Positions 1-64,000 of a DNA stretch of 64,000 nucleotides are shown piece by piece. Positions within the stretch are counted from its first letter, which is position 1, and every line of letters starts with the position of its first letter. Under the pieces are notes generated by a model that saw nothing but the letters and a program-made list of their open reading frames with translations, was not told where the DNA came from and did no database searches. The position numbers and the translations under genes were made by a program. Source of the stretch: Patescibacteria group bacterium. Lineage in GTDB: Bacteria; Patescibacteriota; Patescibacteriia; JBAZBY01. Location: positions 690,060 to 754,059 of the forward strand of contig JBAZBY010000001.1 in assembly GCA_041671225.1 (NCBI GenBank), written 5' to 3'.

Positions 1-41
1 TTCATGATTGGACGACACGTATTTACGTTTATTTTTTTGCG

Positions 42-818
42 GTGGCCACACATTTCATTTTTTTTGGTCTGAATTTTTATACCATCATGACGGTTGTACT
101 GCTCTGGCTTTTTTGGATGCGCTATGGTCGCAACACGGGTTGGGAGGAGCGCGAGCGCATTCATTTTCACGCCATTAAAATTCTTTCACATACATTAGGT
201 ACGGTGATTAGTTTTTCTATTTTTGCCCTCGCCTTCGCTTATTTTGGCGTTGTTGCGCAGAATGAAGCACGGAGTATTGATGTGATCGATGCATTTTCTG
301 AGACCGCAACCACCGCAGCCGTCCTGACTCTTGAGAGCTTCGTTGAGAATTTTGATAAGGATATGACGCTTGATGCATTTTTGGATCAGTATGCCGGCGA
401 GCAGATCAAGGCATTGTTTCCCGGGGACCTTTTGCCCGCGAATTTGGAATCAATACTACAGGCTCGCGATGAGCAGCCGGACGGTGCCCCACATATACCA
501 TTAGCAGAAGAAACATTGCAGGAGTTCAGGGAAACGCTGCTTCAGAAATTTGGCATTCATGCAGAAGGCAGCGATCCGATAAGCGTAGTACTCACTGATA
601 TTGTTCGTGCGCGCATTCGCGAAGCAATCGAGCCATATCAGAAGTATGTTCCGCCCGTGCTTGCCATTTCACTTTTTCTTGCACTTTCCGCCTTTGGAGC
701 GCTTTATTTTTGGGTATCGGTTGGCATGGGCTGGTTGATGACAAAGGCACTCTTCCTGGTGCATCTCCTGAAGATCGAAGAGCGATCAAAAATCACCGAG
801 AATCTTATTATTGAATAA
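42..818 (+). CDS. hypothetical polytopic membrane protein (GTG start at 42; alternative ATG at 87)
   Basis: 258-aa ORF with hydrophobic N- and C-terminal segments; no recognisable catalytic motif; stop overlaps dnaJ start (TAATGG). Confidence 0.5.
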   Translation: MATHFIFFGLNFYTIMTVVLLWLFWMRYGRNTGWEERERIHFHAIKILSHTLGTVISFSIFALAFAYFGVVAQNEARSIDVIDAFSETATTAAVLTLESFVENFDKDMTLDAFLDQYAGEQIKALFPGDLLPANLESILQARDEQPDGAPHIPLAEETLQEFRETLLQKFGIHAEGSDPISVVLTDIVRARIREAIEPYQKYVPPVLAISLFLALSAFGALYFWVSVGMGWLMTKALFLVHLLKIEERSKITENLIIE

Positions 819-1897
819 TGGCAGAGAATCCATACGACGTTTTGGGGGTAGGCCGTTCTGCCACGCAGGATGAGATTAAGCGTGCATACCGAAAACTCGC
901 GCATCAGCACCACCCGGACAAATCAAGCGGTGATGAGCAGAAGTTCAAGGAGATCAACGCGGCATATCAAATACTCGGCAACGAGCAGAAGCGCAAGCAG
1001 TATGACCAGTTTGGAGAGTCTTTTGCCGGCGGGCAAGGACCCGGAGGAGGAGGCATGCGCTGGGAAGATTTTGCGCAGCAGGCTGGCGGACAGAATCCAT
1101 TTGGCGGGGAAGGGTTTGATATCGGCGATATCTTTGGAGATTTTTTTGGCGGCGGCAGGCAACAACAGCGTCGCAGACAGGCAGGACAAAGTCTTGAGAT
1201 GGATATGCAACTTGCATTCGAAGATGCGGTCTTTGGTGTAGAGAAAAAAATAGAGATTTCCAAGGATGCCACGTGCCCGCACTGTAAGGGCGAGAAGGCA
1301 GAGCCAGGAAGCAAGGTGATGACGTGTAAGACGTGCAATGGCAGCGGAAGCGTTCAGCGCGTCCAGCGGACGATTCTTGGCGCTATTCGAACATCACAAA
1401 TATGCCCAACCTGCGGCGGGGAAGGCAAGGAACGCGAGAAGAATTGCAAAGAATGCGGTGGTCGCGGTGTCACCAAACAAAAGCAAAAGATAACCGTTTC
1501 TGTGCCGGCCGGTATTGATGATGGTCAGTTATTGCGCGTGCCGGGCCACGGAGCGATGGGCGAGAGCGGTGTTGCCGGGGATCTGTTTATTACGGTGCAT
1601 GTTGAACCGCACCCGCATATTCTCCGCGAGGGGAATGACCTTTTTTCAGAGCTTGTGGTGAGCTTCCCTGATGCGGCGCTTGGCGTAACGGCGACCGTTG
1701 AAACAATTGATGGGAAAAAGGATATTAAGATCCCTTCTGGTGTGCAGAACGGACAGCGTTTGCGCATGAAGGGGCATGGCATTGGCGAGAAAGGCGGAAA
1801 TCGCGGCGATCATTATGTCATTATTCGCGTTGAAACCCCGCAAAAACTTTCACGCAAGGAGAAGAAGCTTTACGAAGACCTTCGGGATAACTCCTGA
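818..1897 (+). CDS. dnaJ: molecular chaperone DnaJ
   Basis: J-domain 'YDVLGV...HPDK'; Gly/Phe-rich linker; four CxxCxGxG zinc-finger repeats (CPHCKGEK, CKTCNGSG, CPTCGGEG, CKECGGRG); C-terminal substrate-binding domain. Confidence 0.92.
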   Translation: MAENPYDVLGVGRSATQDEIKRAYRKLAHQHHPDKSSGDEQKFKEINAAYQILGNEQKRKQYDQFGESFAGGQGPGGGGMRWEDFAQQAGGQNPFGGEGFDIGDIFGDFFGGGRQQQRRRQAGQSLEMDMQLAFEDAVFGVEKKIEISKDATCPHCKGEKAEPGSKVMTCKTCNGSGSVQRVQRTILGAIRTSQICPTCGGEGKEREKNCKECGGRGVTKQKQKITVSVPAGIDDGQLLRVPGHGAMGESGVAGDLFITVHVEPHPHILREGNDLFSELVVSFPDAALGVTATVETIDGKKDIKIPSGVQNGQRLRMKGHGIGEKGGNRGDHYVIIRVETPQKLSRKEKKLYEDLRDNS

Positions 1898-1950
1898 TTG
1901 CGGTCTGTACCATTTTATGGTATATTCTTCGTAGAAGAAAAAAAGAAAAC

Positions 1951-2550
1951 ATGTTTTCACTACTCCAAGTGAGTACCATTGTGAATACGGCAAGTGATGC
2001 TGCAAACGGCGCAGGGAATTTTGTTACAAACGTCGATTGGAGCACGCCAACATGGGACATGTTCATTGTCCTGTTTTTTGTTCTTGCCGGGTTTCTTTAT
2101 GGTCTCTCGCTCGGGCGGGATCGGATCATCGTTATTCTTGTCTCAATATACATGGCGCTTGCCGTGGTAACGACCGCGCCATACATCGGAACGGTTGCCG
2201 CGGATGTGGGTATTGATCAGATTTTCGTCATCCGCATATCCACCTTTGTGACAACGTTCATCGTACTTTTCTTATTGCTTTCACGCTCTGCGCTCCTGCG
2301 CACCGTTGCCGCAAATGCAGAAAACAAAGGCGGGTTCTGGCATGTGATGCTTTTCAGTTTTTTGCATGTGGGATTACTGATATCCATTACGCTCTCCTTT
2401 CTGCCCAAAGAAGCGGCTGAGACGCTTGCGCCGTTGACACAGCAGATGTTCGCAACGGATACGGCGCGTTTTCTTTGGATCGTTCTTCCGATCCTTGCGA
2501 TGGTCTTTATCCGTACGGACGGAGACAAGAAATACAAATACGACCTCTAA
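1951..2550 (+). CDS. integral membrane protein, possibly CvpA-like
   Basis: 199 aa, 4-5 predicted TM helices; weak resemblance to CvpA family; no decisive motif. Confidence 0.45.
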   Translation: MFSLLQVSTIVNTASDAANGAGNFVTNVDWSTPTWDMFIVLFFVLAGFLYGLSLGRDRIIVILVSIYMALAVVTTAPYIGTVAADVGIDQIFVIRISTFVTTFIVLFLLLSRSALLRTVAANAENKGGFWHVMLFSFLHVGLLISITLSFLPKEAAETLAPLTQQMFATDTARFLWIVLPILAMVFIRTDGDKKYKYDL

Positions 2551-2596
2551 ACAGAGGTCACGTTGCATACGCGCCACCCGTAAGCCCTGCCTGCGA

Positions 2597-3583
2597 TCAC
2601 GCGGCAGTTTTGTGCTTCATGATTCTTGCTATGTCCTGCAGCGACTCGACGCGAACAAGTTCTTTGCGCAACTGCGATGCGCCGGGAAATCCATGCACAT
2701 ACCATGCAAGGTGCTTGCGTAGTTCCAGAATGCCCCAATGCCCCTTTGCTGCCTCTGCAAGTTCTGCGTGACGCAGCGCAGTGGCGGTAATATCTTCCCA
2801 GCTTGGTTCCGTATAGGCGCCTGTTGCAAGGTAGTCTTTGATTTGCTGGAAGATCCATGGGCGGCCTTGCGCGCCGCGCGCAGGGGCAACACCATCCGCG
2901 CCGGTTGCTTCTAACATTTCTTTTGCGTGTTCTGGTGTGAGGATGCCGCCGTTGGCGATCACAATGCCATCAAAGCGTTCTTTGACCTCGCGGATCATTG
3001 CTGCATCAATCTCGCCGCTATGGCCCTGCTCAAAAGACCGTCCGTGTATCATGATGGCCGCGACCGGCACATCGGCAATAGCTGCCACTAAATCAAGCGC
3101 GGTGTACCATTCCTGAACATCAGGGGCGATTTCTGCGCGTTCTTTGCGAATTTTACTCCGCACCTTGATGGAGACAGGAATATCAATCTCATCAACAATA
3201 CGCGCAATAAGGTCGCGGGCAAACCGCGGATTGCGGAGCAGCGCAACACCCGATCCGGCATTCACGACTTTTCGCGCAGGGCAACCGAAATTAATATCAA
3301 TACCTGCAAAACCGCGTTTTTGAATTTCTCGAGCCGCCACCGCGAACATTGCGAGGTCGCGGCCAAAAATTTGGCAGATAACCGGTTGTTCGCTCGGGTC
3401 AAACATCATCTTCTCATGCGCGCGGCGCGCATCATGCCCGATTGCGTCAGACGAGATGAATTCTGTGTAGAGCACATCAGCGCCGTGCTCCTTGCAGAGC
3501 TGGCGAAACGCCGTATCGGTCACGCCTTCCATTGGGGCAAGCGCGATGATCGGTTTATGAAGTTCCTTCCAAAAATTATTCAA
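2597..3583 (-). CDS. dus: tRNA-dihydrouridine synthase (Dus family), TTG start
   Basis: 'IALAPMEGVTD', 'QIFG', 'IDINFGCP' motifs of Dus TIM-barrel flavoenzymes; 328 aa. Confidence 0.85.
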   Translation of the reverse strand: MNNFWKELHKPIIALAPMEGVTDTAFRQLCKEHGADVLYTEFISSDAIGHDARRAHEKMMFDPSEQPVICQIFGRDLAMFAVAAREIQKRGFAGIDINFGCPARKVVNAGSGVALLRNPRFARDLIARIVDEIDIPVSIKVRSKIRKERAEIAPDVQEWYTALDLVAAIADVPVAAIMIHGRSFEQGHSGEIDAAMIREVKERFDGIVIANGGILTPEHAKEMLEATGADGVAPARGAQGRPWIFQQIKDYLATGAYTEPSWEDITATALRHAELAEAAKGHWGILELRKHLAWYVHGFPGASQLRKELVRVESLQDIARIMKHKTAA

Positions 3584-3654
3584 AGATTCGTAGTAATGAA
3601 TAATGGTAAACTACGCGACCACTGTTATCTCATATTATTCCTGAAGGTGCAACT

Positions 3655-3715
3655 GCCGCACGAAGAAAAAACTCGCGGAGACGCGCGGGCTTGGTCCCGC
3701 TCAGCGGGCCGCGCG
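3655..3715 (-). terminator. nested GC-rich hairpin followed by a U-run downstream of cysS
   Basis: minus strand reads ggcgcgcggcccgctgagcgggaccaagcccgcgcgtctccgcgagtttttt, 3' of the cysS stop. Confidence 0.35.
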
Positions 3716-3790
3716 CCGAGCGAGTAGTGGTGCCGCCGACCGCTGGAGTTGGCGGACACCCGGTTTTTCTGAGTGTGGTGGTTGCACCTT

Positions 3791-5173
3791 CTATCCTCGC
3801 AGCAAGCGAGGGCCGTCTGGCGTGTCTTCGATGATGAATCCTGCTTTGCTGATTGCGTCGCGCAGCGCGTCTGACTTCGCAAAATCCTTCGCCACGCGCG
3901 CATCTTCACGCTTTTTGAGAAGCTCGTGCACCTCCTGCGGGATGACAACCGTTGGTTGTTGCGCGCGCGCCGCAAGGCCGAGACTTAAAAGCTCATCCAT
4001 AACCAGCGCGCTGTGTCGCTTTGCACTGTCCGGGTGATCAGATTTCAAAAGTTCCCAGAGCACCGCAAGCGCCTGCGGAGTGTTCAGATCATCATTCATC
4101 GCATCCTTGAAGCGCTGTTCAAATTCAGCGCAGCCTGTTTTTCCTTCGCCATTGAGCCGAGAAAACGTCGTGATCAGTTTGTGATATGCGGCTTGCGCGC
4201 CATCCATTCCCTCCCATGAGAAGGTAAGTTTTTGGCGATAATGCGCGGAGAGAACAAAGTAACGGTAGGCAAGGGGATCGTAGCCCTTCTCCTTCAGCGT
4301 TTCGAGCGTCAGGGTGTTTCCCTCAGACTTGCCCATACGACCACTGTCCACCACAAGGAATTCATTATGCATCCAAAAGCGCGCCTCTTGCGTGCCATAT
4401 GCCGCTTGCGATTGCGCGATTTCATTTGGGTGATGAAGAGAAGCATGATCTACGCCGCCCGTATGGATGTCCGCAAGGTTCCCAAGATACTTCGCCGACA
4501 TGGCCGTACATTCAAGGTGCCAGCCGGGGAATCCTTTTCCCCACGGTGAATTCCATTCCATTTGGCGCTGCTCGTTTTTTTGAGAGAATTTCCACAGTGC
4601 AAAATCGCTTGGGTGCTTTTTCTCCGGATTTTTCTCAACGCGCGCACCTTCTTCCATCCCTGCTACGTTTGCAACGCCAAGGGCAGGGTAGTCTGCAATT
4701 CGGCTCGTATCCAGATAGATACCGTCGCTCGTTTGATAGGTAAAGCCCTGTTCCTCAATACGCGTAACTAACGCGATCTGTTCTTCAATATGATCCGTTG
4801 CTTTTGCCCAGATATCCGGCGCAGCAATATGCAGGTCAGCAAGATTCTCCTTGAAGACGCCCGTAAAGTGTTCGGCGAGCTCCCAGGCATTTTTTCCTGT
4901 TTCTCGCGCGGCTTTCTCCATTTTGTCTTCACCATCATCCGCGTCACTCACAAGATGACCCACATCAGTAAGATTCATGACGTGCTGCATCTTCCATCCT
5001 TGAGCGAGCAGCGTTTTGCGCAAAAGATCAACAAAGATGTATGCGCGAAGATTCCCGATATGTGGCTCCGAATAGACCGTTGGTCCGCAAGAATACATGC
5101 GTACGGTGTTTTCGCGCATTGGTTGGAATTCCTCCTTTGCGCGATGGAGGGTATTGAAAAGCATTAACGGCAT
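3791..5173 (-). CDS. cysS: cysteine--tRNA ligase
   Basis: class I HIGH motif 'PHIGN', KMSKS-like 'GRMGKSEGN', 'YSCGPTVY' N-terminus. The ORF track extends to 5245, but alignment to CysRS N-termini ('MLFNTL..KEEF') favours the ATG at 5173 (or 5164). Confidence 0.9.
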   Translation of the reverse strand: MPLMLFNTLHRAKEEFQPMRENTVRMYSCGPTVYSEPHIGNLRAYIFVDLLRKTLLAQGWKMQHVMNLTDVGHLVSDADDGEDKMEKAARETGKNAWELAEHFTGVFKENLADLHIAAPDIWAKATDHIEEQIALVTRIEEQGFTYQTSDGIYLDTSRIADYPALGVANVAGMEEGARVEKNPEKKHPSDFALWKFSQKNEQRQMEWNSPWGKGFPGWHLECTAMSAKYLGNLADIHTGGVDHASLHHPNEIAQSQAAYGTQEARFWMHNEFLVVDSGRMGKSEGNTLTLETLKEKGYDPLAYRYFVLSAHYRQKLTFSWEGMDGAQAAYHKLITTFSRLNGEGKTGCAEFEQRFKDAMNDDLNTPQALAVLWELLKSDHPDSAKRHSALVMDELLSLGLAARAQQPTVVIPQEVHELLKKREDARVAKDFAKSDALRDAISKAGFIIEDTPDGPRLLRG

Positions 5174-5184
5174 ATATCTATTGT

Positions 5185-5228
5185 AAAGAAAAACCCCGTG
5201 CCAGGGAAGGTCATACCCCAGCACGGGG
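5185..5228 (-). terminator. hairpin ccccgtgc/gcacgggg followed by TTTTTCTTT about 12 nt before the cysS start
   Basis: read directly on the minus strand; the position immediately upstream of cysS suggests a leader/attenuator rather than a simple terminator. Confidence 0.4.
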
Positions 5229-5330
5229 CGTCCCGCATCTCCCAAGCAGGGAGGTGACGGGATTGCGAGAGAAGTCTCTGCAGAGCCTCTCCTTCGTAGA
5301 AAAAGGAAGAGGTGCGGGATGAACCGGACC

Positions 5331-5471
5331 TTAGACCTGGAGATTCCAGGCCCAGAGGGTAACCCCCCAGAGATAGGAGAAGGTGACGAGCACGGCGCTC
5401 AATATCACCCCGTGCATGACTTCCACGAGCATTGGTTCGGCTTGTGCCTGAACCGGCGCGTGGACATCCAT
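5331..5471 (-). CDS. small hydrophobic peptide (46 aa, one predicted TM helix)
   Basis: ATG preceded by AGGAGGG at optimal spacing; MDVHAPVQAQAEPMLVEVMHGVILSAVLVTFSYLWGVTLWAWNLQV; below the ORF-track length cutoff; lies in the cysS leader region. Confidence 0.3.
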   Translation of the reverse strand: MDVHAPVQAQAEPMLVEVMHGVILSAVLVTFSYLWGVTLWAWNLQV

Positions 5472-5695
5472 GCCCTCCTGTGTAGGCGCGTCTTGCATAC
5501 GCATGTTAGTTTATTTTTGTTTTTTAAACCCGAGAGTCTTTTTTCTCTTCGAGCTTTTGCCCTGTACCGGAGCCTTACGGCGACTGGTGCTGGGCGGTCG
5601 ACCTTTTAATGAACAAACCTTCAGCCAGAGGCTGATCCGCCTTGGGCGGAGGTTGGGCTTGCCCCGTACTGCTTCAGATGAAAAACGGTACGGCG

Positions 5696-6667
5696 CTAGC
5701 CAATCGTTGGCGCTGGCACGTCGGTGGGCACGTCGGTACTTGGAAGCGAGCGGACGTCTTCTGCCCACTGCTTGATGATTGATTCTACATCTCCCTTCAT
5801 CACTGCCACATCTTTTCCCGCGTACGCTTCAGGGTGTTCAATAGAATGCAGACGGACCTTTGCGGCCGCTTCATCAATGACGTCGATCGCCTTGTCGGGG
5901 AAGTGGCGATCAAGCAAGTATTGTTCTGCAAGAAGAACCGCGGCGTTAATCGCTTCGTCGTCAATGCGCAGATGGTGGTGTTCTTCGTAGCGTGGACGCA
6001 AGCCCCGCAGGATGCTGACCGTCTCTTCTGGCGTTGGTTCGCGGACAAAGATCGGCTGGAAACGACGCTCAAGGGTTTTGTCGTTGCGGATCTTTTCATA
6101 CTCCTCGCGCGTTGTTGCGCCAATAGCCTGGAGCTCGCCGCGGGCGAGTGCAGGTTTGAGAATATCAGATGCGTCAATGGCGCCAGTTGCCTCGCCGGCT
6201 TCTGCCAGCGTGTGAAGTTCATCAATGAACAAAATAATTGATCGCTTTGCCGCAACGATCTCGTTGATGATTCCCGTCAGACGCTTTTCAAATTCACCGC
6301 GATATTTTGTCCCGGCAACGAGCCCGGAGAGATCCAGCGCCAGCACGCGTTTTTCCTTGAGCGGACCGGGAACTTCGCCGCGCGCAATCGCATTGGCAAG
6401 CCCTTCAACAATCGCCGTCTTGCCCACGCCGGAGTCGCCGATGAGCACCGGATTGTTCTTTGTGCGCCGGGAAAGGATTTGAATAACGCGATCGATCTCT
6501 TCTGAGCGGCCGATGACGGGGTCAAGCAAACCCTGCGTTGCAAGAGCGGTAAGATTCTTGGAGTAGATATCCAGTGTTGATGTTTTTGCCGTGGTCGTTT
6601 GACTTCGCTGATACATAAAAACCACCAGCATGATCAGCACGGCAGCAATGAGGAGTGTATAGAGCAT
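5696..6667 (-). CDS. membrane-anchored AAA+ ATPase related to the D1 domain of ClpA/ClpB/ClpC
   Basis: N-terminal TM helix, then '[40 protein letters not shown]' (Walker A), 'ILFIDELH' (Walker B), sensor/arginine-finger region; no Clp_N domain, no D2 domain, 323 aa. Confidence 0.75.
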
Positions 6668-6719
6668 ACAGGGTGAGTGGGTTTTATTTTCTTTTTCTTT
6701 TTTTCCTGACCAGCACTAA

Positions 6720-6974
6720 CTATTGTAGCGGCGCATCCGGAGTGGTAAAGCTGAAGGTAGGAACATCTCCTGTCTGTTCTAATGCGTTCTCTGCGGAGGA
6801 TGTTGTCGCTGCGCCTGAGTTTGCCGCGCTCGAACCAGTGAAGGTCCAGATGGCTGTTGCAACAACTGAAAGCAAAACAAGCACGGCTGTTGCAATGGTA
6901 TATCCTAATGAAATCTTTGTACCGAGGGAAACCTTTGTACTCGTTTCCACTTCAGTTTGTGGATTTTTTGGCAT
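6720..6974 (-). CDS. small membrane protein (84 aa from the ATG; the ORF-track TTG at 7007 is probably too close to the promoter)
   Basis: one TM helix plus Ser/Thr/Ala-rich tail; sits between a strong promoter and the AAA+ gene; no SD sequence. Confidence 0.3.
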   Translation of the reverse strand: MPKNPQTEVETSTKVSLGTKISLGYTIATAVLVLLSVVATAIWTFTGSSAANSGAATTSSAENALEQTGDVPTFSFTTPDAPLQ

Positions 6975-7009
6975 AAGGGTATGCAAAATACTAAGCGCCG
7001 TATGCAAAC

Positions 7010-7038
7010 ATCATACCATAGTTTTGCGACTTTTGCAA
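7010..7038 (-). promoter_or_regulatory. sigma70-like promoter: -35 TTGCAA, 17-nt spacer, extended -10 TGgTATGAT
   Basis: minus-strand read cttgcaaaagtcgcaaaactatggtatgat; would drive the small ORF and the AAA+ gene. Confidence 0.4.
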
Positions 7039-7129
7039 GCAGTGGTCATCCTGAGCCTGCCTGCCCGCCGAAGCGTAGCGTAGGAGGGTCAAAGGATGAT
7101 AGGGCAGTGGACACGACAAAAGACAGATT

Positions 7130-7154
7130 GTCACTCCCGCGTAGGCGGGAGTCC
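7130..7154. repeat. REP-like palindromic element copy A1 (GTCACTCCCGCGTAGGCGGGAGTCC)
   Basis: 7-bp GC stem with GTAG loop; member of a family also found at 9867-9980. Confidence 0.6.
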
Positions 7155-7180
7155 TTGCCTGTTGCCTTAGTGGATTTCGG

Positions 7181-7216
7181 GTCTCCTCCGCCGGAGGCGG
7201 ACTTGCCCGGAATGAC
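7181..7216. repeat. REP-like element copy A2 (degenerate; reverse complement GTCATTCCGGGCAAGTCCGCCTCCGGCGGAGGAGAC)
   Basis: shares the GTCATTCC head and a CCGCC/GGCGG hairpin. Confidence 0.45.
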
Positions 7217-7316
7217 AGCAACAATAAAAAAAGCGCCGGCACCACAAGTGGGTGTCGGCGCGGAAGGTTCGAGCTTTCGCGAAGGGCATTTGCCTTCGCG
7301 TCAGCCACGAAAGTTT

Positions 7317-8741
7317 CTAGCGGACGCGGAACGGAGAGTCCACGATCCGCTGCGGATTCCCAGTCAGGCTGACCGGGATGGTCTTGACGCGGGCATCGGC
7401 GTGGAAGAATCCGCGCCCCCGGTGATTCTTGGGAGAGTCATCGAGGTAGCGAACCTCAACGCCATACTTGGCGAATCGGTCCACCTTGTAGCTCACCGCG
7501 TAACCCGGTGCGACGATGGTTTCGTCGCTCGGGTCCACGTACTGGGAGCCCTTGGCTCCCCAGACGACGAGTCGAGCGATATAGGTCTCGCTCGAGGTGT
7601 TCACCGCCTCAATGAAGAGGGGTTCAACAACACCATCGATCTGGGATGAGCGCGACGCTACCTGACGACGGGCGGGATGAGTCCGCCGCGTTTGAGTCCG
7701 CGGCGTGAAGTTCGAGGAAGGTTCCTCGTACTTCTGTCCCTGGTCGAGTTCGCGCTCAAGGTGAGCGTTCTCGCTGATGGCTTCGAGGCTGTCGGGCTCG
7801 ACAGCAACGAGGAGAGAGTCATCCGCTTCGATCACCACCGGAGGTTCGGTCGCCTTGCTGACACTACCCAGTGTCAGCGTGACCGAGCCTTTGGAAGGCG
7901 CGAGTTGCGCCTCCAAGGAGAGGACCACCCGATTGAGTCGGGCAATCTCGCTCGCGTTCGCGTGTGCCAGCGCGGAGTCGCGCTGGGCAGCGGCCGTGTT
8001 AAGATCCTGCCGGAGCAGGTCTTTCTTGGCGGCCGCCTCACTCGTGTGAGCTGCCGTAACAGGAGCCTTCTCCTTTGTCACGGCGATCTCCGCTTGGAGT
8101 GAGTCAATCTGCGCCTGCAGATTGGCGACGATTGTGGAGTCGGAAGCCGAAGCTTCCAATTCCGTCACGACGACCAGGGAGTCCGCCGGCTCCACGACTG
8201 TGGAGTCGGTAGCGGCCATGTCCGAGGACATGTCCGCATTGAGGATTTCCTCCTCCGCCGGGGCTTCATCGACCAGCGAGTAGTAGTCCTCGCTGCTCTC
8301 CCAGAACCGAAGCCCCGGGAAGAAAAGGAACGACGCCGCCGCCGCCGTGAGGAGCAGAATTGCTCCCAGGGCGACGAGCGGAGCCTTCCTGCTGCGCTTT
8401 CTGGGCGCAGCCGGCTCCTCGTCGTCCGTCTCGGGCTCTTCGTCGGTCTCGGATTCGGGCTCGTAGTCGTCCGTCGGCAGGGCCGGCGGTTCGACAGACT
8501 CAGGTTCGGAGGCGGGCGTCTCGGGTTCGGGGATGGGCTCGGGATCCGGGGCAAACACGTTGCCCTCGGCGTCGATGTACCCGTCCTCGATGAGAGCTGC
8601 GAACGCCTTGTCCGCGCTCTCATCCGAAATTTGGAACTCGTGGGCTTCGAGCGCCCACGTGATGATCGTCTGAACACTGACCTGGGCCTGGGTTCGCACC
8701 CAAGCGATCAGCATCCCAAACGTGAGTTTCTCCTCTGACAT
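7317..8741 (-). CDS. hypothetical bitopic membrane protein: small N-terminal cytoplasmic domain, acidic Pro/Glu linker, one TM helix, coiled-coil-rich extracytoplasmic region, C-terminal globular domain
   Basis: 474-aa ORF with AGGAGAATACG-ATG ribosome-binding site; GC-rich; architecture resembles anti-sigma or tethering proteins but no diagnostic motif. Confidence 0.6.
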   Translation of the reverse strand: MSEEKLTFGMLIAWVRTQAQVSVQTIITWALEAHEFQISDESADKAFAALIEDGYIDAEGNVFAPDPEPIPEPETPASEPESVEPPALPTDDYEPESETDEEPETDDEEPAAPRKRSRKAPLVALGAILLLTAAAASFLFFPGLRFWESSEDYYSLVDEAPAEEEILNADMSSDMAATDSTVVEPADSLVVVTELEASASDSTIVANLQAQIDSLQAEIAVTKEKAPVTAAHTSEAAAKKDLLRQDLNTAAAQRDSALAHANASEIARLNRVVLSLEAQLAPSKGSVTLTLGSVSKATEPPVVIEADDSLLVAVEPDSLEAISENAHLERELDQGQKYEEPSSNFTPRTQTRRTHPARRQVASRSSQIDGVVEPLFIEAVNTSSETYIARLVVWGAKGSQYVDPSDETIVAPGYAVSYKVDRFAKYGVEVRYLDDSPKNHRGRGFFHADARVKTIPVSLTGNPQRIVDSPFRVR

Positions 8742-8839
8742 CGTATTCTCCTATCTTGGGGTTCTTGGCGGCACAGAGAAAAAAGGAGGGGACCACGCGG
8801 CACGAATGCAGCGCAGCCCCCTCAGGAACGAGCCGAGGA

Positions 8840-9307
8840 TCACTCCTCGGTAAGGTCGATGGTGGGGACCTCAACCCAGGTACTATCCGACGAATCGGCT
8901 AGCGAGTTGATTCCCAAGGAACCTGCGTAGGCCGGGTCCAGCTTGTAGACCTTCCCATCATGTCCCAGCTTGTAGCGCGGGTTAGGCGCTCCATCCGGAA
9001 CGTCGACGGTAAACTGCTTCCAGTATCCGGCGCGGTCTTTTCCGACGCGCCAGAGTTTCACAGGGAACTCACCCTGTCCCGGAAGCGGGACGAAGATCAC
9101 ACGGCCGGAGTAGCAGTAGGGCATGTTGTCCCCACTGTACCACCCGTCGGTGTTTCCAACCTTCATTTCCACCGACCACTCATACTCGTTGCCGAAATCG
9201 AAGCCGTAGTCTCCCCAACCCACAGGGCCGAGGATTCTTTCACAGCCGGTCGCCCCCAGGAGGAGCGACAGAAGAGCTACCATCAGAATCAGAGATTTGG
9301 TTTTCAA
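8840..9307 (-). CDS. putative lipoprotein / exported protein (TTG start)
   Basis: signal peptide 'LILMVALLSLLLGATGC', then a Trp/Tyr/Gly-rich domain. Confidence 0.55.
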   Translation of the reverse strand: MKTKSLILMVALLSLLLGATGCERILGPVGWGDYGFDFGNEYEWSVEMKVGNTDGWYSGDNMPYCYSGRVIFVPLPGQGEFPVKLWRVGKDRAGYWKQFTVDVPDGAPNPRYKLGHDGKVYKLDPAYAGSLGINSLADSSDSTWVEVPTIDLTEE

Positions 9308-9556
9308 GGTTCTGTCCTCTTTCTAGATGGGGCGTTTCACGGCCGCTCACCTGTTCGTACTGATCCGTTATGGAGTGGGGAAGAGAAGCCTTCCTCGCAC
9401 TGGACACAATTGTCCATCAAGTGAACATATCATCATACCACTTCCTCAATATTTTGTCAAGTACCACTTGAAAAGCCTTTAAAACAATGTCACCCTGAGC
9501 CCTTCGACCACCTCAGGACATGTTTGTAGAAGGGCGGAATTGGTCTTAGAATTGTC

Positions 9557-9862
9557 ATGGTGGCGGAAAGCCACTATTTTATGCAGTATTTCGTATACAT
9601 CCTCACGAATAAGCGTAATGGAACGCTATATATTGGTGTTACGAACAATCTGGAACGACGCATGGTTGAGCATAAACAGAGGCTAGTTGAAGGTTTCTCC
9701 AAAAAATATGAATTGCACCAGCTTGTCTACTTTGAAAATACAAAGAGTATTGAAGCTGCGATATGGAGAGAGAAGTGTCTGAAGAAGTGGTACCGGAAGT
9801 GGAAAATACGGCTTATTGAGGAACAGAATCCTGAGTGGATGGATTTGGCTGAGGATTTTTGA
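9557..9862 (+). CDS. GIY-YIG nuclease superfamily protein (UPF0213/YhbQ-like)
   Basis: 'YFVYILTNKRNGTLYIGVTNNLERRMVEH' GIY-YIG motif; alternative start at 9581. Confidence 0.75.
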   Translation: MVAESHYFMQYFVYILTNKRNGTLYIGVTNNLERRMVEHKQRLVEGFSKKYELHQLVYFENTKSIEAAIWREKCLKKWYRKWKIRLIEEQNPEWMDLAEDF

Positions 9863-9866
9863 ATGT

Positions 9867-9891
9867 GGATGCCCGCCTACGCGGGCATGAC
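9867..9891. repeat. REP-like element copy B1 (reverse complement GTCATGCCCGCGTAGGCGGGCATCC)
   Basis: same GTAG loop and stem as copy A1; begins 5 nt after the GIY-YIG stop. Confidence 0.6.
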
Positions 9892-9898
9892 AAAAGGG

Positions 9899-9914
9899 TA
9901 CGCGGGCATGACAA
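9899..9914. repeat. half-copy of a REP-like element (tacgcgggcatgacaa), tandem duplicate of the B1 3' arm
   Basis: direct repeat of cgcgggcatgacaa at 9881-9894 and 9901-9914. Confidence 0.5.
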
Positions 9915-9938
9915 CGCATAATTACTTCTTCTCCTAAC

Positions 9939-9949
9939 GTCATTCCCGC
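9939..9949. repeat. REP-like half-site GTCATTCCCGC
   Basis: 5' arm only. Confidence 0.4.
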
Positions 9950-9956
9950 TGCCCTG

Positions 9957-9980
9957 TCATTCCCGCGAATGCGGGAATCC
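9957..9980. repeat. REP-like element copy B3 (GTCATTCCCGCGAATGCGGGAATCC)
   Basis: perfect 7-bp stem TTCCCGC/GCGGGAA with GAAT loop. Confidence 0.6.
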
Positions 9981-10035
9981 ACTGTGGTTACTGGAACGGA
10001 TTCCAGATCTCCCTCGCTTTGCTCAATCGTCCAGA

Positions 10036-10587
10036 ATGACAGGGAAACAAAAGACGCCTATACTAATGCACATGCTTTTATACATCCTCATTATCTTCAT
10101 ATTTCTTGTCCTCGGTTCTGCGGCCGTTGCAGGATTTAAGGCTGCCCCGTATGTGCCAACACGCACAAAGGAGAAGGAGCGTATGCTGCGCCTTGCCAAT
10201 ATTCAGCCTGGCGAGACGGTCATTGATCTTGGTTCTGGTACGGGTCAGTTGGTGATGAGCGCTGCCAAGGATTATAAAGCTCGCGGCATTGGCTATGAGA
10301 TATCGATTCTTCCTTTTATCATTTCCGTCATTTGGAAGCTGTTGCGACCAGGCGTTTCAGCATCGTTTCACTTTAAGGACTTTTTTTCTGTGGATCTTTC
10401 ACATGCGGATGTGATTGTGTTTTTTTTAACACCCGGAGCAATGAAGCGCCTTGGTCCAAAACTCGCAAAGGAGCTCAAGCCAGGCGCACGCGTCGTTTCG
10501 CTCGCGTTTGCCATACCGGATCTTCCACTCACGCAAAAGGACAAGCCGCAGAGCAATGCAACACCGGTATTTGTGTACACAAAATGA
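10036..10587 (+). CDS. membrane-anchored class I SAM-dependent methyltransferase
   Basis: N-terminal TM helix; motif I 'VIDLGSGTGQLV'; 183 aa. Confidence 0.6.
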   Translation: MTGKQKTPILMHMLLYILIIFIFLVLGSAAVAGFKAAPYVPTRTKEKERMLRLANIQPGETVIDLGSGTGQLVMSAAKDYKARGIGYEISILPFIISVIWKLLRPGVSASFHFKDFFSVDLSHADVIVFFLTPGAMKRLGPKLAKELKPGARVVSLAFAIPDLPLTQKDKPQSNATPVFVYTK

Positions 10588-10667
10588 AGTGAGAAGCATA
10601 GGTTGACCCGCTTTCACAAAGTGTTACGGCAGGCAGGCAGCTACTTTAGCAATAGTAAGCAATAGAG

Positions 10668-10696
10668 TTGACAGTGCCGCTTTGCGTTGCTAGACT
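10668..10696 (+). promoter_or_regulatory. sigma70-like promoter: TTGACA, 17-nt spacer, TAGACT
   Basis: ttgacagtgccgctttgcgttgctagact, 44 nt upstream of the ATG at 10740. Confidence 0.4.
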
Positions 10697-10739
10697 GGCT
10701 CTGCAAAAAGAGAACGAAAATCCAAAAAAATCAAACAAT

Positions 10740-11330
10740 ATGCCAAGCGAAAAACAACTCAAACAGATAAAAGAACTCATCAATAATGCCCAGCTTGCCC
10801 TTGCCGAGGCCAACAAGCTGCTTGCTGATGTGGAGACAGAAGACGACGACGAGACAGAGCCAACAGCGAGTGCCGCTGAGCAGGCCAAATCATTGAACAG
10901 CTCCGAGGAAGATGGACAGAAAATCGTTGAAGGCGTGTTTGATGGTCAGCACATGGTGGGCCCGGATGGGAAGCAATACGCCGTCCCTGCGAACTATGCG
11001 TCCAAATCAAAGCTCGTTGAGGGTGACGTCTTGAAGTTGATCATTACCGAGGATGGCTCATTTATCTATAAGCAGATTGGGCCAGTGGAACGAAAGCGCA
11101 AAGTAGGCAAACTCATGAAGGATGCTGAGACGGGTGATTTTCGCGTGCTTTCAAATGGCAAGCAGTTCCGCGTTTTGCTGGCGAGCATCACGTATTTTAA
11201 AGGCGAGGTTGCTGATGAAGTGGTGATCCTTGTGCCGGAAAGCCGCGAGTCCCAGTGGGCTGCGGTTGAAAATATTATCAAAGAAGGAGGCGCTCCAGCG
11301 CCGGCCGCAGACGACCTCGATCTCGCGTAG
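10740..11330 (+). CDS. hypothetical protein with N-terminal coiled coil
   Basis: ATG start at 10740 (the ORF-track TTG at 10668 is the promoter -35); no known motif. Confidence 0.55.
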   Translation: MPSEKQLKQIKELINNAQLALAEANKLLADVETEDDDETEPTASAAEQAKSLNSSEEDGQKIVEGVFDGQHMVGPDGKQYAVPANYASKSKLVEGDVLKLIITEDGSFIYKQIGPVERKRKVGKLMKDAETGDFRVLSNGKQFRVLLASITYFKGEVADEVVILVPESRESQWAAVENIIKEGGAPAPAADDLDLA

Positions 11331-11393
11331 TCTTCACCCTTCCGTTGTTGTGGAACCTGTGGTACGCTGCACTTCGCGCATCATCCTTTTGTT

Positions 11394-13013
11394 ATGTCGA
11401 CAACACTGTATCGAAAGTACCGCCCACGCATCCTCGACGAGCTTGTAGGGCAGGACCATGTCAAAATTACCTTGAAGCAAGAAATTGCCTCAGGGAGACT
11501 TGCGCATGCATATCTCTTTACTGGTCCGCGCGGTGTTGGGAAGACAACCACAGCTCGTTTGATTGCGAGCGCGGTGAATGTCCCGGAAGGTTCAAAGAAG
11601 AAGGAGGATCAGGCGCGCGCAGAGAGCATCCTTTCCGGCAACTCGCTTGATGTTGTGGAAATTGACGCAGCGTCCAATCGCGGTATTGATGATATTCGCG
11701 CGTTGCGAGAAGGCGTGCTTATTGCGCCATCACATTTGCGGTTTAAGGTGTACATCATCGATGAAGTGCATATGCTGACGACGGAGGCTTTTAATGCCTT
11801 ATTAAAGACACTCGAAGAGCCGCCAGAGCATGCCATTTTTGTTCTTGCCACAACCGAAGTGCAAAAGCTTCCGCAGACCATCGTCTCTCGCTGTGAACGG
11901 TTTGATTTTCATCGGGTTTCCATTGAGCATCTTTTTGAACGCCTCACGGATCTTGCCGGCCGCGAGAAAGTGACGGTCGAAGCAGAAGTCATGCGCGCCA
12001 TTGCCATTGCCGCAGAGGGATCCATGCGAGATGCAGAGAGCGTTCTTGGTCAGATACTTGCGCTGGGAGAAAAGAATATCACGCGCGATATCGCCGCACT
12101 TGTGTTGCCCCATTCTGATCTTGCCCGCCTGTTGCAGCTCTTTGGCCATCTTGTGCACAATGAAACCGCGAGTGCAGTGCAGCTTCTGCGTGAGACCATT
12201 GAACAGGGAACGAACGTCTCATACTTCACAAAATCACTCGTGCAGTTCTTGCGCGGCGTGTTGTTGCGAAAGGTAGATGCGAGCCTGCAGCATGATGCGC
12301 TGCTTGGGCTCACCAAAACGCAACAAGAAGAGCTTGATCATATACTTGATGTCGTGACACCGCAGTACCTTGTGCATATTTTGGACGCGTTTCTTGCGGC
12401 AGCAAAGGATATTGACGCAACCTATGTGCCAGAACTGCCGCTGGAAATGGCGATCGTCGAGCTCACCACTGCAACCGAAGGAACACAATCCATGGAATTG
12501 CCGGCAGCAAGGGATGCAAAGGCGCCTGCTGCGGTGAGCGCGCCGGCACAAAGCACGAATCCCAAAAAGCAATCCACACAAAAAGCGAAGGATGCAGACG
12601 TATCAAAGAAGAAGGCTCGCGGGGCAGTATCTGCCGCTATCCTTCAACAATGGAATGCGCTTGTCGATCGTATACAAAAAGAGAATACCGGTCTCGCACT
12701 TATTCTGAATGTGGTGCACCCTATTGGCGTGGAAGGCGATACGCTTACTTTGGCTTGCCGCTATCGGTTTCATGCAGAACGTCTTGCTGAGCCATCGGTG
12801 CAAACGTACCTGCAAAATATCATCGAAGAAGTGACGGGTGAGAGATATACGATCGTCACTGATATCCAAGACGACATGCCGGCAGGAGAAAAAACTGCAG
12901 CACCCTCAAAAGCCGCGCCCGCAGCAGCACCAGAAAAGAAGCCAGAATCAACAGGGGATCTTTGGAAGGATGTTGTGGGAACCTTTGGTGACGATATCGT
13001 CCAGGAAGATTAA
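11394..13013 (+). CDS. dnaX: DNA polymerase III subunit gamma/tau
   Basis: 'YRKYRPR...VGQDHV', Walker A 'GPRGVGKTT', 'IIDEVHML', 'SRCERFDF' clamp-loader motifs; Ala/Pro/Lys-rich C-terminal linker. Confidence 0.9.
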   Translation: MSTTLYRKYRPRILDELVGQDHVKITLKQEIASGRLAHAYLFTGPRGVGKTTTARLIASAVNVPEGSKKKEDQARAESILSGNSLDVVEIDAASNRGIDDIRALREGVLIAPSHLRFKVYIIDEVHMLTTEAFNALLKTLEEPPEHAIFVLATTEVQKLPQTIVSRCERFDFHRVSIEHLFERLTDLAGREKVTVEAEVMRAIAIAAEGSMRDAESVLGQILALGEKNITRDIAALVLPHSDLARLLQLFGHLVHNETASAVQLLRETIEQGTNVSYFTKSLVQFLRGVLLRKVDASLQHDALLGLTKTQQEELDHILDVVTPQYLVHILDAFLAAAKDIDATYVPELPLEMAIVELTTATEGTQSMELPAARDAKAPAAVSAPAQSTNPKKQSTQKAKDADVSKKKARGAVSAAILQQWNALVDRIQKENTGLALILNVVHPIGVEGDTLTLACRYRFHAERLAEPSVQTYLQNIIEEVTGERYTIVTDIQDDMPAGEKTAAPSKAAPAAAPEKKPESTGDLWKDVVGTFGDDIVQED

Positions 13014-13906
13014 AGCACGAGTACGCGGAGCTTGATTGCTTCGTGCCAGATCCAGAAGCGTTCAAGAATAAAGAATATGGGCCACTTTACAAAGAAGATG
13101 GCGATATTGCGTTTGCCGTGTATAAGGTAGCGAAAAAAGAGAAACGGAATCACGATCGGGGAGAAAAGGAGTAAAAGATACGTAATCGGCCGAAGAATAA
13201 CACCAAAGGCAAATTGTTTGCGAAAGATCTGGTAGTGCCGGGGGTATTTCTTTTTCATATGCACCATCACGGCAGTATTGTGCGCGGCCGCGAGCAGCGC
13301 GGGTGCTGTCCATGCGCTTTTTTGGTGAAAAACGCGCGCAGAGGGCATGCGAAGAAAGTGATTGCCTGCAGCAACAGCGCGAATGCCGAGTTCCGTATCT
13401 TCATTATTAAAGCGATCATAGAATGCATCAAATCCGCCAAGATTCATAAAGACTATTGCACGGTATGCCATGTTGCTCGTGCTGGGCCACACGGCATTGC
13501 GATTTTGCACAACGCGTTCCGGGAATGCGCCGCGGTAGTGATCTGCAACGTAGCGCGTTTCCCCGATGACAAACGCAGTAGAGTCTTTTGCAAATCCATT
13601 CCGTAACTCTGCAAGCCAGTTCGGCGCTGCAGTGCAGTCATCATCAATGAATGTGATAAGCGCATGCGTTGCAGCGCGGACGCCGCGATTTCTCGTTTCA
13701 GATTTTCCTTGTTGTGTCTCATTTTCCAGGAGCCGAAGATTTTGCACAGCATTTTCATTGAGGAATTCCCGCGTGCCGTCAGTGGATGCGTCATTGACCA
13801 CGATGATCTCAAAGGGACCTTGTTGTTTCTTCAACGACGCGAGACACTCTTTGAGCAGATCTCGGCGGTTTCGCGTTGGGATGACGATGCTAATCGGTTC
13901 TGGCAT
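13010..13906 (-). CDS. family 2 glycosyltransferase
   Basis: 'ISIVIPTRNR', 'VVNDASTDGT' GT-A motifs; hydrophobic C-terminus. Confidence 0.8.
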   Translation of the reverse strand: MPEPISIVIPTRNRRDLLKECLASLKKQQGPFEIIVVNDASTDGTREFLNENAVQNLRLLENETQQGKSETRNRGVRAATHALITFIDDDCTAAPNWLAELRNGFAKDSTAFVIGETRYVADHYRGAFPERVVQNRNAVWPSTSNMAYRAIVFMNLGGFDAFYDRFNNEDTELGIRAVAAGNHFLRMPSARVFHQKSAWTAPALLAAAHNTAVMVHMKKKYPRHYQIFRKQFAFGVILRPITYLLLLFSPIVIPFLFFRYLIHGKRNIAIFFVKWPIFFILERFWIWHEAIKLRVLVL

Positions 13907-13971
13907 GTTTGTAGATTACCATATTCTTGTATACAAAACCGCCCTTGCGGGCGGTGTTGTGTGTTTCGTAC

Positions 13972-14352
13972 CTATGCGTGGTGGTCTGCTTCGTCAGCTT
14001 CTGCTTCTTTCTTCGTCATGTGAATCGTTCCATCTTTATGTGCAGGAGGGGAATACACCGTATAGAGCAAAAGCGGTTCATCGCCGGTATTGAGAATATT
14101 ATGCGCGGTACCCTGAGGAATCACCACGGCGTCGCCATCCTTCAGAGCAAAGTCTTCACCATCAAGAATTGCCTTGCCCGTGCCGCGTTCAATACGAATG
14201 AATTGATCGAGCTCGTGCGTCTCCATGCCGATCTCTTCGCCAACCCTCAGGTTCATAACAACAAGTTGACTGTTTGGCGCAGTATAGAGCACCTTTCGAA
14301 AATTCGTGTTTTCTTCTGTTTCGTTTTCAATATTTGTAATGAATCCAGCCAT
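13972..14352 (-). CDS. cupin domain protein
   Basis: two-motif cupin signature (G..H.H...E...G, 'GDAVVIPQGTAHNI'); 126 aa. Confidence 0.7.
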   Translation of the reverse strand: MAGFITNIENETEENTNFRKVLYTAPNSQLVVMNLRVGEEIGMETHELDQFIRIERGTGKAILDGEDFALKDGDAVVIPQGTAHNILNTGDEPLLLYTVYSPPAHKDGTIHMTKKEAEADEADHHA

Positions 14353-14411
14353 AGCATCTCCTTTGATTAATCGTTATACCCTAATTTTAGTATACCAAAC
14401 ATAGCACTATT

Positions 14412-15389
14412 CTACCCCTTTTCGATTTGAGGTGCGGTAGCAGATATCTGACTTTTCATGTTGGCAATAACAAGGATTGCGCCGAGTACTAGAATAGCGC
14501 CAATCCATTGCGCGAGAGTAAGTCCCTTATCATGTATAAAATACTCAAGAACGATGGCACTCACTGGAAACATCATTTCATAGATGATCGAACGTGATGC
14601 GGTGACGCGCTTCAATCCCCAATAATAGATAAAGATAGCCGTGCCTCCGGTGGTGAGGGCGATCACGACAAATGCAAAAATGATATTCCAGCTTAACACC
14701 GAGAAGCCAGAAAATCCTGCGTATCCCGTATGAATGTCGAGGCTATTGAGGAGCGCAATGATCAGGATAATGATTGCCATGATCCCTGTCGTGATGGTGA
14801 AGCGTAACGCTGTACCAAGCCCGTGGCTCACCTTGGCGATGGCGCTCTTTGAAAATACGGTCGAGGAACCAAAGGAGAATGCCGCAAGCAAAGCAAGGAG
14901 CGCGGGGGTAAGCATGCCCTCTGCGTTGAGATTTGGTTTCTCAAAACCAAAAGTGAGAAAATAACTGCCAAGCAGCGCGATCAATGCCCAGAGGTAAAAA
15001 GGTTTTTTTGGCCGCTCTTTAAGAAGAAGATACGCAAGGAGAATGGCAAAAATGGGCTGGAGTTTTTGAATAAGGAGAACGACAGCAATATTGAGACCGT
15101 TGGTATAGACAAAGATAATTGCCCCAATGATCGCCATGGTGCCCGCTGCCCCGCCAAAGATTCCGACGAGGGAAAAAGAGATCCAGTCCTTTTTCTGCAG
15201 TCGTGCGAGTTCATGTTTTCGACTAAAGAAAAAGTACAAAAGAAAAAGAGACGAAACCGCGTGAAGCATAAAAACGAACGTTGGGACGTCCGAAAGTCCT
15301 AGATCCAGCACCCAAGGGGTGAGTAGAACGCCGTCAAGCGCCCAGAGGAACGCCGCAAAGAGAATTGCACCGGCAGCAAAAAAAGCCAT
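14412..15389 (-). CDS. EamA/DMT family transporter
   Basis: 10 predicted TM helices in two 5-TM halves. Confidence 0.75.
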   Translation of the reverse strand: MAFFAAGAILFAAFLWALDGVLLTPWVLDLGLSDVPTFVFMLHAVSSLFLLYFFFSRKHELARLQKKDWISFSLVGIFGGAAGTMAIIGAIIFVYTNGLNIAVVLLIQKLQPIFAILLAYLLLKERPKKPFYLWALIALLGSYFLTFGFEKPNLNAEGMLTPALLALLAAFSFGSSTVFSKSAIAKVSHGLGTALRFTITTGIMAIIILIIALLNSLDIHTGYAGFSGFSVLSWNIIFAFVVIALTTGGTAIFIYYWGLKRVTASRSIIYEMMFPVSAIVLEYFIHDKGLTLAQWIGAILVLGAILVIANMKSQISATAPQIEKG

Positions 15390-15835
15390 AGAGCAGTATT
15401 AATAGGTAACGTGCGTAGTATATCATGTTTTGCCTTGCGTTGTGTTTCTCCGTTGTTGCTCCATCGGTGGCGTACATATAAAAAAGTGTCCGAGCCCCAC
15501 ACAGAGTGGCGGGGCCCGGACGGGGGTCAAAACGTACACGGAACAGTCTGTTCCGCGGTGTCCGGAGGATCATCCTGGCATGCAAGGACACGCCCACACC
15601 AGGACTATCCCTGTTCTTTTTCACGCGGGCTGCGGAAAACCGGGAATCGTTTCCCGCAACGCACCGAATGTTCAGGAGCAACATCCGGTCATGACGTTCT
15701 AGCACGTCTGAAAAAAAATGTCAAGAGGACGTACGGAATGACCACGCGTGTGCAATTTCATGGTCTGCTCAGCAAATGCCGAAAGGAGCAATGCTCCCTG
15801 GAGTACTGCAAACGAGATTAAAATATAGTGTCATG

Positions 15836-17065
15836 CTACCCGAACATCAACCATTCGGGCTTGAGAAGAAGTAGTATGCCGAGGAGCAAGAGAATACTGC
15901 CCCCGATGATATGTGACGCCCGCGCATACTTTCCCGTGACGCCCGCCACCTGCAAGGTCTTCATCGCGATGAAGAACACGAGCAGATCATCCAGCATGAA
16001 GATGAAAATATACAGCAACAGGTAGAGATAATACTGCCATGCGGGAAGGTGTGAAAGCGCGAGCACTTGCGTATATACCGCCGGAAGGCCGGCAGAGCAA
16101 ATAAGTTCCACAAGGTTCACGGCAGCGGCAAGAAGGATAATGCCGATAAGCGCGAGCCAGAAGCGCTGTTCCTGTGCAATGCGGCGCAGCCGGTCAAAGA
16201 TCTTGCGCCGGTTTTCCTGCCCGGTTACCTTGCACGTGGCATCGCGGTTCTGGAAGAACTCCTTGAGATAATAGATACCGCCGGCAATGGCAATGAATCC
16301 GATCGCTACCCGCACCCAGACCACGAACCCGATGAAGAGTAAAAGGTTGAGCCATGCCGCGAGGAAGAGAAAGTACACCGCTCCGGATGTCACAATGAAC
16401 GCGCCGCCAAGCGCCCAACGCCGCCGTGCGTTGGGCATACCCACCAATAAACCGATGAGGAATACCAATGTCCACATGGCGCACGGGTTAAAGCCATCCA
16501 GCGCGGCGATTCCCACAGTGAGCAATGGAAGTGAGAATGCCTTTGGATCGATGCTGCCGAAGAAAGGTACGTGCACGCGATCCGCAGACGGGTCATCTGC
16601 TGTCTCCGCTGGGACGTCCGCCTCCGGCTGCTGCGGTTCCGGATCATCCGCAATTGTCACGATCGAGGCAACGGGATCTGCACAGGGCGTCGCAATACAC
16701 TCCTGAATGCGTTGCTCGATCTCCGCGCCGGTCGTCTCATCGGTGTAATACCCGGGAATGTACTGCCCGCCAATAATGGCGACGGGAACGCCGGAAACAT
16801 CAAGCGAAAGTGCATTGCCAACAGCGGAAAGCAACGCGCGATTTTCCGCATCGTGCCACACCTCCAGCGCATGTACGCGCATAGAAGGATAACGCTCCTG
16901 GATCTGTTCAAGAAAGGATTCTTCTTTTGCGCAATGCGGGCAGCCATCCCCCCAGAAGAAATAGACATCCACGGGGTGTAAGACATCTTCCTGCGCGCGC
17001 GCAGCAAACGGAATGATACCAAGAAAGAAAGAAATGATGAGAAAAAAGATGGATAAACGCTTCAT
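15836..17065 (-). CDS. thioredoxin-fold domain fused to a CcdA/DsbD-like membrane domain (thiol:disulfide interchange)
   Basis: signal peptide; 'WGDGCPHCAKEE' CxxC; membrane domain with 'DGFNPCAMW' and a second Cys ('ELICSAG') typical of DsbD/CcdA. Confidence 0.75.
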   Translation of the reverse strand: MKRLSIFFLIISFFLGIIPFAARAQEDVLHPVDVYFFWGDGCPHCAKEESFLEQIQERYPSMRVHALEVWHDAENRALLSAVGNALSLDVSGVPVAIIGGQYIPGYYTDETTGAEIEQRIQECIATPCADPVASIVTIADDPEPQQPEADVPAETADDPSADRVHVPFFGSIDPKAFSLPLLTVGIAALDGFNPCAMWTLVFLIGLLVGMPNARRRWALGGAFIVTSGAVYFLFLAAWLNLLLFIGFVVWVRVAIGFIAIAGGIYYLKEFFQNRDATCKVTGQENRRKIFDRLRRIAQEQRFWLALIGIILLAAAVNLVELICSAGLPAVYTQVLALSHLPAWQYYLYLLLYIFIFMLDDLLVFFIAMKTLQVAGVTGKYARASHIIGGSILLLLGILLLLKPEWLMFG

Positions 17066-17256
17066 ACGGATTCAAAAAGCATGGTAAAGAGGTACCCCAT
17101 CATGATGATGCCGAAACCGACCACACCGGCAAAAACGCCTACCCGCGCTTTGAGTTGATCGTCGGTGAGATCCGGATGCTTTTTCTTCATCTCATTCCAG
17201 TATTTTTGATAGATATTCCGCTGTACATCACGAGAGCGAAAACCATCAAAGCACAA
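17062..17256 (-). pseudogene. gene fragment: duplicated internal segment of the vanX-like dipeptidase gene
   Basis: encodes 'FDGFRSRDVQRNIYQKYWNEMKKKHPDLTDDQLKARVGVFA', near-identical to residues 63-105 of the full gene at 18208-18864; it then diverges. Confidence 0.5.
17128..17250. repeat. 124-bp direct repeat, copy 1 (about 94 percent identical to 18541-18664)
   Basis: aligned by eye; about 7 mismatches. Confidence 0.8.
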
Positions 17257-17273
17257 CGCTTTGCGAATAAATA

Positions 17274-18206
17274 CTATTCAATACGACGCCACGTATCCCT
17301 GAAAAGGGTCGTGGGAGTGTTGCCATCTTCCTGCTTCCGGAATTGCCACATCCATGACTGCGAAAAAAGAAGATCATTGAGCATTCCTATGGTCGCGCGA
17401 GGATAGCGGGCAAACTTCTTCAAGAGCACGAACCAGACCTTTGGATTCCTGGGTATTTGTTGTTTCATCCTCGCCAGCCAGTATTCTGACGTCCAATGGT
17501 AATCTTTTGTCCCATCTTCACTGTGTTCCAGTATGAAATGCCCCTGTGCACACTCCTGTAGCTGTCCGCGCATCGGATACCATCCACCAAAATCCTCCAA
17601 AAGAACTCTGGCAAAATGATACTGTGTGGAGCCGCGTTGCTGCTTGTTTGCGCCTTGGATGATGACGCTGGGGTCGGGCGGCTGATTGAAATGCAAAACG
17701 GTCGTTGCCAGATATCCTCCTGGTCTGAGTATTCGTTGGAAGATCGCAAACATCGTTTTGTAGATGTTGTTCTGCTTTCCCTGCAGCGTATCCTGCACTT
17801 GGACAAAATGTTCAATAGAGCCATTGGCAATGACTCCATCGAATCGCCCAGCCCAATCTTTTGGAATGTTCTGGTAGTTCATCAGATGCACTTCAAGGCC
17901 CTTATGCTGTGCTCGCTTTACCTGCTGCGCAGAGATCGTGATCCCCACGGCATGTGCTCCGCGCTTCTGTGCTGCTGTGAGTATTCTCCCATTGCCGCAC
18001 CCAACATCAAGGATGGTACTTCCTTTTGTGCAATGGATCTGATCCAGCAGCCATTCCGCTTGATTCGCCTGTGCTTGTATGTATGGTAGATTTGGATTTC
18101 CAAAATACTTTCCGTCCGTAAAATCTTCCACACCACCGGAAAACGCAGCATCAAAAAGATCATAACATCGAATGACCGTTCGTGATGTGACTTGGGAGGA
18201 GTCCAT
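17274..18206 (-). CDS. class I SAM-dependent methyltransferase, cyclopropane-fatty-acyl-phospholipid synthase-like
   Basis: 'ILDVGCGNGRI' motif I, 'GRFDGVIANGSIEHF'; real start at the ATG at 18206 (MDSSQ); the ORF-track N-terminal extension is read-through. Confidence 0.7.
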   Translation of the reverse strand: MDSSQVTSRTVIRCYDLFDAAFSGGVEDFTDGKYFGNPNLPYIQAQANQAEWLLDQIHCTKGSTILDVGCGNGRILTAAQKRGAHAVGITISAQQVKRAQHKGLEVHLMNYQNIPKDWAGRFDGVIANGSIEHFVQVQDTLQGKQNNIYKTMFAIFQRILRPGGYLATTVLHFNQPPDPSVIIQGANKQQRGSTQYHFARVLLEDFGGWYPMRGQLQECAQGHFILEHSEDGTKDYHWTSEYWLARMKQQIPRNPKVWFVLLKKFARYPRATIGMLNDLLFSQSWMWQFRKQEDGNTPTTLFRDTWRRIE

Positions 18207-18207
18207 A

Positions 18208-18864
18208 TTATATTCTTGGCGCCTCTTTGATCTCCCCGTACATGGCATGCGGCTTGTGCAGCGTGTATGCCCACAACTGATTGCCATAGTCAAAATGCCA
18301 CCACTCATCTTTGTCCTGTCGAAATTCTGCCGCATCCATGGCTTCGCGCAAGCGCTTGCGATTCTGACGCACTGTCTCATTAATGGAATAGTTCTCGTAG
18401 TAGAATGCCGCCGCCTCCGGTCCAAAGTGATCAAACGCTGTTCCCATGGCGAGCTCATTGCCGTTTTTGTCGGCAAGTGTGAGATCCACTGCCCCTCCTG
18501 TGCTATGAGGAGGAATGCGGCTTGGCTGGTCCGGGTCTGTGGCAAAAACACCTACCCGCGCTTTGAGCTGATCGTCAGTGAGATCCGGATGCTTTCCCTT
18601 CATCTCATTCCAGTATTTTTGATAGATATTCCGCTGTACATCACGAGAACGAAAACCATCGAAGATCTTGATGCGAAAACCGGGAAGGCAGCGTTGCACC
18701 TCCATCAGCCGCTCAACAACGCCTTGGCGCAGGAACATGCGTTCATCCTGCGAAAGCTTTTGTTGAAAGTAGGAAGGCTCCAAGACAAGAACATTCTGAT
18801 CCAAGGCGACCAAAGGCTCATTCGATTCAAGAATTGGGATGGATTCAAATGCAATAAGGGTCAT
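18208..18864 (-). CDS. D-Ala-D-Ala dipeptidase (VanX/DdpX, M15D family)
   Basis: 'IFDGFRS', 'STGGAVDLTL', 'EWWHFDYG' zinc-ligand and catalytic motifs aligned to VanX. Confidence 0.8.
   Translation of the reverse strand: MTLIAFESIPILESNEPLVALDQNVLVLEPSYFQQKLSQDERMFLRQGVVERLMEVQRCLPGFRIKIFDGFRSRDVQRNIYQKYWNEMKGKHPDLTDDQLKARVGVFATDPDQPSRIPPHSTGGAVDLTLADKNGNELAMGTAFDHFGPEAAAFYYENYSINETVRQNRKRLREAMDAAEFRQDKDEWWHFDYGNQLWAYTLHKPHAMYGEIKEAPRI
18541..18664. repeat. 124-bp direct repeat, copy 2 (inside the vanX-like coding sequence)
   Basis: see copy 1. Confidence 0.8.
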
Positions 18865-19283
18865 GGATCAAGAATAGCATACAATGACCACTTTTGTAGG
18901 CGGCGTGAAAGTCCATTTTCTTTCTTTAGGTATGCCAAAAAACCCTTCCAAGCGTGTCGAGAGGGTTCCAATTTTCTGTACGTATTGTGACGGATCCGTG
19001 GCCGTGAATGTCTGAGGCCGGACGCTTCGCGCAACGCGCGTACAAAACTGATATCGGTGTGTTTTCGTTTTCTGCTGCTTCCTGCCCCCTATATCGGGGT
19101 GCATTTCATGACTTTTGTGAAGCAGGTTCGAAAATTGAGCAATACTTGACGAAAGGAGCATACAGCACATGATCGCTTCTGTCAAGAGTGTACGGAAATA
19201 CTGACTGGCTCCCCTGGGCTGATTATCTTCGAACGTGGGCGAAGGGATTGATCCTAAAGACTGGCCGCGATTTCCTCCTGAAC

Positions 19284-19877
19284 CTAGGCTGAGGGTATGG
19301 TTCCGCCCGAAGTCAACGGGGAGACGAAACTCTCAAAGTCAGGGGGTGTGAAGTCAGGGGGTGTTTGAAGAAGGATGTACAGGACTGCGTTCTCTCTTAG
19401 GAACCACAGTTCCCAGAGCTTCTCATCTGCAACTTCTGATCCCTCCTCTCCTCGACTCTCGATGAACTCGCCACTCCCCAAGGCGCTATGAATGTCGCCA
19501 CTGCTTTCGGGCTGGTTGCCCGTATGGAGAACGCGCACAGCCTCCTGGTAGTACGTCTCTGCCTTGCCTTTATCCACGAAGAGGAACGCGGACTGCGTTA
19601 GCGTGAATGCCTTCGAGTCGTTGACGAGTGCAGAAGGCTCATACTGGCTGGTCATCCCCCTCTCGGGCGCGTAGGAATCGACATACTCAGCGCTCCCTTC
19701 CTCATGGAAGAGCCCCAGGGAGGTGGGGAGGTCTGTATTCTTCATAGGAAGCTCTGCTAGCTGAGCAATGGTGATCATTGATCCACTCGGGCGATGCCCG
19801 TAGCCGGCCACCGCGAAACCCACCGCTAGCAAGAGGCAACAACTTGCAACAACAATGTGAACACGACGGACCCGCAT
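19284..19877 (-). CDS. hypothetical exported/membrane-anchored protein
   Basis: N-terminal signal anchor 'VVASCCLLLAVGFAVAG'; no known motif. Confidence 0.5.
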   Translation of the reverse strand: MRVRRVHIVVASCCLLLAVGFAVAGYGHRPSGSMITIAQLAELPMKNTDLPTSLGLFHEEGSAEYVDSYAPERGMTSQYEPSALVNDSKAFTLTQSAFLFVDKGKAETYYQEAVRVLHTGNQPESSGDIHSALGSGEFIESRGEEGSEVADEKLWELWFLRENAVLYILLQTPPDFTPPDFESFVSPLTSGGTIPSA

Positions 19878-20160
19878 ATAAATTGAGTGATTCGGGATCG
19901 CTGGGCAAGAAGCTCTTCAGTCGGAAGGACCTTCCGGAGCGCTACAACTTGTACCAGTTGATAGTCGGGTTGATCTGGTAATGCCCTCCGTTGTATGTGA
20001 TGTAATAGGAACCCGTTTGCTTCGTCTGATGATCTGAGCGAATGCAGATCACTCGTGTAAAATATTGGCGGAAAATTCCAGAAATATGGACTGGCTCGGC
20101 ATAGTGGACGCTATTGGAACTTTATTGTCCCAAACAGAATCCTTGCGTTATTTATGTGAC

Positions 20161-20901
20161 TTACCCTGACAAAGGCTGATAGTTTGATAACTTGTTCTGC
20201 CATTGGATCAATAAATCTTCCAGATCGTTTTCTAGGAATGTCGTTGGTGAAACTATTCGAAACTCCACAGTCATATTTGATGTGAGAACATATACAATCC
20301 AGTGAGTACTGTTGAAACTCGCGTCATATTCATTCACATATGGATCAGTGTCGTAATAACTCGCATTGCCAATATCTTCAAAACTGCCTTCTAATGAATC
20401 CGGATCATTGAATAAGAGTGAGGCACCAGTCACTTCTATATTGTAATATTTTGCTGCTTTTTCAGTATCTTCCAGTATTGCTATGGTCATCCCGAAAGTA
20501 AAGTCATCAGGGCCAGCATTGGCTGACATTACCTGTTGCGGAGTGTACATATAGATGTTTCCAAAAAACGAATCACCGATAGTGGCTTCTGCGACTTCAT
20601 AAAATGTGTTTTTCTTGTATGGTCCGTAGGCGGTTGGTAAATCATCTTCGGTCAGCATAATTGCTTCACCATTTCCATTGTATATTCCTGGATCACCTTC
20701 TGCGGGCGGGATGACTTTTCCTAATTCAGAAGAAGCCTCATCATTTGTATTTCCGGTTCCATTATCTTGACCTGTCGTTGAAGTGTCGGATTCCTCGCCG
20801 TTCGAAAGCATCACAATATAAATCAATGCACCAACACCAATAATAACAACCGCAAGCAAGAGTATGAGATATATTTTTGCAAGCCCTTGTTGTTTTTTCA
20901 T
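20161..20901 (-). CDS. hypothetical membrane-anchored exported protein (ATG at 20901; GTG at 20907 also possible)
   Basis: signal anchor 'IYLILLLAVVIIGVGALIYIV'; acidic, Asn/Asp/Tyr-rich; AT-rich codon usage distinct from its neighbours. Confidence 0.5.
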   Translation of the reverse strand: MKKQQGLAKIYLILLLAVVIIGVGALIYIVMLSNGEESDTSTTGQDNGTGNTNDEASSELGKVIPPAEGDPGIYNGNGEAIMLTEDDLPTAYGPYKKNTFYEVAEATIGDSFFGNIYMYTPQQVMSANAGPDDFTFGMTIAILEDTEKAAKYYNIEVTGASLLFNDPDSLEGSFEDIGNASYYDTDPYVNEYDASFNSTHWIVYVLTSNMTVEFRIVSPTTFLENDLEDLLIQWQNKLSNYQPLSG

Positions 20902-21146
20902 ATCCACTAATTACTATTTATTTCTTCAGTCTATCACAAAACCACCGCGTCAGCGATGATGCTTTGATGGCTCGGGGACAACTTGTCCGCCTCTGGCGGA
21001 GGGATTTATCGCCTCGCCCCGCGCCTAGCGGTGCTCGTTGTCCGGGGCAGCAGTGAACGCTGCGCCAGCTCGCGTTCCCTGATCGCTCGCCGTCGCCACG
21101 CCTTCGGCAAGTGGCTTGGCTCGCTTCTGCCCGGTTCGAATCCTCC

Positions 21147-21192
21147 ATAAACAAAAAAGGTTCTGCCGCCCGCAGACGGGCGCCAAAACCTT
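21147..21192. terminator. bidirectional hairpin flanked by an A-run and a T-run, immediately 3' of tRNA-Gln
   Basis: aaaaaaggttctgccgcccgcagacgggcgccaaaaccttttt. Confidence 0.4.
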
Positions 21193-21194
21193 TT

Positions 21195-21268
21195 TGGCTC
21201 GGGGACAGGGATTCGAACCCCAATTACTGGGACCAGAACCCAGCGTCCTACCATTAGACGATCCCCGA
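21195..21268 (-). tRNA. tRNA-Gln (anticodon CUG), CCA encoded
   Basis: manual cloverleaf: acceptor UCGGGGA/UCCCCGA with U1-A72 and G73 (Gln identity elements), D-stem GUCU/GGAC, anticodon stem CUGGG/CCCAG with loop UUCUGGU, T-arm GGGGUUCGAAUCCC. Confidence 0.8.
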
Positions 21269-21330
21269 ATAATGGATGAATGACAAAAGAGAGGCTACAC
21301 CATCTTCTACTATTGGTCAACCACCATTTC

Positions 21331-21358
21331 TTGACATATTGTAAGGAAGTTGTAATGT
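21331..21358 (+). promoter_or_regulatory. sigma70-like promoter: TTGACA, 16-nt spacer, TAATGT
   Basis: upstream of the HU-like gene. Confidence 0.35.
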
Positions 21359-21428
21359 CCTCCTCACTGGAGTGGGGCCTACATTGAGCCCTTTGTTTCA
21401 TCTCTTGCATTGGAGAAGGAGGAGTTCC

Positions 21429-22148
21429 ATGGGAGACACTTCTACGGTCCAGAAACGGCCGATCGTCGGCAAGGAAGTGCTTGCGAGGGCGATCTGCGAG
21501 CAGTTCAAGGATGACGCGGCCCCGATGCATCTGCCCGAGGCACGCATGATGGTCGATACCGTACTCGGCGCCGTCGAGCAGCAGCTCGTTGCGGGCAACG
21601 ACATCCGGTTCATCGGGCTCGGCATCATCGAGGTGAAGGATGGCGTTCCGCAGTTCCGCCCGGCAGACGCTCTGCAGGCGGCCATCATCGCTGCTACGAA
21701 CCCGCCGCCGGCCAAGGACGGAGACGCCAAGGAGCCGGCCAAGGACGGAGACGCCGAACAGCCCGTCGGCGAGGGCACCACCGAGACCGAGGGGGACGGA
21801 GCACCCGCCACGGAGACCGAGCCAGTGACCGCCGAGTCCAACGCCGATCCTCCCGCGGAGGAGGTGGCCGGCAGTGAGGAGGACGGCACTGCCGAGCCCG
21901 CTGCCAGCGAGCCCGAGGCTGCCGGCGAAGGGGAACCGCCTACCGATCCGCCTGAGGAGGCTGCGCCCGCTGAGGAATCCGCCTCCGAGGATGGAGACGC
22001 CGAACCCGCTGCCAGCGAGCCCGTCGCCGGCGAAATCGTGGACCCGGGTAGCCAGGCGCCAGCGATTCAGGTCGGTGCCAAGGACACCCCCGTCGAGGTC
22101 GGCGAGAAGGCGCAGGCAGTCGGCGCCACCGAGGGCGCTGAGAGCTAG
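21429..22148 (+). CDS. HU/IHF-fold-like protein with a long acidic Pro/Ala/Glu-rich C-terminal tail
   Basis: strong SD GGAGAAGGAGGAG before the ATG at 21429; N-terminal about 90 aa align loosely to the HU dimerisation core ('AGNDIRFIGLGIIEVKD'); the beta-arm is not conserved; tail has repeats such as PAKDGDAKEPAKDGDAEQP. Confidence 0.5.
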   Translation: MGDTSTVQKRPIVGKEVLARAICEQFKDDAAPMHLPEARMMVDTVLGAVEQQLVAGNDIRFIGLGIIEVKDGVPQFRPADALQAAIIAATNPPPAKDGDAKEPAKDGDAEQPVGEGTTETEGDGAPATETEPVTAESNADPPAEEVAGSEEDGTAEPAASEPEAAGEGEPPTDPPEEAAPAEESASEDGDAEPAASEPVAGEIVDPGSQAPAIQVGAKDTPVEVGEKAQAVGATEGAES

Positions 22149-22173
22149 ATCCGCATGTTCTGAGTTCGTTTCG

Positions 22174-22210
22174 GTCGGAACCTCCCCGTGGGGTTCCGGC
22201 CGTTTTTCTC
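22174..22210 (+). terminator. rho-independent terminator (cggaacctcccc/ggggttccg + TTTTTCT)
   Basis: directly after the HU-like stop. Confidence 0.55.
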
Positions 22211-22394
22211 ATGTCATAAATTATGTTATTCTTTCTTTATGGAAGTCACGGGTAATCAAATTTTTGGCGTTATCATCGCGTTAGTACTTCTTGGTATTGT
22301 TTATTTATACACATACAAGAAGTGGTAGGGGATAGGCGCGTGTCCCACTCTCAAGTGAATCCCCGTGAGGGGATTTTTTATTTGTACAAAACTC

Positions 22395-22422
22395 TTGACG
22401 CGCTTGTTCACGGTGCTACAAT
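22395..22422 (+). promoter_or_regulatory. strong sigma70-like promoter: TTGACG, 16-nt spacer, TACAAT
   Basis: would start a roughly 460-nt leader containing GCCGTCGC repeats and the 74-nt element before the gene at 22888. Confidence 0.5.
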
Positions 22423-22591
22423 GAAGTTACAAAAGAGCCGTCGCAGATAATCAGCGCCGTCGCAAAAAAAGAAAACGTTCGCTCGTTACATTACACAGGG
22501 GATAAAACACTGGAGTTTTTCTTTGTTACACGTGCGCCGTCGCGAGGCGAGCGCCGTCGCAAAAAAAGTGGATAACCTCCTTGTTCGTGAC

Positions 22592-22665
22592 CTGGCCAGC
22601 ATTGCGTTTCCGTTCTTAACCATTTTCCGCCACCAAAATGGGTCTCTCGGAATCACACTGGCCAG
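22592..22665. repeat. 74-nt element bounded by palindromic CTGGCCAG octamers with an internal hairpin CCATTTT-ccgccacc-AAAATGG, copy a
   Basis: about 50-nt core near-identical to the copy at 23821-23896. Confidence 0.7.
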
Positions 22666-22887
22666 ATCAGGGATGAGGAAGTGCCTCGTCTCGATTGCTC
22701 CAATGTGGAGCAAAGGCGGCACGCACCTTAACAAGCGTGAATAAAGGCTAGACGATACCGTTCAATCCACATAATTGATGCGCGGTTTGGACTCGCGCAT
22801 CCTTCTGGTTCCACATGTTCCGGCAAACTGTACTCCCGTACAGCAAGAGGAGGACGGACCACTTGCAGTAAAACAAAGGAGCATCAC

Positions 22888-23292
22888 ATGCTAACATCCC
22901 CAGCTCCTATCGTTCTCGCAATTCCTGACATACAGCCCGAAGTCCGTTCCACGATCGTCGAACACATCGCGCGGGAAGAGCATGTCAATAAGGAGCGCGC
23001 AGGACGCATCTTCGATGCGCTTCTGCATGTCTTCGCCTTGGCGATGTGCTTCCAGCACAAAGTGTTTCCGCTTGCGCCGAGCATCGGAAGAGCGGAAACG
23101 ACGTTCCAGCAGTTCCCCGTTGCATACCAGGCGTATTGCAGAGCGCTTGGACCAAAGCCGGTGAGGGTGAGAACTGGTTCCTATGAGACCAGCGAGCCCA
23201 GCCCGTTCTTTGGTCCCGAGTACACGATCCAGTTCATGATCGCCAACGGCATCGTTTTCGACGAGGACGTCTGGCGTGAGAAAAAGGAGTAG
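22888..23292 (+). CDS. hypothetical protein, paralog 1 of a tandem pair (134 aa)
   Basis: SD AAGGAG; shares 'R.GR.FDAL.H..A.A..F' and 'F..A..EY..C..LG' blocks with the next gene; no known family. Confidence 0.6.
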   Translation: MLTSPAPIVLAIPDIQPEVRSTIVEHIAREEHVNKERAGRIFDALLHVFALAMCFQHKVFPLAPSIGRAETTFQQFPVAYQAYCRALGPKPVRVRTGSYETSEPSPFFGPEYTIQFMIANGIVFDEDVWREKKE

Positions 23293-23298
23293 AGCGCC

Positions 23299-23724
23299 AT
23301 GCAGACGCCACTTTCGCTGAAACCCCCAGTGGCCATCACTGTCCCGGCGGTGGCCTGGCCCTTCCGTGACGAGCTCATCGACGTGTTCGCAACCCAGGAG
23401 CGCATCTCCCGTTCTCGTTCTACCCGTGTCATCGACGCACTCTTCCACTTCCTTGCTGTGGCCGCGACGTTCCGGGGGCGAAACCTCAGACCCGCGGATG
23501 AGATCTCCGCAGCGTGGATGCTCTTCGTCGCATATACAAAGGAGTACACCGAGTTCTGCGACGAGCTCGGCGGCTACATCCACTTCCGGCCCGCTACCAG
23601 TCCCCGTACCATCGCAACCACCACGCCGGCGGATGCGATCAACCTCATGGAGAAGTTCGAGATCCCGTTCAACAAGATGGTGTGGATGCCGGAGTGCGTA
23701 TCTCCGGAGACGGTCAAGTCCTGA
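23299..23724 (+). CDS. hypothetical protein, paralog 2 of the tandem pair (141 aa)
   Basis: SD AAAAAGGAG; paralogous to 22888-23292. Confidence 0.6.
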   Translation: MQTPLSLKPPVAITVPAVAWPFRDELIDVFATQERISRSRSTRVIDALFHFLAVAATFRGRNLRPADEISAAWMLFVAYTKEYTEFCDELGGYIHFRPATSPRTIATTTPADAINLMEKFEIPFNKMVWMPECVSPETVKS

Positions 23725-23820
23725 TTCACGCAGATAGAGAACAGTAGAGGCTTCGGCCTTTATTGACATAATGGGGAGTGGTGGCGCTGGTGGCTGCTAC
23801 TCCCCGACCTTTTTCGCGAT

Positions 23821-23896
23821 CTGGTCAGCGCATTGTTTCCGTTCTTAACCATTTTCCGCCACCAAAATGGGTCTCTCGGAAGCAGTTCCTGGCCAG
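23821..23896. repeat. 74-nt CTGGYCAG-bounded element, copy b
   Basis: see copy a. Confidence 0.7.
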
Positions 23897-24048
23897 GTCG
23901 GGGGAAAGGAACAGTAACGTTACCCCGATGCCTATTTTCTTTTTTGGGGGCATTATTTTCACCGCATGTTTTATGTTCATCTTCAGCAAGAGACGACGCA
24001 TGAAAAAGCCGAATTCACAATATACGATTTTCATCTGGTGATTTCTTG

Positions 24049-24130
24049 CTTCCCGTCTGGTGGCAACCGGGAGGCCGGAAACTCGTCCAGCTTCTAGCTC
24101 AAGGTGGCTCGCACCTTACATCGGTCGCAG
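24049..24130. promoter_or_regulatory. conserved upstream box (family copy 1): tggcaaccgggaggccggaaactcgtccagcttctagctcaaggtggctcgcaccttacatcggtcg
   Basis: about 80 percent identical over about 70 nt to 33301-33370; partial copies at 36149-36190 and 22718-22745; always 90-220 nt upstream of a start codon. Confidence 0.4.
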
Positions 24131-24160
24131 ACACGCGGCCACAGATAGAGGAGGTACGCA

Positions 24161-24820
24161 ATGTACCGCATACGAAACACGTGGAGTGTTGCGACGTGTT
24201 GGGTCGCGATCCTCTGCATGCTTACCATCCCGTTGCTCTCCGGGTGCTCAGAGGACCACGCGCAGGTCATTGCTCCGCCGCAGGAGCAGACCGCGCCCTC
24301 GGTGCCGGATCAGTACGCACAGTATGAGGCCCAGGGAACGCTGATCCAGCAGTGGATCGATCGCATGGACCCGTACGTCACGCAGAACGCCGACGGCACG
24401 TTCGTCTGCGACTGGCAGGCGTTTCAGCAGGATCTCGCGCGCACCAATCCCCAGATTGCGCTGGCTCTCAACGGCGCCGCCACTCCGGGCAAGGACGCCA
24501 AGGTGATCGTGGAACTGCGCGACGGAATTCCCATCGCCAACAAGGCGCTCAAGGAGCAGCCCGAGGGCATGACGCAGACCGCGTCCACGCGTTGCTACTG
24601 GCGCTGGTGGGGTCGCACCTGCTGCTACACCGGCTGGGATGCTGAAGTTGCCGTATGGACCAATGCCGCCGCGGCTGTCGTGGCGGGCATCGCCGGAGGT
24701 CCGATCGGCGCGGGGGTGGTCGCCTACATCGCGTGGGTAGCTGAACGTCTCACCGATCAGTGTGGTGGGTTCTGCATCAACGCAACGTGGGTTGGCGGCT
24801 TCTGGCTTACCTGTCCGTAG
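24161..24820 (+). CDS. lipoprotein with a Cys/Trp/Gly-rich hydrophobic C-terminal region
   Basis: lipobox 'LLSGC'; C-terminus 'CYWRWWGRTCCYTGW...AAAAVVAGIAGGPIGAGVVAYIAWVA...DQCGGFCINATWVGGFWLTCP', reminiscent of Gly-rich bacteriocin-like peptides. Confidence 0.6.
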   Translation: MYRIRNTWSVATCWVAILCMLTIPLLSGCSEDHAQVIAPPQEQTAPSVPDQYAQYEAQGTLIQQWIDRMDPYVTQNADGTFVCDWQAFQQDLARTNPQIALALNGAATPGKDAKVIVELRDGIPIANKALKEQPEGMTQTASTRCYWRWWGRTCCYTGWDAEVAVWTNAAAAVVAGIAGGPIGAGVVAYIAWVAERLTDQCGGFCINATWVGGFWLTCP

Positions 24821-24906
24821 CTTCGCGCTACACCTCTCTCACGTGCTCGGCGGGCCTCAGGTCTCTCCCGCCGAGCACAATTTTCTCCATTTGCTATCAT
24901 ACATTT

Positions 24907-25206
24907 ATGAACATCACGACAGATATCCTTCCATTCTATATTCTTTTGCTCGCGTTTGCGCCGGCCATAAACCTCCTTGCGCTGTATTTTGTCTTGCGGC
25001 GCAAAGCAAAATTTCAGGATCCAAAACAGGCAGTATTGGAGTTTGTCCGCATTCTTTTTGGTTATGCCATCTACACTGCGCTCATCTTGAATATCATCTT
25101 CCAGTATATGGATTTTCTCTGGTTCATTGCCGTGTATGTCGTCTTACTTGTCCTATGGTATCTCACGGAGCGCATGATCCGGGCGAAGTACGGTATTAAG
25201 GAATAA
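24907..25206 (+). CDS. small 3-TM membrane protein (99 aa)
   Basis: ATG at 24907 (the ORF-track start at 24760 overlaps the preceding gene); hydrophobic helices. Confidence 0.5.
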   Translation: MNITTDILPFYILLLAFAPAINLLALYFVLRRKAKFQDPKQAVLEFVRILFGYAIYTALILNIIFQYMDFLWFIAVYVVLLVLWYLTERMIRAKYGIKE

Positions 25207-25260
25207 TTTTCGAATTCCCCTTAGGAAGAGGAGACCCGCTGGCGGCAGGAAAGGAACAGT

Positions 25261-25665
25261 ATGGACGTGAACAAAGTCACGCTCATCGGGAATCTGGTGC
25301 GGGACCCCGAAGCAAAAGAGACCAAAGGCGGAAACTCCCTTGCAACGTTCAGCGTTGCAACAAACCGCGCATGGCGGGATGCGGAGTCAAAAGAGAAGAA
25401 AGAGGCGGTGGAGTATCACAACGTGATTGCCTGGGGCAGGCTCGCGGAGATCATCAGCGAGTATGTGAAGAAGGGCAATAAAGTGTATGTGGAAGGCCGT
25501 CTGGCCAACCGCAGCTTTGAAGGCAAGGACGGTAAGAAGCGGTATTACACCGATGTGGTTGCAAGCAACCTCATCATGTTGACGCGTAAGCCCGCGGTGA
25601 AGGAGGACACTCCTGCAGCCATGGCGCCTGAAGAAGTGAACGTCGAGGAAGTCGTCGTCGCATAG
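25261..25665 (+). CDS. ssb: single-stranded DNA-binding protein
   Basis: OB-fold 'VTLIGNLVRDPE...TFSVATNRAW...HNVIAWGRLAE...VYVEGRL'; short acidic tail 'EEVVVA'. Confidence 0.85.
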   Translation: MDVNKVTLIGNLVRDPEAKETKGGNSLATFSVATNRAWRDAESKEKKEAVEYHNVIAWGRLAEIISEYVKKGNKVYVEGRLANRSFEGKDGKKRYYTDVVASNLIMLTRKPAVKEDTPAAMAPEEVNVEEVVVA

Positions 25666-25680
25666 AGCGAAACGCAGACG

Positions 25681-25714
25681 AAGGAGCAGCCACGCGGCTG
25701 CTCCTTCCTTCTTC
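25681..25714 (+). terminator. hairpin aaggagcagcc/ggctgctcctt + CCTTCTT after ssb
   Basis: 11-bp stem, 4-nt loop. Confidence 0.5.
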
Positions 25715-25739
25715 AGCGCAACTCCTCTACACTGCATTC

Positions 25740-26630
25740 ATGAAGCGGCTTATTCTCTCTGGGGTATTTTGTGCAGCATTTCTTCTCGGTATCGGGGTTG
25801 CATGGATGCAATGGCGCAGTGTTGAAGACGATGCAATACCGGTTGTTGAACCCTTCACGTATATGTCCCCATGGGTGCCGTATGATGCATATGAAACGCT
25901 GTATCGCACCCAGGTGCAGGAGACAACGCCGGTGGCAACGTATGTTCCGGCTGCCATTGTCAATCATCATCTCCTTGCGTCGGATCTCATCACAAAAACT
26001 CTTGCCGCGCTTTCCACACAGCATCCGTCGGTGATTGTCTTACTTGCTCCGGATCATTTTTCCAAAAGTACAACGCCCCTCTCCACATCGTTGTTTTCCT
26101 GGCATACTGAAGTCGGGGATCTCTCTGTTGCTACCGTACTCGCGGAGCGTCTTGCGGAGGACGATGCGCTTTCCATAAATCCGAATGCATTGGATCATGA
26201 GCACGGCATTGGCAACATCACCACATTCCTCGCAAATGTATTTCCCGGTACGCCCTTCATTCCGGTTATCGTCAGTGAGCATGCAAGCGTTGCGGCAATG
26301 GATGAGTTTGCACAGCGCCTGGATCTCTTACTCCCTGTAGATGCGCTTGTGCTCGGTTCGTTCGATTTCTCTCACGGCAAAACACTTGTGGTGCAACAGG
26401 AGAATGATGCAGTGAGTACAGAAGTTCTTGGGCGCCTTGCCGCAGAGGAGACGAGCGAGCTTGATGTTGATTCCCGCAATGGACTCCGCATGCTGCTGCA
26501 GTTTGCCAGGTTCCGCAACGCTGGCATCTTTGCCCCCATCGGTCATTCCAGCTCAGCCGCGCGCATGAATGATCCGGAAACCACGGAGAACACCAGCTAC
26601 ATCACAGGATATTTCACGGCAGCACCGTAG
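25740..26630 (+). CDS. Memo-like / AmmeMemoRadiSam system protein B family
   Basis: 'LLAPDHFSKST' and 'LDHEHGIGN' motifs resembling the MEMO1 'GPSH' and 'HSHEHS' metal-binding blocks; N-terminal TM anchor. Confidence 0.6.
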   Translation: MKRLILSGVFCAAFLLGIGVAWMQWRSVEDDAIPVVEPFTYMSPWVPYDAYETLYRTQVQETTPVATYVPAAIVNHHLLASDLITKTLAALSTQHPSVIVLLAPDHFSKSTTPLSTSLFSWHTEVGDLSVATVLAERLAEDDALSINPNALDHEHGIGNITTFLANVFPGTPFIPVIVSEHASVAAMDEFAQRLDLLLPVDALVLGSFDFSHGKTLVVQQENDAVSTEVLGRLAAEETSELDVDSRNGLRMLLQFARFRNAGIFAPIGHSSSAARMNDPETTENTSYITGYFTAAP

Positions 26631-26684
26631 CTTTGTGCTGTGACGGCTGCGGGTTTATACTAGAAGCACTTAATTTCAAATTTT

Positions 26685-28424
26685 ATGACAACAAAGATTG
26701 CGCTTCTCGCTGCACTCGGACTCGTAGTGCTTTTTGGTGCCGGTCTCGGTGTGGGGTATGTGCTTTTTGCCGATAATGAGCCTGTTCAGGAGACGGTAAA
26801 CATCAACGGACCCATAAGCGTTGCTGATACCGTCGAGACGAATGAAAATGTGAATCTCGCGCTTGCCGATGAGACGGACGTGAGCCCTTATGAAGAAGAA
26901 ATCACCGTTGATGAAGATATCAAACCGTTTCCGTCCGAGCCCGTGGAGGGGGATGACAGCGTGACGGATATTCCCGCAATGGATATTTTTGATCCGGTGG
27001 CGGAGTTTAATTACGGGCAGTATGAGCGGGAAAACGCGCGTTTTTACAGCGCAGGTACCGTTGAAAGCGGCGCGTATGCCGGTGGAGAAATGGTTCTTCT
27101 GGTATTTTATCCCGAGGGTCCGGTTTTTTATCCGACGATGGCGCGCTTTGTGCGTGACGGCGATGAGTTGACTTTACTTTCCCTGCATTCCTCAGGCTGG
27201 CTGGATATTCTCGACGACAGCAAGTTCACAACGGATTCTCAAACGCTGCTGCCGGAATACAATTATCCGGCGGTTCTGCTCGGGCCGGATCAGCGGCAGA
27301 TCCTCCGCCTCGACACAGATGTGCAGGCCTTCTTTGATCCGGCCGGACTGGAAGTTGCGTTTACCGATGAAACCTGGGGGCCGGTATACCGGGCAAACGG
27401 AAGCAACACCGCGGAGAATATTTATGCCAAGAACGGTTTTTATCTGAACGCGCCGGACGGCACAGTGCGCGTCTACGGGCTTGATGTGGATTTTCAGGAT
27501 GAGAACGATATTCTGAACATCACCTGGAATAACGGCGAACGGAGTTATTGGGCATATTCCATCGGTGATGTGGGCGGCTGCGGATTGCAGAACTATATCT
27601 CCGTGATTGATGACGGATCAGTGGTGATTGAGCGCGACCTGGTGAAAACCGGAACGTCCAATTTTGGTGATGTGATATACGAGTATGCGGATTCCGATGC
27701 CGCATTCCTGCATGATTGGTATGAGAACGGGTATTGGGGGCAATGGAATGACGTGACGCAGGATTTGGAGAAAGATACCTATGAGAATTATCTCGTCATG
27801 CACCCTTTCATTTTCTGGGTGGATCCGTTTGACCGTCTTGTCCGCGCAATGAATAGCGCATTCCTGCCTGCTGCGGAATGCGGCAAGCCGGTTATTTACC
27901 TTTATCCGGATAAGCCCACATCCGTGCAGGTGACCGTTGAGCCAAAAGGAGGGTTCTCATACACCGACCCGGCATATAATGATGGCTGGCAGGTGACCGC
28001 TGATGCTGATGGCCGCCTCTGGAACAGCGACGGTACCGTCTATCCGTATCTCTTTTGGGAAGGTCGGGGAGCCGCACTCTATGACACTCCAGACCGCGGA
28101 TTTGTGGTGGCGCAGCAAGATGTTGACGGGTTCCTGAGCGAAAAACTCACCGCATTGGGCCTCCGCGGACGGGAGATCACGGACTTCAAGGAATTCTGGC
28201 TTCCCCGCATGCAGGAAAAACCGTGGTATTTTGTGACCTTCCTTGGGAATCAGGCGATGGAGACGCTTGCGCCGCTCACGGTCACACCAGCACCAGACAC
28301 AGTGATCCGTGTGCTCATGGACTTTACCGCACTTGATGCGCCGATTTCTGCAGAGCCTTATACCATTCATACGCCGGAGCGCAAAGGATTCACGGTTATT
28401 GAGTGGGGCGGCGTACTGCGGTAG
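26685..28424 (+). CDS. hypothetical exported protein (579 aa)
   Basis: signal anchor 'IALLAALGLVVLFGAGLGVGYVLF'; acidic, Trp/Tyr-rich; no known domain. Confidence 0.6.
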   Translation: MTTKIALLAALGLVVLFGAGLGVGYVLFADNEPVQETVNINGPISVADTVETNENVNLALADETDVSPYEEEITVDEDIKPFPSEPVEGDDSVTDIPAMDIFDPVAEFNYGQYERENARFYSAGTVESGAYAGGEMVLLVFYPEGPVFYPTMARFVRDGDELTLLSLHSSGWLDILDDSKFTTDSQTLLPEYNYPAVLLGPDQRQILRLDTDVQAFFDPAGLEVAFTDETWGPVYRANGSNTAENIYAKNGFYLNAPDGTVRVYGLDVDFQDENDILNITWNNGERSYWAYSIGDVGGCGLQNYISVIDDGSVVIERDLVKTGTSNFGDVIYEYADSDAAFLHDWYENGYWGQWNDVTQDLEKDTYENYLVMHPFIFWVDPFDRLVRAMNSAFLPAAECGKPVIYLYPDKPTSVQVTVEPKGGFSYTDPAYNDGWQVTADADGRLWNSDGTVYPYLFWEGRGAALYDTPDRGFVVAQQDVDGFLSEKLTALGLRGREITDFKEFWLPRMQEKPWYFVTFLGNQAMETLAPLTVTPAPDTVIRVLMDFTALDAPISAEPYTIHTPERKGFTVIEWGGVLR

Positions 28425-28598
28425 GACTCGTGATACTCAAAACGACAACCCGCTCACTCATTGGGCGGGTTTTGGTTTGGCAGAAGTGGATAACTACCAC
28501 GTTCTTTCTCTTGACAGTGCATTCGTCGGGTATACACTTGAACTATCACTGGTGGCGAAGTGCTCATTTTGAGCGCGCCACTCGTTTTATATAAAGAT

Positions 28599-30194
28599 AT
28601 GGGATCAATGAGTAAGAAGCATCTTTACCAGCAACCAGCCGTATTGCTTACTTTGTGCATCGCCGTTGCCTTTTTTATTGCTGCTGTATATTCTGCTCGT
28701 CCAAATAATAAGCAGAATACAAATGAGACCCCTTCAGTCAATGATGTCAGTGTTTCTGAAAATGAAGTTTATAAAGTTTTTCCATATGCGGAATACTTTG
28801 ATCCTACTGTCGCCGAGCGCATTGTTTTTCAGAACATTCGTCTGCTCTTACCTCAGGGATATGAGTATTCCTTGAAAGCTGGGAGTGTACCGGTATTACG
28901 TATGTATCCGACAGAAGATCCAACGGCAGTAGCACAGCTTACACTCAGTGAAAAACTGCCGGAGCACGCCGTGGATGGATTCGCGACATCTCAGGATAAT
29001 TTTTGTTCTAGAGATGAGAGAAATTTTGGCCTAACGTGGTTTCGGGGGATTTTAGAGAGGAATATTGTTCCTTATCAATTTGCGTGGGAGCGGAATGATG
29101 TTCCGGATAAGTATATCTGGGCAGGGAAGTCTAGCGGGCAGACCTATGTGTATTCTTTTTCAGACACGGAATATGCTGGTTACTTCGTAGCTATTGGTGA
29201 ACAGATCCAGCCTGGAGGAGTAGCATTCGTTGACGTGACCGATGAATCTCTTGGAGTGAAATATACATTTCCTGAAAATTGGATAAAAGATGAAGAAAAC
29301 ATTCCGGATCGATTTCTTAGTGATATTGATTCTTATCGGTATCGGCATGTTGCTTCACATGGGTTTTTGTCTCCGGAATGGAAGTCGCGCGGTCATTCAG
29401 CCGTTTGCACTTTGTCAGTATTTGAAAATGCGGATGGCTTATCGCCGGAAGCGTGGGCAGAGAGCAGCGGTATTTATTCGGAAAAATATTGGTCTCGTGA
29501 TCGATCAGTGGGAGAGGTCAATAATTTGGATGCATATTTTGTTATTGAATGGGGGCAAATGCAAGGTGAGGAAGCAATGACGGGGACTTCAGATTCTCGG
29601 TATCTTGCATTCGCTGGTCACATATTGCGCTTTTCGGAATATACAGGTTTAACACAGGACTTCTCAGATGAGGATAATGATCTACTTCAGAGCGAGATAT
29701 CTCTTTGCGATGAAATACGTGATTCATTCCAGGACACGAAACGCGGAGTGATCAATGATGGCGGTTTACAGCGCTACCATAATGAACGTTTCAGGACGAG
29801 CTTTGTTATTTCCAAGGATCTGCGTTTATTGCGCGATAACGGACATGAAGCTGTTCTCATACTAGCGTCAGAGAATATTGGCGCGGCTGGCGATTATGAA
29901 GGGCCAATGATACGCATTAATTGGTATCGTACGGATGAAACTCCTCGCGCGTGGCTTGAAAAGAAATTCAATGAAACAGATCCTCAGGTAGTTGATTCGT
30001 TAGTAGATTTTTCTTCTGGAACGATCAATGGTGTGCAGTATGATCTTGAATACGAATATGGTGCAATGCACACATTACGTGAAAGAGTATTTCGCTCTGG
30101 TAAATTTATAGTGGATGTACTTAACCTCGACACACAGAATGTCGAGTTAACCTCGGGTACAGAACAGATTTTAGATACGTTTCAAATACTTTAA
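28599..30194 (+). CDS. hypothetical exported protein (about 530 aa)
   Basis: signal anchor 'AVLLTLCIAVAFFIAAVYSA'; ATG at 28599. Confidence 0.55.
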   Translation: MGSMSKKHLYQQPAVLLTLCIAVAFFIAAVYSARPNNKQNTNETPSVNDVSVSENEVYKVFPYAEYFDPTVAERIVFQNIRLLLPQGYEYSLKAGSVPVLRMYPTEDPTAVAQLTLSEKLPEHAVDGFATSQDNFCSRDERNFGLTWFRGILERNIVPYQFAWERNDVPDKYIWAGKSSGQTYVYSFSDTEYAGYFVAIGEQIQPGGVAFVDVTDESLGVKYTFPENWIKDEENIPDRFLSDIDSYRYRHVASHGFLSPEWKSRGHSAVCTLSVFENADGLSPEAWAESSGIYSEKYWSRDRSVGEVNNLDAYFVIEWGQMQGEEAMTGTSDSRYLAFAGHILRFSEYTGLTQDFSDEDNDLLQSEISLCDEIRDSFQDTKRGVINDGGLQRYHNERFRTSFVISKDLRLLRDNGHEAVLILASENIGAAGDYEGPMIRINWYRTDETPRAWLEKKFNETDPQVVDSLVDFSSGTINGVQYDLEYEYGAMHTLRERVFRSGKFIVDVLNLDTQNVELTSGTEQILDTFQIL

Positions 30195-30196
30195 AT

Positions 30197-31300
30197 ATGC
30201 AATCAACACCCGTCAGTCCAAAAAAACCAATGAGCCCGATGCCATGGATTGTCCTTGGTATTGTGATTGTTCTTGCTGCCGTAGGTTTGTGGTATGTGGT
30301 TGGGCAGGGGAATGGGGCGGATGAGAATGCGAATATTGCTGTGGTAAATACCAATACGACAGGCAATCAAAATGTGAGCATAGTCAATATTAATGCAACA
30401 GTTGATACGAGTGGGTGGGTGACACACACTAATACGCAACTTGGTTTTACGATAAAACATCCTCAAAACTGGACAGCAAGAATTGTTGGTAGTGAACCGG
30501 AATTAAATCAACAGGAGGCGGATTCGGTCTTGTCAGAGGGGCAGTGTGCCGAGGGCGAGGTATGCGAAATATCAGAGGGGTACTGTACTATTACCATTGG
30601 TCAACTGCCATATCCCTTCACTTCAGAAAAAAATATAGACCTCGTTCTTGATGATTTGAGGACGCGTGCGCGCTCCCCAATCGTAGAGGTGACATTCCCA
30701 AATTTTTCCGGATATGTTACCGACACCGCGGCAAGTCCCCCTGATGAAAATGGTGATCAACTACTGGGGAAATATTATCTTCTTCAGCTTAATAATCAAG
30801 TTCTCCACGCCATATTGGGCACGGGTTATTTGCGAGAGGATTGTAGGAATGCACTGCACGATATTCTTTCAACATTCAGTACAGACTTAGTAGTCGGCTT
30901 CGATGCCGGTGACTTGGTGACATATATCAATCAGGAGCATCAATATTCTTTTCAGTACCCCCCAACACTAACCGTTCAGGACTATACGAGTTTAAGCTTA
31001 TCAGACAACGATAAGCTTGTTAGTCGCATCTTAGTTCCCGTTGCGGAAGGCGACTATTTCATCGAAGTTACAAAATATAGCGGTACGCTTGACGAAGTGA
31101 AAGAAGCACTTCGCAATCGTACTGCAAATGCGATATGGTTGCCTGGTACTCTTGATATGCAGGAGGCAGAATACACACGGCGGTCATATAATCTTGATGA
31201 GTCATTTTTTGAGTACATATATCTTGTCTCACGAGAGAAGTACGTTTTTGTGGTTTCAGTTTTTGATCAGAGCATCCTTAATACTTTTCATTTTCTGTAA
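30197..31300 (+). CDS. hypothetical exported protein (367 aa)
   Basis: signal anchor 'WIVLGIVIVLAAVGLWYVV'. Confidence 0.55.
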   Translation: MQSTPVSPKKPMSPMPWIVLGIVIVLAAVGLWYVVGQGNGADENANIAVVNTNTTGNQNVSIVNINATVDTSGWVTHTNTQLGFTIKHPQNWTARIVGSEPELNQQEADSVLSEGQCAEGEVCEISEGYCTITIGQLPYPFTSEKNIDLVLDDLRTRARSPIVEVTFPNFSGYVTDTAASPPDENGDQLLGKYYLLQLNNQVLHAILGTGYLREDCRNALHDILSTFSTDLVVGFDAGDLVTYINQEHQYSFQYPPTLTVQDYTSLSLSDNDKLVSRILVPVAEGDYFIEVTKYSGTLDEVKEALRNRTANAIWLPGTLDMQEAEYTRRSYNLDESFFEYIYLVSREKYVFVVSVFDQSILNTFHFL

Positions 31301-31378
31301 TCTGTGTGGTCTATCTTCCTTCCGCGTTGAACATTTCAACTCGGAAGTGAGGTAGTTGTTCTCTGACAACTCTTCCGG

Positions 31379-33181
31379 GTGTTTACGCCCAGAAAGGCGG
31401 ATGCAGTGTTGCGCATTCTGATCACGGTCGTTGCGCTGGTTCTGTCAGCTGGAACTGCACAAGCGGCCAAGGTTCTCTGGTTTCCCTTCGACTACCCGAT
31501 CTCCGTCACCTGTGGGTTTGGGTGCTACACAGTACCCATCCATCATGACGGTGTGGATTACTCCTGCCCTGAAGGGACCTCCCTCTACGCCGCGATTGGT
31601 GGAACGGTAAAGAAGGTGGTGAACTCCGTATCGGGCCAGGTGTGCAGTTCACCGAATTTCGGCAACTACGTGCTCATTGAGAACACGCAGTATGGCGTTC
31701 AGGTGATCGAGGCACACATGCTGGCAGGCTCCATTACCGTTGTTGAAGGGCAGGTGATCACCGCAGGCCAGTACATCGGCAAATCCAGCAATTCTGGATA
31801 CACGATGACGCTGGTCAACGGGGTCTACAAATGCGGATATGGCGGAGGTCATCACCTTCACCTTGAGACGCGCGTTCTCATCAACGGCAGGTGGGTTGCG
31901 GTGGATCCCTATATCTATAATGGAGGGCTCTGGACCAGCCCCCTCCAGTACGGGAACGATTCCAACTGCACCCTCGCTTCCTCCTCCGAGGCGAAGTCCC
32001 AGATCACGGCGTGCCGGAACAGGAACACCTGGCTCGGCAGCGCGACCTCGGGATTCCACCAGTGGAAGCCCTCGGGCGGCAACGGCAAGTGGGTCTACAT
32101 CATCGATTACCAGAAGGGGTCCGTGGTGTTTGACGCTCTTGGCGGTGCGGAGAAGGCATATGCCGTGAGTAGCTACATGCTCGGTTGTTGGGCCGCGGAT
32201 CACGGTTGCGCTGGTTCTCGGCTCGGTTGTCCGATCACTGAACGCTACGCCTGGAACGGTGGGCTGCGCATGGACTGGAACTACGGGTATACATTTGAGA
32301 AGGCCGGCATTTCCTGCGGTCCCATCAAGTGGGGTACGGCGGGCTATTACGGCCCTGGCACGTTTGCGGGCTACGCCATCGATTGCCAGGCGACGTACAA
32401 GTTCGCTGCGTGCTATGCGCGTCATGGCGTTGGGAAGCTCGGGTATCCCGCGTCGGGAAATGGAATTCTGCCGTACGTGCATACCATCGGCAGCAATCCC
32501 AACATCCTCGCGCAGGATTTCAAGGGTGACCAGTGGGACAATGTTGTGCTGCTCTACGACCGTGAAGCGCCGCAGTATGCGAGCATCGTCGCATCCTTCT
32601 GCCCGTCACCCAACACGCCGGATCAGGCAAGCGAACTTCATGGCGGTTTCCGCGGCTACTGGGAAGCGAACGGTCGCTTCAGCACCATCGGCGTTCCGTT
32701 CACGGATGAAGTGCCGGTTTTCGGTAAGCCGTGGATCGTCTACCAGCGGTTCATCCGGCGATCCGGAAGCAACTGGGTCGCGTGCGAGCTCCGTTACTAC
32801 CCGAATGGCAGTGTGTCGAAAGCCACGCTGTTCACGAAGGCGGTTACCGTAAGCTCTGTCGACGTTGAAATTGACATCGTGGACGACACGCAGGAAAGCC
32901 CTGCGCCTCGCCCGGTGCTTCTCCTCAGCCCCAACCCGACGGCAGGCAGCAGCACCATCCAGTTCTCCCTTCCCACCGAGGGACAGGTTGCACTGCAGGT
33001 GTTTGATATCGCTGGCCGGCTGGTGGCCACGCTCCTGGACGAAACGCGTCCAAGCGGAGAATACCAGATTTCCTGGGATGGAAAGGACGGACAGGGCAAT
33101 GCGGCGGCAAGCGGAATCTACTTCGTTCGTCTCGCAACTCCTTCCTTCCAGACCACCAAGCGTCTCGTGGTACTCCGTTAG
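31379..33181 (+). CDS. M23 (LytM-type) metallopeptidase with a C-terminal T9SS-type sorting domain
   Basis: signal peptide; 'HHDGVDY...GNYVLIEN...GHHLHLE' (HxxxD/HxH); large Trp/Gly/Tyr-rich middle region; last about 85 aa 'LLLSPNPTAGSSTIQFSLPTEGQVALQVFDIAGRLVATLLDE...GEYQISWDGKDGQGNAAASGIYFVRLATPSFQTTKRLVVLR' match the Por/T9SS C-terminal domain pattern; GTG start. Confidence 0.75.
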   Translation: MFTPRKADAVLRILITVVALVLSAGTAQAAKVLWFPFDYPISVTCGFGCYTVPIHHDGVDYSCPEGTSLYAAIGGTVKKVVNSVSGQVCSSPNFGNYVLIENTQYGVQVIEAHMLAGSITVVEGQVITAGQYIGKSSNSGYTMTLVNGVYKCGYGGGHHLHLETRVLINGRWVAVDPYIYNGGLWTSPLQYGNDSNCTLASSSEAKSQITACRNRNTWLGSATSGFHQWKPSGGNGKWVYIIDYQKGSVVFDALGGAEKAYAVSSYMLGCWAADHGCAGSRLGCPITERYAWNGGLRMDWNYGYTFEKAGISCGPIKWGTAGYYGPGTFAGYAIDCQATYKFAACYARHGVGKLGYPASGNGILPYVHTIGSNPNILAQDFKGDQWDNVVLLYDREAPQYASIVASFCPSPNTPDQASELHGGFRGYWEANGRFSTIGVPFTDEVPVFGKPWIVYQRFIRRSGSNWVACELRYYPNGSVSKATLFTKAVTVSSVDVEIDIVDDTQESPAPRPVLLLSPNPTAGSSTIQFSLPTEGQVALQVFDIAGRLVATLLDETRPSGEYQISWDGKDGQGNAAASGIYFVRLATPSFQTTKRLVVLR

Positions 33182-33282
33182 ATCCGCCAGCGCCCCTTGG
33201 CGCAGGCAGAAGCTCCTTCACTCTCAACCCCGGGGTGTGCCGTGACCTTTCCAGGTCTCTGGCCACGACGCACCCCCCTTTT

Positions 33283-33370
33283 TTCCGCTCTCCCGAGCGG
33301 TGGCAGCCGGGAGGTCAGAAATTCGTCTGGTTTCTAGCATAAGGTGGCTTGCACCTTGACAGCGGTCGTC
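33283..33370. promoter_or_regulatory. conserved upstream box (family copy 2): ttccgctctcccgagcggtggcagccgggaggtcagaaattcgtctggtttctagcataaggtggcttgcaccttgacagcggtcg
   Basis: see 24049-24130; contains TTGACA. Confidence 0.4.
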
Positions 33371-33407
33371 TCTTTTGGAGGCGGCCAAGAACAGAAGGAG
33401 ATAGACG

Positions 33408-34079
33408 ATGAAGCGGTTTATCCTGCTCATCACGCTCATCGTCGTTTCTTTGGTGTTCGCGGCAGCGCCCATCAACGCGCAGCAGCCCATCCAAGAGACG
33501 ACCTGGGGGAGGATCAAAGTTCAGTATGGGGAGCAGACCCATTTGGATCGGCCCAATACTCTGGATCCGAAAAGCATCGGAGCATACACGGCAATCGCCT
33601 GGCCGTTCCCCTGGGAGAGCCCGAACGACTGGCGCGGCGATGAAGGTGATCGTACGGACGGTGGTTGGTATAACTCGCGATGTGCCGGCTGGATTCCGAC
33701 GCACAGCGGTGCCGATCACTATGCTCGCGACCTTTCGCGGAGGTACAAGTCCACGGCTGGCGCGCGCGTCTACGCCGGACTTACCGCGAAGGTCGTGAAA
33801 ATCGAGAAGTATGGCGCCGGGTGGAGCGTCGTACTGTACTATCCGAAACAGCGACTGTGCATACGCTACGCCCACATGGACGGCATCGTCGTGAACGTTG
33901 GTTGGACTGTGTCCATGCGGCAGTACCTTGGATACGTTCTTGACCAGGGGAGTGGGTCTCACCTGCATCTGGTCGTTTATGAGAATGTGCCGGAGGGTTC
34001 AAACGGCTTCCCCGCGTATATTCCGAGCGTCTGTAACAGGGACACGTGGCACGCCTGCCGGGTCTACTTCTTCTCCTGA
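33408..34079 (+). CDS. secreted M23-family peptidase (small)
   Basis: signal peptide 'LLITLIVVSLVFAAAPINAQ'; 'HSGADHYARD' (HxxxD) and 'GSHLHLV' (HxH). Confidence 0.6.
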   Translation: MKRFILLITLIVVSLVFAAAPINAQQPIQETTWGRIKVQYGEQTHLDRPNTLDPKSIGAYTAIAWPFPWESPNDWRGDEGDRTDGGWYNSRCAGWIPTHSGADHYARDLSRRYKSTAGARVYAGLTAKVVKIEKYGAGWSVVLYYPKQRLCIRYAHMDGIVVNVGWTVSMRQYLGYVLDQGSGSHLHLVVYENVPEGSNGFPAYIPSVCNRDTWHACRVYFFS

Positions 34080-34153
34080 TGATCACGCGGGCGCCTCGGA
34101 AGCAAGGTCTTATCTTCTGAGGCGCCCGCACATAATTCCTACGATATATTTCT

Positions 34154-34738
34154 ATGAATCATATATTCAAAAAAATCAGCACGATACTTTTTTTTGTCAT
34201 TCTTTTATTTATTGCCACATGGTTTGTTTTTCAGGATCAAAGTAAGAATACAGGGGGAAAAAAGGACAGGTGGTCATCAGATGGTCTTGGTTTTCGGGTT
34301 CTGCTTCCAGAAACACTAGTTTTTTTTGACACATCCTCGCGTCAAATGGATGATGGCGAGATTCAAACCGTATCCTTCATTATTGAAGGGAGTGCAGACC
34401 CTGCCGATCCGTATGTCCCGCCCTCGTTAATGGTTTCCGTTCTTCCGAGTATGGGGCGCACTGCATCATTTTGGGCTGATCGCAAGATTTTTGGGGGATA
34501 CCCAGAGGGTACCGTTGTGTCTGATCGCATAGCCTCCTCAATTGCGAGAGAGGATTGTGTACAGCAAAAGGAGGGCATCAACGCAGGCATGCCAACTGAA
34601 CAAACCCTGATGCATGTTCATTATTGCGTTCACGATGATCAACTGTATATGCTTGGAATTCTTGCGAACACGGAATCTATGTTTTCCACTTTTGAAAATC
34701 TTGAGAAGGACTTCGTTCGGGATTTTGAATTCCTCTAG
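34154..34738 (+). CDS. hypothetical membrane-anchored protein
   Basis: signal anchor; no motif. Confidence 0.5.
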   Translation: MNHIFKKISTILFFVILLFIATWFVFQDQSKNTGGKKDRWSSDGLGFRVLLPETLVFFDTSSRQMDDGEIQTVSFIIEGSADPADPYVPPSLMVSVLPSMGRTASFWADRKIFGGYPEGTVVSDRIASSIAREDCVQQKEGINAGMPTEQTLMHVHYCVHDDQLYMLGILANTESMFSTFENLEKDFVRDFEFL

Positions 34739-34785
34739 TTTTTAACACCTGTCCCCGAAGCAATTTCTGAACTATACTTTATCCT

Positions 34786-36147
34786 ATGAATAAGAACATC
34801 ATTCTTGTCAGCCTGGCAGGCATTATTGCTGTCGTGACACTGGGTATTTTTATGATGTCTTTTACGAGGACAGAAGAAGGCAACAATACAACAACGAACC
34901 AGACCCAGCGTGTGAACGCCGCTGAGACGACAAAACGCATTCCAAATACTTTGTTCGAAAATGAGGGTGCGCTTGTGAAGGTGAATTTTAAGGGTGAAGA
35001 TTATTTGTTTGCAACAAGTGTCTATAATATGTTACGTCCCGGATCAACAGGCTCCGAAGAACTTATCCTGCAAGGTGAAGAGTGGCAGCCGATTTTGTAT
35101 TCATCGCTTCATGCGAATGATGTTCTTTTTCCCGGAGGACCACTGCTCCGTTTTGATCAAAGAACGCAGGAGATCTCCGAAACCGTCTCTCGCGATGAGT
35201 ATTTTCTTCGTGTGTATAACATAGAAAATGGCAACCTTGAAAATACTATTAGCTATCACACGGGAGATACCATTTTGACCTCGGGGGTTGAGATTGAAGG
35301 CGACGTTAAATATACGAATGTTTCCAGCGACTATCTCGTTGATTTTGCGGTGGATGCTTCGAACAAAAAGATCTATATGCTCGTCGCGATAGATGGTTCC
35401 AGCGGTGCGCTCTGGGGTGATTCAACATCAGAATCTTCTGTGGAAATTATTGAGGTTGACGTCGTGAATGGTACCGCTGAGAGTATTGTCTCATTCACAA
35501 GTGAAAAAGCTACTCTCGTGCATGAGGATGAGGCCGATACATGGTTATTGCCAACAGAGATTCATTATGTTGAAGGAGCGGTGCTTCTTACATGGAGAAA
35601 TAAACTGGAACGTGTCGATCTTCTTACTGGAAACCGTCAGGACATTCTTTCCTTGACGCAGGAAGATTGGGATGCAAACCGACAACTATCCGTTGAGAGT
35701 AACCCAACTGGCACAGCGGCCATTATCTTTGATTCAGTGGGGTATATGACGAATGAGGAAGAAAGTTCAATTCGATTATTCAACGCAGCTGACCGTACTC
35801 TCTCGGTCATTGGCCCGCTTTCTGCTGATATTGTACAACAACATCCTATTTGGAATGACTCAGGTACGCAGATGGTTACGACATCAAATACGAGTTCCAC
35901 CATCTATCAAATATCACTCGAAAATAATACACTGACATCGCTTGATAACATGGTCGTTGAGAGGGTTTATGATTGGCTTCCGTCAGGCGAGTTATTGGTA
36001 AGTATTTTTGATGTGTACGAGGATCCTGATGAGATTCCGGAAACGGACAGTAACTATCGTTCACAATTTTATCTCTACAATTTGGAAACAGGGCTTGGAG
36101 CGTCGTTAGGGAATTATCGCAGCCCGCATTATTTCGGCAGGGTATAG
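34786..36147 (+). CDS. hypothetical exported protein (453 aa)
   Basis: signal anchor 'IILVSLAGIIAVVTLGIFMM'. Confidence 0.55.
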   Translation: MNKNIILVSLAGIIAVVTLGIFMMSFTRTEEGNNTTTNQTQRVNAAETTKRIPNTLFENEGALVKVNFKGEDYLFATSVYNMLRPGSTGSEELILQGEEWQPILYSSLHANDVLFPGGPLLRFDQRTQEISETVSRDEYFLRVYNIENGNLENTISYHTGDTILTSGVEIEGDVKYTNVSSDYLVDFAVDASNKKIYMLVAIDGSSGALWGDSTSESSVEIIEVDVVNGTAESIVSFTSEKATLVHEDEADTWLLPTEIHYVEGAVLLTWRNKLERVDLLTGNRQDILSLTQEDWDANRQLSVESNPTGTAAIIFDSVGYMTNEEESSIRLFNAADRTLSVIGPLSADIVQQHPIWNDSGTQMVTTSNTSSTIYQISLENNTLTSLDNMVVERVYDWLPSGELLVSIFDVYEDPDEIPETDSNYRSQFYLYNLETGLGASLGNYRSPHYFGRV

Positions 36148-36148
36148 C

Positions 36149-36190
36149 CTTCCGCTCTCCCTCCTAGCAGCCGGGAGGTCAGAAAGGCAA
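36149..36190. promoter_or_regulatory. partial copy (5' half) of the conserved upstream box: ttccgctctccctcctagcagccgggaggtcagaaaggcaatg
   Basis: matches 33283-33325. Confidence 0.35.
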
Positions 36191-36224
36191 TGTTTGAATG
36201 CGCTTTTGCGGTATTTTGGTTTTG

Positions 36225-36253
36225 TTGCGAATCCTAGCGGGAAGTGGTATAAT
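36225..36253 (+). promoter_or_regulatory. sigma70-like promoter: TTGCGA, 17-nt spacer, extended -10 TGgTATAAT
   Basis: about 115 nt upstream of the sensor-domain paralog array. Confidence 0.5.
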
Positions 36254-36368
36254 TTTTTTCAGAGAACAACTGAATTTTCTATACTCATGGAACCAGTAAT
36301 TGGGGCGGAGGGTTCCGGACTCACTTATTTCAATACCTATCCAAGGCCATAGCGGCTTTGTTTTTTGT

Positions 36369-37037
36369 ATGGATTTGATTACCGCATTACTTTTTCTTGT
36401 CGGTATCGCCGATGTGGTGATTGGCGTATATATTGGCATACAAAAACCAGTGACCACCATCCGTAAATCGTACACATGGGTGGTGTTTGGAACAGCTGGG
36501 TGGGTATTGGCGAATGCTGTTTTTCGACTTATGAGCACGGATGCCGCTGTTGAAATTGCGGAACGCCTCACGTTCTTATTCGGCACCGTAGCGACATCAG
36601 CCTTTCTCTACTTCTCTTTCGTTTTCCCATATACAAAGCGTCCCCTGAAGCAATGGATGTTTTTGTATGTAGTTTTAAGTGCTGTCGTCATTTGTATTTT
36701 TGCCTTATTTACAGAATTTTTTCTTGTTAGAAGCGTTTCAGTTGGATCACATGAAAGTATCAGTACCTATGGACAATTCTACGCAGTATTTTTTATTTGG
36801 TTTATTGGTACTTGGATATGGAGTATTGCGAATCTTCTATTGAAGTATAAGGATGCAGATGCGTTTTCTCGTTGGCAAATACGCATGATGCTGTTTGCGG
36901 TTCCGTTAACAATTATTCTCGCAATTCTTTTTGATCTCATTGCGCCGTATCTCCAGATTGCTGGCACAGGGTGGTTCGCTTCAGTATCATCGGTTATTTG
37001 GCTGGGTTTTACTGTTTATATTGTGATGAAACGATGA
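36369..37037 (+). CDS. stand-alone polytopic membrane sensor-domain protein, paralog A (ends ...YIVMKR)
   Basis: about 7 TM helices; 'DAFSRWQIRMM' block; homologous to the N-terminal membrane domain of the histidine kinase at 40191; stop overlaps the next start (ATGA). Confidence 0.65.
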   Translation: MDLITALLFLVGIADVVIGVYIGIQKPVTTIRKSYTWVVFGTAGWVLANAVFRLMSTDAAVEIAERLTFLFGTVATSAFLYFSFVFPYTKRPLKQWMFLYVVLSAVVICIFALFTEFFLVRSVSVGSHESISTYGQFYAVFFIWFIGTWIWSIANLLLKYKDADAFSRWQIRMMLFAVPLTIILAILFDLIAPYLQIAGTGWFASVSSVIWLGFTVYIVMKR

Positions 37038-37699
37038 ACACCACCGACATCCTTTCCTGGTTCAACATCGTGGTTGCCGCAGCAGAGCTCTATTTTGCAT
37101 TCTATATGCTGCTCACGCGCGTGCGGAGCAAGGTGAGCGTTTTTTATTTTTTGTTTTCCCTTGGAGTTGCGGGGTGGGTATACAGCATCGGCGGGTTTTA
37201 TCTGTTTGAGAATCCAGGGGTCGAGCGGTTTCACCTCAACCTCGCGTATATTTCCGCCTCGCTCATCATGTCGGCGCTCTTTCTCTTTGCCATGGTGTTT
37301 CCTTTCCAGAAGCGGCGACTGGGGCTGGAACACTATGCACTCGCGATCCTTCCATTCCTGGCATTTGCGGTCGCATCCTTCGCGCATCAGATCCTCACCG
37401 GTTACATCAAAGATCCCACGGAGTATTTCCTTGGTCCGCTGTACACGCCGTACACCATCTATATCGTGGGATATTATCTCATTGCCATGGCGCTGTTGGT
37501 GGAAAAGTACCGTATGAGTGACGGCATCCACCGCTGGCAGCTCAAGAATCTCATTTTGAGCCTGCTCTTTGCGGGCGTCATGGGCGTTACCTTCAACCTG
37601 CTGATCCAATTCTGGGGCATCGCGTATCTGAACCACGTGGGAACCCTTGCGTCGGTCATTTGGTTCAGCACGACCTTATACATTGTGATGAAGAGATGA
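37034..37699 (+). CDS. stand-alone membrane sensor-domain protein, paralog B
   Basis: 'DGIHRWQLKNL' block, ends ...LYIVMKR; ATGA overlap at both ends. Confidence 0.65.
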   Translation: MNTTDILSWFNIVVAAAELYFAFYMLLTRVRSKVSVFYFLFSLGVAGWVYSIGGFYLFENPGVERFHLNLAYISASLIMSALFLFAMVFPFQKRRLGLEHYALAILPFLAFAVASFAHQILTGYIKDPTEYFLGPLYTPYTIYIVGYYLIAMALLVEKYRMSDGIHRWQLKNLILSLLFAGVMGVTFNLLIQFWGIAYLNHVGTLASVIWFSTTLYIVMKR

Positions 37700-38376
37700 T
37701 TGACCAGCCATATTTTGCAATTGCGGCCATGATAATAATAGGGCTTTTTGATTTTGGATTCGCATCCTTTATTTTTACCCGCTATCAACGAGAGTCGCGG
37801 ATTATCATGTATGGCATGTTTGCGCTGATGGTTGGTGGGTGGGTTCTCCTCAATGGGGTTGGTCTACTCTTTGAGCGAGGCGGTGCAACCTCAGATTTTT
37901 TTGGTCGAAGTGCATTTGTCTTTGCGGCTTTCATTTTTCCGTTTATGTATGTCTTCTCTGTTCTTTTCCCATTCCCATCAGCGCGTATTGACGGACGGTT
38001 CGTTTTTCTTGCCCTGCTGCCGGCAATACTTTTGTCCGCCCTTGCATACTTCACCGACGCACTCATTCAGGGGTTTGATTTAACTCGGTATGCACAAACA
38101 ATACCCGGTGAGGGTTTTTGGCTCTACGTGCTGTATATACTGATATTCTTTGGATTAATTCTTGCGGAACTCCTCGGTAAATTCCGGCGTTCCGATGGCA
38201 TTCATCGCTGGCAACTAAAGTACTTAATTATTGTCATAGCCCTTTCTGGCTTTATCGGCATTATCACGGTACTTATTTTGCCTTATATCTGGTACTTTGA
38301 CTCACTTGCATGGATTGGGCCATGTTCATCAATCATTTGGCTTGGTGGGAGTATGTATATTGTTATGAAGAGATGA
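37696..38376 (+). CDS. stand-alone membrane sensor-domain protein, paralog C
   Basis: 'DGIHRWQLKYL' block, ends ...MYIVMKR. Confidence 0.65.
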   Translation: MIDQPYFAIAAMIIIGLFDFGFASFIFTRYQRESRIIMYGMFALMVGGWVLLNGVGLLFERGGATSDFFGRSAFVFAAFIFPFMYVFSVLFPFPSARIDGRFVFLALLPAILLSALAYFTDALIQGFDLTRYAQTIPGEGFWLYVLYILIFFGLILAELLGKFRRSDGIHRWQLKYLIIVIALSGFIGIITVLILPYIWYFDSLAWIGPCSSIIWLGGSMYIVMKR

Positions 38377-38440
38377 TTTATTTACGACAGCAATAAGCAC
38401 GTCTAATTTCTACTTGATTAGTTTTCCCAGGTACTGACAA

Positions 38441-39142
38441 ATGAGTTATATTATTAGAAAAGTAAAATCAGTTTTTAAAACTATTTATTTCACTTTTTTT
38501 TATAAAGAATTATTTAAAGATTACCGCTTTACTATTAGTAAAGCTTCGACTGAAGTAGAACGAAGGGAGTTGTATCGATTAAGATACCAGGTGTACTGCG
38601 AGGAATATGGTTATATTGATAGGAATAACTGTCCAGACGGATTAGAAAAAGATGTTTATGATGAGCATTCAGATTACTTTATTATTCGTGATAGTAAAAA
38701 TAATATTGCTGCAACGGTAAGAATTATTAAGAATTCTCAAGCAGGATTTCCTCTTGAGAAAAATTTTCACCTAAATATTGAAACATCAAATCTTGATCAT
38801 GATCATTTAGTCGAGATTTCAAGACTTATAGTTGCTAGAAAGTATCGAAAAAAATTATTGCTATTGTTTCTAGTGAAGGGTTTATATTTGTATGCGATAG
38901 AACAAAAGATAACTCATGCATATTTTATAATCGATGAAAAACTCTATCCTCTTCTCTTGAAGATTAAAGTACCTGTAATAAAAATTGGAACACCGGCAAT
39001 CTATCAGGGTTTAACATTTCCATGTCTTGTTGATGTTACTGAATGGGAACGTAATGTTAGAAGAAGTAGAAGTTTTAATAGGTTTTATTATTTTGGCGGT
39101 ATGGATTTAAGCGATGACGGAAATAAGTATGAAGTTCATTAA
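38441..39142 (+). CDS. GNAT-fold N-acyltransferase of the FeeM / N-acyl amino acid synthase type
   Basis: 'RRELYRLRYQVYCEEYGYID....DGLEKDVYDEHSDYFIIRD', 'VEISRLIVARKYR' match the conserved blocks of the exosortase-associated N-acyl amino acid synthase family; very AT-rich. Confidence 0.65.
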   Translation: MSYIIRKVKSVFKTIYFTFFYKELFKDYRFTISKASTEVERRELYRLRYQVYCEEYGYIDRNNCPDGLEKDVYDEHSDYFIIRDSKNNIAATVRIIKNSQAGFPLEKNFHLNIETSNLDHDHLVEISRLIVARKYRKKLLLLFLVKGLYLYAIEQKITHAYFIIDEKLYPLLLKIKVPVIKIGTPAIYQGLTFPCLVDVTEWERNVRRSRSFNRFYYFGGMDLSDDGNKYEVH

Positions 39143-39159
39143 GATTTACGAGGGATACC

Positions 39160-40194
39160 GTGCAAGGCATTCAAGATAATTTGGGCGAGTATTTTAATTT
39201 TACGCCAGGTGTTTTTCTATATATATATATACTAACATTTATTCCATCATGGATCGCACTGATATTATCACTTCGTTATCTTAAGAGACGCAACATTCAC
39301 GCTAGTCTCTTTTGGCTCATTATCCTTTTTGGTTTATTGGCCTTGCCGTATCTGTATGTATTAGTTGGGAGCGTAGGTCTTCCTTGGCAATTTTTGAGCG
39401 CGATTATTCTCATTCCGACATACAGCTTCTCAAAAATTTTAATGAACAGAAAAACATATTCTGATACCTTCGGGGGTTCATTTTTTTGGACTTTATATGC
39501 AAAAGTGTATGATTTGTTGCTTCTTTTCAGTCCCTATAAACAACTTGTATCTCAGCTTTTAGAAGAAATAAGAGTAACTAAGCCAGCTGGGAATATTATT
39601 GATATTGGTTGCGGTACAGGAAATCTTGCGGTGTCACTTTCTGCGAATACAAACTATACTATTTTAGGAATAGATAATTCTATTGGAATGCTTACGCGTG
39701 CACAAAAAAAACATTATGATAAACAAAGGGTGCTTTTTCAAAAAGTTGATCTAGAGAATGAAAATTTTATATCTGAGATAGATGGAAAATTTGATATTGC
39801 TATTATTAGTAATGTGCTTTATACACTTGGGTCACCAATTATGGTTCTTAAGCAAATCAAAGCATTATTAAACAATGATGGCTTCTTAATTATCTCAGAA
39901 CCTAAGCAGGGTTCTAGTTTATATGCTTTATTCAAAGAGCACTATAGACAATTGTTTAGTCATTTTAGTATTAATAATCTAATCATATCTGTTAGGGATT
40001 TTTTTATTTTATTAGTTGTTGGTGTATTTAATTTTGCAATTTCTTTTAGAGCACGGGGTAGGGGGTCATATTCTTTTTTTTTACCGCACAATCTTACTCA
40101 ACTAGTTCAGGAATCTGGATTCAGTATTGAAAAAATTGGTGCGTCTTATGCAAACCAAAATATCTTACTTAAAGCAAAAAAAATACTAACATGA
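39160..40194 (+). CDS. membrane-anchored class I SAM-dependent methyltransferase
   Basis: 2-3 N-terminal TM helices, motif I 'IIDIGCGTGNLAV', 'DIAIISNVLY'; stop overlaps the histidine kinase start (ATGA). Confidence 0.7.
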   Translation: MQGIQDNLGEYFNFTPGVFLYIYILTFIPSWIALILSLRYLKRRNIHASLFWLIILFGLLALPYLYVLVGSVGLPWQFLSAIILIPTYSFSKILMNRKTYSDTFGGSFFWTLYAKVYDLLLLFSPYKQLVSQLLEEIRVTKPAGNIIDIGCGTGNLAVSLSANTNYTILGIDNSIGMLTRAQKKHYDKQRVLFQKVDLENENFISEIDGKFDIAIISNVLYTLGSPIMVLKQIKALLNNDGFLIISEPKQGSSLYALFKEHYRQLFSHFSINNLIISVRDFFILLVVGVFNFAISFRARGRGSYSFFLPHNLTQLVQESGFSIEKIGASYANQNILLKAKKILT

Positions 40195-42983
40195 ATGCAA
40201 TTCTTGTTTTTTCTTCTGTTCTAGCAGCCCTTGTATTTATTTTAGGTGTCGTTATTTTGTTGCGGGGAAAAAATCAGAGAACGAATATTGTATTCTCATT
40301 GATTACTTTATCAGCATTTTTGTGGACTGTTTCAAATATATTTGTAGATACCTCATATACTTCTTCTGCTGCATTGTTTTGGAGTCGTACGGCGTTACTT
40401 GGGCCGATTTTTATTGCAAGCCTTTTTGTGATTTTTGTTTCGATTTTCCCTTCTGGCGTGCTAAGTCTTCAGAAAAAATTATTTTATTCACTCCCAATTC
40501 TTCCGTTCCTACCGTTTATCTATACAAACTCAAATATCTCAGCTGTTAAATTTGTTAATGGGACAGTTCAAGCAACACCAGGAGTATTATTCTATTTTGT
40601 GCTAGTCTATTTTGCAGTATTTTTTGGGTTTGGATTTTGGACACTTATTCAGAAATATAGAAAGTCTTACGGTTTACAACGACAGCAGATCACTTATGTA
40701 TTTTTGGGATTTTTTCTTACTGTAGGAATCGCAACCTTCACAAATTTATTGTTACCACTTTTTGGGATTCAAAATGTGCAAAGCCTTGGGCCAGCTTCTA
40801 CATTTTTTCTTATATCATTTATTGGCTATGCAATCATTCGCCATCGTCTCCTTGACATAAGTATCATCATTAGACGGTCCATCGTCTATGTCTTCCTCAT
40901 CGCATTTGTTGCCGGTTCCTTTGCAGGCGTCACCTTCCTCTCCGGACGTCTATTTTCAGAGGCCCTCGGTCTCGGGCAATTTCTCACTTCCGGCCTCGTT
41001 GCTTTACTGGTTGTTCTTCTTCTTGATCCTCTCAAAAATTATATTTCTCGCGTAACAGACAAAATTTTCTTTAAGGCAAAAATTGATTACAGTACCGTCC
41101 TGCAAAAACTCTCAACGACCATGGCAGAAAAGATCGAGATGGACCCGTTGTTGGAAGAAGTTGCGCATATAACAAAAGAAGAGCTCAAGGTAGAATCTGT
41201 GATAACGATCCCAAAGAACAAGCAGGGGAACTTTCGCGCACGCGTGAACCGTCCGCCGCATGATATGTCTCTCATTTTGAAGCAGGATTCTGAGCTCATT
41301 AAATTCCTTTCAACAGGAGAGATTTCTGTATTGGATTCCTTAGAGCGCAAGATCGAAGACACCACAAATGACCGTGAGCGTAAGAAGCTTGAAAAATCCA
41401 AAGAAGACATGAAGCTTGCCCATGCAGCTATTGCCGCGCCCATCATGCGCAAAGGGGAACTCACAGGGGTCTTTTTTATTGGGCCAAAGAAGTCCGGCGA
41501 TAGCTTTTCCCTTGAGGAGCTCCGGCTTTTCAAAGTGCTGGGGCCTCAGCTTGCAACTGCCCTTGAAAAGGCGCGCCTCTTTGAAGAGGTAAAAGCCTTT
41601 ACCGCGCAGTTGCAACAGCGCGTTGAAAGCGCAACCAAGGAATTGCGGGAACGGAACGCATACCTTGTTGCCTTGCAGGATGTCTCCGCGGCCATCACCC
41701 GCACGTTTGACTTTGATAAAGTCACGCAAGAAATCACGAATGCGATTGCGGATGAACTTGGTTTTGTCGGCGGGCTTATGGTGTTTCTCGATAACGATGG
41801 ACGGAACGTCTTTCCGCAGGCAATCACACAAACAAAGATAACAGAGCGCGCCCTAAAACTTCTGCCAACGAACTTCAAGGAGTTTAAGGGAGATCTCTAC
41901 AAAGAGAATACGCTGGATCACCGCGTTATCCGCGAAGGCAAACGCAGGATTACCACACAGCTTTCTGACGTTATTTCACCACCGGTTCCAAAATTGATCG
42001 TGAAAGGAATTCAGAAGCTGCTTGGCATTAAGACATTAGTACTCGTCCCAATTTTTTCGGAAGATAAAGCAGTGGGAGCGATTGACTTTGCACTTGCGAA
42101 AGAGGAGAAAGATATCAGCGCCCGTGAATTTGAAATCATGCAGGCACTTGCAGACCAAACAGGGATCGCGTACCGGAACTGGCGGTATGTTGAACGTATT
42201 AAAGAAGCAAACCGGCAGCTTGAAGACGCAAATGAGCGCCTGATGCAGCTGGATCAGGCGAAGACGGAGTTCGTCTCAATTGCTTCTCACCAGCTCCGCA
42301 CGCCAATGACCGGCATCGCGGGGTATCTTTCTATGCTGGTGGGAGGGGACTTTGGCAAGCTCATCCCTGAGCATGGCAAAATTTTGAAGCAACTGCTTGA
42401 AGAAAGTCAACGCATGATACGGCTCATCAACTTGTTCCTCAACGTCTCCAAGATCGAAGCGGGCAAGTTTGAGCTTACCTTCCAACCCACCCAGCTTGAG
42501 GACGTGGTGGAGGGTGAGGTGAAGGAATTAATTCGCTTGGCAGCAGAGAAGAAGCTCAAACTCACCTTCAATAAACCAAAGAAAAAGCTTCCTCTTGTGA
42601 CGGCTGATGGCGACAAACTGAAGGATGTTATTTTGAACCTTGTGGACAATGGCATTAAATACACGGCAGAGGGGAGTATCGTTGTGGATATGGCAAAGGT
42701 TGGGAATGAGGTGCATGTTTCCGTGAAGGATACCGGCATCGGCATTGAACCGGATGATGCAAAACATTTGTTCCAAAAGTTCGTCCGCGCTTCCGGCATC
42801 GCGCAGATCCACCCTGATGGTTCCGGCTTGGGACTCTTTATCGCAAAGAAGATCGTTGAGGCGCACGGCGGCAGCATTTGGGTTGAAAGCAAAGGGCAGG
42901 GCAAGGGCAGCACGTTCTTTTTTGCCATTCCAATCGAAAAAGCAAAGGTCTTATCAGCAGCGACAACAACAAAGAAAATATGA
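40191..42983 (+). CDS. sensor histidine kinase: polytopic N-terminal membrane domain, GAF-type domains, HisKA, HATPase_c
   Basis: H-box 'SIASHQLRTPMTGIAGYLSML', N-box 'LNLVDNGIKYT', G-boxes 'DTGIGI' and 'GSGLGLFIAKKIVEAHGGSIW'; first about 660 nt AT-rich like the upstream insertion. Confidence 0.9.
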   Translation: MNAILVFSSVLAALVFILGVVILLRGKNQRTNIVFSLITLSAFLWTVSNIFVDTSYTSSAALFWSRTALLGPIFIASLFVIFVSIFPSGVLSLQKKLFYSLPILPFLPFIYTNSNISAVKFVNGTVQATPGVLFYFVLVYFAVFFGFGFWTLIQKYRKSYGLQRQQITYVFLGFFLTVGIATFTNLLLPLFGIQNVQSLGPASTFFLISFIGYAIIRHRLLDISIIIRRSIVYVFLIAFVAGSFAGVTFLSGRLFSEALGLGQFLTSGLVALLVVLLLDPLKNYISRVTDKIFFKAKIDYSTVLQKLSTTMAEKIEMDPLLEEVAHITKEELKVESVITIPKNKQGNFRARVNRPPHDMSLILKQDSELIKFLSTGEISVLDSLERKIEDTTNDRERKKLEKSKEDMKLAHAAIAAPIMRKGELTGVFFIGPKKSGDSFSLEELRLFKVLGPQLATALEKARLFEEVKAFTAQLQQRVESATKELRERNAYLVALQDVSAAITRTFDFDKVTQEITNAIADELGFVGGLMVFLDNDGRNVFPQAITQTKITERALKLLPTNFKEFKGDLYKENTLDHRVIREGKRRITTQLSDVISPPVPKLIVKGIQKLLGIKTLVLVPIFSEDKAVGAIDFALAKEEKDISAREFEIMQALADQTGIAYRNWRYVERIKEANRQLEDANERLMQLDQAKTEFVSIASHQLRTPMTGIAGYLSMLVGGDFGKLIPEHGKILKQLLEESQRMIRLINLFLNVSKIEAGKFELTFQPTQLEDVVEGEVKELIRLAAEKKLKLTFNKPKKKLPLVTADGDKLKDVILNLVDNGIKYTAEGSIVVDMAKVGNEVHVSVKDTGIGIEPDDAKHLFQKFVRASGIAQIHPDGSGLGLFIAKKIVEAHGGSIWVESKGQGKGSTFFFAIPIEKAKVLSAATTTKKI

Positions 42984-43411
42984 TCACACCACCCCGACCC
43001 ATGAGAGTCCTCGTTGTGGAGGACGAACCGCTCATCTCCAGTCTGTATGCGCGCGCACTTGGCAAGGATAAGAATATCACTGTTGAGACAGCAAAAGATA
43101 AGATTGATGCTGTGGCAAAGATAGAACATTTTGAGCCGGATATCGTGTTTTTGGATCTTATGATTCCTCTTGGGACGCATGAGTTCACCGCGGATTATGA
43201 TCACCCCGCCGGCTTTGACGTTTTAGAAACGGTCAAGCGTAATCCGCACACAAAAAATGCAAAGGTGATCGTCCTTTCCTGTTTGGATGGACAGCAACAT
43301 AAGGCGCATGCGGAATCATTGGGCGCCGATGCATACGTCGTGAAATCAGAGATCGACCCGCATGAATTGATCGAACGATCCAGACAGATGTTTGCCAAAC
43401 AGGCGCGATAA
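42980..43411 (+). CDS. single-domain response regulator (CheY-like receiver only)
   Basis: 'RVLVVEDEPLI', phospho-acceptor 'FLDLMIP', 'VIVLSC', 'AYVVK'; no output domain. Confidence 0.85.
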   Translation: MITPPRPMRVLVVEDEPLISSLYARALGKDKNITVETAKDKIDAVAKIEHFEPDIVFLDLMIPLGTHEFTADYDHPAGFDVLETVKRNPHTKNAKVIVLSCLDGQQHKAHAESLGADAYVVKSEIDPHELIERSRQMFAKQAR

Positions 43412-43413
43412 GC

Positions 43414-44673
43414 ATGGCTGAGCGCAAAAAATCTGTTGTCATCTGCGGAGGCGGTTTTGCGGGGCTTTCTGCTGCGCGCAGTATCGCGCGTTCACCAGGT
43501 ATGGAGCATGCCCAGATAACAGTGTTGGATGATTCGGTGTTTTATGTCTACCATGCGTGGCTCTATGAAGTGGCGACCTTTACTATTGAGCACGGCATTT
43601 CACAGAAGCGACTTCGAGATTTTGTATGCATTCCTACTGAATCGCTCGAGTATCTTTTTTCAGAAACCAATATACGTTTTGTACAGGATCGCGTTACGAG
43701 TGTTGACCTTGCGAGTAAGACGGTGCGGTGTGAGAGTGGTCGTAGTTATCAGGGTGATGTTGTGCTCTATGCACTAGGGAGCATCACAAATGATTTTGGT
43801 GTTCCGGGTGTTCCAGAGCACACCGTTGGGTTGAAAAATCTTGAAGATGCACTGACGATCCATGAACGTATTCAGGAACTTTTTCGCGATGTGCAGCTGC
43901 ATCCCAGGCAGCGTAAGGTGGTGATTTGCGGTGGCGGGCTTTCTGGGGTGGAAGTTGGCGCAGAGCTGATGCACTACATCCGTCACATGGAGCGTGATCA
44001 CGCGTTACCGGAAGGAAGGGTTACAGTGGAGATTATTGAGGCAGGTCCAAAAATCCTTTCTATGCTTCGTGATTCTGTCCGTAAGATTGCAGAATATCGT
44101 CTGAAGAAGCTCGGCGTGACCGTGCGTCTCAATACACGCATCACGAGCATCGCACACGATGAATATGCAGTAGAGGATGGTGCGGTTTCGCGTCACGACC
44201 TGTTTATTTGGACCGGTGGCGTGAAGCCAAATCCCGTCGTGCAGAATATCCCCGGAATGCCCTTAGACGGGCACTCCTGCATCATGACGGAGCCGACGTT
44301 GCAGGTGCAGGGACATCCCGGCGTTTTTGCATTAGGTGATGCGGCAGCATGTATGCCACTCGGAGGAAAGCATCCGCTTCCAGCAACAGGGCAGATTGCC
44401 TGGAAAGAGGGTATCGCAGTCGGGCCAAACATTGCGGCGTACCTTACCGGAAAGCCCTTGCACGCCGTGCATGTGAAACAGGAGGGCCCGGTGGTACCAC
44501 TTGGCGGCAAGTGGGCCATTGCTGTGCTTGGACCTCATACCGTTTTTTCCGGATTCATCGGATTTGTCATACGGCGCATTGCGGATTTTCGCTATTTAAG
44601 GTCACTGCTACCATTCTGGGAAGCGGTTCGGTTTGTCGCGGAAGGTACGCGTGTCTTTTCCAAAAACGACTAG
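43414..44673 (+). CDS. ndh: type II NADH dehydrogenase / FAD-dependent pyridine nucleotide-disulfide oxidoreductase
   Basis: two Rossmann GxGxxG motifs ('VVICGGGFAGLSAA', 'VVICGGGLSGVEVGAEL'). Confidence 0.75.
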   Translation: MAERKKSVVICGGGFAGLSAARSIARSPGMEHAQITVLDDSVFYVYHAWLYEVATFTIEHGISQKRLRDFVCIPTESLEYLFSETNIRFVQDRVTSVDLASKTVRCESGRSYQGDVVLYALGSITNDFGVPGVPEHTVGLKNLEDALTIHERIQELFRDVQLHPRQRKVVICGGGLSGVEVGAELMHYIRHMERDHALPEGRVTVEIIEAGPKILSMLRDSVRKIAEYRLKKLGVTVRLNTRITSIAHDEYAVEDGAVSRHDLFIWTGGVKPNPVVQNIPGMPLDGHSCIMTEPTLQVQGHPGVFALGDAAACMPLGGKHPLPATGQIAWKEGIAVGPNIAAYLTGKPLHAVHVKQEGPVVPLGGKWAIAVLGPHTVFSGFIGFVIRRIADFRYLRSLLPFWEAVRFVAEGTRVFSKND

Positions 44674-44729
44674 AAAAGACACTACCAGAAAAGTTCAAAA
44701 TATGGTTTACTATATGCAGTGAACCTCTT

Positions 44730-45923
44730 ATGAAATTGCGCAAACTCACTGCAGATTTAGTCAGGGGGAAGCGAGTCCTTCATCGCGTATGTTTGGATGT
44801 GAAGTTTGATAAAAAGAACGGTCAGCGCATCGTAAAGGATGACAAGCGTTTGCGTGAGATTCTTCCCACGATACGGTTTCTCAGAAAGGCCAATGCGAAG
44901 GTCATCATTTTAACGTATATTGGCAGACCCAAAGGCAAGAGGGTTCCTGAGCTTTCTGCTGATCCGGTTGCCGCGCGGCTTGGTGAACTCCTACATATAC
45001 GAGTAAAAAAAGTTGATGATTGTATTGGTCCGGCTGTTCAAAAAGCCATAGCCGCTATGAAGCCCCGCGATGTGTTGATGCTGGAAAATGTACGTTTTCA
45101 TGCAGAAGAAGGAGAAGGAACAAAAGGAAAAACTGACGGGAGTGATACTTTCGGGAAAAAACTTGCAGCACTTGCTGATGTCATTGTAATGGACGCCTTC
45201 GGGCAGATGCACCGCGCAGTACCTTCCATTTTGCATATCCAGAAGTATATGCGTAAACGCGCCGCTGGTTTACTACTAGAAAAAGAAGTGAAGGAATTGG
45301 ATCGTGCTTTGAATAGTCCGTATCATCCCTTTACCGTGATCATCGGCGGAGCAAAAGTGGAAACAAAACTTCCTGTTATGACAGCGCTCATGAAGCATGC
45401 AGATGATATGCTCGTTGGCGGCGTCCTGGCAAATACATTGCTCAAAGCAAAGGGCATTCAGACGGGGCGTTCGCTTGTTGATGATGACACGATGTTCATG
45501 CTTAAGAAATTCAATCTTACGGATAAGCGTTTGCATTTGCCCGTTGATGTGATGGTGGAGGATGCTGCTGGCAAGCGCCACAAGCGCGCGGTGGGAGCGG
45601 TGCAACCGCGCGAAAGGATTCTGGATATTGGGCCAGAAACGATCGTACTCTTCCATGACATTCTCAAAAAAGCAAAGATGGTACTTTGGAACGGTCCGCT
45701 TGGGTATTTTGAAGATCCCACGTATGCCATTGGTACAAACGAGGTCGGCAGGATTCTTGGCAAGGTGTCTGCCTACACGATCATTGGTGGCGGAGAAACC
45801 ATTACCGCGGTCAGAAACGCGCGCGCAGAAAAACATATTGATTTCATTTCAACCGGCGGCGGCGCCATGCTCGAATTTTTAACCGGGAAAACACTCCCAG
45901 GCATTAAACCTCTCTTGGTATGA
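44730..45923 (+). CDS. pgk: phosphoglycerate kinase
   Basis: 'GKRVLHRVCLDV...DDKRLREILPTIRFL...AKVIILTYIGRPKG', 'GGGA' hinge; the ORF-track N-terminal extension overlapping ndh is rejected. Confidence 0.9.
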   Translation: MKLRKLTADLVRGKRVLHRVCLDVKFDKKNGQRIVKDDKRLREILPTIRFLRKANAKVIILTYIGRPKGKRVPELSADPVAARLGELLHIRVKKVDDCIGPAVQKAIAAMKPRDVLMLENVRFHAEEGEGTKGKTDGSDTFGKKLAALADVIVMDAFGQMHRAVPSILHIQKYMRKRAAGLLLEKEVKELDRALNSPYHPFTVIIGGAKVETKLPVMTALMKHADDMLVGGVLANTLLKAKGIQTGRSLVDDDTMFMLKKFNLTDKRLHLPVDVMVEDAAGKRHKRAVGAVQPRERILDIGPETIVLFHDILKKAKMVLWNGPLGYFEDPTYAIGTNEVGRILGKVSAYTIIGGGETITAVRNARAEKHIDFISTGGGAMLEFLTGKTLPGIKPLLV

Positions 45924-47176
45924 AGATAGAAAAACTCAACGCACGAGAAATTCTTGACTCGCGCGGTAATCCAACAATTGAAGCAGTGGCCTTCGGCAAT
46001 GGACACCACGCGGCCGCGGCTGTTCCTTCTGGCGCGAGCACGGGCTCACATGAAGCGCTTGAACTGCGCGACCGTGACGAAAAACGCTTTGACGGACTCG
46101 GCGTGATGAAGGCAGTTGCCAATGTGAAGGAAACCATTGCCAATGCGGTGGTCGGCAAGGAGTTTGTTGATGTCACGCAATTGGATGCGTTCTTGCTGAA
46201 GCTTGATGATTCCCCCAAGAAGACGAACCTTGGTGCAAATTCACTTCTTGCGGTTTCTCTCGCGTTTGCACGCCTTGATGCGGAAAATAAGGGGCAGCAC
46301 CTTTATGAGTATCTTGCCAAGACATATGGCTTTGGTCCGCTGCCAAAGAAGATGCCGCGCCTCATGATGAATGTGATCAACGGCGGGAGTCACGCAGACA
46401 CGCAGCTTGAGATCCAGGAGTTTCACATTGTGCCGCGTCAGGATAGCGCGCTGGAAATGGTGCGTGTTGGTGCGGAAGTATTCCATGCATTGAAGCAGGT
46501 ATTAAAGCGACAAAAAAAAGTAACGCTCGTAGGCGATGAAGGCGGCTATGCGCCAGAGTATCGCGACGGACGCGAAGTCCTGGCCGTTATGCAGCAGGCA
46601 GTGGAGCTTGCCGGATACATACCTGGAAAGGATGTGGATTTTTCAATTGATGCCGCAGCAACGGAGCTTTTTGACATTGAGACGGGGAAGTATCGGTTAA
46701 ATGAGAAAACGTTGAGCGCAACACAGCTCATCAGCGTCTATCGCGATTGGATAAAAGAATTTCCTATCATTTCACTTGAAGATGGACTTGCAGAGGATGA
46801 TTTTGAAGGCTGGAAGAAATTAAAACAAGAGTTTGGAGAAAAAATGACGCTCGTCGGCGATGACCTTTTTGTGACGAATCTTGTGCGATTAGAAGAAGGT
46901 ATTAAAGAAGATCTCGCGAATGCGATCCTTATTAAACCGAATCAGATCGGTACATTGACCGAGGCGGTACAGGCAATTCAACGCGCGCAGAAGGAAAAAA
47001 TGGCGATCGTCATATCCCATCGGTCAGGAGAAACCTGCGACCCGTTTATCACCGATCTGGCGGTTGCCTCGCATGCGAATTATTTGAAGGCGGGATCCCT
47101 CTCACGCGGTGAACGTCTCACGAAGTACAATCGCTTAATGGCGATTGATGACCTTCTGCATCAAACAGGAGCATAA
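45920..47176 (+). CDS. eno: enolase
   Basis: 'AREILDSRGNPT', 'SGASTGSHEALELRD', 'IKPNQIGTLTE', 'SHRSGETCD'. Confidence 0.95.
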   Translation: MKIEKLNAREILDSRGNPTIEAVAFGNGHHAAAAVPSGASTGSHEALELRDRDEKRFDGLGVMKAVANVKETIANAVVGKEFVDVTQLDAFLLKLDDSPKKTNLGANSLLAVSLAFARLDAENKGQHLYEYLAKTYGFGPLPKKMPRLMMNVINGGSHADTQLEIQEFHIVPRQDSALEMVRVGAEVFHALKQVLKRQKKVTLVGDEGGYAPEYRDGREVLAVMQQAVELAGYIPGKDVDFSIDAAATELFDIETGKYRLNEKTLSATQLISVYRDWIKEFPIISLEDGLAEDDFEGWKKLKQEFGEKMTLVGDDLFVTNLVRLEEGIKEDLANAILIKPNQIGTLTEAVQAIQRAQKEKMAIVISHRSGETCDPFITDLAVASHANYLKAGSLSRGERLTKYNRLMAIDDLLHQTGA

Positions 47177-48771
47177 TGCCAAACGCACGGGGGAAGAAAT
47201 CGCAAGAGCAGCAGCGTGCCGTTTTGGGACCGCTTGCTTTGGTTATCATTGATGGTTTTGGCATTACGGATGTTACAGAGGGAAACGCCGTCGTTGCCGC
47301 AAAGACGCCGAATTTTGATGCCTACATGAAAAAGTATCCCCATACGGAGCTTGCTGCGTCCGGGAAGGACGTTGGGTTGCCGGATGGCCAGGATGGCAAC
47401 TCAGAAGCCGGGCATATGAACATCGGCGCTGGCCGCGTTGTGGAGCAAGATGCGGTGCTCATTTCTGAATATATCAATACCGGTGCATTTTTTCAGAATC
47501 CCGCATTCATTCAGGCAGTGCGTCATGTGAAGCGGAAGAGATCCAACATGCATATCATGGGGCTACTCACGGGTTTTAATTCCGCGCATTCGTATCTGGA
47601 TCATCTTATTGCTTTGCTTGCCCTCATGCGCAATGAAGGGCTCACAAAGGTCTATTTGCACCTCTTTACCGACGGGCGTGATATGTCCCCATATTCTGCG
47701 ATCGATCTGCTGCGCAAGGTGCAGCGCGTCATAGCGGATAACCATGCGACGATCGCAACGATTACCGGCAGACTCTATGCGATGGATCGCAAAAAGGAAT
47801 GGTCGCGTACGGAATCGACATATAACACGCTTGTTCACGGACGCGGCAAGCACACCGCGCGTACCGCAGAAGAAGCGGTGCTCAATGCATATAATCGCGG
47901 GCAAAGTGATGAATTTATTGAGCCAACGGTTATTGTTGATGAAAAAGGCAAGCCGCTTGCGCGTATCGCCGATGATGACGCAGTGATCTTTTTTAATCTC
48001 CGCTCGGATCGCGCTCGTCAACTTGCAAAGGTATTCGTGCAAAAGAATTTTGCAGCACGGAATCCGCATGCGTTCGAGCCGCAGGGACTGCCAAAGAACC
48101 TTCTCTTTGTTGCGATGACGGATTTTGGACCGGATCTTGAAGGAATGATTACGGCGTACCCTGCAAAAAAAATTCTTCAGACGCTACCGACGCAGTTAAA
48201 AGGACTTCGACAGATGTACATCGCAGAAAAAGAGAAGTACGCGCATGTGACGTACTTCATGAATGGGGGATACAAAGATCCTGTAGCAGGCGAAGAGCGC
48301 GTCATTGTTCCATCCCCGCGTCTGGATCATTATGATGAAAAGCCGGCAATGAGTTCGCGGGAGATCACGGAGATAGTGCTTGCATCCTTAAAAAAGGATG
48401 CACATGACGTGTATGTCATCAACTATGCACCGCCGGATATGATCGGACATACGGGCAATTTTGAAGCAACCGTCAAGGCAGTTGAAGGAATTGATGTGGA
48501 ATTGGGCAGGCTTTCAGAGGTATTGCTCAAAAAAAATGGCGTGATGCTGCTGACCGCTGACCATGGTAATGCTGAACAAATGCTTCATGAGGACGGCCGT
48601 GTTGATTCTGAGCATACAAAGAACCCCGTTCCTTTTATCGTGATCGGCAACACACAAATAAAGAAAGGCATGCTGAGAAAGCACGGGAGACTCGCTGATA
48701 TCGCTCCAACAATACTCACACTGCTTGGGAGGAAGGTGCCACCGCTCATGACGGGGAAAAGTTTATGGTAG
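47176..48771 (+). CDS. gpmI: 2,3-bisphosphoglycerate-independent phosphoglycerate mutase (copy 1)
   Basis: 'VIIDGFG', 'GNSEAGHMNIGAGR', 'LFTDGRD', 'ADHGNAE'. Confidence 0.9.
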   Translation: MPNARGKKSQEQQRAVLGPLALVIIDGFGITDVTEGNAVVAAKTPNFDAYMKKYPHTELAASGKDVGLPDGQDGNSEAGHMNIGAGRVVEQDAVLISEYINTGAFFQNPAFIQAVRHVKRKRSNMHIMGLLTGFNSAHSYLDHLIALLALMRNEGLTKVYLHLFTDGRDMSPYSAIDLLRKVQRVIADNHATIATITGRLYAMDRKKEWSRTESTYNTLVHGRGKHTARTAEEAVLNAYNRGQSDEFIEPTVIVDEKGKPLARIADDDAVIFFNLRSDRARQLAKVFVQKNFAARNPHAFEPQGLPKNLLFVAMTDFGPDLEGMITAYPAKKILQTLPTQLKGLRQMYIAEKEKYAHVTYFMNGGYKDPVAGEERVIVPSPRLDHYDEKPAMSSREITEIVLASLKKDAHDVYVINYAPPDMIGHTGNFEATVKAVEGIDVELGRLSEVLLKKNGVMLLTADHGNAEQMLHEDGRVDSEHTKNPVPFIVIGNTQIKKGMLRKHGRLADIAPTILTLLGRKVPPLMTGKSLW

Positions 48772-50375
48772 GAGAGGCCACACAACTCGCGCATCGACCG
48801 ACGGTTCTCATTATTCTTGATGGCTGGGGCGTTGCGGAAGCGTCTCGCGGAAATATCATCGCAACCGCGAAGACGCCGGTGATGGATGAACTCACCGCGC
48901 GGTATCCGGCAATGGTTCTTGAGGCCTCCGGAGAATCAGTCGGTTTGCCATGGGGCGAGATGGGTAATTCAGAAGTTGGCCATCTTTCCATTGGCTCTGG
49001 CCGGATCATCTATCAGGATTTGCCGCGCATTACAAAGGCGATCACTGATGAATCATATTATACCAATGCAGCTTTTATTGCTGCCGCAGAACATGTGAAG
49101 CAGCACAGCGGTACGCTGCATATCATGGGACTCATGAGCTCTGGTGGCGTACATGCATCAAATGTTCACGCGTATGCGTTGCTTGAATTTGCAAAGCGAC
49201 AAGGCCTGACTGATGTGCGTCTGCATCCTATTCTTGATGGACGCGATACTGCGCACAATAGCGGGCGCGGTTTTATTGAACAGTTGATCAAGAAGACGCA
49301 GGAGCTTGGCGTTGGCGAGATTGCGACGCTTTCTGGCCGCTTTTATGCGATGGATCGGGATCATCGTTGGGATCGTATTGAAAAGGCATACAATGCAATG
49401 ACAAAGGGTGAAGGAGAGAAGGCGCTGGATCCGCTCGTGGCGATCGATGCAAGTTATGAGAAGGAAGTCTATGATGAGGCATTTCATCCGACGGTGATAA
49501 CAAAGGAAGACGGAACACCGCGCGGCCTCATCAAAGAAGGCGATGCGGTGTTGTTTTTTAATTATCGGAATGATCGTGCGCGCCAACTGACGCAGGCGTT
49601 GGTTTTGCCAGGGTTTGAAAAGTTCCCAAGAGCGTATTTGTCGGATCTTTTTCTTGTGACGATGACAGAGTATGAAAAGAACCTTCCGGTAACGGTTGCT
49701 TTTCCTCCTCAAGAGGTCACCATGCCATTGGCTCGCGTGATAAGTGATCTTGGCTTGACGCAGCTCCATATCGCAGAAACGGAGAAGTATGCGCACGTAA
49801 CCTTTTTTTTCAACGGAGGGAAGGAGGATCCCTTTCCCGGTGAGGAGCGCGCGTTGGTTCCTTCTCCGCAGGTTGCAACATATGATGAGAAGCCGGAGAT
49901 GAGCGCTAAAGAGGTTGCCGATAAAATCATCGAGGCAATCACAAAGGGTACATATGATTTTATTGTTGTGAATTTTGCAAATGCTGACATGGTGGGACAT
50001 ACCGGTTCCATTCCCGCCATCACAAAAGCCGTTGAGATACTTGATGAGCAGGTCGGCCGCGTTGTGCAAGCTGTACTTGATACCGGTGGCGCGGTTGCCA
50101 TTACTGCAGATCACGGCAATGCGGAAGAAAAGATCAATGTGCAAACAGGGTTTGTAAACAAAGAACACACAACAAATCCCGTTCCTTTATTATTAATTGC
50201 GAGTGAGTTATTACTCCATAAAGGCAGCACAGGGGTTCCGCCCGATCTTTCGACGCAGTCCTCCATTGGTCTTCTTGCGGATGTCGCGCCAACAGTGCTT
50301 TCACTCATGGGTCTTTCTATTCCAAAAGAAATGGAAGGCCGTAATCTTTTAGAATCATATGCATATTCCCATTGA
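48765..50375 (+). CDS. gpmI: 2,3-bisphosphoglycerate-independent phosphoglycerate mutase (copy 2, about 40 percent identical paralog)
   Basis: 'IILDGWG', 'GNSEVGHLSIGSGR', 'ILDGRD', 'ADHGNAE'. Confidence 0.9.
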   Translation: MVGEATQLAHRPTVLIILDGWGVAEASRGNIIATAKTPVMDELTARYPAMVLEASGESVGLPWGEMGNSEVGHLSIGSGRIIYQDLPRITKAITDESYYTNAAFIAAAEHVKQHSGTLHIMGLMSSGGVHASNVHAYALLEFAKRQGLTDVRLHPILDGRDTAHNSGRGFIEQLIKKTQELGVGEIATLSGRFYAMDRDHRWDRIEKAYNAMTKGEGEKALDPLVAIDASYEKEVYDEAFHPTVITKEDGTPRGLIKEGDAVLFFNYRNDRARQLTQALVLPGFEKFPRAYLSDLFLVTMTEYEKNLPVTVAFPPQEVTMPLARVISDLGLTQLHIAETEKYAHVTFFFNGGKEDPFPGEERALVPSPQVATYDEKPEMSAKEVADKIIEAITKGTYDFIVVNFANADMVGHTGSIPAITKAVEILDEQVGRVVQAVLDTGGAVAITADHGNAEEKINVQTGFVNKEHTTNPVPLLLIASELLLHKGSTGVPPDLSTQSSIGLLADVAPTVLSLMGLSIPKEMEGRNLLESYAYSH

Positions 50376-50937
50376 AGTTTCAGCACGACACATACACCTC
50401 ACTGCAGCGGATATTGCAGTGCTTTTTGGGGAGGGATACATCCTTGGAAAGCATCGCGTTATTTCGCAGCCAGGACAGTTTTCAAGCGTTGAAAAGGTGA
50501 TAATAAAAGGACCAAAAGGCGAAATGGCCGGTGTCCGGGTTGTTGGTCCTGCACGCAAAAAAACACAAGTTGAACTCTCTATGACGGATTGCCGCACACT
50601 GGGCGTTGAAGCGATGCTGCGCGTTTCTGGGGATCTTACGGGGACGCCTGGCGGGGTTACCATTATCGGCCCAAAAGGCGAGATAACACTTATTGAAGGC
50701 GTTATCGTTCCACAGAGGCACCTCCACATTGAGCCAGAGTATGCAGAAGCGCTTGGGCTCACACATGGTGATACCATTGCAGTGAAGGTTGAAGGTGAAC
50801 GAGCTGTGACATTGCATAATGTCGCAGTGCGTTCACGGGAAGGAATTGATGCGCTTGCGCTTCATATAGATACCGATGAGGGTAATACAGCAGGAGTTAT
50901 CAAACCAACATATGCATCATTTATCGGTAAAGAATGA
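50359..50937 (+). CDS. pduL: PduL-type phosphate acyltransferase (phosphotransacetylase/propanoyltransferase)
   Basis: duplicated PduL halves: 'VSARHIHLTAADIAVLFGEGY...SQPGQF', 'GVTIIGPKGEITLIEGVIVPQRHLHIEPEYAEALGL', 'ALALHIDTDEGNTAG'. Confidence 0.8.
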   Translation: MHIPIEVSARHIHLTAADIAVLFGEGYILGKHRVISQPGQFSSVEKVIIKGPKGEMAGVRVVGPARKKTQVELSMTDCRTLGVEAMLRVSGDLTGTPGGVTIIGPKGEITLIEGVIVPQRHLHIEPEYAEALGLTHGDTIAVKVEGERAVTLHNVAVRSREGIDALALHIDTDEGNTAGVIKPTYASFIGKE

Positions 50938-52046
50938 ATATGCAAAAATATATTCTTGCGCTCAACGCCGGTTCCTCAAGTCTTCGTTTTTCTCTTTATA
51001 CTACAACACTTCATCTCGTGCTGAGCGATAATATCGATCGCATCGGCGCGCGCGGCGGCGCATATGCAACGCATGCTGCGGCAGTGCAGGGAATGCGCGC
51101 CGTGATGCGGAAGAAGGGGATCGTCCCCGCGGAGATCGCTGTTGTTGGACATCGCGTGGTGCATGGCGGCGCAACATTGCGCCGGCCTGTCCGCATCACC
51201 GCGTCGGTTGAACGCGCCATTCATACGGCGGCAGCTTTGGCGCCTTTGCATAATCCTCCGGCACTCATGGGAATACGGCTTGCGCGCAGGGCATTTCCCC
51301 GTGCTGCGCACATTGCGGTGTTTGATACCGGGCTGTATGAGGAGCTTCCGGAAGTTGCGCAGACATATGCCTTGCCCAAGGCGCTCGCGCGGAAGTATGG
51401 GCTGAAACGCTATGGCTTTCACGGGCTTTCCCATGAATATGCGCTGCATGAATCAGCACGACGTCTTAAAAAGCCGGAACGCGCGTTGAATCTTTTGAGC
51501 GTGCACCTTGGCAGCGGATCCAGCATGACCGCTTTTGCAAAAGGCAAGCCCGTTGCAACAAGCATGGGGTTCACACCCATGGAAGGCTTGCTCATGACCA
51601 CGCGCGTCGGGGATATTGATCCGGGCATTCTTCTGTATCTTCTGAAGCAGGGGAAGACGATAAAGGAGCTGGATAATGCATTCAACCATATATCCGGGTG
51701 GTATGGCCTTACGGGCATGAAGGATTTTCGCGATGTGCTCTATGCCGCGGGCTTTTCCAAAGAGAAAGGCGTGCAGTCTTTCCCTATCTCAAAAACACAG
51801 CGCCATGACGCAAAGCTTGCGCTGGAGCTTTTTTTGCGCCGCGTTCGGTTCTACCTTGGCGGGTATGCAACGCTGCTCGGAGGGAAGGTAGATGTCATCG
51901 TTTTTACTGGCGGCATTGGCGGCGTGAATGTGCGGCTATGGCGCGAGATCATGCGGCCATTCCCGCGCTTGCGTAAGGTAAGGATCTTTCGCTTTCCTTC
52001 CGACGAAGCTGCAGTGATCGCGCGGCACGCCAAGCGTTTTCTTTAA
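50934..52046 (+). CDS. ackA: acetate (propionate) kinase
   Basis: 'ILALNAGSSSLRFSLY', 'VGHRVVHGG', 'AVFDT', 'HLGSGSS', 'TGGIGG'. Confidence 0.9.
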   Translation: MNMQKYILALNAGSSSLRFSLYTTTLHLVLSDNIDRIGARGGAYATHAAAVQGMRAVMRKKGIVPAEIAVVGHRVVHGGATLRRPVRITASVERAIHTAAALAPLHNPPALMGIRLARRAFPRAAHIAVFDTGLYEELPEVAQTYALPKALARKYGLKRYGFHGLSHEYALHESARRLKKPERALNLLSVHLGSGSSMTAFAKGKPVATSMGFTPMEGLLMTTRVGDIDPGILLYLLKQGKTIKELDNAFNHISGWYGLTGMKDFRDVLYAAGFSKEKGVQSFPISKTQRHDAKLALELFLRRVRFYLGGYATLLGGKVDVIVFTGGIGGVNVRLWREIMRPFPRLRKVRIFRFPSDEAAVIARHAKRFL

Positions 52047-52058
52047 CACAAAGTGAAA

Positions 52059-52090
52059 TCGCCCGGCACTCGAGAGGGAGGCCGGGCGTT
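52059..52090 (+). terminator. hairpin cgcccggc/gccgggcg + TTT after ackA (convergent with the gene at 52122)
   Basis: read from sequence. Confidence 0.4.
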
Positions 52091-52121
52091 TCGGTATGGG
52101 TACAAGGAACGGGAGGCGTGG

Positions 52122-52661
52122 TTACGCCGGGGCGAGAGTCGCCTCTATGGGGATGGGCTCTCCGAAGAGCGGGAACAGGTCGGTGGCGTTGAGTTGCACC
52201 TGCCCGGGGATGCACGTCTCGGGGCAGGCAAACGGCTCCTTCCAGCCTGTGAGGATGGCGATCCGCCACGGGAGGCGCCGAATGGCCAGCATGGGCAGGA
52301 GGTGCTCCGTGACGTAGTCCCGGAGATCCTGATCTCCAGGGTAAATGGCAAAGCGCATCTCGCGCATCGTCGTTCTGGCGCCGGGGATCTCTTCCGCCGC
52401 ACCAGGAGCATCATCCACCGTCCCGTCGTCGGGCACGACATCCGCCGTGGTCATCAGTTGCTCGAGCAGCGCGTATGCGAACCGGCCCTGATCGAGCTGG
52501 TGCGGAACTCCGAGTGACTGGAGCACGCCGCTGAAGGTGGGTGAGTCCGTGTGGACTGCCCAATCGCGTTCCTGTGCGGCACGCAGAAGTTCGTTGAAGA
52601 TGGATTCGTACCCCACCGGGTTTCCGTAAAGGAACAGTAGCGGCTTGAAGCTTCGTGGCAT
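52122..52661 (-). CDS. hypothetical protein (possibly alpha/beta-fold hydrolase-like)
   Basis: GGAGGG SD before the ATG at 52661 (the ORF-track start at 52739 is less likely); 'LLFLYGNPVGYESI'; GC-rich. Confidence 0.5.
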   Translation of the reverse strand: MPRSFKPLLFLYGNPVGYESIFNELLRAAQERDWAVHTDSPTFSGVLQSLGVPHQLDQGRFAYALLEQLMTTADVVPDDGTVDDAPGAAEEIPGARTTMREMRFAIYPGDQDLRDYVTEHLLPMLAIRRLPWRIAILTGWKEPFACPETCIPGQVQLNATDLFPLFGEPIPIEATLAPA

Positions 52662-52796
52662 GGCACCCTCCAAACGGTTGTAGGTTTGTGTGCAGCCCAG
52701 CGATGCAAGGCTGCTATGGCTTATCAGTTTTTCTCCCATACGTCAACAGACACGGCATTTGCTGTATGGTATAATATAGAGGAAAGGAATAAGGGT

Positions 52797-53384
52797 ATGA
52801 TTAAATGGTTGCTGGATATTCTACTTGATACGCGCGATGTCTTCTGGCGTCGACTCTCAGGCTTCCGCGCCGTTCCAAACTCTATTTTTCGCGTGCATCT
52901 TCTGCGTTATAATGGGAGTACGATCAAGCTCTCAGATGGAACAAAGGTCAAATGGGGTGAGGTGTTTATTGGTATACACCTGGATAATCGACGACTCATG
53001 CGCATCCTGAAGGAGTACCAGCCATTGGAGCGGCGTGAGCGGTTTCAAGAGGAAGCGAAGAAGAATCTTCGAGTGCTCATAACGTATATTGATGAGCACA
53101 CGCCATATGAAGAAGCAGTGGCGATCCGTGCACGCACGATCCTCGCATATAACTTTAAAGACTGGCCGGTTGATATCATTCCGCTGAAGAGGAATTCCTG
53201 GTTCACGCGCCTCTACCGTTGGGGGCTCAAAGTGAATCTTGTACGCTGGCACCCGTTACGCATCAAGCGGATCTTTTCAAAAAATCATGATCAGTTGCAG
53301 ATACAGGATGTATGGATGTCCATAGCATCCTTAAGGACATTTGCGGAAAACTATGAAAAAGGGGCGAACACAAAAAAAGAATAA
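52797..53384 (+). CDS. hypothetical protein
   Basis: ATG at 52797 with an AAGGAATAAGGG ribosome-binding site; no known motif. Confidence 0.5.
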   Translation: MIKWLLDILLDTRDVFWRRLSGFRAVPNSIFRVHLLRYNGSTIKLSDGTKVKWGEVFIGIHLDNRRLMRILKEYQPLERRERFQEEAKKNLRVLITYIDEHTPYEEAVAIRARTILAYNFKDWPVDIIPLKRNSWFTRLYRWGLKVNLVRWHPLRIKRIFSKNHDQLQIQDVWMSIASLRTFAENYEKGANTKKE

Positions 53385-55149
53385 GAACATCATTCTCAAT
53401 TGGAAGATCGGGGGAGAAGCGGGCTTTGGCATCAAGGTAACCGGGCAGATGTTCTCGCGCATGCTCACGCGTGCGGGATATTTTACCTATGATTATTCTG
53501 AATACCCTTCGCTTATTCGCGGCGGGCATAATACCTATCAGGTTGCGGCTGGCGCGGATCCGGTGCGCTCTGCATATGCCGATGTTGATTTTTTGATCTG
53601 TTTGAATCAGGACGCCTGGCGGGAGCAACAGGACGAACTCGTTCCCGGCGCTGCCGTTGTGTATGACGCATCATACGTGAAGATTCCTGAGCGCGTGGCA
53701 AAGGCAAAGAAGCTGAAGCTGTATCCTGCACCGCTTGAAGAAATTGCACGTGAATACGGGGACCCCATCATGCGCAATGTTGTTGCCCTTGGCATGACGG
53801 TTCAATTATTTGGTCTGGACTTTCACTTACTCCAGGGTGTGCTTGAAACAGCATTCGGCAAAAAAGGAAAGGACGTCATCACCCTCAATATGCAGCTTGC
53901 GCAGGCAGGTGCGGCTGTGATAGGGAAGCGTCGATTCCGTCATCTGCCGCCGGCAAAAGAGAAAAAGCGATCACTCATGAATATTGATGGGAATACCGCT
54001 CTTGCGTATGGCGCAATCCGCGGCGGTCTGCAGTTCTATGCGGGGTACCCCATGACACCGTCATCATCGATCCTTTCCACGGTCGCAAAGTATGCACGTG
54101 AATATGGCATGGTGGTGAAGCACGCAGAGGATGAGATCTCGGTCATCAACATGGCCATTGGCGCGGGGTTTGCCGGTGCGCGTTCTATGATCGCAACATC
54201 AGGCGGGGGATTTGCATTGATGAGTGAAGCGCTCGGCCTTGCCGGTATGACGGAAGTGGGAGTGGTGATGGTGGATGTCCAACGTCCTGGTCCCGCAACA
54301 GGCCTGCCCACATGGACGGGGCAGGGTGACCTGCGTTTTGTGCTGCATACCGCGCAGGATGATGTTCCGCGCATTGTGCTCACCCCCGGCGATCCAGAAG
54401 AATGTTTTTTCATGGCGGCGGAGGCGCTGAACCTTGCAGAGGAGTATCAAACCCCGGTGATCATTGTTTCAGATAAACTTCTTGCCGCGAGTCTTGTTTC
54501 GATGCCGCTCTTTGATGAAAAGAAGGTGAAGATTCGCCGCGGCAAGCTGATGAAGCAGTCGCAGCTCAAGGCGGGGGCGGCCTTTGCGCGCTATAAGGAA
54601 TCCGCGGATGGAATTTCTCCTCGCAGTCTCCCTGGTATGAAGCATGGCATGTTCATCGCGAATTCTGATGAACATGACCCACAAGGGATTGTGGATGAAA
54701 CAGCGGAAACGCGCAACATACAGCATGAGAAGCGTCTTCGTAAACTTGCGACGTATGCAAAAAAAATGCCAGAGCAGAGACTCTATGGTCCAAAGAATGC
54801 TGCCGTGACGTTCATTGGTTGGGGTTCCACCAAGGGCGCCATGCTTGATGCGCTTGATATCATCAATAGCGGAAAGAAACCCCGCGGAGCGGGATCCTCC
54901 TCTGGCGGAAAAGCAAACTTCCTCCACATCACACACGCGTTTCCCTTTCCGATAAAAAGCGTGATGCGCCAACTGAAGAATGCAAAGCGCATCGTGAGCA
55001 TTGAGGGTAACGCGACCGGCCAGTTTGCCGGCCTCCTACGCGAACACACGGGCATCACAACGGATGAGCAGTTGTTGAAGTATGACGGACGTCCCTTTTA
55101 TCCGCACGAAATCGTGACATTCTTTGAATCCCATGCCAAAAAAAACTGA
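53353..55149 (+). CDS. korA: 2-oxoacid:ferredoxin oxidoreductase, fused gamma-alpha subunit
   Basis: gamma-like 'NWKIGGEAGFGIKVTGQM', alpha 'DGNTALAYGAIRGGLQFYAGYPMTPSS'; overlaps the upstream gene by 32 nt. Confidence 0.85.
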   Translation: MKKGRTQKKNKNIILNWKIGGEAGFGIKVTGQMFSRMLTRAGYFTYDYSEYPSLIRGGHNTYQVAAGADPVRSAYADVDFLICLNQDAWREQQDELVPGAAVVYDASYVKIPERVAKAKKLKLYPAPLEEIAREYGDPIMRNVVALGMTVQLFGLDFHLLQGVLETAFGKKGKDVITLNMQLAQAGAAVIGKRRFRHLPPAKEKKRSLMNIDGNTALAYGAIRGGLQFYAGYPMTPSSSILSTVAKYAREYGMVVKHAEDEISVINMAIGAGFAGARSMIATSGGGFALMSEALGLAGMTEVGVVMVDVQRPGPATGLPTWTGQGDLRFVLHTAQDDVPRIVLTPGDPEECFFMAAEALNLAEEYQTPVIIVSDKLLAASLVSMPLFDEKKVKIRRGKLMKQSQLKAGAAFARYKESADGISPRSLPGMKHGMFIANSDEHDPQGIVDETAETRNIQHEKRLRKLATYAKKMPEQRLYGPKNAAVTFIGWGSTKGAMLDALDIINSGKKPRGAGSSSGGKANFLHITHAFPFPIKSVMRQLKNAKRIVSIEGNATGQFAGLLREHTGITTDEQLLKYDGRPFYPHEIVTFFESHAKKN

Positions 55150-55999
55150 ACAATTTGAAACAGGATTGAATCCAAGCTGGTGCCCTGGTTGCGGGGACTG
55201 GGCGATCTATCGCGCGCTGAAAACCGTTTTTACTGAACTGGGCTTAAAGAACGAGAACATCGCGATTGCGTACGGTATCGGTTGCTCAGGCAATATGGCG
55301 AGCTATCTGGATATCTATGGTTTTCATGGCCTCCATGGGCGGCCATTGCCCGTTGCCGCAGGAATCAAGATGGCAAATGATAGATTGACAGTGCTCGCTG
55401 CCGGTGGGGATGGCGATGGGTATGGCGAGGGCATATCTCACTTTCTCCATCAGATGCGCGCGAATCAGGACATCACCTATCTTGTTTTTGATAATCAGGT
55501 CTATGGACTCACACAGGGGCAGGTCTCTCCGCGTGGCATGAAGGGCTACAAAGCTTCCACAACGCCAGACGGCGTCATAGAAGAACCGGTGAATCCGATC
55601 GCGTTGGCGCTTGCAAACAATGCAACGTTCGTTGCGCGCACCTTTGCCATTGATTTTTTGCACAACATCAAGACGATCAAAAAGGCGATTCAGCATAAAG
55701 GGTTCTCGCTCGTCAATATCATTCAACCATGCCAGACGTTTAACAAGCTCAATACGCACAGTTATTGGCAGCGGCGCATCTATAACATGGAAGAAGAAAA
55801 AAATTATCGCAGCAATGACCGTATGTATGCAATGGAAAAAGCTTTTGAAGGTCCGGAGCCACGGTTCCCCGTTGGCATTTTTTATCAGGAAAAGCGATTG
55901 TCCTACGAAGATGAGCTTCCACAGATAAAAAAGAATCCTCTTGTGCAGCAGAGCCCTGAAGGGCGTTCTGTGCGGAAGTTGTTTTCAAGCCATCAATAG
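55133..55999 (+). CDS. korB: 2-oxoacid:ferredoxin oxidoreductase beta subunit (TPP-binding)
   Basis: 'WCPGCGDWAI', 'GIGCSG', 'GGDGDGYGEG'. Confidence 0.85.
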   Translation: MPKKTEQFETGLNPSWCPGCGDWAIYRALKTVFTELGLKNENIAIAYGIGCSGNMASYLDIYGFHGLHGRPLPVAAGIKMANDRLTVLAAGGDGDGYGEGISHFLHQMRANQDITYLVFDNQVYGLTQGQVSPRGMKGYKASTTPDGVIEEPVNPIALALANNATFVARTFAIDFLHNIKTIKKAIQHKGFSLVNIIQPCQTFNKLNTHSYWQRRIYNMEEEKNYRSNDRMYAMEKAFEGPEPRFPVGIFYQEKRLSYEDELPQIKKNPLVQQSPEGRSVRKLFSSHQ

Positions 56000-56008
56000 C
56001 ATCGTCCT

Positions 56009-56617
56009 ATGAAAAAAGGGACTCAAGGCTTCACACTTATTGAACTCCTCATTGTAATAGCCATCATCGGGATTCTTTCTGGTATTGGTATAACGAAGCT
56101 TAATGGCGCACAGGATAAGGCACGGGATGCAGGACGTATTCTTGATATTCGCGCGATCGTGCAAGCGCTTCAAATCTACTACAGCGACCACAATGCCTGG
56201 CCGTATGTGGATCAGACATATACGTATTCACCCGGTGTCATTATTTGCAGTCAGTCGGCGACATTTACAGAATCACGCTGCAATTCCTACAGCATCTGTT
56301 CATCGATAAATATTCATGGAGTTCCAAATAGTCTGAATTGGGTTCCATTGCTGGGGACAAAATTTGCTTCCGGTCACCCCCCAATCGATCCCATTTTTAA
56401 AGGCACTTGCCCATATGGCTTGATATCTTATGCCTACAGGTATACCGCCAATCGATCACAGCCAGTTGGAGATGGCGCTGACAGCTTCACTTTGGAATTC
56501 ACACTGGAGCGGCGTAATGATGAATCTGGTCTCGGGACTTTCGTTTCTTGCATTTCTGGTGCAAGCGAAAAGTGCGTGTATGTCATTCATGGTGATCCTG
56601 ATGGGAGTATATGGTGA
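56009..56617 (+). CDS. type IV pilin / pseudopilin
   Basis: prepilin leader + 'GFTLIELLIVIAIIGIL' N-methylation / TM helix. Confidence 0.75.
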   Translation: MKKGTQGFTLIELLIVIAIIGILSGIGITKLNGAQDKARDAGRILDIRAIVQALQIYYSDHNAWPYVDQTYTYSPGVIICSQSATFTESRCNSYSICSSINIHGVPNSLNWVPLLGTKFASGHPPIDPIFKGTCPYGLISYAYRYTANRSQPVGDGADSFTLEFTLERRNDESGLGTFVSCISGASEKCVYVIHGDPDGSIW

Positions 56618-56672
56618 TAGTATTGTATTTTAAAAGGTTCTCATCTTTGTCACTCTGCGCTATACTGCTTTC

Positions 56673-58400
56673 ATGAATACACAGCATTGGTTGGTACGGC
56701 AGGCGCCACCCGAAGAGTTTTACAAGCGTTTTCCTGAGCAGTCCCGGATCCTCACGGCACTGCTTTTTCAGCGTGGCCAAGAAACACAAGAGGCAGTTGA
56801 TGCTTTTTTAGAACCGGAATATTCGCATGATCCGCACGATCCTTTTCTTTTTCGTGATATGGAAAAGGCTGTTGCAAGAATCCTTACTGCGCTCAAAAAG
56901 AAGGAAAAGATAACCATTTACGGAGATTACGATGCAGATGGTGTTGCGGGTGCTGCGGTTCTTTTTTGTACACTTCGGGAATTTGGCATCACGCCTGATG
57001 TCTACATTCCCTACCGGATGACCGAAGGGTATGGCATGAATCTTCCGGCCATTGAAGAGATCGCAAAAGGCGGAAGTACGCTTATCATCACGAACGATCT
57101 GGGAATCACAAACGTTGAAGAAATTGCACTCGCACATGAGCGGGGAGTGGATGTCATTATTAGCGACCATCACACCGAGCCAGAGAAGTTGCCTGATGCC
57201 TATGCAATCGTGAATCCCGCAGTGAAAGCTGAAACATACCCCTTTGCGCGCCTTTCAGGCACCGGTGTTTCATATAAACTCGCAACAGCGCTTTTAAAGC
57301 GTTCAGTATATGCAAAGGACTTTCGGGAAACGCCGCTGCCCGAAGGTTGGGAGAAATGGCTTCTGGATCTGGTTGCTATTGGCACCGTAGCGGATATCAT
57401 GCCGCTTGTGGATGAGAATAGATCATTGGTGACCTTTGGACTTGCCGTTATGCGCAAGACGCGCCGAAAAGGCCTGCTTGCATTGGAAAAAACGATGCGC
57501 ACAGCGCTCCGTGACGCGAATACGCAATCTATCGGCTTTCAGATTGCGCCGCGGCTCAATTCTGCCGGCCGGCTCAAGCATGCGTCAACGGCGTTTCAAT
57601 TGCTCGTGACAGATGATGATCAGGAGGCGGCATCGCTTGCGGAAGATCTTGAGCGCACGAATCGTGAACGGCAGACGCTTACGGATTCCATGGCGCGTGA
57701 AGCGATACAGCAGATCGGCACGCCGGATGAAAAAACAAAGATCGTTTTTGCGGAAGGAGAAGGCTGGCAGCGCGGCGTTGTGGGTATTGTGGCAGGCAAG
57801 CTCGTGCATCATTATGGCCTTCCGGCGATCGTGGCAGGCAAAGACAGCGACGTGAACGGCTCTGGCCGCTCCGTTTCTGCATTCAATATGATCGAGGCAG
57901 TGCAGCAGTGCTCAGCTGGTTTAACAAAATTTGGCGGTCATCCGCAGGCATGCGGTTTCACGGCAAAGGATCAGGAAGCATACGCAACGTTCAAGCAGTG
58001 CCTCACAAAAGCAGCGGCAAAGGCGCTGACAAATGAAGATCTGCGTCCTGAATTGCACGTTGATATGGAGATAACATTTTTTGATATCACATGGGATCTC
58101 CTTGATGATCTGGAACGTCTTGAGCCATTTGGTGAAGCAAACCCGCAGCCGCGTTTTTTGATCAAAGACGTTGCTATTACAGATTTTTCAACAGTAGGCG
58201 CAGAGGGGGACCACCTGCGCATGACATTGACCCAGGGTGAGATCAGCCGCAAGACCATCGCGTTTCGCCGCGGCAAGGATGCAGAGCGCCTGACACACGG
58301 CACGCGCCTTGATATTGTTGCCGTCATCGAGAAGAATGAGTGGAATGGGATGCAGTCTCTTCAATTACGCATCGAAGATTTTATGCTGCATCAGCAATGA
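56673..58400 (+). CDS. recJ: single-stranded-DNA-specific exonuclease RecJ
   Basis: DHH motifs 'IYGDYDADGV', 'IITNDLG', 'ISDHH'; DHHA1 'GGHPQACG'. Confidence 0.9.
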   Translation: MNTQHWLVRQAPPEEFYKRFPEQSRILTALLFQRGQETQEAVDAFLEPEYSHDPHDPFLFRDMEKAVARILTALKKKEKITIYGDYDADGVAGAAVLFCTLREFGITPDVYIPYRMTEGYGMNLPAIEEIAKGGSTLIITNDLGITNVEEIALAHERGVDVIISDHHTEPEKLPDAYAIVNPAVKAETYPFARLSGTGVSYKLATALLKRSVYAKDFRETPLPEGWEKWLLDLVAIGTVADIMPLVDENRSLVTFGLAVMRKTRRKGLLALEKTMRTALRDANTQSIGFQIAPRLNSAGRLKHASTAFQLLVTDDDQEAASLAEDLERTNRERQTLTDSMAREAIQQIGTPDEKTKIVFAEGEGWQRGVVGIVAGKLVHHYGLPAIVAGKDSDVNGSGRSVSAFNMIEAVQQCSAGLTKFGGHPQACGFTAKDQEAYATFKQCLTKAAAKALTNEDLRPELHVDMEITFFDITWDLLDDLERLEPFGEANPQPRFLIKDVAITDFSTVGAEGDHLRMTLTQGEISRKTIAFRRGKDAERLTHGTRLDIVAVIEKNEWNGMQSLQLRIEDFMLHQQ

Positions 58401-58813
58401 AAACGACAAAACATATCCAGCTATGGACAGACGGTGGCTCGCGAGGCAATCCCGGACCCGCGGGGATCGGCGCGATTCTCAAGAGCCCGGACGGAACCGT
58501 GCTTGCGACGGTTTCAAAATATATTGGGGAGGATACCAATAACCAAGCAGAGTACTTTGCGATGATTGCCGCGCTTACAGAAGCAAAGAAGTTACACGCA
58601 GAAACAATTGAAGCATTCATGGATTCACAGCTTATTGTTGAACAACTGAATCGTAGGTATAAAGTGAAGCATCCTGATATTCAAAAACGATTCGTTGAAG
58701 TGTGGAATCTCATTCAAAAATTCAAGAAAGTGACGTTCACGCATGTTCCACGCGAAGAGAATAAAGAAGCCGACGCGCTGGTAAACGCTGCATTGGACGC
58801 GGTACAGGAATAA
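58397..58813 (+). CDS. rnhA: ribonuclease HI
   Basis: 'LWTDGGSRGNPGPAGIGA', 'TNNQAEYFAMIAAL', 'DSQLIV', 'HVPREENKEADALVN'; ATG overlaps the recJ stop (ATGA). Confidence 0.85.
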   Translation: MKTTKHIQLWTDGGSRGNPGPAGIGAILKSPDGTVLATVSKYIGEDTNNQAEYFAMIAALTEAKKLHAETIEAFMDSQLIVEQLNRRYKVKHPDIQKRFVEVWNLIQKFKKVTFTHVPREENKEADALVNAALDAVQE

Positions 58814-58860
58814 ACAGGAGAGCGTTGACAAAAACGCTTATTTTTCCTATGGTAATCATC

Positions 58861-59470
58861 GACGCAACTTCACAAGATGGTCGCTCCGTCTTCGCCCCCT
58901 GCTTCGCAAAGGGCTGCGACGGACAAGCCCCGTAAGCACAAAAGGGCCTGTCCGCCGTAGCTCTGAACGGAGTGAGGAGCGAAGGCGGAGAGGAAAGTCC
59001 GAACACCCCACGTGGTGCTCGCGGCACTCTAAAAATGGGAGTGCGACGAGCGTCACGTGGAAGTGGATACCACCGAAATGGTGGCAGGAGTGATCCTAGG
59101 GAAAGTGCCACAGAGACAATACCGCTCCGTCTTCGCCCCCTGCTTCGCAAAGGGCTACGACGGACAAGCCCCTGTTATTGCATCGTGCAATAGGCCTGTC
59201 CGCCGTAGCTCTGAACGGAGTGAGGAGCGAAGGCGGAGTAAGGGTGAAAAGAGTGGGGTAAGAGCCCACAGGCAGGTCTGGTAACAGATCAGCGTGGCAA
59301 ACCCTATCCGGTGCAAGATCGAATAGGCTCGCGTGCTTCATTTTGTGAGGTGCGCCGAGCGGGTAGATTGCTGGATCGCGTTGGTGACAACGCGGCAAGA
59401 GAGATGATCATCACCTGCAAACCGTGAGGAATGTAGGGACAGAATTCGGCTTATCGTGAAGTTGCGTCCC
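58861..59470 (+). ncRNA. rnpB: RNase P RNA (bacterial type A core) with two large inserted hairpins
   Basis: P1 pairing 58861-58873 (gacgcaacttcac) with 59456-59468 (gtgaagttgcgtc); P4 'GGAAAGTCCGAACAC' at 58992-59006; J11/12-P12 'TAAGGGTGAAAAGAGTGGGGTAAGAGCCCAC' at 59239-59269; P13-like 'GGTCTGGTAACAG'; 3' P4 'ACAGAATTCGGCTTAT' at 59439-59454. Confidence 0.85.
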
Positions 59471-59647
59471 CAACTCATTTCGCGCTGCGGGTTTTGCGAG
59501 CTCATCACATGAGCTCGCCTCACCCTTCGCGCGAAGCCTCGTTTCTACGCCACAAACGCGTGCTACGTGTCGCGACGCCTTTCGCTCGCTACACTCGCTC
59601 AAGGCTGCTCCTTGTGCGCACCTCGTTTGCGGGGACCCCCAGAAGCT

Positions 59648-61036
59648 ATGAAGAAATCTGAACTCATTTTTGCAGCGTTGCTTGTCGTTATTGACTGGTT
59701 GCTTATCGTGGCAGCGGGTCTGACGGCCTATGCATTACGTTATTGGACGTTTGTGCAGGACATTCGTCCGGTTATTTTTGATTTGGCATTGAGCGAGTGG
59801 GTGAATATCGTGTTGATTGTTGCGACACTGTTTATTGTCGTCTTTGCGCTATCAGGCCTGTACATTATCCGTTCGACGCGGCGCATGGTGGATGAAATAG
59901 GTCGTATCTTCTTTGCCGTTTCAACCGGCGTTCTCTTTGTTATTCTTCTGATCTTCTTTCAACGCGAGCTTTTTTCTTCTCGGTTCATCATCCTTGCTGG
60001 CTGGGTTGTTGCATTTTTCTATGTTACGATCGGCCGCACGCTTATCTATGCGTTGCAGCATGCGCTTTTTTCTCGCGGGATTGGCACGCATCGCGTGGTA
60101 CTCGTGGGGGCGGATCGCACGACGACCATTGTGCAGGAATACCTTGCACAACATCCAAAACTTGGATACCGCGTGTTCGAGCGTTTTGATGGGATTACCG
60201 ATGAGAGCCTTCGCAGGATTGATGTGCTTGCACAGGAGAATAAGATTGACGAGGTGATTCAGGCGGATGCGAGCCTGCCACGGAATGATGTCATGAAGCT
60301 CGTTGATCTCGCGAGCGATCGCCACAAGATTTTTCGCTACACCGCGGATATCATGGATGCAAAAGTATTGCGCATTGATGTGAAGACTCTCGCTGGCATT
60401 CCTATCATTGAAATTAAGCGTACCCCCCTTGATGGATGGGGGAAGATTCTTAAACAGATTTACGATTTTATTGTCGCTCTCGTTCTTCTTGCCATTCTGT
60501 CGCCGCTGTTTCTTCTTGTGGCCATTCTTATCCGCCTGGAAGGCAAGGGACCGATCTTCTTTGCGTCAAACCGCATTGGTCAAAGTGGCCGTCCTTTTTC
60601 TATGTACAAATTCCGTTCGATGGTGCCGAATGCGGAGAAACTGAAGGAGCAGCTCATGCAGCATAATGAACGGAGTGGTCCGCTTTTTAAAATGAAAAAT
60701 GATCCGCGCATTACCCGTGTTGGTCGTTTTATTCGCAAGACGAGTATCGATGAACTGCCACAGCTTTTTAATGTTCTTCGATTTGAAATGAGTCTTGTGG
60801 GGCCTCGTCCGCATGAACCAGGAGAAGTGGATAAATATGACCGCCAGCAGCGCAAATTGCTTACCATCAAGCCCGGCATTACGGGCATGGCGCAGATCTC
60901 TGGCCGTTCAGACCTTGAGTTCAATGAAGAAGTAAAGCTGGATCTCTATTATATTGAGCATTGGTCGCTCCTTCTGGATATGAGCATCCTTGCGCGGACG
61001 CCGATGGCCGTTTTGGGTTCTAAACACGCCGCGTAA
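59648..61036 (+). CDS. polyprenyl-phosphate sugar phosphotransferase (WbaP/bacterial sugar transferase family)
   Basis: 4-5 N-terminal TM helices; C-terminal '[15 protein letters not shown]', '[21 protein letters not shown]'; ATG at 59648. Confidence 0.85.
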
Positions 61037-62133
61037 TGAAAGTTGCACTCGTTCATGAACATCTTGCCCAGGATGGCGGCGCCGAGCGCGTTGTGCAGGT
61101 CTTGCAGGAGATTTTTCCTGAAGCGCCGCTCTACACGCTGGTTTACGACAAGAATGATGCGAACCCGGCGTTTCGTGGCAAAGATATTCGCACCTCATTT
61201 TTACAGAAGATGCCGTTCGCAGTGCGGCATTATCAATGGTATCTCACCATGATGCCAACTGCCGTTGAGAGTTATGAGTTGGAGAAATACGATGTGGTCA
61301 TTTCTTCATCTTCTGCGTTTGCAAAGGGAATTATCACCCGTCCGGAAACACTGCATATCTGCTATTTACACTCACCAACACGATACCTCTGGAGCGATAC
61401 GCATCGGTATGTGCAGGAGCTTTCTTATAATGCCGCTATAAAAAAGGTGCTTCCGCATATATTAAATCATATTCGCATTTGGGACCGGGTGGCCGCTGAT
61501 CGTGTCGATGTTTTTATTGCAAACTCAAAAATGGTTCAGCGGCGCATAGAAAAGTATTATCGCCGCACGAGTGATGTGATTTATCCGCCAGTTGATACAT
61601 CCCGTTTTTCCCTAGCAGATTCGGTGGGGAACTATTATTTAACGGGTGGCCGTCTTGTCGCATACAAGCGTTTTGATATTGCAGTACAAGCGTTCAATAA
61701 ACTTGGCATTCCACTGAAGATTTTTGGCACGGGTCCAGAGTTGCGAAGACTACGCGCAATGGCAAAAAAGAATATCGAATTTGTCGGACGCGTAAGTGAT
61801 GAGGATTTGCCAAAGCTGTATCAAAAGGCCATTGCATTTTTGAATCCGCAAGAAGAAGATTTTGGCATTACCGTGATCGAAGCAATGGCAGCAGGTCGCC
61901 CCATCATCGCATATAATGCCGGCGGTGCAATGGAAACAGTGATCCCAAATGTCTCTGGAGTCTTTTTTGAAGACCAAATGTGGGAATCACTTGCGGATGC
62001 CGTCATTCGTTTTAAACCAGAAGAGTATGATCCGCAACAGATTCAACGACACGCACAAACCTTTAGTACGGAGACATTCAAAAAAAATATTTTGGAGTAT
62101 ATTACGCAACAACATAATCTTTTTAAAAAATAG
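61036..62133 (+). CDS. GT4 family glycosyltransferase
   Basis: GT-B fold; 'EDFGITVIEAMAAGRPIIA' (E-x7-E motif). Confidence 0.8.
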   Translation: MKVALVHEHLAQDGGAERVVQVLQEIFPEAPLYTLVYDKNDANPAFRGKDIRTSFLQKMPFAVRHYQWYLTMMPTAVESYELEKYDVVISSSSAFAKGIITRPETLHICYLHSPTRYLWSDTHRYVQELSYNAAIKKVLPHILNHIRIWDRVAADRVDVFIANSKMVQRRIEKYYRRTSDVIYPPVDTSRFSLADSVGNYYLTGGRLVAYKRFDIAVQAFNKLGIPLKIFGTGPELRRLRAMAKKNIEFVGRVSDEDLPKLYQKAIAFLNPQEEDFGITVIEAMAAGRPIIAYNAGGAMETVIPNVSGVFFEDQMWESLADAVIRFKPEEYDPQQIQRHAQTFSTETFKKNILEYITQQHNLFKK

Positions 62134-62136
62134 AAT

Positions 62137-62775
62137 ATGGAACTCAACGACTATCAACTCGTCTTTAAGCGCTTCATTGCAGCGATGATCATCATTACGG
62201 TTCTCGGCGGGCTCGCGGGGTTTCTGGTGAGTAGTATCGTACAGGATGTGGTGTATGACACTTCTATTTCCTTTGCGGTCAATCGCATAAGCCGCCAAGA
62301 TACGCCAGACTATCAATATGATGGCTATTATGCGATTCAAGCTGCGGACCTTTTTTCGCAGACAATTGTGAGTTGGTTCTCAACGCCATCAGTGCTTCTT
62401 GAAATGTACCGCAATGCGGGTATTGAGCCAGAAATCACTTCTATTGATGCATTCTCCAACAAGTTCCGCACACGGAAGTATTCTTCGCAGAATATCGTTC
62501 TTCGTTTTCATGAGGCGACCCGCGAGCGTGCGGAGCAGATCTCTCAGTCCATCATTGAAACAGCGCAGGCCCGCGTAAAGGAGCTGAACAAGACAAGCAA
62601 CCAGGAAGCGCTTTTTGATGTTGTCGCGAGTGAGCCCGTTATTGTAGAAAAGCAGCCGAACGTTATTTTTTCGACTCTTCTTGGACTTATCGCAGGATTC
62701 ATCATTGGCATGATTGTTGCGATTGGTTTGCATTATTTGCGACCACAACACGAAGCACCGCGATCCACTATCTAG
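62137..62775 (+). CDS. Wzz-like chain-length determinant / polysaccharide co-polymerase (short)
   Basis: N- and C-terminal TM helices flanking a periplasmic domain; locus context. Confidence 0.55.
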   Translation: MELNDYQLVFKRFIAAMIIITVLGGLAGFLVSSIVQDVVYDTSISFAVNRISRQDTPDYQYDGYYAIQAADLFSQTIVSWFSTPSVLLEMYRNAGIEPEITSIDAFSNKFRTRKYSSQNIVLRFHEATRERAEQISQSIIETAQARVKELNKTSNQEALFDVVASEPVIVEKQPNVIFSTLLGLIAGFIIGMIVAIGLHYLRPQHEAPRSTI

Positions 62776-62778
62776 CAT

Positions 62779-63891
62779 ATGCGCATAGGGATTGACGCTC
62801 GGTTTTTTGGCCCTATTGGCAAGGGACTCGGGCGCTATACAGAAAAACTCATCCAGTATCTGCAGGATAAGGAGGATGGGCATACCTACCGCATTTATTT
62901 GCGGCGCGAGAATATGGATGCCTTCACGCCCCGCTCGCCACGCTTTCAAAAAGTACTGGCGCCTTTTCGTTGGTATAGCCTGCAGGAACAGATTGCGTTT
63001 CCGCGCCTTTTGAATCGTGATGGCTTGGATCTCATGCATTTTCCGCACTTTAATGTGCCGTTGCTGTATCGGAAACCATTTATTGTGACAATTCATGATC
63101 TTATTCTCACGCGCTTCCCAACGAATCGCGCAACAACGCTCGGTCCGCTTCGGTATTTTGTAAAGCGCAAGGCGTATGATCTTGTGATCCGGTCCGCCCT
63201 TCACCGTTCGCAGAAGATCATCACGGTATCGCGCTATTCTAAGGATCAGATTCTGGATCATTTTCCTGAGCTTCCATCAAAAAAAATCGTCGTGACATAT
63301 GAAGGTGTGGATGATCTTGCCGCAAGTGCCACAGGCGTGATACCTGCAGCAGTGCAACAACCGTATTTTCTTTATATCGGCAATGCGTATCCGCACAAAA
63401 ATCTTGAAAAACTCCTGGAGGCAATGAAGCTTTTCAGCGAGGATGATGACGCCACAAAACTTGTTCTCGTCGGCAAGATGGATTATTTCTACACCCGCCT
63501 CGTTGACTATGCGCGTGAGCTTGATATAAGCGATCGTATCGTTTTTACGGGGTATGTTGATGATGCGACACTCTCGGCACTGTATACGCACGCGGCTGCA
63601 TACATTATTCCTTCATTGGAAGAAGGTTTTGGTTTGCCCCCGCTTGAAGCAATGATGCATAAAATACCCGTTCTTGCCGCGCAGGCTTCATGTTTGCCGG
63701 AAATTCTTGCTGATGGTGCAGAGTACATGGACCCGCATGATATATATGATATGGCAAAACATATGCGCCGCATTCTGAATGATGAAGTGCTACGCGCAAG
63801 CCTTGTGCGAAACGGGACAACAAATGTTCTTCCGCGGTATTCTTGGAATGCGATGGTGGAAGAAACACGCTCTATTTACGAACAGGCATGA
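62779..63891 (+). CDS. GT4 family glycosyltransferase
   Basis: 'EEGFGLPPLEAMMHKIPVLAA' (E-x7-E). Confidence 0.8.
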   Translation: MRIGIDARFFGPIGKGLGRYTEKLIQYLQDKEDGHTYRIYLRRENMDAFTPRSPRFQKVLAPFRWYSLQEQIAFPRLLNRDGLDLMHFPHFNVPLLYRKPFIVTIHDLILTRFPTNRATTLGPLRYFVKRKAYDLVIRSALHRSQKIITVSRYSKDQILDHFPELPSKKIVVTYEGVDDLAASATGVIPAAVQQPYFLYIGNAYPHKNLEKLLEAMKLFSEDDDATKLVLVGKMDYFYTRLVDYARELDISDRIVFTGYVDDATLSALYTHAAAYIIPSLEEGFGLPPLEAMMHKIPVLAAQASCLPEILADGAEYMDPHDIYDMAKHMRRILNDEVLRASLVRNGTTNVLPRYSWNAMVEETRSIYEQA

Positions 63892-64000
63892 GTATCCACA
63901 TCTCAAAAGGACAAAGAAAGTATATTCCCTCGGAGAATATTTTGGATTTGCGCAAACAAAGAACAGCAGAACCCTCAATACAGAAGAAGCAAAAGTACAC

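Follow-up and report, generated by a model that had tools for sequence, protein, structure and literature searches.

Sense-strand RNA hairpins and a conserved promoter module at a Patescibacteria locus that probably represents chromosomal regulatory architecture

With moderate confidence, we interpret the locus described here as the head of a chromosomal transcription unit together with its regulatory architecture in a Patescibacteria genome, and not as a mobile cassette. A promoter-plus-repeat module is followed in the window (the whole 64,000-nt stretch of DNA that was analysed) by an extended RNA hairpin (hairpin A), two genes (ORF1 and ORF2) and a second copy of the hairpin (hairpin B), and the account of the hairpins, module and gene pair given below is held at that same confidence. 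Set against each other as readings of the locus, chromosomal regulatory architecture is most likely and is favored over a mobile cassette.

Results

A promoter and box module shared with other Patescibacteria

The promoter reported at the head of the locus in the preliminary description was recovered by a consensus scan, with a TG extension of the -10 element (Table 1). The iterated GCCGTCGC repeats reported downstream of it were also found, with four of the five GCCGTCGC occurrences in the window located inside 22437-22560 and two perfect 19-mers, AGCGCCGTCGCAAAAAAAG, among them. That description did not recognize the promoter and repeats as a module conserved in other Patescibacteria. As defined here, the module pattern consists of CTTGACG-16/17-TAnnnT, ~14 nt, GCCGTCG, N9, AGCGCCGTCG with an A-run, a 57-75-nt spacer, AGCGCCGTCGC and GT(G/T)GATAA. 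Every part is present, in identical layout, in the window and in L086 (Candidatus Kerfeldbacteria), L022 (Patescibacteria) and L023, which are the four known instances, two of the module loci having surfaced through ssb-anchored retrieval of relatives. The module adjoins ssb in the three other lineages, two of which are named Patescibacteria, and was not found upstream of ssb in the relative L005. The CTTGACG element with a TAnnnT -10 at 16-17 nt is common to all three of these lineages; in the window, box 1 lies 14 nt past the -10. The starts of boxes 1 and 2 are 19 nt apart in 4/4 lineages, with AGCGCCGTCG.AAAAA invariant, and box 4 with GTGGATAA is likewise found in 4/4, while box 3 is present only in the window and L086.

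The boxes are GC-rich and invariant, and the spacers between them are AT-rich. They are 10-nt quasi-palindromes, (A)GCGCCGTCGC, self-complementary at 8/10 positions and fixed in position just past the predicted start site, and all 13 boxes share one orientation and fall within the transcribed region. This conservation indicates that the promoter and boxes form a cis-regulatory module that other Patescibacteria place beside ssb, and the boxes are most likely putative sites for a sequence-specific factor acting at the DNA (operator) or 5' RNA level. The box sequence was not found in the literature or in Rfam. An RNA structure for the box module was rejected, as the sole pairing is between the self-similar boxes and shows no covariation. 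The box pair also matched viral contigs, which was attributed to chance in 52/52 cases, all of them located in GC-rich coding DNA without other module parts. The sequence TTATCCACT matches the DnaA box at 8/9 positions, and no DnaA-box enrichment was detected in the window. A replication origin at this site was also rejected, given the lack of DnaA-box enrichment, a cumulative GC skew without a clean switch and plus-strand genes on both sides.

Table 1 Features of the locus, in window coordinates
Feature	Position	Strand	Basis
Sigma-70-type promoter TTGACG-16-(TG)TACAAT, head of the module	22395..22422	+	consensus scan, 10/12
Box 1 GAGCCGTCGC (22435-22444) and box 2 GCGCCGTCGC (22454-22463), then A7 run	22435..22471	+	
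Box 3 (22534-22543) and box 4 (22551-22560), A7 run, DnaA-box-like GTGGATAA (22568-22575)	22534..22575	+	
Hairpin copy A, ~100-nt extended RNA hairpin	22579..22678 (similarity to B up to 22683)	+	fold, CM
Structured ORF1 leader: conserved first 62 nt, variable hairpins, Shine-Dalgarno; motif AAGGCGGCACGCACCTTA (22713-22730)	22684..22887	+	
ORF1, 134 aa, divergent PF27765 (UCP032817-like) paralog	22888..23292	+	paralogy, profile search
Antisense ORF, 292 aa, no gene	22891..23769	-	9 synonymous/25 non-synonymous changes vs 17/17 in the sense frame
ORF2, 141 aa, PF27765 (UCP032817-like) paralog without the family WH and HH histidines	23299..23724	+	
Terminator-like hairpin behind ORF2; weak U-tract CCUUUUUC doubles as the hairpin B 5' arm	23772..23806	+	terminator scan
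Hairpin copy B, ~102-nt extended RNA hairpin	23808..23909 (similarity to A up to 23912)	+	fold, CM
sORF2, 37-aa hydrophobic peptide MPIFFFGGIIFTACFMFIFSKRRRMKKPNSQYTIFIW, between hairpin B and the lipoprotein leader	23928..24041	+	frame of the 23778..24041 ORF
Conserved structured leader of the lipoprotein gene; AAGGTGGCTCGCACCTTA (24101-24118)	24042..24160	+	92% identical in strain 2

Two direct copies of an extended RNA hairpin

The two repeat copies were correctly described as direct copies of one element, and they share an identical 47-nt core (22606-22652 and 23835-23881) that was matched in 0/100 shuffles. The length of 74 nt originally given to them is too short, since similarity and base-pairing reach 13 nt further on either side, for a total of ~100-105 nt. 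The palindrome CTGGCCAG, described as bounding the elements, is not found at the start of copy B, where the sequence is CTGGTCAG, the U of which pairs with G in the stem. Beyond ~105 nt the flanks of the copies are unrelated, so that they are not part of a longer ordinary duplication, an outcome that had been named as fatal to the original proposal. Hairpin A begins 2 nt past the module and hairpin B 1 nt past the terminator-like stem behind ORF2.

On the plus strand, hairpin A folds at -43.8 kcal/mol (z -4.5; CM score 110 bits) and hairpin B at -53.7 kcal/mol (z -6.8; CM score 130 bits), compared to -29.5 kcal/mol (z -0.6) for the minus strand of hairpin B. The apical 47-nt core consists of an 8-nt loop, CCGCCACC, and a 7x6 internal loop, and is carried on an outer stem of 8+12 bp with one 1-nt bulge per side, to which copy B adds up to 10 pairs. 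In both copies, the outer 8 bp are formed by G-U wobbles only, and the termini differ between the copies. Pairing is present in 96% of cells over three hairpin sequences, with compensatory changes at two pairs and one-side changes at six, all of the latter from G-U to G-C or A-U. These covariation counts come from three full hairpin sequences in two closely related strains, and the statistics by themselves are not significant in shuffle controls.

A search of the window with Rfam 15 covariance models produced only RNase P and a tRNA at the gathering threshold. A permissive search of 22150-24200 (E<=5) added two unrelated matches far below gathering scores, a Drosophila snoRNA at 22222-22317 and a CRISPR repeat at 22352-22387, neither of them on the hairpins or boxes. 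In the RNase P RNA of this genome, a ~110-nt hairpin is duplicated in two stems. Intrinsic termination by the hairpins was rejected, as they are followed by AAGUGCCUCG (A) and AACAGUAACG (B) and the terminator scan reports neither. Coding by the hairpins was rejected as well, because the frame of the traversing ORF is broken by indels between the copies and, just past hairpin A, by a 1-nt deletion in L001. A kissing interaction of the CCGCCACC loop with GGUGGC was discarded on the grounds that GGTGGC is not significantly enriched and that the motifs are also present in L004, which lacks the hairpins.

Selection on the hairpins and their distribution

Between the two strains, the hairpins differ at 6 of 166 positions (3.6%), compared to 14.9% at the third codon positions of ORF2, P99 and SSB (binomial p 2e-6), and thus diverge about four times more slowly than synonymous sites. 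Non-coding DNA nearby is only 64-85% identical. The 3' half of hairpin A is identical at 60/61 positions in strain 2 and hairpin B at 100/105, with all stem changes in hairpin B preserving pairing. Given this slow divergence and the compensatory and G-U changes between the copies, the repeats look like RNA elements on the sense strand that are under purifying selection.

The host is a tiny-genome Patescibacteria (CPR) bacterium with a genome of 1.03 Mb. A CM search for further copies, covering the window and 20 kb of extra flank (84 kb, ~8% of the genome), found only the two copies, 1.2 kb apart, and public collections held none outside the source species-level lineage. An exact search with a 24-mer of the hairpin core against genome, metagenome and viral collections produced no matches, nor did the hairpins match phages or plasmids. 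Retrieval anchored on ssb from GTDB genomes and JGI metagenomes returned distant SSBs only (<=61% identity), none with a hairpin. In the second strain, both copies are retained at the same positions, and the A-specific and B-specific differences are common to both strains. Synteny with more distant relatives gave a different picture, as L004 and L086 have homologous genes without hairpins; in L004 no hairpin separates the terminator from the lipoprotein leader, and in L086, L022 and L023 none follows the box module. This distribution indicates that the hairpins were gained by the lineage before the two sampled strains split.

ORF1 and ORF2 are paralogs related to PF27765

The paralogy noticed earlier between ORF1 and ORF2 holds at 27% identity (E 1e-12). 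Substitutions relative to the second strain, where ORF1 is 73% identical at the amino acid level, show a third-position excess in both frames, at 12/6/23 by codon position for ORF2 and 21/21/41 for ORF1, which favors the plus strand and indicates that both are genuine plus-strand genes. The preliminary description would have been overturned by plus-strand ORFs lacking coding signal alongside a conserved antisense frame; the reverse pattern was found, and its view of the 292-aa antisense ORF as an artefact is borne out by the ratio of synonymous to non-synonymous changes in that frame (Table 1). The antisense frame stays open because of sense-strand codon usage, and it has no Pfam match.

The two proteins had been described as belonging to no recognizable family. 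ORF2 has a precomputed PF27765 match, marked weak, and a profile built from both paralogs retrieved 115 relatives at E<=1e-3, with alignments of ~110-130 residues. The assignment of ORF1 was made through this profile search, and alignment with the ~150-aa family spans both ORFs from end to end. Compared to PF27765 members, with their near-invariant residues D..WH.....Y..C ... IHH.P.D, ORF1 and ORF2 lack the WH...HH histidines, having RAETTF...YETSEP and AAWMLF...YIHFRP, respectively, at these sites, and both are missing the Cys-rich C-terminus of the family. ORF1 and ORF2 are divergent members of PF27765 and may be non-catalytic. One Streptomyces member carries the NCBI name 'glycine-rich domain-containing protein'. 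A tandem PF27765 pair adjoins ssb in L086, and in L004 a single homologue occupies the syntenic position, in both cases without hairpins. No solved structure was found among PF27765 relatives, and comparison of the ORF1 and ORF2 folds with the PDB produced no nucleic-acid-binding relative. A phage or plasmid origin was rejected, as there were no matches in phages or plasmids and a PHROG search with ORF1 and ORF2 found none.

Leaders and intergenic features

The ORF1 leader is 93% identical to that of L001 over 22684-22745 and 78% over 22746-22887, where L001 has a different, self-complementary sequence in place of the hairpin at 22777-22801. Its AAGGCGGCACGCACCTTA motif is common to the lipoprotein leaders, and homologues of the lipoprotein leader were found in L004, L005 and L006. 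The homologous terminator in L004 has a T-run directly after it and no hairpin B. The peptide encoded by sORF2 is conserved in strain 2 (MVYVIFGGILLVAGRMMISNGKRRAKRSVSEYTVLIW) despite 64% DNA identity, and sORF2 is absent from L004. No terminator was predicted between 23806 and ssb. A type I toxin-antitoxin system formed by hairpin B and sORF2 was rejected, since no small ORF accompanies hairpin A, the promoter-like site on the antisense strand lacks conservation and the antisense RNA folds weakly; type III (ToxI-like) repeats were rejected with two units only and no toxin-like gene.

Discussion

A possible role in cis for the hairpins

Our preferred account is that the hairpins work in cis within a long transcript and serve as processing sites for a double-strand RNase, as stability sites or as protein-binding sites. 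Transcription would start at the predicted promoter at 22395 and read on towards the lipoprotein gene and ssb, although most transcripts may end ahead of hairpin B, at the terminator-like hairpin (23772-23806). The ~30-bp hairpin stems could then be cut by a double-strand-specific RNase of the RNase III type, or could shield RNA ends, and either route would leave the ORF1-ORF2 segment as a separately stable mRNA. RNase III requires about two turns (at least ~20 bp) of near-continuous double-stranded RNA, which the hairpins provide. As RNase III needs no conserved apical sequence, cleavage alone leaves the identical 47-nt core unexplained, and the invariant apical part is probably also a specific binding site for a presumed factor.

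Alternative explanations

The hairpins might instead be an operator RNA bound by protein or RNA, co-regulating the ORF1-ORF2 and sORF2-lipoprotein units without nuclease processing, comparable to duplicated nut/put-type or autoregulatory leader sites. An invariant core on an outer stem that varies with compensation is the pattern expected for a recognized apical motif on a generic stem, the core is identical across copies and strains, and a structured leader and an ORF lie downstream of either copy. Yet no candidate binder was found, neither ORF1 nor ORF2 resembling a nucleic-acid-binding protein in fold, a promoter for the second unit could not be located, and the same genes occur without the hairpin in more distant relatives, so that we consider this explanation unlikely. 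The hairpins could also be functionless relics left when a palindromic miniature insertion element of the MITE, Correia or RUP type landed twice at this locus, the RNA hairpin being a by-product. The empty corresponding sites in relatives fit such an origin, including the insertion-like appearance of hairpin B plus sORF2 relative to L004 and the start of hairpin A 2 nt past a module that precedes no hairpin in L086, L022 and L023, and the RNase P RNA duplication demonstrates that hairpin duplication does occur in this genome. Against it, the flanks (..AACCT/AAGTG.. for A, ..CCCGA/AACAG.. for B) show no target-site duplication, divergence is highest at the termini, which pair by G-U only, while the interior is identical, the reverse of the pattern for transposase-bound terminal inverted repeats, and the annotated flanks contain no transposase. 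The slow divergence of the hairpins and the restriction to two copies in 84 kb with none in public collections also argue against a relic, which we judge to be an improbable explanation.

Finally, the repeats might be DNA recombination sites (attC-like, other site-specific sites, or sites of RecA excision or amplification) that render ORF1-ORF2 an excisable cassette. They are direct repeats with 47 identical bases bracketing a 1.2-kb two-gene segment, and either one folds as single-stranded DNA. The element ends, however, have no RYYYAAC/GTTRRRY cores, pairing relies on G-U(T) wobble with a strand asymmetry that favors the sense strand, the annotated flanks contain no integrase or recombinase, and there is no third copy past the next gene. 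With the segment retained in both strains, and the genes present without repeats in relatives, this explanation is very improbable. Turning back to the preferred account, the suggestion in the preliminary description of a structured regulatory leader is supported, given that purifying selection acts on the repeats as sense-strand RNA hairpins within a hairpin-rich leader and intergenic region; its other suggestion, that a MITE-like element mobilized or frames the cassette, is disfavored by the lack of target-site duplication, the poorly conserved termini, the count of two copies in 84 kb, the retention of both in the second strain and the presence of the genes without hairpins in relatives.

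Significance and comparison with known systems

To our knowledge, almost nothing is known of gene regulation in Patescibacteria (CPR), which are uncultured and have very few recognizable regulators. Conservation of the module by ssb in at least four lineages provides a concrete, testable regulatory motif, and the recurrent linkage of the PF27765 pair to ssb is the first contextual clue to the role of that family. The hairpin pair represents a long palindromic element that appears to be selected at the RNA level and not decaying, which bears on the gain of RNA structure in streamlined genomes. More speculatively, and with considerable doubt on our part, the GCGCCGTCGC-box module may be an undescribed Patescibacteria-wide cis-regulatory system in which a DNA- or RNA-binding factor, possibly together with DnaA, controls ssb and linked genes, and the ~100-nt hairpin may be a new structured-RNA class recruited to partition their operon into separately regulated mRNAs.

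The boxes resemble operator clusters recognized by small repressors, such as the MetJ met-boxes, and promoter-proximal DnaA boxes in being short, self-complementary and iterated at fixed spacing shortly downstream of a promoter, and a DnaA-box-like GTGGATAA is conserved beside them. In contrast to MetJ-type operators, they are all in the same orientation and located in the transcribed region, so that recognition at the RNA level is equally possible.

Similar to the Correia (CREE/NEMIS) elements of Neisseria, RUP, ERIC and REP/BIME, the hairpins are intergenic elements of ~100-150 nt that form long RNA hairpins, and those elements are co-transcribed with their neighbors. Correia elements are cut by RNase III, altering mRNA stability. 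Correia, RUP, ERIC and REP elements occur dispersed in many copies, have terminal inverted repeats that are conserved and are flanked by target-site duplications, whereas the hairpins described here are two copies at one locus within the 84 kb searched, without target-site duplication, with the least conservation at the termini and an invariant apical core. A likeness in arrangement is also seen in the RNase III sites that process the early and late mRNAs of phage T7 and in the processing stems of rRNA, which are likewise related internal-loop hairpins in one orientation between genes, and the T7 sites delimit separately stable mRNAs within a long transcript. With ~20 bp in the outer and ~10 bp in the inner part, the stems of this locus are within the range of RNase III substrates. 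Compared to the T7 sites, these hairpins are longer and strictly conserved in their apical part, and their cleavage is a prediction from structure.

Two copies of a long hairpin

A repeat occurs on either side of the tandem genes ORF1 and ORF2 (table), as the preliminary description had reported. Its copies have an identical 47-nt core, similarity and pairing extend over about 105 nt rather than the 74 nt of that description, and copy B opens with CTGGTCAG in place of the palindrome CTGGCCAG. Because the flanks beyond ~105 nt are unrelated between the copies, the repeats are not part of a longer ordinary duplication. When folded as RNA, copy A forms a single extended hairpin of −43.8 kcal/mol (z −4.5) and copy B one of −53.7 kcal/mol (z −6.8), with 8-bp and 12-bp outer stems, a variable middle, and an apical part consisting of a 5-bp stem, a 7x6 internal loop (UUCUUAA/GUCUCU), a 7-bp stem and the loop CCGCCACC. 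The antisense strand of copy B reaches only −29.5 kcal/mol (z −0.6), since several of the pairs are G-U, and this asymmetry was also seen with DNA folding parameters.

Positions of features in the window
Feature	Position	Remark
124-nt direct repeat	17128-17251, 18541-18664	94% identity
HU/IHF-like protein	21372-22148	directly upstream of locus
sORF1	22240-22329	29 aa
Promoter	22395-22422	TTGACG-16-(TG)TACAAT
GCCGTCGC cluster	22437-22560	
Hairpin A	22579-22683	core 22606-22652
Palindromic motif	22713-22730, 24101-24118	ORF1 leader, lipoprotein leader
ORF1	22888-23292 (+)	WCV86_04890
ORF2	23299-23724 (+)	WCV86_04895
Next gene		WCV86_04900
Weak terminator	23772-23806	
Hairpin B	23808-23912	core 23835-23881
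sORF2	23928-24041	37 aa
Lipoprotein-like gene	24161-24820	lipobox LSGC
ssb	25261-25665	
Three tandem ORFs	36300-37037, 36971-37699, 37660-38376	~240 aa each
RNase P RNA	59009-59462	Rfam match
RNase P hairpins	58881-58990, 59123-59238	~110 nt

The window derives from a Patescibacteria (CPR) metagenome-assembled genome ('Patescibacteria group bacterium', 1.03-Mb contig), and its sole close relative is a second strain (run SRR22388171) represented by two contigs, L001, with ORF1 and ORF2 counterparts at 73% and 88% amino acid identity, and L006, which spans the lipoprotein gene to ssb; loci L002 and L003 are alternative assemblies of the window's own sequence. Both contigs end within the repeat core, indicating that the second strain also carries both copies, and its copy B (B′) was obtained by joining the L001 end to the L006 start. 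Hairpin comparisons between strains cover these two strains and three full sequences (A, B and B′). Two pairs of the outer stem differ on both sides between A and B (G-U to U-A, U-A to C-G), and several others by wobble. Of 105 positions compared, five are changed in B′ relative to B: three stem positions, all with the pair kept (two U-G to C-G and one C-G to U-G), a bulge position and another beyond the stem. Paired cells amount to 96% overall in A, B and B′, for which shuffle controls with three sequences are not significant alone.

Between strains, 6 of 166 hairpin positions differ (3.6%), matching codon positions 1 and 2 of ORF2, SSB and the 99-aa ORF before ssb (4.0%), as against 14.9% at the third positions of these genes (binomial p = 2e-6). 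Adjacent segments are far less conserved, at 64% DNA identity in sORF2, 78% in the distal ORF1 leader and 85% from the ORF2 stop to hairpin B. The differences between A and B types are common to both strains, indicating that the two copies are older than the strain split and have been kept since.

The genome-wide search that had been proposed for the element was run on the window and 20 kb of extra flank (L088, L089), about 8% of the genome, where a covariance model trained on A, B and B′, with filters off in the window, found the two copies alone. This model had no match in about 100 other loci, the core 24-mer was not found in genome, metagenome or viral collections, and the hairpin had no match in Rfam or among phage or plasmid records. 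As for synteny, also proposed as a check, comparison locus L004 has a PF27765 homologue, a small acidic ORF and a terminator in this order, with the conserved lipoprotein leader immediately 3′ of the terminator; by comparison with L004, the window has hairpin B and sORF2 in addition. Hairpin A begins 2 nt 3′ of the box module described below, and no hairpin follows that module in loci L086, L022 and L023. As more distant relatives lack hairpins at the corresponding sites, these were gained in the window's lineage.

Other repeats were observed in the window. RNase P RNA carries a long hairpin in two copies (98-100% identity, −69 to −74 kcal/mol each, z about −7 to −8), one just 5′ of the conserved GAGGAAAGUCC, in the position of P3 and beyond the Rfam match, and one inserted in the P12 region; the true 5′ end of this gene is probably upstream of 58881. 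The 124-nt direct repeat lies on both sides of a minus-strand gene for a methyltransferase-like protein of 425 aa and resembles coding sequence when read on that strand. The three ORFs of 36300-38376, in an AT-rich stretch and with similar 46-nt ends, are probably a tandem paralog array.

A promoter-box module shared among Patescibacteria

The previously noted promoter was the top promoter-like site of the region in a promoter scan, with a TG extension, and the iterated repeats described after it were likewise recovered, with four of the window's five GCCGTCGC occurrences in this cluster, including two perfect 19-mers AGCGCCGTCGCAAAAAAAG. A blastn-short search of all fetched loci with the 19-mer gave a perfect match in L086, a contig from Candidatus Kerfeldbacteria, and a match of 16 nt in L023, and an exact search for GCGCCGTCG across loci added L022 (a 'Patescibacteria group bacterium' contig). 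When aligned, the four regions have a common layout: invariant CTTGACG, 16-17 nt and a TAnnnT −10; box 1 (GCCGTCG) ~14 nt past the −10; box 2 (AGCGCCGTCG) exactly 19 nt beyond box 1, then an A-run; a spacer of 57-75 nt, unrelated in sequence and either GC-rich or AT-rich by genome; and one or two further boxes (AGCGCCGTCGC) followed by GT(G/T)GATAA. Among the loci examined, exact-box clusters were confined to these four, and 52 box-pair matches in viral contigs, with none of the other module parts, are due to chance in GC-rich coding DNA. A literature search found no paper describing the box as a motif.

The box is self-complementary at 8 of 10 positions, and box 2 can pair with box 4 according to RNAalifold, which found no covariation for this pairing. 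Invariant boxes at fixed positions point to sequence-specific recognition by some factor, which may act on DNA or on the RNA 5′ end, as the single orientation common to all boxes is compatible with both. The sequence GTGGATAA is an 8/9 match to the DnaA box; the window shows no enrichment of DnaA boxes, and neither GC skew nor gene orientation indicates a replication origin here.

The position of the module relative to ssb varies by lineage. In L022, 50 nt separate its end from the start codon of ssb; it precedes ssb and a subsequent tandem PF27765 pair in L086, and is followed by a four-helix-bundle ORF and then ssb in L023. In the window, the order is module, hairpin A, PF27765 pair, hairpin B, sORF2, lipoprotein gene, 99-aa ORF and ssb, and the terminator scan predicted no terminator between 23806 and ssb. 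The module is missing before ssb in L005, another relative. The L086 pair (4001-5238, JACQKI010000053.1) is canonical, with proteins of 150 and 175 aa directly 3′ of ssb and a ~260-nt non-coding region upstream of each gene, which suggests that the linkage of ssb and PF27765 is conserved in Patescibacteria.

The enclosed genes and their neighbours

ORF1 and ORF2 had been described as paralogs of no recognisable family. The paralogy was confirmed (27% identity, E 1e-12); the lack of a family was not, as a two-paralog profile search returned 115 family representatives of ~150 aa, which have the consensus PSxxVDxGWHTFLLYTRxYxxFC...GxFIHHxPxD and end in a Cys-rich tail; precomputed annotation assigns this family to PF27765, UCP032817-like. 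A member from Streptomyces carries the name 'glycine-rich domain-containing protein'. ORF1 and ORF2 have lost both the WH and HH histidines and the Cys tail, and neither matched the Pfam copy searched, NCBIfam or PHROGs. Context offers just two clues to their role: such genes recur as tandem pairs, and they are linked to ssb, in two Patescibacteria lineages distant from each other. Against the second strain, substitutions by codon position number 21/21/41 in ORF1 and 12/6/23 in ORF2, a third-position excess that gives both plus-strand ORFs a coding signal, and the sense frame has the best synonymous/non-synonymous ratio. The 292-aa antisense frame, with 9 synonymous and 25 non-synonymous changes, is open because of sense-strand codon usage and is an artefact, as had been suspected.

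Immediately before the locus lies the gene of a protein that weakly matches an HU/IHF-like domain at its N-terminus (Pfam Bac_DNA_binding, E 0.0014) and ends in an acidic, low-complexity tail of ~160 aa containing internal repeats. Closely preceding the promoter, sORF1 lies in an AT-rich island, is flanked by two terminators and encodes a hydrophobic peptide (MEVTGNQIFGVIIALVLLGIVYLYTYKKW). The hydrophobic sORF2 peptide, also in an AT-rich island, is kept in the second strain despite the low DNA identity. The palindromic motif AAGG(Y)GGC-N3-5-GCACCTT was also found in the lipoprotein leaders of L004 (~785-805), L005 (2-18, the contig ending 1 nt upstream of it) and L006 (~250-266). The lipoprotein-like gene evolves very fast, with 54% amino acid identity between strains, while the neighbouring 99-aa ORF has 95% and, together with ssb, 93-94% DNA identity; this pattern suggests a surface protein that may be under diversifying pressure.

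Discussion

The locus comprises a conserved promoter-box module, two sense-strand hairpins under selection, real genes, and conserved structured leaders. It is not a mobile two-gene cassette. The MITE-like mobilisation or framing first considered does not fit, as there is no target-site duplication, the termini are poorly matched as DNA, conservation is higher in the interior than at the ends, and no dispersed copies exist within the window and 20 kb flank. The structured regulatory leader offered as its alternative agrees with the selected sense-strand hairpins and conserved structured leaders. A DNA recombination site is unlikely; for attC sites, there are no core sites, no array, and no integrase in the annotated neighbourhood. 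The selection signal on the hairpins also makes a functionless palindromic insertion less likely. A serious rival is a protein-binding operator RNA, since the invariance of the apical core suggests that a further, specific partner exists.

In our view, the locus is an operon that begins with a cis-regulatory module found in other Patescibacteria as well and contains two copies of a structured RNA element specific to this lineage. Transcription would start at about 22429, cross the leader and, at least in part, read through the weak terminator, whose U-tract also belongs to hairpin B as its 5′ arm. With ~30 bp, the stems are long enough for a double-strand-specific RNase, and cleavage or plain end protection could release the ORF1-ORF2 segment with its own stability, for which T7 RNase III sites and Correia elements provide analogues. 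Each component is a fresh example of a feature type already known.

Follow-up and report, generated by a model that had tools for sequence, protein, structure and literature searches.

We consider it about evenly probable that a sequence box common to two exported-protein operons of a Patescibacteria MAG (1.03-Mb genome) is a clade-restricted, ~120-nt cis-acting mRNA leader that would act on translation, and not a DNA operator or an alternative-sigma promoter. Both operons lie in the 64-kb stretch of DNA that was analysed, called the window below.

The first-pass annotation had described near-identical boxes ahead of a Cys-rich lipoprotein gene (box A) and a secreted M23 peptidase gene (box B). 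We confirmed these two copies, and both consensus strings quoted there were present in them; by chance, one window would be expected to hold 0.02 matches to the 5' string and 0.32 to the 3' string. The boxes are real but had been drawn too short, as the similarity takes in a fourth hairpin and the Shine-Dalgarno (SD) site on the 3' side and reaches the ATG (Table 1). Between their 5' boundary and the start codon, A and B are identical at 88 of the 117 aligned bases (75%). The similarity ends at the ATG, and the encoded proteins are unrelated. The M23 peptidase gene is the first of the three genes for exported proteins that form a small operon (33408-36147).

A covariance model of the 5' module found exactly three copies in the window (A, 49 bits; B, 63 bits; C, 23.5 bits) and no copy in a further 20 kb of flanking DNA of this genome. 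Related contigs carry one or two copies each, all of them sense-oriented and gene-proximal, and the viral contigs searched gave no match. The gene 5' of the box is always on the same strand, and the box is always intercistronic. In A, L058 and L052, extended P1 comes within 0–3 nt of an upstream stop codon: box A follows the stop of a conserved 37-aa ORF at 0 nt, and the L052 box follows a stop at 3 nt. No upstream ORF abuts B or L063. The supposedly fixed distance from the start codon is approximate only: the P1 core lies 112 nt (A) or 119 nt (B) from the ATG, and in the relatives this distance ranges from 117 to about 170 nt. No reading frame in the box stays open across the lineages.

Table 1. 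Positions of the boxes, their parts and the neighbouring terminator-like hairpin in the window
Feature	Position	Strand	Remarks
Box A, full leader	24042..24160	+	between stop of 37-aa ORF (TGA 24039-24041) and Cys-rich lipoprotein ATG (24161); 136 bits with model R2
A extended P1 hairpin	24042..24081	+	13/14 pairs; -19.2 kcal/mol
A extended P1 strands	5' 24042-24055, 3' 24068-24081	+	cores CUUCCCG (24049-24055) and CGGGAGG
A P1 loop	24056-24067	+	12 nt, with GGUGGC
A P2 hairpin	24075..24090	+	CCGGA/UCCAG; overlaps outer 3' strand of extended P1
A pyrimidine linker	24091..24096	+	CUUCUA; predicted partner UAGAGG of SD region (MFE folds)
A P3 hairpin	24101..24117	+	AAGGUG-GCUCG-CACCUU
A P4 hairpin	24123..24140	+	GGUCGC-AGACAC-GCGGCC
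A SD site	24148..24154	+	GAGGAGG; 6 nt ahead of ATG 24161
Terminator-like conserved hairpin and U-run	33232..33284	+	between 600-aa M23/Por_Secre_tail gene and box B
Box B, full leader	33282..33407	+	precedes secreted M23 peptidase gene, ATG 33408; 151.6 bits with model R2
B extended P1	33282..33321	+	5' strand 33282-33295, 3' strand 33308-33321; 12/14 pairs
B P1 loop	33296-33307	+	AGCGGUGGCAGC
B P2 hairpin	33315..33330	+	UCAGA/UCUGG; A-U in B versus G-C in L048 orthologue
B UCGUCUG-G-UUUCU segment	33323..33335	+	predicted partner GGAGA-UAGACGA, 33397-33408 (MFE folds)
B P3 hairpin	33341..33357	+	AAGGUG-GCUUG-CACCUU
B P4 hairpin	33364..33386	+	GGUCGUCUC-UUUUG-GAGGCGGCC; 9 bp, 3 bp longer than A, complementarity kept
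Box C, decayed 5' half	36148..36185	+	P1 arms intact, loop damaged by 3-nt deletion; 23.5 bits
Box D, decayed copy	~22662..22765	+	P1 3' strand, then P3-like hairpin (22713-22729), then pseudo start

The box was found upstream of the orthologues of both genes in relatives with 48–83% protein identity (L048, L049/L063, L052, L054, L057 and L058), and full copies are kept before orthologous genes even at 48–56% protein identity. Box A and its orthologous copy in L058 are 91% identical, compared to 72% for the coding sequences; for B and its L048 orthologue the corresponding values are 90% and 81%. As judged from these identities, the box was shown to be under stronger purifying selection than the genes downstream. 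The M23 operon locus is syntenic among the lineages. The data thus support the earlier proposal of a shared, selected cis element before exported-protein genes; the DNA-site or alternative-sigma mechanism proposed with it found no support.

All seven distinct full-length sequences, which represent about five lineages, have four hairpins (P1–P4) in the same order before the SD site. P1 combines a CUCCCG/CGGGAG core with a conserved loop containing GGUGGC. Among the seven sequences, P3 is built from three unrelated stems (AAGGUG/CACCUU, UUACUCCA/UGGAGUAA and CUGGUCAG/UUGGUCAG) and P4 from three distinct stem types, one of which occurs in several length variants; in the distant lineages both are swapped for unrelated hairpins. 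One pair of P2 is C-G, U-G or G-U and another is G-C or A-U, and compensatory variants of the P2 of box A are present in B, L048 and L052. Pairs with G-U on the + strand also occur, for example the U-G in P4 of all sequences with the GGUCG/CGGCC stem (all except L052 and L054). Between orthologous pairs, substitutions were observed in 3 of 92 paired columns versus 16 of 98 unpaired columns (Fisher p=0.003). Pairing is preserved by each of the three changes in paired columns; two of these changes together are a single A-U to G-C swap in P2.

The covariation check suggested in the first-pass annotation gave an outcome that differed with the alignment. It was positive for a seven-sequence, helix-only alignment that was hand-built around the proposed helices and is therefore biased towards them: 94% of its cells pair (75% in shuffles) and 15 pairs are changed on both sides (9.0 in shuffles), neither value being reached in any of 500 shuffles. 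Slid controls of this alignment gave 40–55% pairing. With the four easily aligned sequences alone, covariation was not significant (126/500 shuffles). As there are only ~7 distinct sequences and the scan covered 84 kb, the covariation support is modest, and so are the folding z-scores of the whole leader (-1.9 and -2.2). An RNA-level element is favoured by the fact that P3 and P4 keep the ability to form hairpins and not their sequence, together with the intercistronic position of the box and the lack of a sigma-70-like site and of the sigma-54 -12 GC.

In the MFE folds, the linker pairs with the SD region in A, L058, B and L063, and the predicted masking in B spans the SD site through the A of the AUG (SD unpaired probability 0.04–0.08). 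In L052 and L054 the folds have the SD site masked by a local CUCUUU-GAAA-AAGGAG hairpin. The mean unpaired probability of the SD site is 0.04–0.33 across six leaders (L054 excluded). Values of 0.27 (A) and 0.08 (B) compare with a median of 0.42 for genes of the window, a noisy control with a wide spread (n=29); the predicted masking is thus not clearly stronger than that of other window genes, and A appears unremarkable. Two alternative pairings are also predicted, P1 versus GGGAGG:linker, and linker:SD.

We propose that the box DNA would give rise to a structured intercistronic 5' leader, common to the two exported-protein operons in a narrow Patescibacteria clade, with translation initiation as its likely target. 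The leader would carry two anti-SD-like pyrimidine tracts, the CUCCC of the P1 5' strand and the YUUCU linker between P2 and P3, and one SD mimic, the GGGAGG of the P1 3' strand. Since the linker is predicted to sit on the true SD site and the start region when P1 is formed, the default state would be repressed. Opening of P1 would allow GGGAGG to capture the linker, and the ribosome-binding site would be freed. Two candidates for opening P1 are a ribosome finishing translation of the upstream ORF (the ORF stop adjoins P1 in A, L058 and L052) and a factor that binds the GGUGGC loop.

Control at the DNA level is a rather unlikely alternative. CTCCCG-N12-CGGGAG would then be the operator of a dimeric regulator, possibly with two GGTGGC motifs 44 bp apart, or the box would be a non-canonical alternative-sigma promoter of a small secreted-protein regulon. 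The P1 core shows no covariation and can be counted as an invariant perfect palindrome (with a U-U mismatch in L052 and L054), and it fits a DNA inverted repeat equally well. GGTGGC occurs twice in each box at the fixed 44-bp spacing, and in three lineages the M23 operon has partial copies on both sides, an arrangement also possible for auxiliary operators. However, the GGTGGC at the palindrome centre is conserved yet asymmetric, which is unusual for a dimer operator, and a DNA site would have no need of P3 and P4 hairpins kept with unrelated sequences. The compensatory swap in P2 and the location of box A, immediately behind a conserved small ORF within an apparent operon, also speak against DNA-level control.

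A sigma-70 scan for TTGACA-like and TATAAT-like hexamers 16–18 nt apart upstream of a gene found no + strand site in 24000-24160 and 33180-33407, and the same scan found a site at 36225-36253. A sigma-54 promoter (-24 TGGCAC and -12 TTGCW, the invariant GG and GC being separated by 10 nt) was rejected on reading the sequence: P3 reads TGGCTY-GCACC-TT, and where GC is required at -12, box B has GA and box A has AC. An ECF-like GAAAC runs straight into TCGTC without the 16–17 nt spacer. No connection of the box with the kinases or the response regulator of the window was found, so the suggested control by the orphan two-component system was not borne out.

Box B and the L054 box directly follow terminator-like hairpins, with no sigma-70-like promoter in between. 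The U-run of the hairpin before B is at the same time the outer 5' strand of extended P1 of B, and the intergenic stretch that holds it is 93% identical to L048. Either transcription reads through this hairpin to box B or the box holds an unrecognised promoter; a promoter inside the box, as DNA-level control would allow, would explain the expression of both B and L054. The box itself was rejected as an intrinsic terminator or attenuator, as a U-run follows none of P1–P4 and the terminator-like hairpin is outside box B, upstream of it.

An mRNA leader, the reading that we prefer, was compared with the known RNA families. Rfam 15 at the gathering threshold matched RNase P and a tRNA alone in the whole window. 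Permissive E-value searches of 22500-36500, 23750-24175 and 33170-33425 gave no + strand overlap with the boxes, the sole overlap, at the 5' edge of box B, being a - strand flg-Rhizobiales match of 19 bits against a threshold of 55. With regard to a riboswitch, the leaders keep helices with compensatory changes and have alternative pairings in the predicted folds; no junction or pocket is evident in this small set of sequences, and a peptidase and a lipoprotein as gene products point to no particular ligand.

The partial copies bear on a different reading. The 5' half-copy reported near 36149 is genuine, though damaged (box C). It is adjacent to the sensor-paralog array, as had been described, but belongs as a decaying remnant to the 3' end of the M23 operon, where it starts 1 nt past the stop codon of the final gene; the 7TM array is separated from it by a promoter-like site of its own, TTGCGA-17-TATAAT with TG (36225-36253, a 10/12 site). 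The orthologue of C in L048 (5867-5913) has an intact P1 and is located 13 nt after a stop codon. The reported 3' partial copy, box D, is weaker than described: its 3' hairpin has 2 mismatches, and both covariance models, R1 and R2, missed it in the window scan. Only 3 of 500 shuffles equalled or beat its score in a gapped local alignment with B over 22662-22737, and its pseudo start AAAGGCTAGACGATA corresponds to AAGGAGATAGACGATG in B; from the alignment, we read D as a decayed copy. A second repeat (22579-22700 and 23808-23930) is found upstream of D and A, respectively. This places the A/D pair within a larger duplicated segment, as the first-pass annotation had allowed for; the same does not hold for B.

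It is fairly improbable that the box is a REP-like, low-copy intergenic palindromic repeat spread by local duplication and gene conversion, in which P1 would at most protect or end the upstream transcript and the start-proximal part would be a copied ribosome-binding region without a switch. Such a repeat would account for the P1-only copies at gene 3' ends (C and its L048 orthologue), for the duplication history seen in C, D and a 24-nt fragment downstream in L063, and for the position of D and A behind the second repeat. The 5' part of the box forms direct repeats on either side of the M23 operon in three lineages, homogenised within each genome, and the lineage-specific variants common to the upstream and downstream copies imply gene conversion. 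This reading is opposed by the full copies before distant orthologues, which are better conserved than the coding sequences, and by the avoidance of the stems by substitutions. The three copies in the 84 kb scanned (about 8% of the genome), all within 14 kb, do not look like a dispersed family. The downstream copies have decayed at different sites in different lineages, which argues against their being the functional unit, and we propose that C and D arose by local duplication and are now decaying, rather than being working regulators.

The leader is unlikely to represent a new, Patescibacteria-specific class of riboregulator, in which a switch between SD mimic and anti-SD would couple the expression of the exported proteins (M23 peptidase, Cys-rich lipoprotein), which might act on the cell wall or on a host, to a signal. 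It would be opened by a ribosome on the abutting small ORF, or by a trans-acting partner recognising the GGUGGC loop. The neighbouring ~100-nt hairpin RNA encoded by the second repeat is a candidate partner: the sequence of its apical loop, CCGCCACC, complements GGUGGC, and it is 100% identical over the 60 nt available in a relative.

It is very unlikely that the hairpin-bearing direct repeats around the M23 operon mark the ends of a cassette that can be mobilised or excised, like integron attC sites, IS200/IS605-type ends or att sites, with the full box as a junction, because there is no recombinase or transposase domain in the flanked genes and no recombinase domain beside them, the operon is syntenic among lineages, no partner copy was found downstream of box A, the 3' arm of the hairpin is missing from the downstream copy of L063 and viral contigs do not match.

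The two-operon leader is real but rare, evolves like an RNA of four hairpins, matches no described RNA family and probably controls translation. Patescibacteria have very small genomes with few recognisable regulators, and their lifestyle is largely episymbiotic; our literature search found no cis-regulatory RNA described for them. A conserved leader that the Cys-rich lipoprotein gene shares with the M23 operon would point to a small group of jointly regulated surface or secreted proteins in such an organism, and would provide a concrete RNA for metatranscriptomics, structure probing and reporter fusions. Should it be just a locally duplicated leader, its value is limited to a better annotation of the clade.

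Structured leaders upstream of cell-wall hydrolase genes are the ydaO/c-di-AMP riboswitch, the NLPC-P60 motif and the Peptidase-S11 motif. Like these, the box is a conserved multi-hairpin non-coding element on the sense strand, directly before genes for an M23 hydrolase, envelope or exported proteins, and it ends at the ribosome-binding site. It differs in that neither copy, A or B, scores above noise against any Rfam family; it is a row of hairpins and not a multi-stem junction with a conserved ligand pocket, it suggests no ligand, and it was seen in a handful of Patescibacteria contigs only.

The predicted pairing of YUUCU with the SD site (GGAGA or GGAGG) and the start region, partly through G-U pairs, resembles fourU/ROSE-type RNA thermometers, and the upstream ORF stop at the hairpin foot in several copies resembles translational-coupling hairpins. 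Compared to such SD-masking leaders, the box contains three further hairpins that are conserved, as is its GGUGGC loop, and its P1 pairs an SD mimic with an anti-SD; its masking is a prediction, not clearly stronger than in other genes, and B and L063 do without the abutting ORF. With REP/BIME elements it shares repeated imperfect palindromes between same-strand genes, some at 3' ends, and signs of gene conversion. It differs from them in its very low copy number (3 in 84 kb), in having the palindrome fused to 80 nt of conserved 3' sequence that reach to the start codon, and in the conservation of its copies at orthologous positions across diverged lineages.

The first-pass annotation had proposed conserved boxes before the Cys-rich lipoprotein gene (box A) and the M23 peptidase gene (box B). 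Both are real; 88 of 117 aligned bases (75%) are identical between them. Their position was correct, but their extent had been drawn too short, as the similarity has a sharp 5' edge and continues up to the start codon, where it ends; the encoded proteins are unrelated. The two consensus strings were exact in A and B, while the 5' string had one mismatch in box C, a half-copy before the 7TM sensor-paralogue array, and the 3' string had two mismatches in box D. Per window, 0.02 matches to the 5' string and 0.32 to the 3' string are expected by chance. A covariance model of the 5' module (R1) detected three copies in the window, A (49 bits), B (63 bits) and C (23.5 bits), and beyond these no score above noise; it found none in the 10 kb flanking each side in the same assembly. 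Box D was missed by both R1 and a second model (R2). We read D as a decayed copy, because just 3 of 500 shuffles did as well as the gapped alignment of its 22662-22737 region to B. Across the whole window, the GGTGGC motif showed no enrichment (26 occurrences on the + strand and 10 on the - strand).

Coordinates of the boxes, of the elements of the box B leader and of neighbouring features (window positions unless a contig is named)
Feature	Sequence	Position	Strand	Remark
Box A		24042-24160		before the lipoprotein gene (24161)
Box B		33282-33407		before the M23 peptidase gene (33408)
Box C		36148-36185		5' half-copy
Box D		~22662-22765		decayed copy
Box B, extended P1	UUUCCGCUCUCCCG with CGGGAGGUCAGAAA	33282-33295 with 33308-33321	+	12-nt loop nnnGGUGGCnnn
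Box B, P2	UCAGA/UCUGG	33315-33319 with 33326-33330	+	
Box B, pyrimidine linker	UUUCU	33331-33335	+	
Box B, P3	AAGGUG/CACCUU	33341-33357	+	
Box B, P4	GGUCGUCUC/GAGGCGGCC	33364-33386	+	
Box B, Shine-Dalgarno site	GGAGA	33397-33401	+	then ATG at 33408
M23 operon, window		boxes B and C		upstream full box and downstream fragment
M23 operon, L048		3879 and 5867		upstream full box and downstream fragment
M23 operon, L063		9806 and 11905		upstream full box and downstream fragment
37-aa ORF	MPIFFFGGIIFTACFMFIFSKRRRMKKPNSQYTIFIW	23928-24041	+	unannotated
Second repeat		22579-22700 and 23808-23930	+	
Short hairpin	GGGGAGU[GGUGGCGCUGGUGGCUGCU]ACUCCCC	23772-23816	+	then a U-run
Possible extended -10	TGACATAAT	23764-23772		
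Paralogous small genes		22888-23724		134 and 141 aa
7TM array		36300-42983		region of three tandem genes and the ORFs that follow them
Radical-SAM/SPASM genes, L063		14383-16599		with a 73-aa ORF
Direct repeat		17128-17251 and 18541-18664		124 nt, 94% identity
RNase P RNA gene and repeat		59009-59462; 58882-58990 and 59123-59238		98-100% identical stretches

Relatives were found via homologues of the two proteins encoded downstream. The box was present upstream of the M23 orthologues on contigs L048 (83% identity), L049/L063 (56%), L052 and L054 (48%), and of the Cys-rich protein orthologues on L058 (55%) and L057 (52%; 5' half lost at the contig end). It was not found upstream of the M23 orthologues on L050 (52% identity) and L053 (51%), and the element is therefore patchy. 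Scanning the contigs of GTDB species genomes other than the source species with GCARCCGGGAGGYCRGAAA gave 44 single matches in unrelated phyla, about the chance number, none of which had the 3' hairpin. A degenerate P1 pattern run on JGI metagenome contigs, again outside the source species, yielded a true relative, L054, plus two chance matches; nothing was found in the viral contigs scanned. The box is conserved better than the genes that follow it, with identities of 91% for the box and 72% for the CDS between A and L058, and of 90% and 81% between B and L048. A leader-peptide reading was rejected; the box is non-coding, because every frame has stop codons in some lineage.

Four successive hairpins (P1 to P4), with a pyrimidine linker between P2 and P3, occurred in the same order in all seven distinct full-length sequences, which represent about five lineages. 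The P1 core was invariant except in L052 and L054, which have a U-U mismatch. P2 showed compensatory variation (C-G, U-G and G-U at one pair; G-C and A-U at another), and the stem sequences of P3 were of three unrelated kinds. P4 also had three distinct stem types: GGUCG/CGGCC, with an inner-stem extension of variable length; the L052 stem CGGGGAGA/UCUCCCCG; and the 10-bp variant of L054.

Comparison of the sequences within two orthologous pairs showed changes in 16 of 98 unpaired columns versus 3 of 92 paired ones (Fisher p=0.003). All three paired-column changes keep pairing, and two of them make up one A-U to G-C swap. Formal covariation on the four easily aligned sequences was not significant (126 of 500 shuffles). 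In P2 and P3 the R2 alignment could not be relied on for distant copies, and a hand-made alignment of the helix strands of seven sequences was used instead. In this alignment, which leans towards the proposed helices because it was built around them, 94% of cells pair versus 75% in shuffles, and 15 pairs changed on both sides versus 9.0. None of the 500 shuffles reached either value, and slid controls paired at 40-55%. The folding z-scores of the whole leaders were modest (-1.9 and -2.2). We conclude that the box is a real, selected cis element that probably acts at the RNA level, and we hold with moderate confidence that it is an RNA leader.

A DNA operator or promoter appears unlikely. No sigma-70-like site was found in or just before A or B by a consensus scan that gave a strong site downstream of C. 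The alternative-sigma promoter suggested earlier was not supported either: the sigma-54 reading was rejected as the TGGC of P3 lacks the -12 GC and the spacing is wrong, and the ECF-type reading on spacing and a missing -10 element. The box lay behind a same-strand gene in every case. In A and L058 a hydrophobic 37-aa ORF ends with its stop codon directly before the box; in L052 the box starts 3 nt past a stop codon, and in L063 40 nt past a 98-aa ORF; in B and L048 it is preceded by a conserved hairpin with a U-run. The 37-aa ORF showed protein-level conservation in L058 (74-187). The genes downstream encode exported proteins: that of A a lipoprotein with an LSGC lipobox, and those of the B operon an M23 peptidase that carries a signal peptide, plus two proteins anchored in the membrane at their N-termini.

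The box might instead be a palindromic repeat that was duplicated and has no regulatory switch. Three lineages carry the full box ahead of the M23 operon and a fragment of the box's 5' part behind the operon. Each of these fragments has the variants of the copy upstream of its operon (window, GGTCAGAAA; L048, GGCCGGAAA; L063, CCGCCCTCCCGCGCGG), and their damage differs by lineage, with the loop affected in the window and the 3' arm in L063. We read them as duplication remnants that gene conversion has kept alike, rather than as elements regulating the 7TM sensor paralogues. The control box assigned earlier to this array was not upheld; C is a damaged remnant, and the array has its own promoter-like site. 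A and D each lie downstream of a copy of a second repeat, and the A/D pair is therefore part of a larger duplicated block. Given the better conservation of the box than of its genes, we consider it improbable that the element is such a repeat and nothing else. That it marks a cassette boundary, as its copies on both sides of the M23 operon could suggest, is very improbable.

The second repeat is non-coding and conserved (copies 87% identical), and could be an independent RNA element. Each copy forms one long, irregular hairpin (~100 nt), with z-scores of -3.8 and -4.7 on the + strand; on the - strand copy 2 reaches only -0.7. It had no match in Rfam; the 60 nt available in L058 were 100% identical, next to a small ORF at ~65%. 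Its apical loop, CCGCCACC, is the complement of the GGUGGC motif of the box. Pairing between the box and this RNA was rejected, as whole-molecule duplex energies were no better than those of shuffles (31 to 181 of 300); only 6-7 bp of loop are left as a candidate contact. Directly 5' of the second copy is a short hairpin with two GGUGGC motifs in its loop, and a possible extended -10 lies at 23764-23772. Between the copies are two adjacent paralogous small genes, one with a weak PF27765 match.

The genes of the 7TM array code for the N-terminal 7TM domain of histidine kinases (PF16927) and for no other kinase domain; the gene ends overlap and the C-termini are conserved. Three ORFs come after the array: one of 233 aa, a membrane ORF of 344 aa, and one of 930 aa that looks like a complete 7TM sensor kinase. 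In L063 the same array precedes an ORF with Autoind_synth/FeeM matches, and between it and the M23 operon a 73-aa ORF and two radical-SAM/SPASM genes look like a peptide-modification cluster. Elsewhere in the window, a direct repeat has its copies 1.4 kb apart, and two stretches of a large insertion in the RNase P RNA gene recur ~240 nt upstream, just outside the gene.

For the RNA leader, folding suggested a switch on translation. Two tracts are anti-Shine-Dalgarno-like (CUCCC of the P1 5' strand and YUUCU of the linker), and GGGAGG of the P1 3' strand mimics a Shine-Dalgarno site. In MFE folds with P1 formed, the genuine Shine-Dalgarno site and the start region are paired with the linker and with the 3' portion of P2. 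This linker pairing was predicted in A, L058, B (12 pairs, to the A of AUG) and L063 (11 pairs, of different sequence); in L052 and L054 a local CUCUUU-GAAA-AAGGAG hairpin masks the site instead. When the P1 5' strand was unavailable, GGGAGG paired with the linker, and the Shine-Dalgarno site was predicted to be largely or wholly unpaired in A, L058 and L048. RNAalifold gave the GGAG:linker pairing together with CUCCC:Shine-Dalgarno pairing. The leader would be off by default and opened by a trigger. Candidates are a ribosome that ends translation at the base of P1, which is plausible only for copies with an abutting ORF, and a factor that binds the GGUGGC loop. We offer this mechanism as a hypothesis, because the predicted masking was not clearly above that of other window genes in a noisy comparison.

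No Rfam family matched the box and no description of it was found in the literature; it belongs to no described family. It is of a known general kind, new as a family and narrow in distribution. Its nearest known counterparts are the structured leaders found before cell-wall hydrolase genes, leaders that act by Shine-Dalgarno masking or coupling, and REP-type palindromes; the box would work most like the first two.

What the first reader, a model, noticed from the sequence alone, without database searches (positions are those of the whole stretch)
24161..25206. Lipoprotein with a Cys/Trp/Gly-rich hydrophobic C-terminus followed by a small 3-TM protein (toxin and immunity-like pair?)
- The 219-aa lipoprotein ends in a segment with 7 Cys, many Trp and a Gly/Ala-rich hydrophobic stretch (AAAAVVAGIAGGPIGAGVVAYIAWVA). 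This composition is typical of Gly-rich membrane-active bacteriocins and microcins.
- The 99-aa polytopic membrane protein immediately downstream (ATG at 24907, overlapping the lipoprotein 3' end region by frame shift) is the classic position of an immunity protein.
- The locus is preceded by the conserved upstream box and lies in a GC-rich block.
The toxin and immunity reading is speculative.
Basis: inference. Interest (0 to 1): 0.5.

Follow-up and report, generated by a model that had tools for sequence, protein, structure and literature searches.

The report
Variable lipoprotein with small membrane partner
This is a real surface lipoprotein followed by a conserved small three-helix membrane protein, a two-gene envelope module of unknown function in tiny symbiotic (Patescibacteria) bacteria, and the tests possible here do not support it being a bacteriocin toxin with its immunity protein.

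Summary
Both ORFs are real. 24161-24820 encodes a 219-aa lipoprotein (lipobox LLSGC) and 24907-25206 a 99-aa three-helix membrane protein. They do not overlap: an 86-nt gap holds a strong terminator-like hairpin.

The lipoprotein belongs to a rare unannotated family: 58 clusters among 1.84 billion representatives, mostly Patescibacteria. It has no Pfam, NCBIfam, PHROG, PDB or viral-structure match. A confident model (pLDDT 87) shows a helical domain. It is followed by two Trp/Cys-rich beta-hairpins clamping an uncharged helix-Pro-helix hairpin. Three Cys pairs covary, implying extracytoplasmic disulfides.

The Gly/Ala-rich stretch is allele-specific. Family-wide that segment is constrained only in composition, like a signal peptide, so I read it as a membrane anchor.

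The small membrane partner follows in 14 of 17 loci, and ssb lies within 2.5 kb in eight. Against a near-identical relative (SSB 97%, partner 95%) the lipoprotein is only 59% identical with saturated dS. That indicates replacement of the lipoprotein allele alone.

Partner and lipoprotein diverge independently, and no exporter or processing gene lies within roughly 10-15 kb. The pairing is confirmed, but the toxin-immunity reading is not supported, though not excluded.

My best reading (confidence 0.4) is a doubly anchored, strain-variable envelope lipoprotein with a membrane partner.

The parts
23808..23910 (+). Upstream 'box', copy 2. A long imperfect hairpin of about 100 nt with the apical stem-loop CCATTTT-CCGCCACC-AAAATGG. 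Copy 1 lies at about 22579-22680, ahead of a different gene pair.
   Evidence: Direct repeat D3. The 46-nt core is identical in both copies. The + strand folds with z -3.5 and -4.9, and the - strand of copy 2 does not. Its 3' half is 100% conserved in L002. No Rfam match.
24030..24160 (+). Conserved structured leader of the lipoprotein gene, with three hairpins, ending in the Shine-Dalgarno GGAGG at 24150-24154.
   Evidence: 88-93% identical to L002 while the coding sequence is 38-80% identical. It aligns with L001 and L005. The consensus fold has 24 pairs, one of them compensatory, from only three sequences.
24161..24820 (+). Lipoprotein gene (219 aa). Signal peptide and lipobox Cys29 at 24161-24247, flexible linker aa 30-49, helical domain aa 50-135 (24308-24565), C-terminal module aa 141-219 (24581-24817).
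   Evidence: ORF and translation. Family of 58 clusters and 57-sequence alignment. AlphaFold2 model with pLDDT 87.3 and pTM 0.72. No Pfam, NCBIfam, PHROG, PDB or BFVD relative.
24635..24757 (+). Uncharged Ala/Gly-rich helix-Pro/Gly turn-helix hairpin (aa 159-199) inside the C-terminal module. Inferred to be a re-entrant membrane anchor.
   Evidence: Helices 158-178 and 181-201 in the model. Family-wide the median longest uncharged run is 32 aa, Pro sits at the centre in 45 of 57 members, and pairwise identity is 0.21.
24843..24890 (+). Terminator-like element: a 12-bp GC-rich stem-loop (24843-24878) followed by ACAATTTTCTCC.
   Evidence: RNA fold -33 kcal/mol, z -5.7. A comparable hairpin follows the lipoprotein stop codon in all 16 loci examined, with different sequences.
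24907..25206 (+). Small membrane protein (99 aa) with three hydrophobic helices. Predicted N-terminus outside and basic C-terminal tail inside. This is the conserved partner of the lipoprotein.
   Evidence: ORF. dN/dS 0.09 against L002. Positional and weak sequence homologs in other loci, for example E 1.7e-7 to L012 and 1e-6 to L001. No family match.
25261..25665 (+). Single-strand DNA-binding protein gene (ssb). A recurrent neighbour of the module, given as context rather than as a shown functional part.
   Evidence: Pfam SSB, E 3e-36. ssb lies within 2.5 kb of the lipoprotein in the window, L001, L002, L021, L022, L009, L010 and L012.

Best explanation
The pair is a conserved two-gene cell-envelope module of Patescibacteria, not a released bacteriocin.

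Shown:
- The 219-aa protein is a lipobox lipoprotein of a rare, unannotated family.
- Its mature part is a flexible linker, a helical domain and a C-terminal module.
- In that module two Trp/Cys-rich beta-hairpins clamp an uncharged helix-turn-helix hairpin.
- Three Cys pairs covary across the family.
- A small three-helix membrane protein follows in nearly all loci, after a strong hairpin.
- Between near-identical genomes only the lipoprotein allele has been replaced.

Inferred:
- The Cys pairs form disulfides, so the module sits outside the cytoplasm.
- The hydrophobic hairpin dips into the membrane and the Trp-rich sheet lies at the interface. The protein would then be tethered at both ends, by the N-terminal lipid and the C-terminal hairpin, with the helical domain on the surface.
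- The gene is strongly expressed from a conserved structured leader. The partner is made in smaller amounts by read-through of the hairpin.
- The partner associates with, inserts or stabilises the lipoprotein in the membrane.
- The lipoprotein is an exposed component whose alleles are exchanged by homologous recombination between the conserved leader and the conserved downstream genes. That pattern fits frequency-dependent selection from phages, hosts or competitors.
- The module may act as a membrane-organising scaffold, in the manner of the Gly-zipper lipoproteins SlyB and YfgH.
For: Family and fold:
- Lipobox and Shine-Dalgarno are present, and the lipobox Cys is kept in 56 of 57 members.
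- The family has 58 clusters, all 180-250 aa with one architecture.
- The model is confident and all five models agree.
- Cys covariation: C145-C154 p = 2.6e-15, C155-C205 p = 5e-6, C201-C218 p = 4.6e-5.

Hydrophobic segment:
- Median length is 41 aa and the median longest uncharged run is 32 aa.
- It is rich in Ala, Gly, Val, Leu and Ile, with a central Pro in 45 of 57 members.
- Its pairwise identity is 0.21, the same as the signal peptide, against 0.44 and 0.38 for the flanking beta-hairpins.

Partner and context:
- The partner is present 57-110 nt downstream in 14 of 17 loci.
- The adjacency holds in both orders, lipoprotein-partner-ssb and ssb-X-lipoprotein-partner.
- A hairpin follows the stop codon in 16 of 16 loci examined.
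- The neighbourhood is chromosomal housekeeping, with ssb, a clamp-loader subunit and tRNA-Gln, and there are no phage or plasmid matches.

Allele replacement:
- Window vs L002 gives lipoprotein dS about 1.0 and dN 0.34. The partner has dS 0.28 and SSB has dS 0.23.
- Identity breakpoints fall at the leader and just after the hairpin.
- L002's allele is as close to L001's (61%) as to the window's (59%), although SSB is 85% vs 97%.
Against: - No experiment or homolog of known function supports any role.
- Membrane insertion of the hairpin is inferred from composition only. Just 23 of 57 members reach a Kyte-Doolittle mean of 1.6 over 19 residues.
- A few members have short, partly charged segments there. 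The hairpin could instead be the buried core of a soluble domain or an oligomer interface.
- The hairpin between the genes, the different base composition and the independent divergence of the two proteins argue against a tight, specific physical complex.
- Average dN/dS of the lipoprotein is 0.34, so positive selection is not shown.
- L002 is a 2-kb assembled contig, so a chimeric assembly cannot be formally excluded.
- The link to ssb is unexplained.
Confidence: 0.4

Rival explanations
1. Surface-tethered, contact-dependent membrane toxin with a three-helix immunity protein. This is the first reader's idea in its most defensible form, analogous to Caulobacter CdzC/CdzD with CdzI. The lipoprotein's hydrophobic hairpin would insert into a neighbouring cell's membrane, and the small membrane protein would protect the producer.
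For: - The pair is conserved in 14 of 17 loci.
- CdzI is likewise a small protein with three predicted transmembrane segments and no homologs. It protects against cell-surface glycine-zipper proteins (PMC5380434).
- GxxxG-type runs occur in this allele and strongly in P0055. One member weakly hits Gly-zipper_YMGG (E 0.0036).
- Some loci carry two or three small membrane paralogs after the lipoprotein: L005, L010, L020 and L021. This resembles immunity arrays.
- The lipoprotein is the hypervariable gene.
- A strongly expressed first gene with a leaky hairpin resembles bacteriocin operons (my knowledge).
- L014 has a Peptidase_C39_2 gene two genes downstream.
Against: - Partner and lipoprotein diverge independently: 95% vs 59% in L002 and 32% vs 54% in L001. 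Spearman rho is 0.22, p = 0.08 over 66 pairs. Cognate immunity should co-vary.
- The putative warhead is the least conserved part and behaves like a lipid-facing anchor.
- The same C-terminal framework is present in all 57 members.
- No type I or ABC exporter or leader peptidase was found among the ORFs I scanned with Pfam, which reach about 10 kb upstream and 18 kb downstream.
- The gene is single-copy in a housekeeping context conserved down to about 30% identity.
- There are no plasmid or phage copies.
- The Zixiibacteriota homolog and L003 lack a partner.
Confidence: 0.2
2. Two functionally unrelated neighbours. A strongly expressed monocistronic lipoprotein gene ends at its own terminator, and the small membrane protein is a separate gene of a variable 'envelope island' beside ssb.
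For: - A strong terminator-like hairpin separates them in every locus.
- Their evolution is decoupled.
- Their codon composition is very different, GC3 0.80 vs 0.58.
- Neighbouring genes in related loci are also small membrane proteins and other lipoproteins.
Against: - The order lipoprotein then partner, with a 57-110 nt spacing, persists across lipoproteins only about 30-40% identical.
- It persists through rearrangements that moved ssb from downstream to upstream.
- The gap after the hairpin is about 25-45 nt, which leaves little room for an independent promoter.
Confidence: 0.15
3. Relic of a phage lysis cassette. The lipoprotein would be a unimolecular spanin (N-terminal lipid anchor plus C-terminal membrane segment) and the three-helix, N-out/C-in protein with a basic tail would be a class I holin.
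For: - The architecture resembles the u-spanin definition in PMC6139136.
- There are sub-threshold PHROG hits to 'Rz-like spanin' (E 0.007 and 0.014). They cover only the signal peptide and linker region, residues 12-70.
- The small protein has the size and topology of class I holins (my knowledge).
Against: - There is no endolysin, no phage genes and no match in 50,697 phage records or in BFVD.
- The context is chromosomal housekeeping and conserved over deep divergence.
- u-spanins have a terminal transmembrane domain, beta-rich periplasmic parts and no periplasmic Cys. This protein is helical and Cys-rich, and its hydrophobic hairpin is internal to a folded module.
- Patescibacteria are generally held to lack an outer membrane for a spanin to act on (my knowledge).
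Confidence: 0.03

Closest known systems
Glycine-zipper two-helix lipoproteins of Gram-negative outer membranes (SlyB, YfgH)
   Same: Both have an N-terminal lipid anchor and an uncharged hairpin of two short helices rich in small residues. In SlyB and YfgH that hairpin is embedded in a membrane, and these proteins form oligomeric rings that stabilise membrane domains under stress (bioRxiv 10.64898/2025.12.22.696046; 10.64898/2026.06.08.730324).
   Different: - No sequence relationship: 1 of 57 members gives a sub-threshold Gly-zipper hit.
- Here the hairpin is C-terminal and clamped between disulfide-stapled Trp-rich beta-hairpins.
- A helical ectodomain precedes it.
- The host lineage is thought to lack an outer membrane.
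- A dedicated small membrane partner follows.
- Oligomerisation is untested.
Caulobacter Cdz contact-dependent bacteriocin system (CdzC/CdzD with immunity protein CdzI)
   Same: A cell-surface-associated hydrophobic, Gly-rich protein is encoded near a small protein with three predicted transmembrane segments and no known homologs (PMC5380434).
   Different: - Cdz toxins are 84-86 aa, carry RTX-like signals and need the adjacent type I secretion genes cdzAB.
- Here the protein is a 191-aa mature Sec/lipobox lipoprotein with a folded helical domain.
- No exporter is nearby.
- The partner does not co-vary with it.
Phage unimolecular spanins (T1 gp11 type)
   Same: An N-terminal lipoprotein signal plus a C-terminal hydrophobic membrane element in one polypeptide (PMC6139136).
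   Different: - This gene is not in a lysis cassette or a phage.
- The protein is Cys-rich and helical, whereas u-spanins are Cys-free and beta-rich.
- The hydrophobic element is an internal hairpin, not a terminal transmembrane domain.
- There is no structural match in BFVD.
Strain-variable surface lipoproteins of reduced-genome bacteria, such as Mycoplasma variable lipoproteins (comparison from my knowledge)
   Same: A lipid-anchored surface protein in a small-genome, host-associated, wall-poor lineage, with the gene far more variable between close strains than its flanks.
   Different: - Variation here is whole-allele replacement at a single-copy locus between conserved flanks.
- It is not phase or size variation within multigene families.
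- There is no sequence relationship.

Membership tests
Bacterial lipoproteins (Lgt/LspA substrates) | N-terminal signal peptide with a basic n-region, a hydrophobic core and the lipobox [LVI][ASTVI][GAS]C | tested here: met
   The sequence is MYRIRNTWSVATCWVAILCMLTIPLLSG-C29. The Cys column is conserved in 56 of 57 family members.
Bacterial lipoproteins (Lgt/LspA substrates) | Actual diacylglyceryl modification and signal peptidase II cleavage | not testable with these tools
   This needs biochemistry. The presence of lgt and lspA in this genome was not examined, because only 64 kb of about 1 Mb is in hand.
Class II / Gly-rich bacteriocins and microcins | Sequence membership in a described bacteriocin family | tested here: not met
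   Pfam on all 57 members gave only one sub-threshold hit, Bacteriocin_IId at E 0.064. NCBIfam, PHROG and PDB gave nothing.
Class II / Gly-rich bacteriocins and microcins | A small precursor whose leader is removed to release a free peptide | tested here: not met
   The mature part is 191 aa, lipid-anchored through a conserved lipobox, and carries a confidently folded helical domain. Later proteolytic release cannot be excluded.
Class II / Gly-rich bacteriocins and microcins | An adjacent dedicated exporter or processing gene (ABC transporter, C39 peptidase) | tested here: not met
   None was found among the larger window ORFs I scanned with Pfam, which reach about 10 kb upstream and 18 kb downstream. 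Of 17 loci, only L014 has a Peptidase_C39_2 gene nearby.
Class II / Gly-rich bacteriocins and microcins | A cognate immunity gene inherited and diverging together with the toxin | tested here: not met
   Lipoprotein vs partner identity is 59% vs 95% (window-L002) and 54% vs 32% (window-L001). There is no significant rank correlation over 66 pairs.
Class II / Gly-rich bacteriocins and microcins | Antimicrobial activity | not testable with these tools
   This needs expression and killing assays.
Polymorphic toxin systems | A conserved N-terminal part with unrelated, swapped C-terminal toxin domains | tested here: not met
   All 57 members share the same C-terminal framework, YWWGxxCCYxG ... GGFCxNxxWxGxxWxTxP. 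Only the hydrophobic filler between the two motifs varies.
Cdz-type contact-dependent glycine-zipper bacteriocins | Small (about 85 aa) glycine-zipper proteins exported by adjacent type I secretion genes | tested here: not met
   The defining features come from PMC5380434. Here the protein is a 219-aa lipoprotein and no type I secretion genes were found.
Cdz-type contact-dependent glycine-zipper bacteriocins | A small three-transmembrane immunity protein encoded in the cluster | tested here: inconclusive
   A three-helix 99-aa protein is present and conserved. The resemblance is architectural only, and immunity function is untested.
Phage unimolecular spanins | Encoded in a phage lysis cassette with a holin and an endolysin | tested here: not met
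   The context is chromosomal and there are no phage matches. The definition comes from PMC6139136.
Phage unimolecular spanins | Lipoprotein signal plus a terminal C-terminal transmembrane domain, with a beta-rich and Cys-free periplasmic part | tested here: not met
   The lipobox is present. However, the hydrophobic element is an internal hairpin followed by 20 more residues. The ectodomain is helical, and 7 Cys follow the lipobox Cys.
Glycine-zipper two-helix lipoproteins (SlyB/YfgH; Pfam Gly-zipper families) | Sequence match to Gly-zipper domain models | tested here: not met
   One of 57 members matches, below threshold: Gly-zipper_YMGG at E 0.0036 and Gly-zipper_Omp at E 0.036.
Glycine-zipper two-helix lipoproteins (SlyB/YfgH; Pfam Gly-zipper families) | Lipid anchor plus an uncharged two-helix hairpin rich in small residues | tested here: met
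   This is a shared architecture ('works like'), not evidence of membership.
Glycine-zipper two-helix lipoproteins (SlyB/YfgH; Pfam Gly-zipper families) | Ring-shaped oligomers in the membrane | not testable with these tools
   Only monomer prediction was available.

The most novel reading that the evidence does not exclude
The module would be a Patescibacteria-specific cell-contact device. The lipoprotein is lipid-anchored in the symbiont's membrane. It presents a disulfide-stapled, Trp-rich platform whose hydrophobic hairpin inserts into the membrane of another cell, either a host or a competitor. It would act as an adhesin or fusogen-like anchor, or as a contact-dependent membrane toxin. 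Strain-specific alleles would set partner specificity, and the three-helix protein would protect or organise the producer's own membrane. This would be a new fold and a new type of episymbiont surface system.
Probability: 0.12. Interest if true: 0.75.

Novelty: new variant of a known kind. Interest (0 to 1): 0.45.

Why it matters
Patescibacteria are abundant, mostly uncultured bacteria that live attached to other cells, and most of their envelope proteins have no known function.

This work defines a rare protein family with a confidently modelled fold that matches nothing solved. The family has a fixed small membrane partner and sits in the core genome beside ssb. Its allele was replaced wholesale between otherwise near-identical genomes.

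That pattern marks molecules exposed to phages, hosts or rivals. The module is therefore a concrete, testable candidate for strain-specific surface interactions in these organisms.

The work also shows that a Gly-rich hydrophobic stretch followed by a small membrane protein is not enough to call a bacteriocin and its immunity protein.

Tried and rejected
Searches that found nothing:
- Pfam, NCBIfam and PHROGs on both proteins and on partner homologs gave nothing above threshold.
- PDB sequence profile search gave nothing.
- Foldseek against viral structures gave nothing at E <= 0.001.
- tblastn against phage and plasmid collections gave no match.
- Rfam gave nothing for the box or the leader.
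- A literature search for Patescibacteria variable lipoproteins returned only irrelevant microbiome papers.

- The AlphaFold-database fold library was not available.
- The word-index protein search was too insensitive: 4 hits with the single sequence and 6 with the profile. The family only appeared with the exhaustive HMM search.
It worked with the 11 closest sequences.
- The small partner's own search found only one homolog.

The upstream box:
- Its 24-nt apical core gave 0 exact matches in the genome and metagenome collections.
- It was absent from the 13 loci held at that point.
- It therefore appears specific to this lineage, seen here and in L002.
- I considered an integron attC-like reading and dropped it. 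The R''/R' consensus is not at the stem base, and only two copies exist.

Ideas considered and set aside:
- High GC as a sign of foreign origin. The lipoprotein's GC3 exceeds its neighbours' in the window, L008, L010, L012 and L015. It does not in L009, L014, L001 (below its ssb) or the Zixiibacteriota locus. In the window HU and SSB are also GC3-rich. Expression-linked or recombination-linked codon bias is therefore as likely as foreign origin.
- A second family copy or a related C-terminal domain in the window or in any locus. None was found.
Full report
**Observation.**
- ORF 24161-24820 (+) encodes 219 aa, preceded by GGAGG six bases upstream.
- The N-terminus, MYRIRNTWSVATCWVAILCMLTIPLLSG-C29, is a standard lipoprotein signal.
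- Seven further Cys follow: C83, C145, C154, C155, C201, C205 and C218.
- ATG 24907 opens a 99-aa ORF with three hydrophobic segments and a basic tail.
- One correction: the genes do not overlap. Only the mechanical GTG-started ORF 24760-25206 overlaps.
- The 86-nt gap contains a 12-bp GC-rich hairpin followed by a T-rich run (z = -5.7).
- The upstream box is real, with a 46-nt core identical at 22607-22652 and 23836-23881.
- The lipoprotein gene is GC-rich, with GC 0.64 and GC3 0.80.

**Origin and context.**
- The same protein, annotated with a start too far downstream, is recorded as a hypothetical protein. It comes from a Patescibacteria MAG contig of 1.03 Mb.
- The neighbourhood is chromosomal. 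It holds tRNA-Gln, an HU-like protein, ssb directly downstream, a Memo-like protein and a clamp-loader subunit. It also holds glycosyltransferase, M23 peptidases and 7TM histidine kinases.
- No ABC or type I exporter or C39 peptidase was found among the larger ORFs I scanned with Pfam. Those ORFs reach about 10 kb upstream and 18 kb downstream.
- No copy exists in the phage or plasmid collections.

**The protein family.**
- Word-indexed searches found only four relatives.
- An exhaustive profile search of 1.84 billion cluster representatives found 58. All are 180-250 aa and match over the full length.
- Clusters hold one to five sequences each.
- Named sources are six Patescibacteria/Parcubacteria MAGs and two unclassified 'bacterium' MAGs. 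One is Zixiibacteriota and one is labelled Gammaproteobacteria.
- None of Pfam, NCBIfam, PHROGs or PDB sequences recognises the family.
- The only weak signals are sub-threshold 'Rz-like spanin' hits over the signal peptide. One member each also hits a Gly-zipper model and a class IId bacteriocin model.
- The gene is single-copy in the window and in every locus.

**Structure.**
- With four sequences the model was poor (pLDDT 66).
- With 57 sequences it is confident: pLDDT 87.3, pTM 0.72, all five models agreeing.
- After the signal helix and a flexible linker come long helices (50-72, 85-103, 111-132) with a small beta-hairpin.
- Then follow beta-hairpin 143-157, helices 158-178 and 181-201, and beta-hairpin 203-217.
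- I could not search the AlphaFold database.

**The C-terminal module.**
- The alignment has YWWGxxCCYxG before and GGFCxNxxWxGxxWxTxP after a variable hydrophobic segment.
- Cys residues appear and disappear in pairs across the family:

| Cys pair | Both present | Both absent | p |
|---|---|---|---|
| C145-C154 | 31 | 25 | 2.6e-15 |
| C155-C205 | 50 | 5 | 5e-6 |
| C201-C218 | 8 | 38 | 4.6e-5 |

- I infer three disulfides, and therefore an extracytoplasmic, oxidised location.
- The segment between the motifs has a median length of 41 aa and a median longest uncharged run of 32 aa.
- It is 17% Ala and 14% Gly, and has a Pro at its centre in 45 of 57 members.
- Its pairwise identity is only 0.21, equal to the signal peptide (0.20). 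The flanking beta-hairpins have 0.44 and 0.38, and the helical domain has 0.30.
- The 'bacteriocin-like' Gly/Ala run is therefore a property of this allele. What is conserved is hydrophobic character.
- That is how lipid-facing anchors evolve, so I read the hairpin as a re-entrant membrane anchor under a Trp-rich interfacial sheet.
- This step is inference. Only 23 of 57 members pass a classical hydropathy threshold, and a buried core or oligomer interface remains possible.

**The partner.**
- I obtained genomic context for 17 distinct family members.
- In 14 of them a gene for an 87-106-aa protein starts 57-110 nt after the lipoprotein stop codon. That protein has two or three hydrophobic helices and a basic tail.
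  - The loci are the window, L001, L002, L005, L008 (cut by the contig end), L009, L010/L011, L012, L014, L015, L019, L020, L021 and L022.
- Several partners are detectably homologous, for example window-L012 at E 1.7e-7 and L012-L015 at 6e-15.
- L020 has a fused double-length version plus another copy. L005, L010 and L021 have an extra small membrane ORF.
- L004 has only a 62-aa two-helix ORF. The Zixiibacteriota locus and L003 have none.
- ssb lies within 2.5 kb in eight loci. It is downstream in the window, L001, L002, L021 and L022, and upstream in L009, L010 and L012.
- Because the partner follows the lipoprotein in both arrangements, the pairing is not just inherited synteny.
- A GC-rich hairpin of differing sequence follows the lipoprotein stop codon in all 16 loci examined. 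Only about 25-45 nt remain before the partner's start codon.
- I infer strong expression of the lipoprotein and weaker read-through expression of the partner.

**Hypervariability.**
- L002 comes from a very close relative.
- Its DNA identity to the window is 90-100% across half the box, the leader, the partner gene and ssb.
- Identity falls to 38-80% across exactly the lipoprotein gene.
- Nei-Gojobori estimates, window vs L002:

| Gene | dS | dN |
|---|---|---|
| Lipoprotein | about 1.0 | 0.34 |
| Partner | 0.28 | 0.024 |
| SSB | 0.23 | 0.016 |

- Synonymous sites are saturated even in the signal peptide. This is replacement by an old, divergent allele, not merely fast protein evolution.
- L002's allele is as close to L001's (61%) as to the window's (59%), although SSB identities are 85% and 97%.
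- The conserved, structured 130-nt leader and the conserved downstream genes would serve as homology arms.
- Average dN/dS is 0.34, so positive selection is not demonstrated.

**Test of the toxin-immunity idea.**
- A cognate immunity protein should change with its toxin. Here the two are decoupled:

| Comparison | Partner identity | Lipoprotein identity |
|---|---|---|
| Window vs L002 | 95% | 59% |
| Window vs L001 | 32% | 54% |

- Over 66 locus pairs the rank correlation is weak (rho 0.22, p = 0.08).
- Other points against: the lack of exporters, the conserved lipobox, the uniform C-terminal framework and the core-genome location. There are also no plasmid or phage copies.
- Together this argues against a classical bacteriocin or a polymorphic toxin.
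- It does not exclude a Cdz-like contact-dependent system. CdzI is also a small three-transmembrane protein without homologs (PMC5380434). The occasional arrays of small membrane paralogs also fit an immunity reading. I give this rival 0.2.

**Other rivals.**
- Unrelated neighbours (0.15) is supported by the hairpin and the decoupled evolution. It is contradicted by the persistent order and spacing.
- A spanin/holin relic (0.03) fails on several counts. It lacks the phage context, is Cys-rich and helical, and its hydrophobic element is internal (PMC6139136).

**Best explanation (0.4).**
- The module is a doubly anchored, disulfide-stabilised, strain-variable envelope lipoprotein with a small membrane partner.
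- In architecture it resembles the Gly-zipper lipoproteins SlyB and YfgH, which combine a lipid anchor with a membrane hairpin and stabilise membranes.
- It is not a member of that family.
- What the module does for the cell remains unknown.

**Verdict.**
- The gene pairing is confirmed and extended to a family.
- The toxin-immunity function is not supported.
- This is an undescribed family with an unmatched fold and a notable allele-replacement pattern, of moderate interest.

Noticed in passing
window 22579-22680 and 23808-23910: Two copies of a hairpin element of about 100 nt with an identical 46-nt core. It folds well only on the + strand. Copy 1 lies about 150 nt downstream of a good promoter-like site (TTGACG-16-TACAAT, 22395-22422) and ahead of a different gene pair. 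Copy 2 directly follows a terminator-like hairpin (23772-23806). There is no Rfam match and no exact core match in the genome or metagenome collections. It may be a lineage-specific regulatory or small RNA, or a repeat element.
   Followed up: partly
window 24030-24160: A leader of about 130 nt upstream of the lipoprotein gene is far better conserved than the coding sequence across the window, L002, L005 and L001. It is predicted to form three hairpins, with one compensatory pair. One predicted pairing covers part of the Shine-Dalgarno sequence. There are too few sequences to prove a structure.
   Followed up: partly
window 22888-23292 and 23299-23724: Two tandem paralogous ORFs of 134 and 141 aa (27% identity, E 1e-12). 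They have no signal peptide and no Pfam, NCBIfam or PHROG match, and their GC3 is high. They sit between the two box copies.
   Followed up: partly
window about 21429-22148: An HU-like DNA-binding protein (weak Bac_DNA_binding match) carries a tail of about 170 residues rich in acidic residues, Pro and Ala, with internal repeats. At GC 0.68 it is the most GC-rich gene in the window. It lies next to tRNA-Gln (21195-21268, - strand).
   Followed up: no
window 17128-17251 and 18541-18664: Direct repeats of 124 nt (94% identical) flank a cyclopropane-fatty-acid-synthase-like methyltransferase gene (17274-18551, - strand).
   Followed up: no
window 58882-58990 and 59123-59238: A segment of about 110 nt inside the RNase P RNA gene is duplicated almost exactly about 240 nt upstream, just outside the gene. 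The gene spans 59009-59462, which is 454 nt against a 367-position model.
   Followed up: no
window 36300-42983; L015 112-3801; L001 3153-7915: A signalling cluster lies about 11-18 kb downstream. It holds three tandem HisKA_7TM-only paralogs, a FeeM/autoinducer-synthase-like acyltransferase, a methyltransferase and a 7TM-GAF histidine kinase. The same gene types sit immediately upstream of the lipoprotein in L015 and a few kb downstream in L001. Compared with L001, the window has about 12 kb of extra DNA between ssb and the kinase.
   Followed up: no
L009 2790-3777; L020 5132-5797: Related loci carry further lipoproteins rich in Trp and Cys that are not family members. In L009 one has a nearly identical signal peptide and its own 74-aa two-helix membrane ORF, making tandem 'lipoprotein plus small membrane protein' cassettes beside ssb.
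   Followed up: partly
window-wide (e.g. 7317-8741, 21372-22148, 23299-24820, 31379-34079): Codon third-position GC is strongly heterogeneous, from 0.20 to 0.80. The GC3-rich genes include secreted M23 peptidases, the HU-like protein, SSB and the lipoprotein. The lipoprotein gene's GC3 is above its neighbours' in most, but not all, of the related loci.
   Followed up: partly
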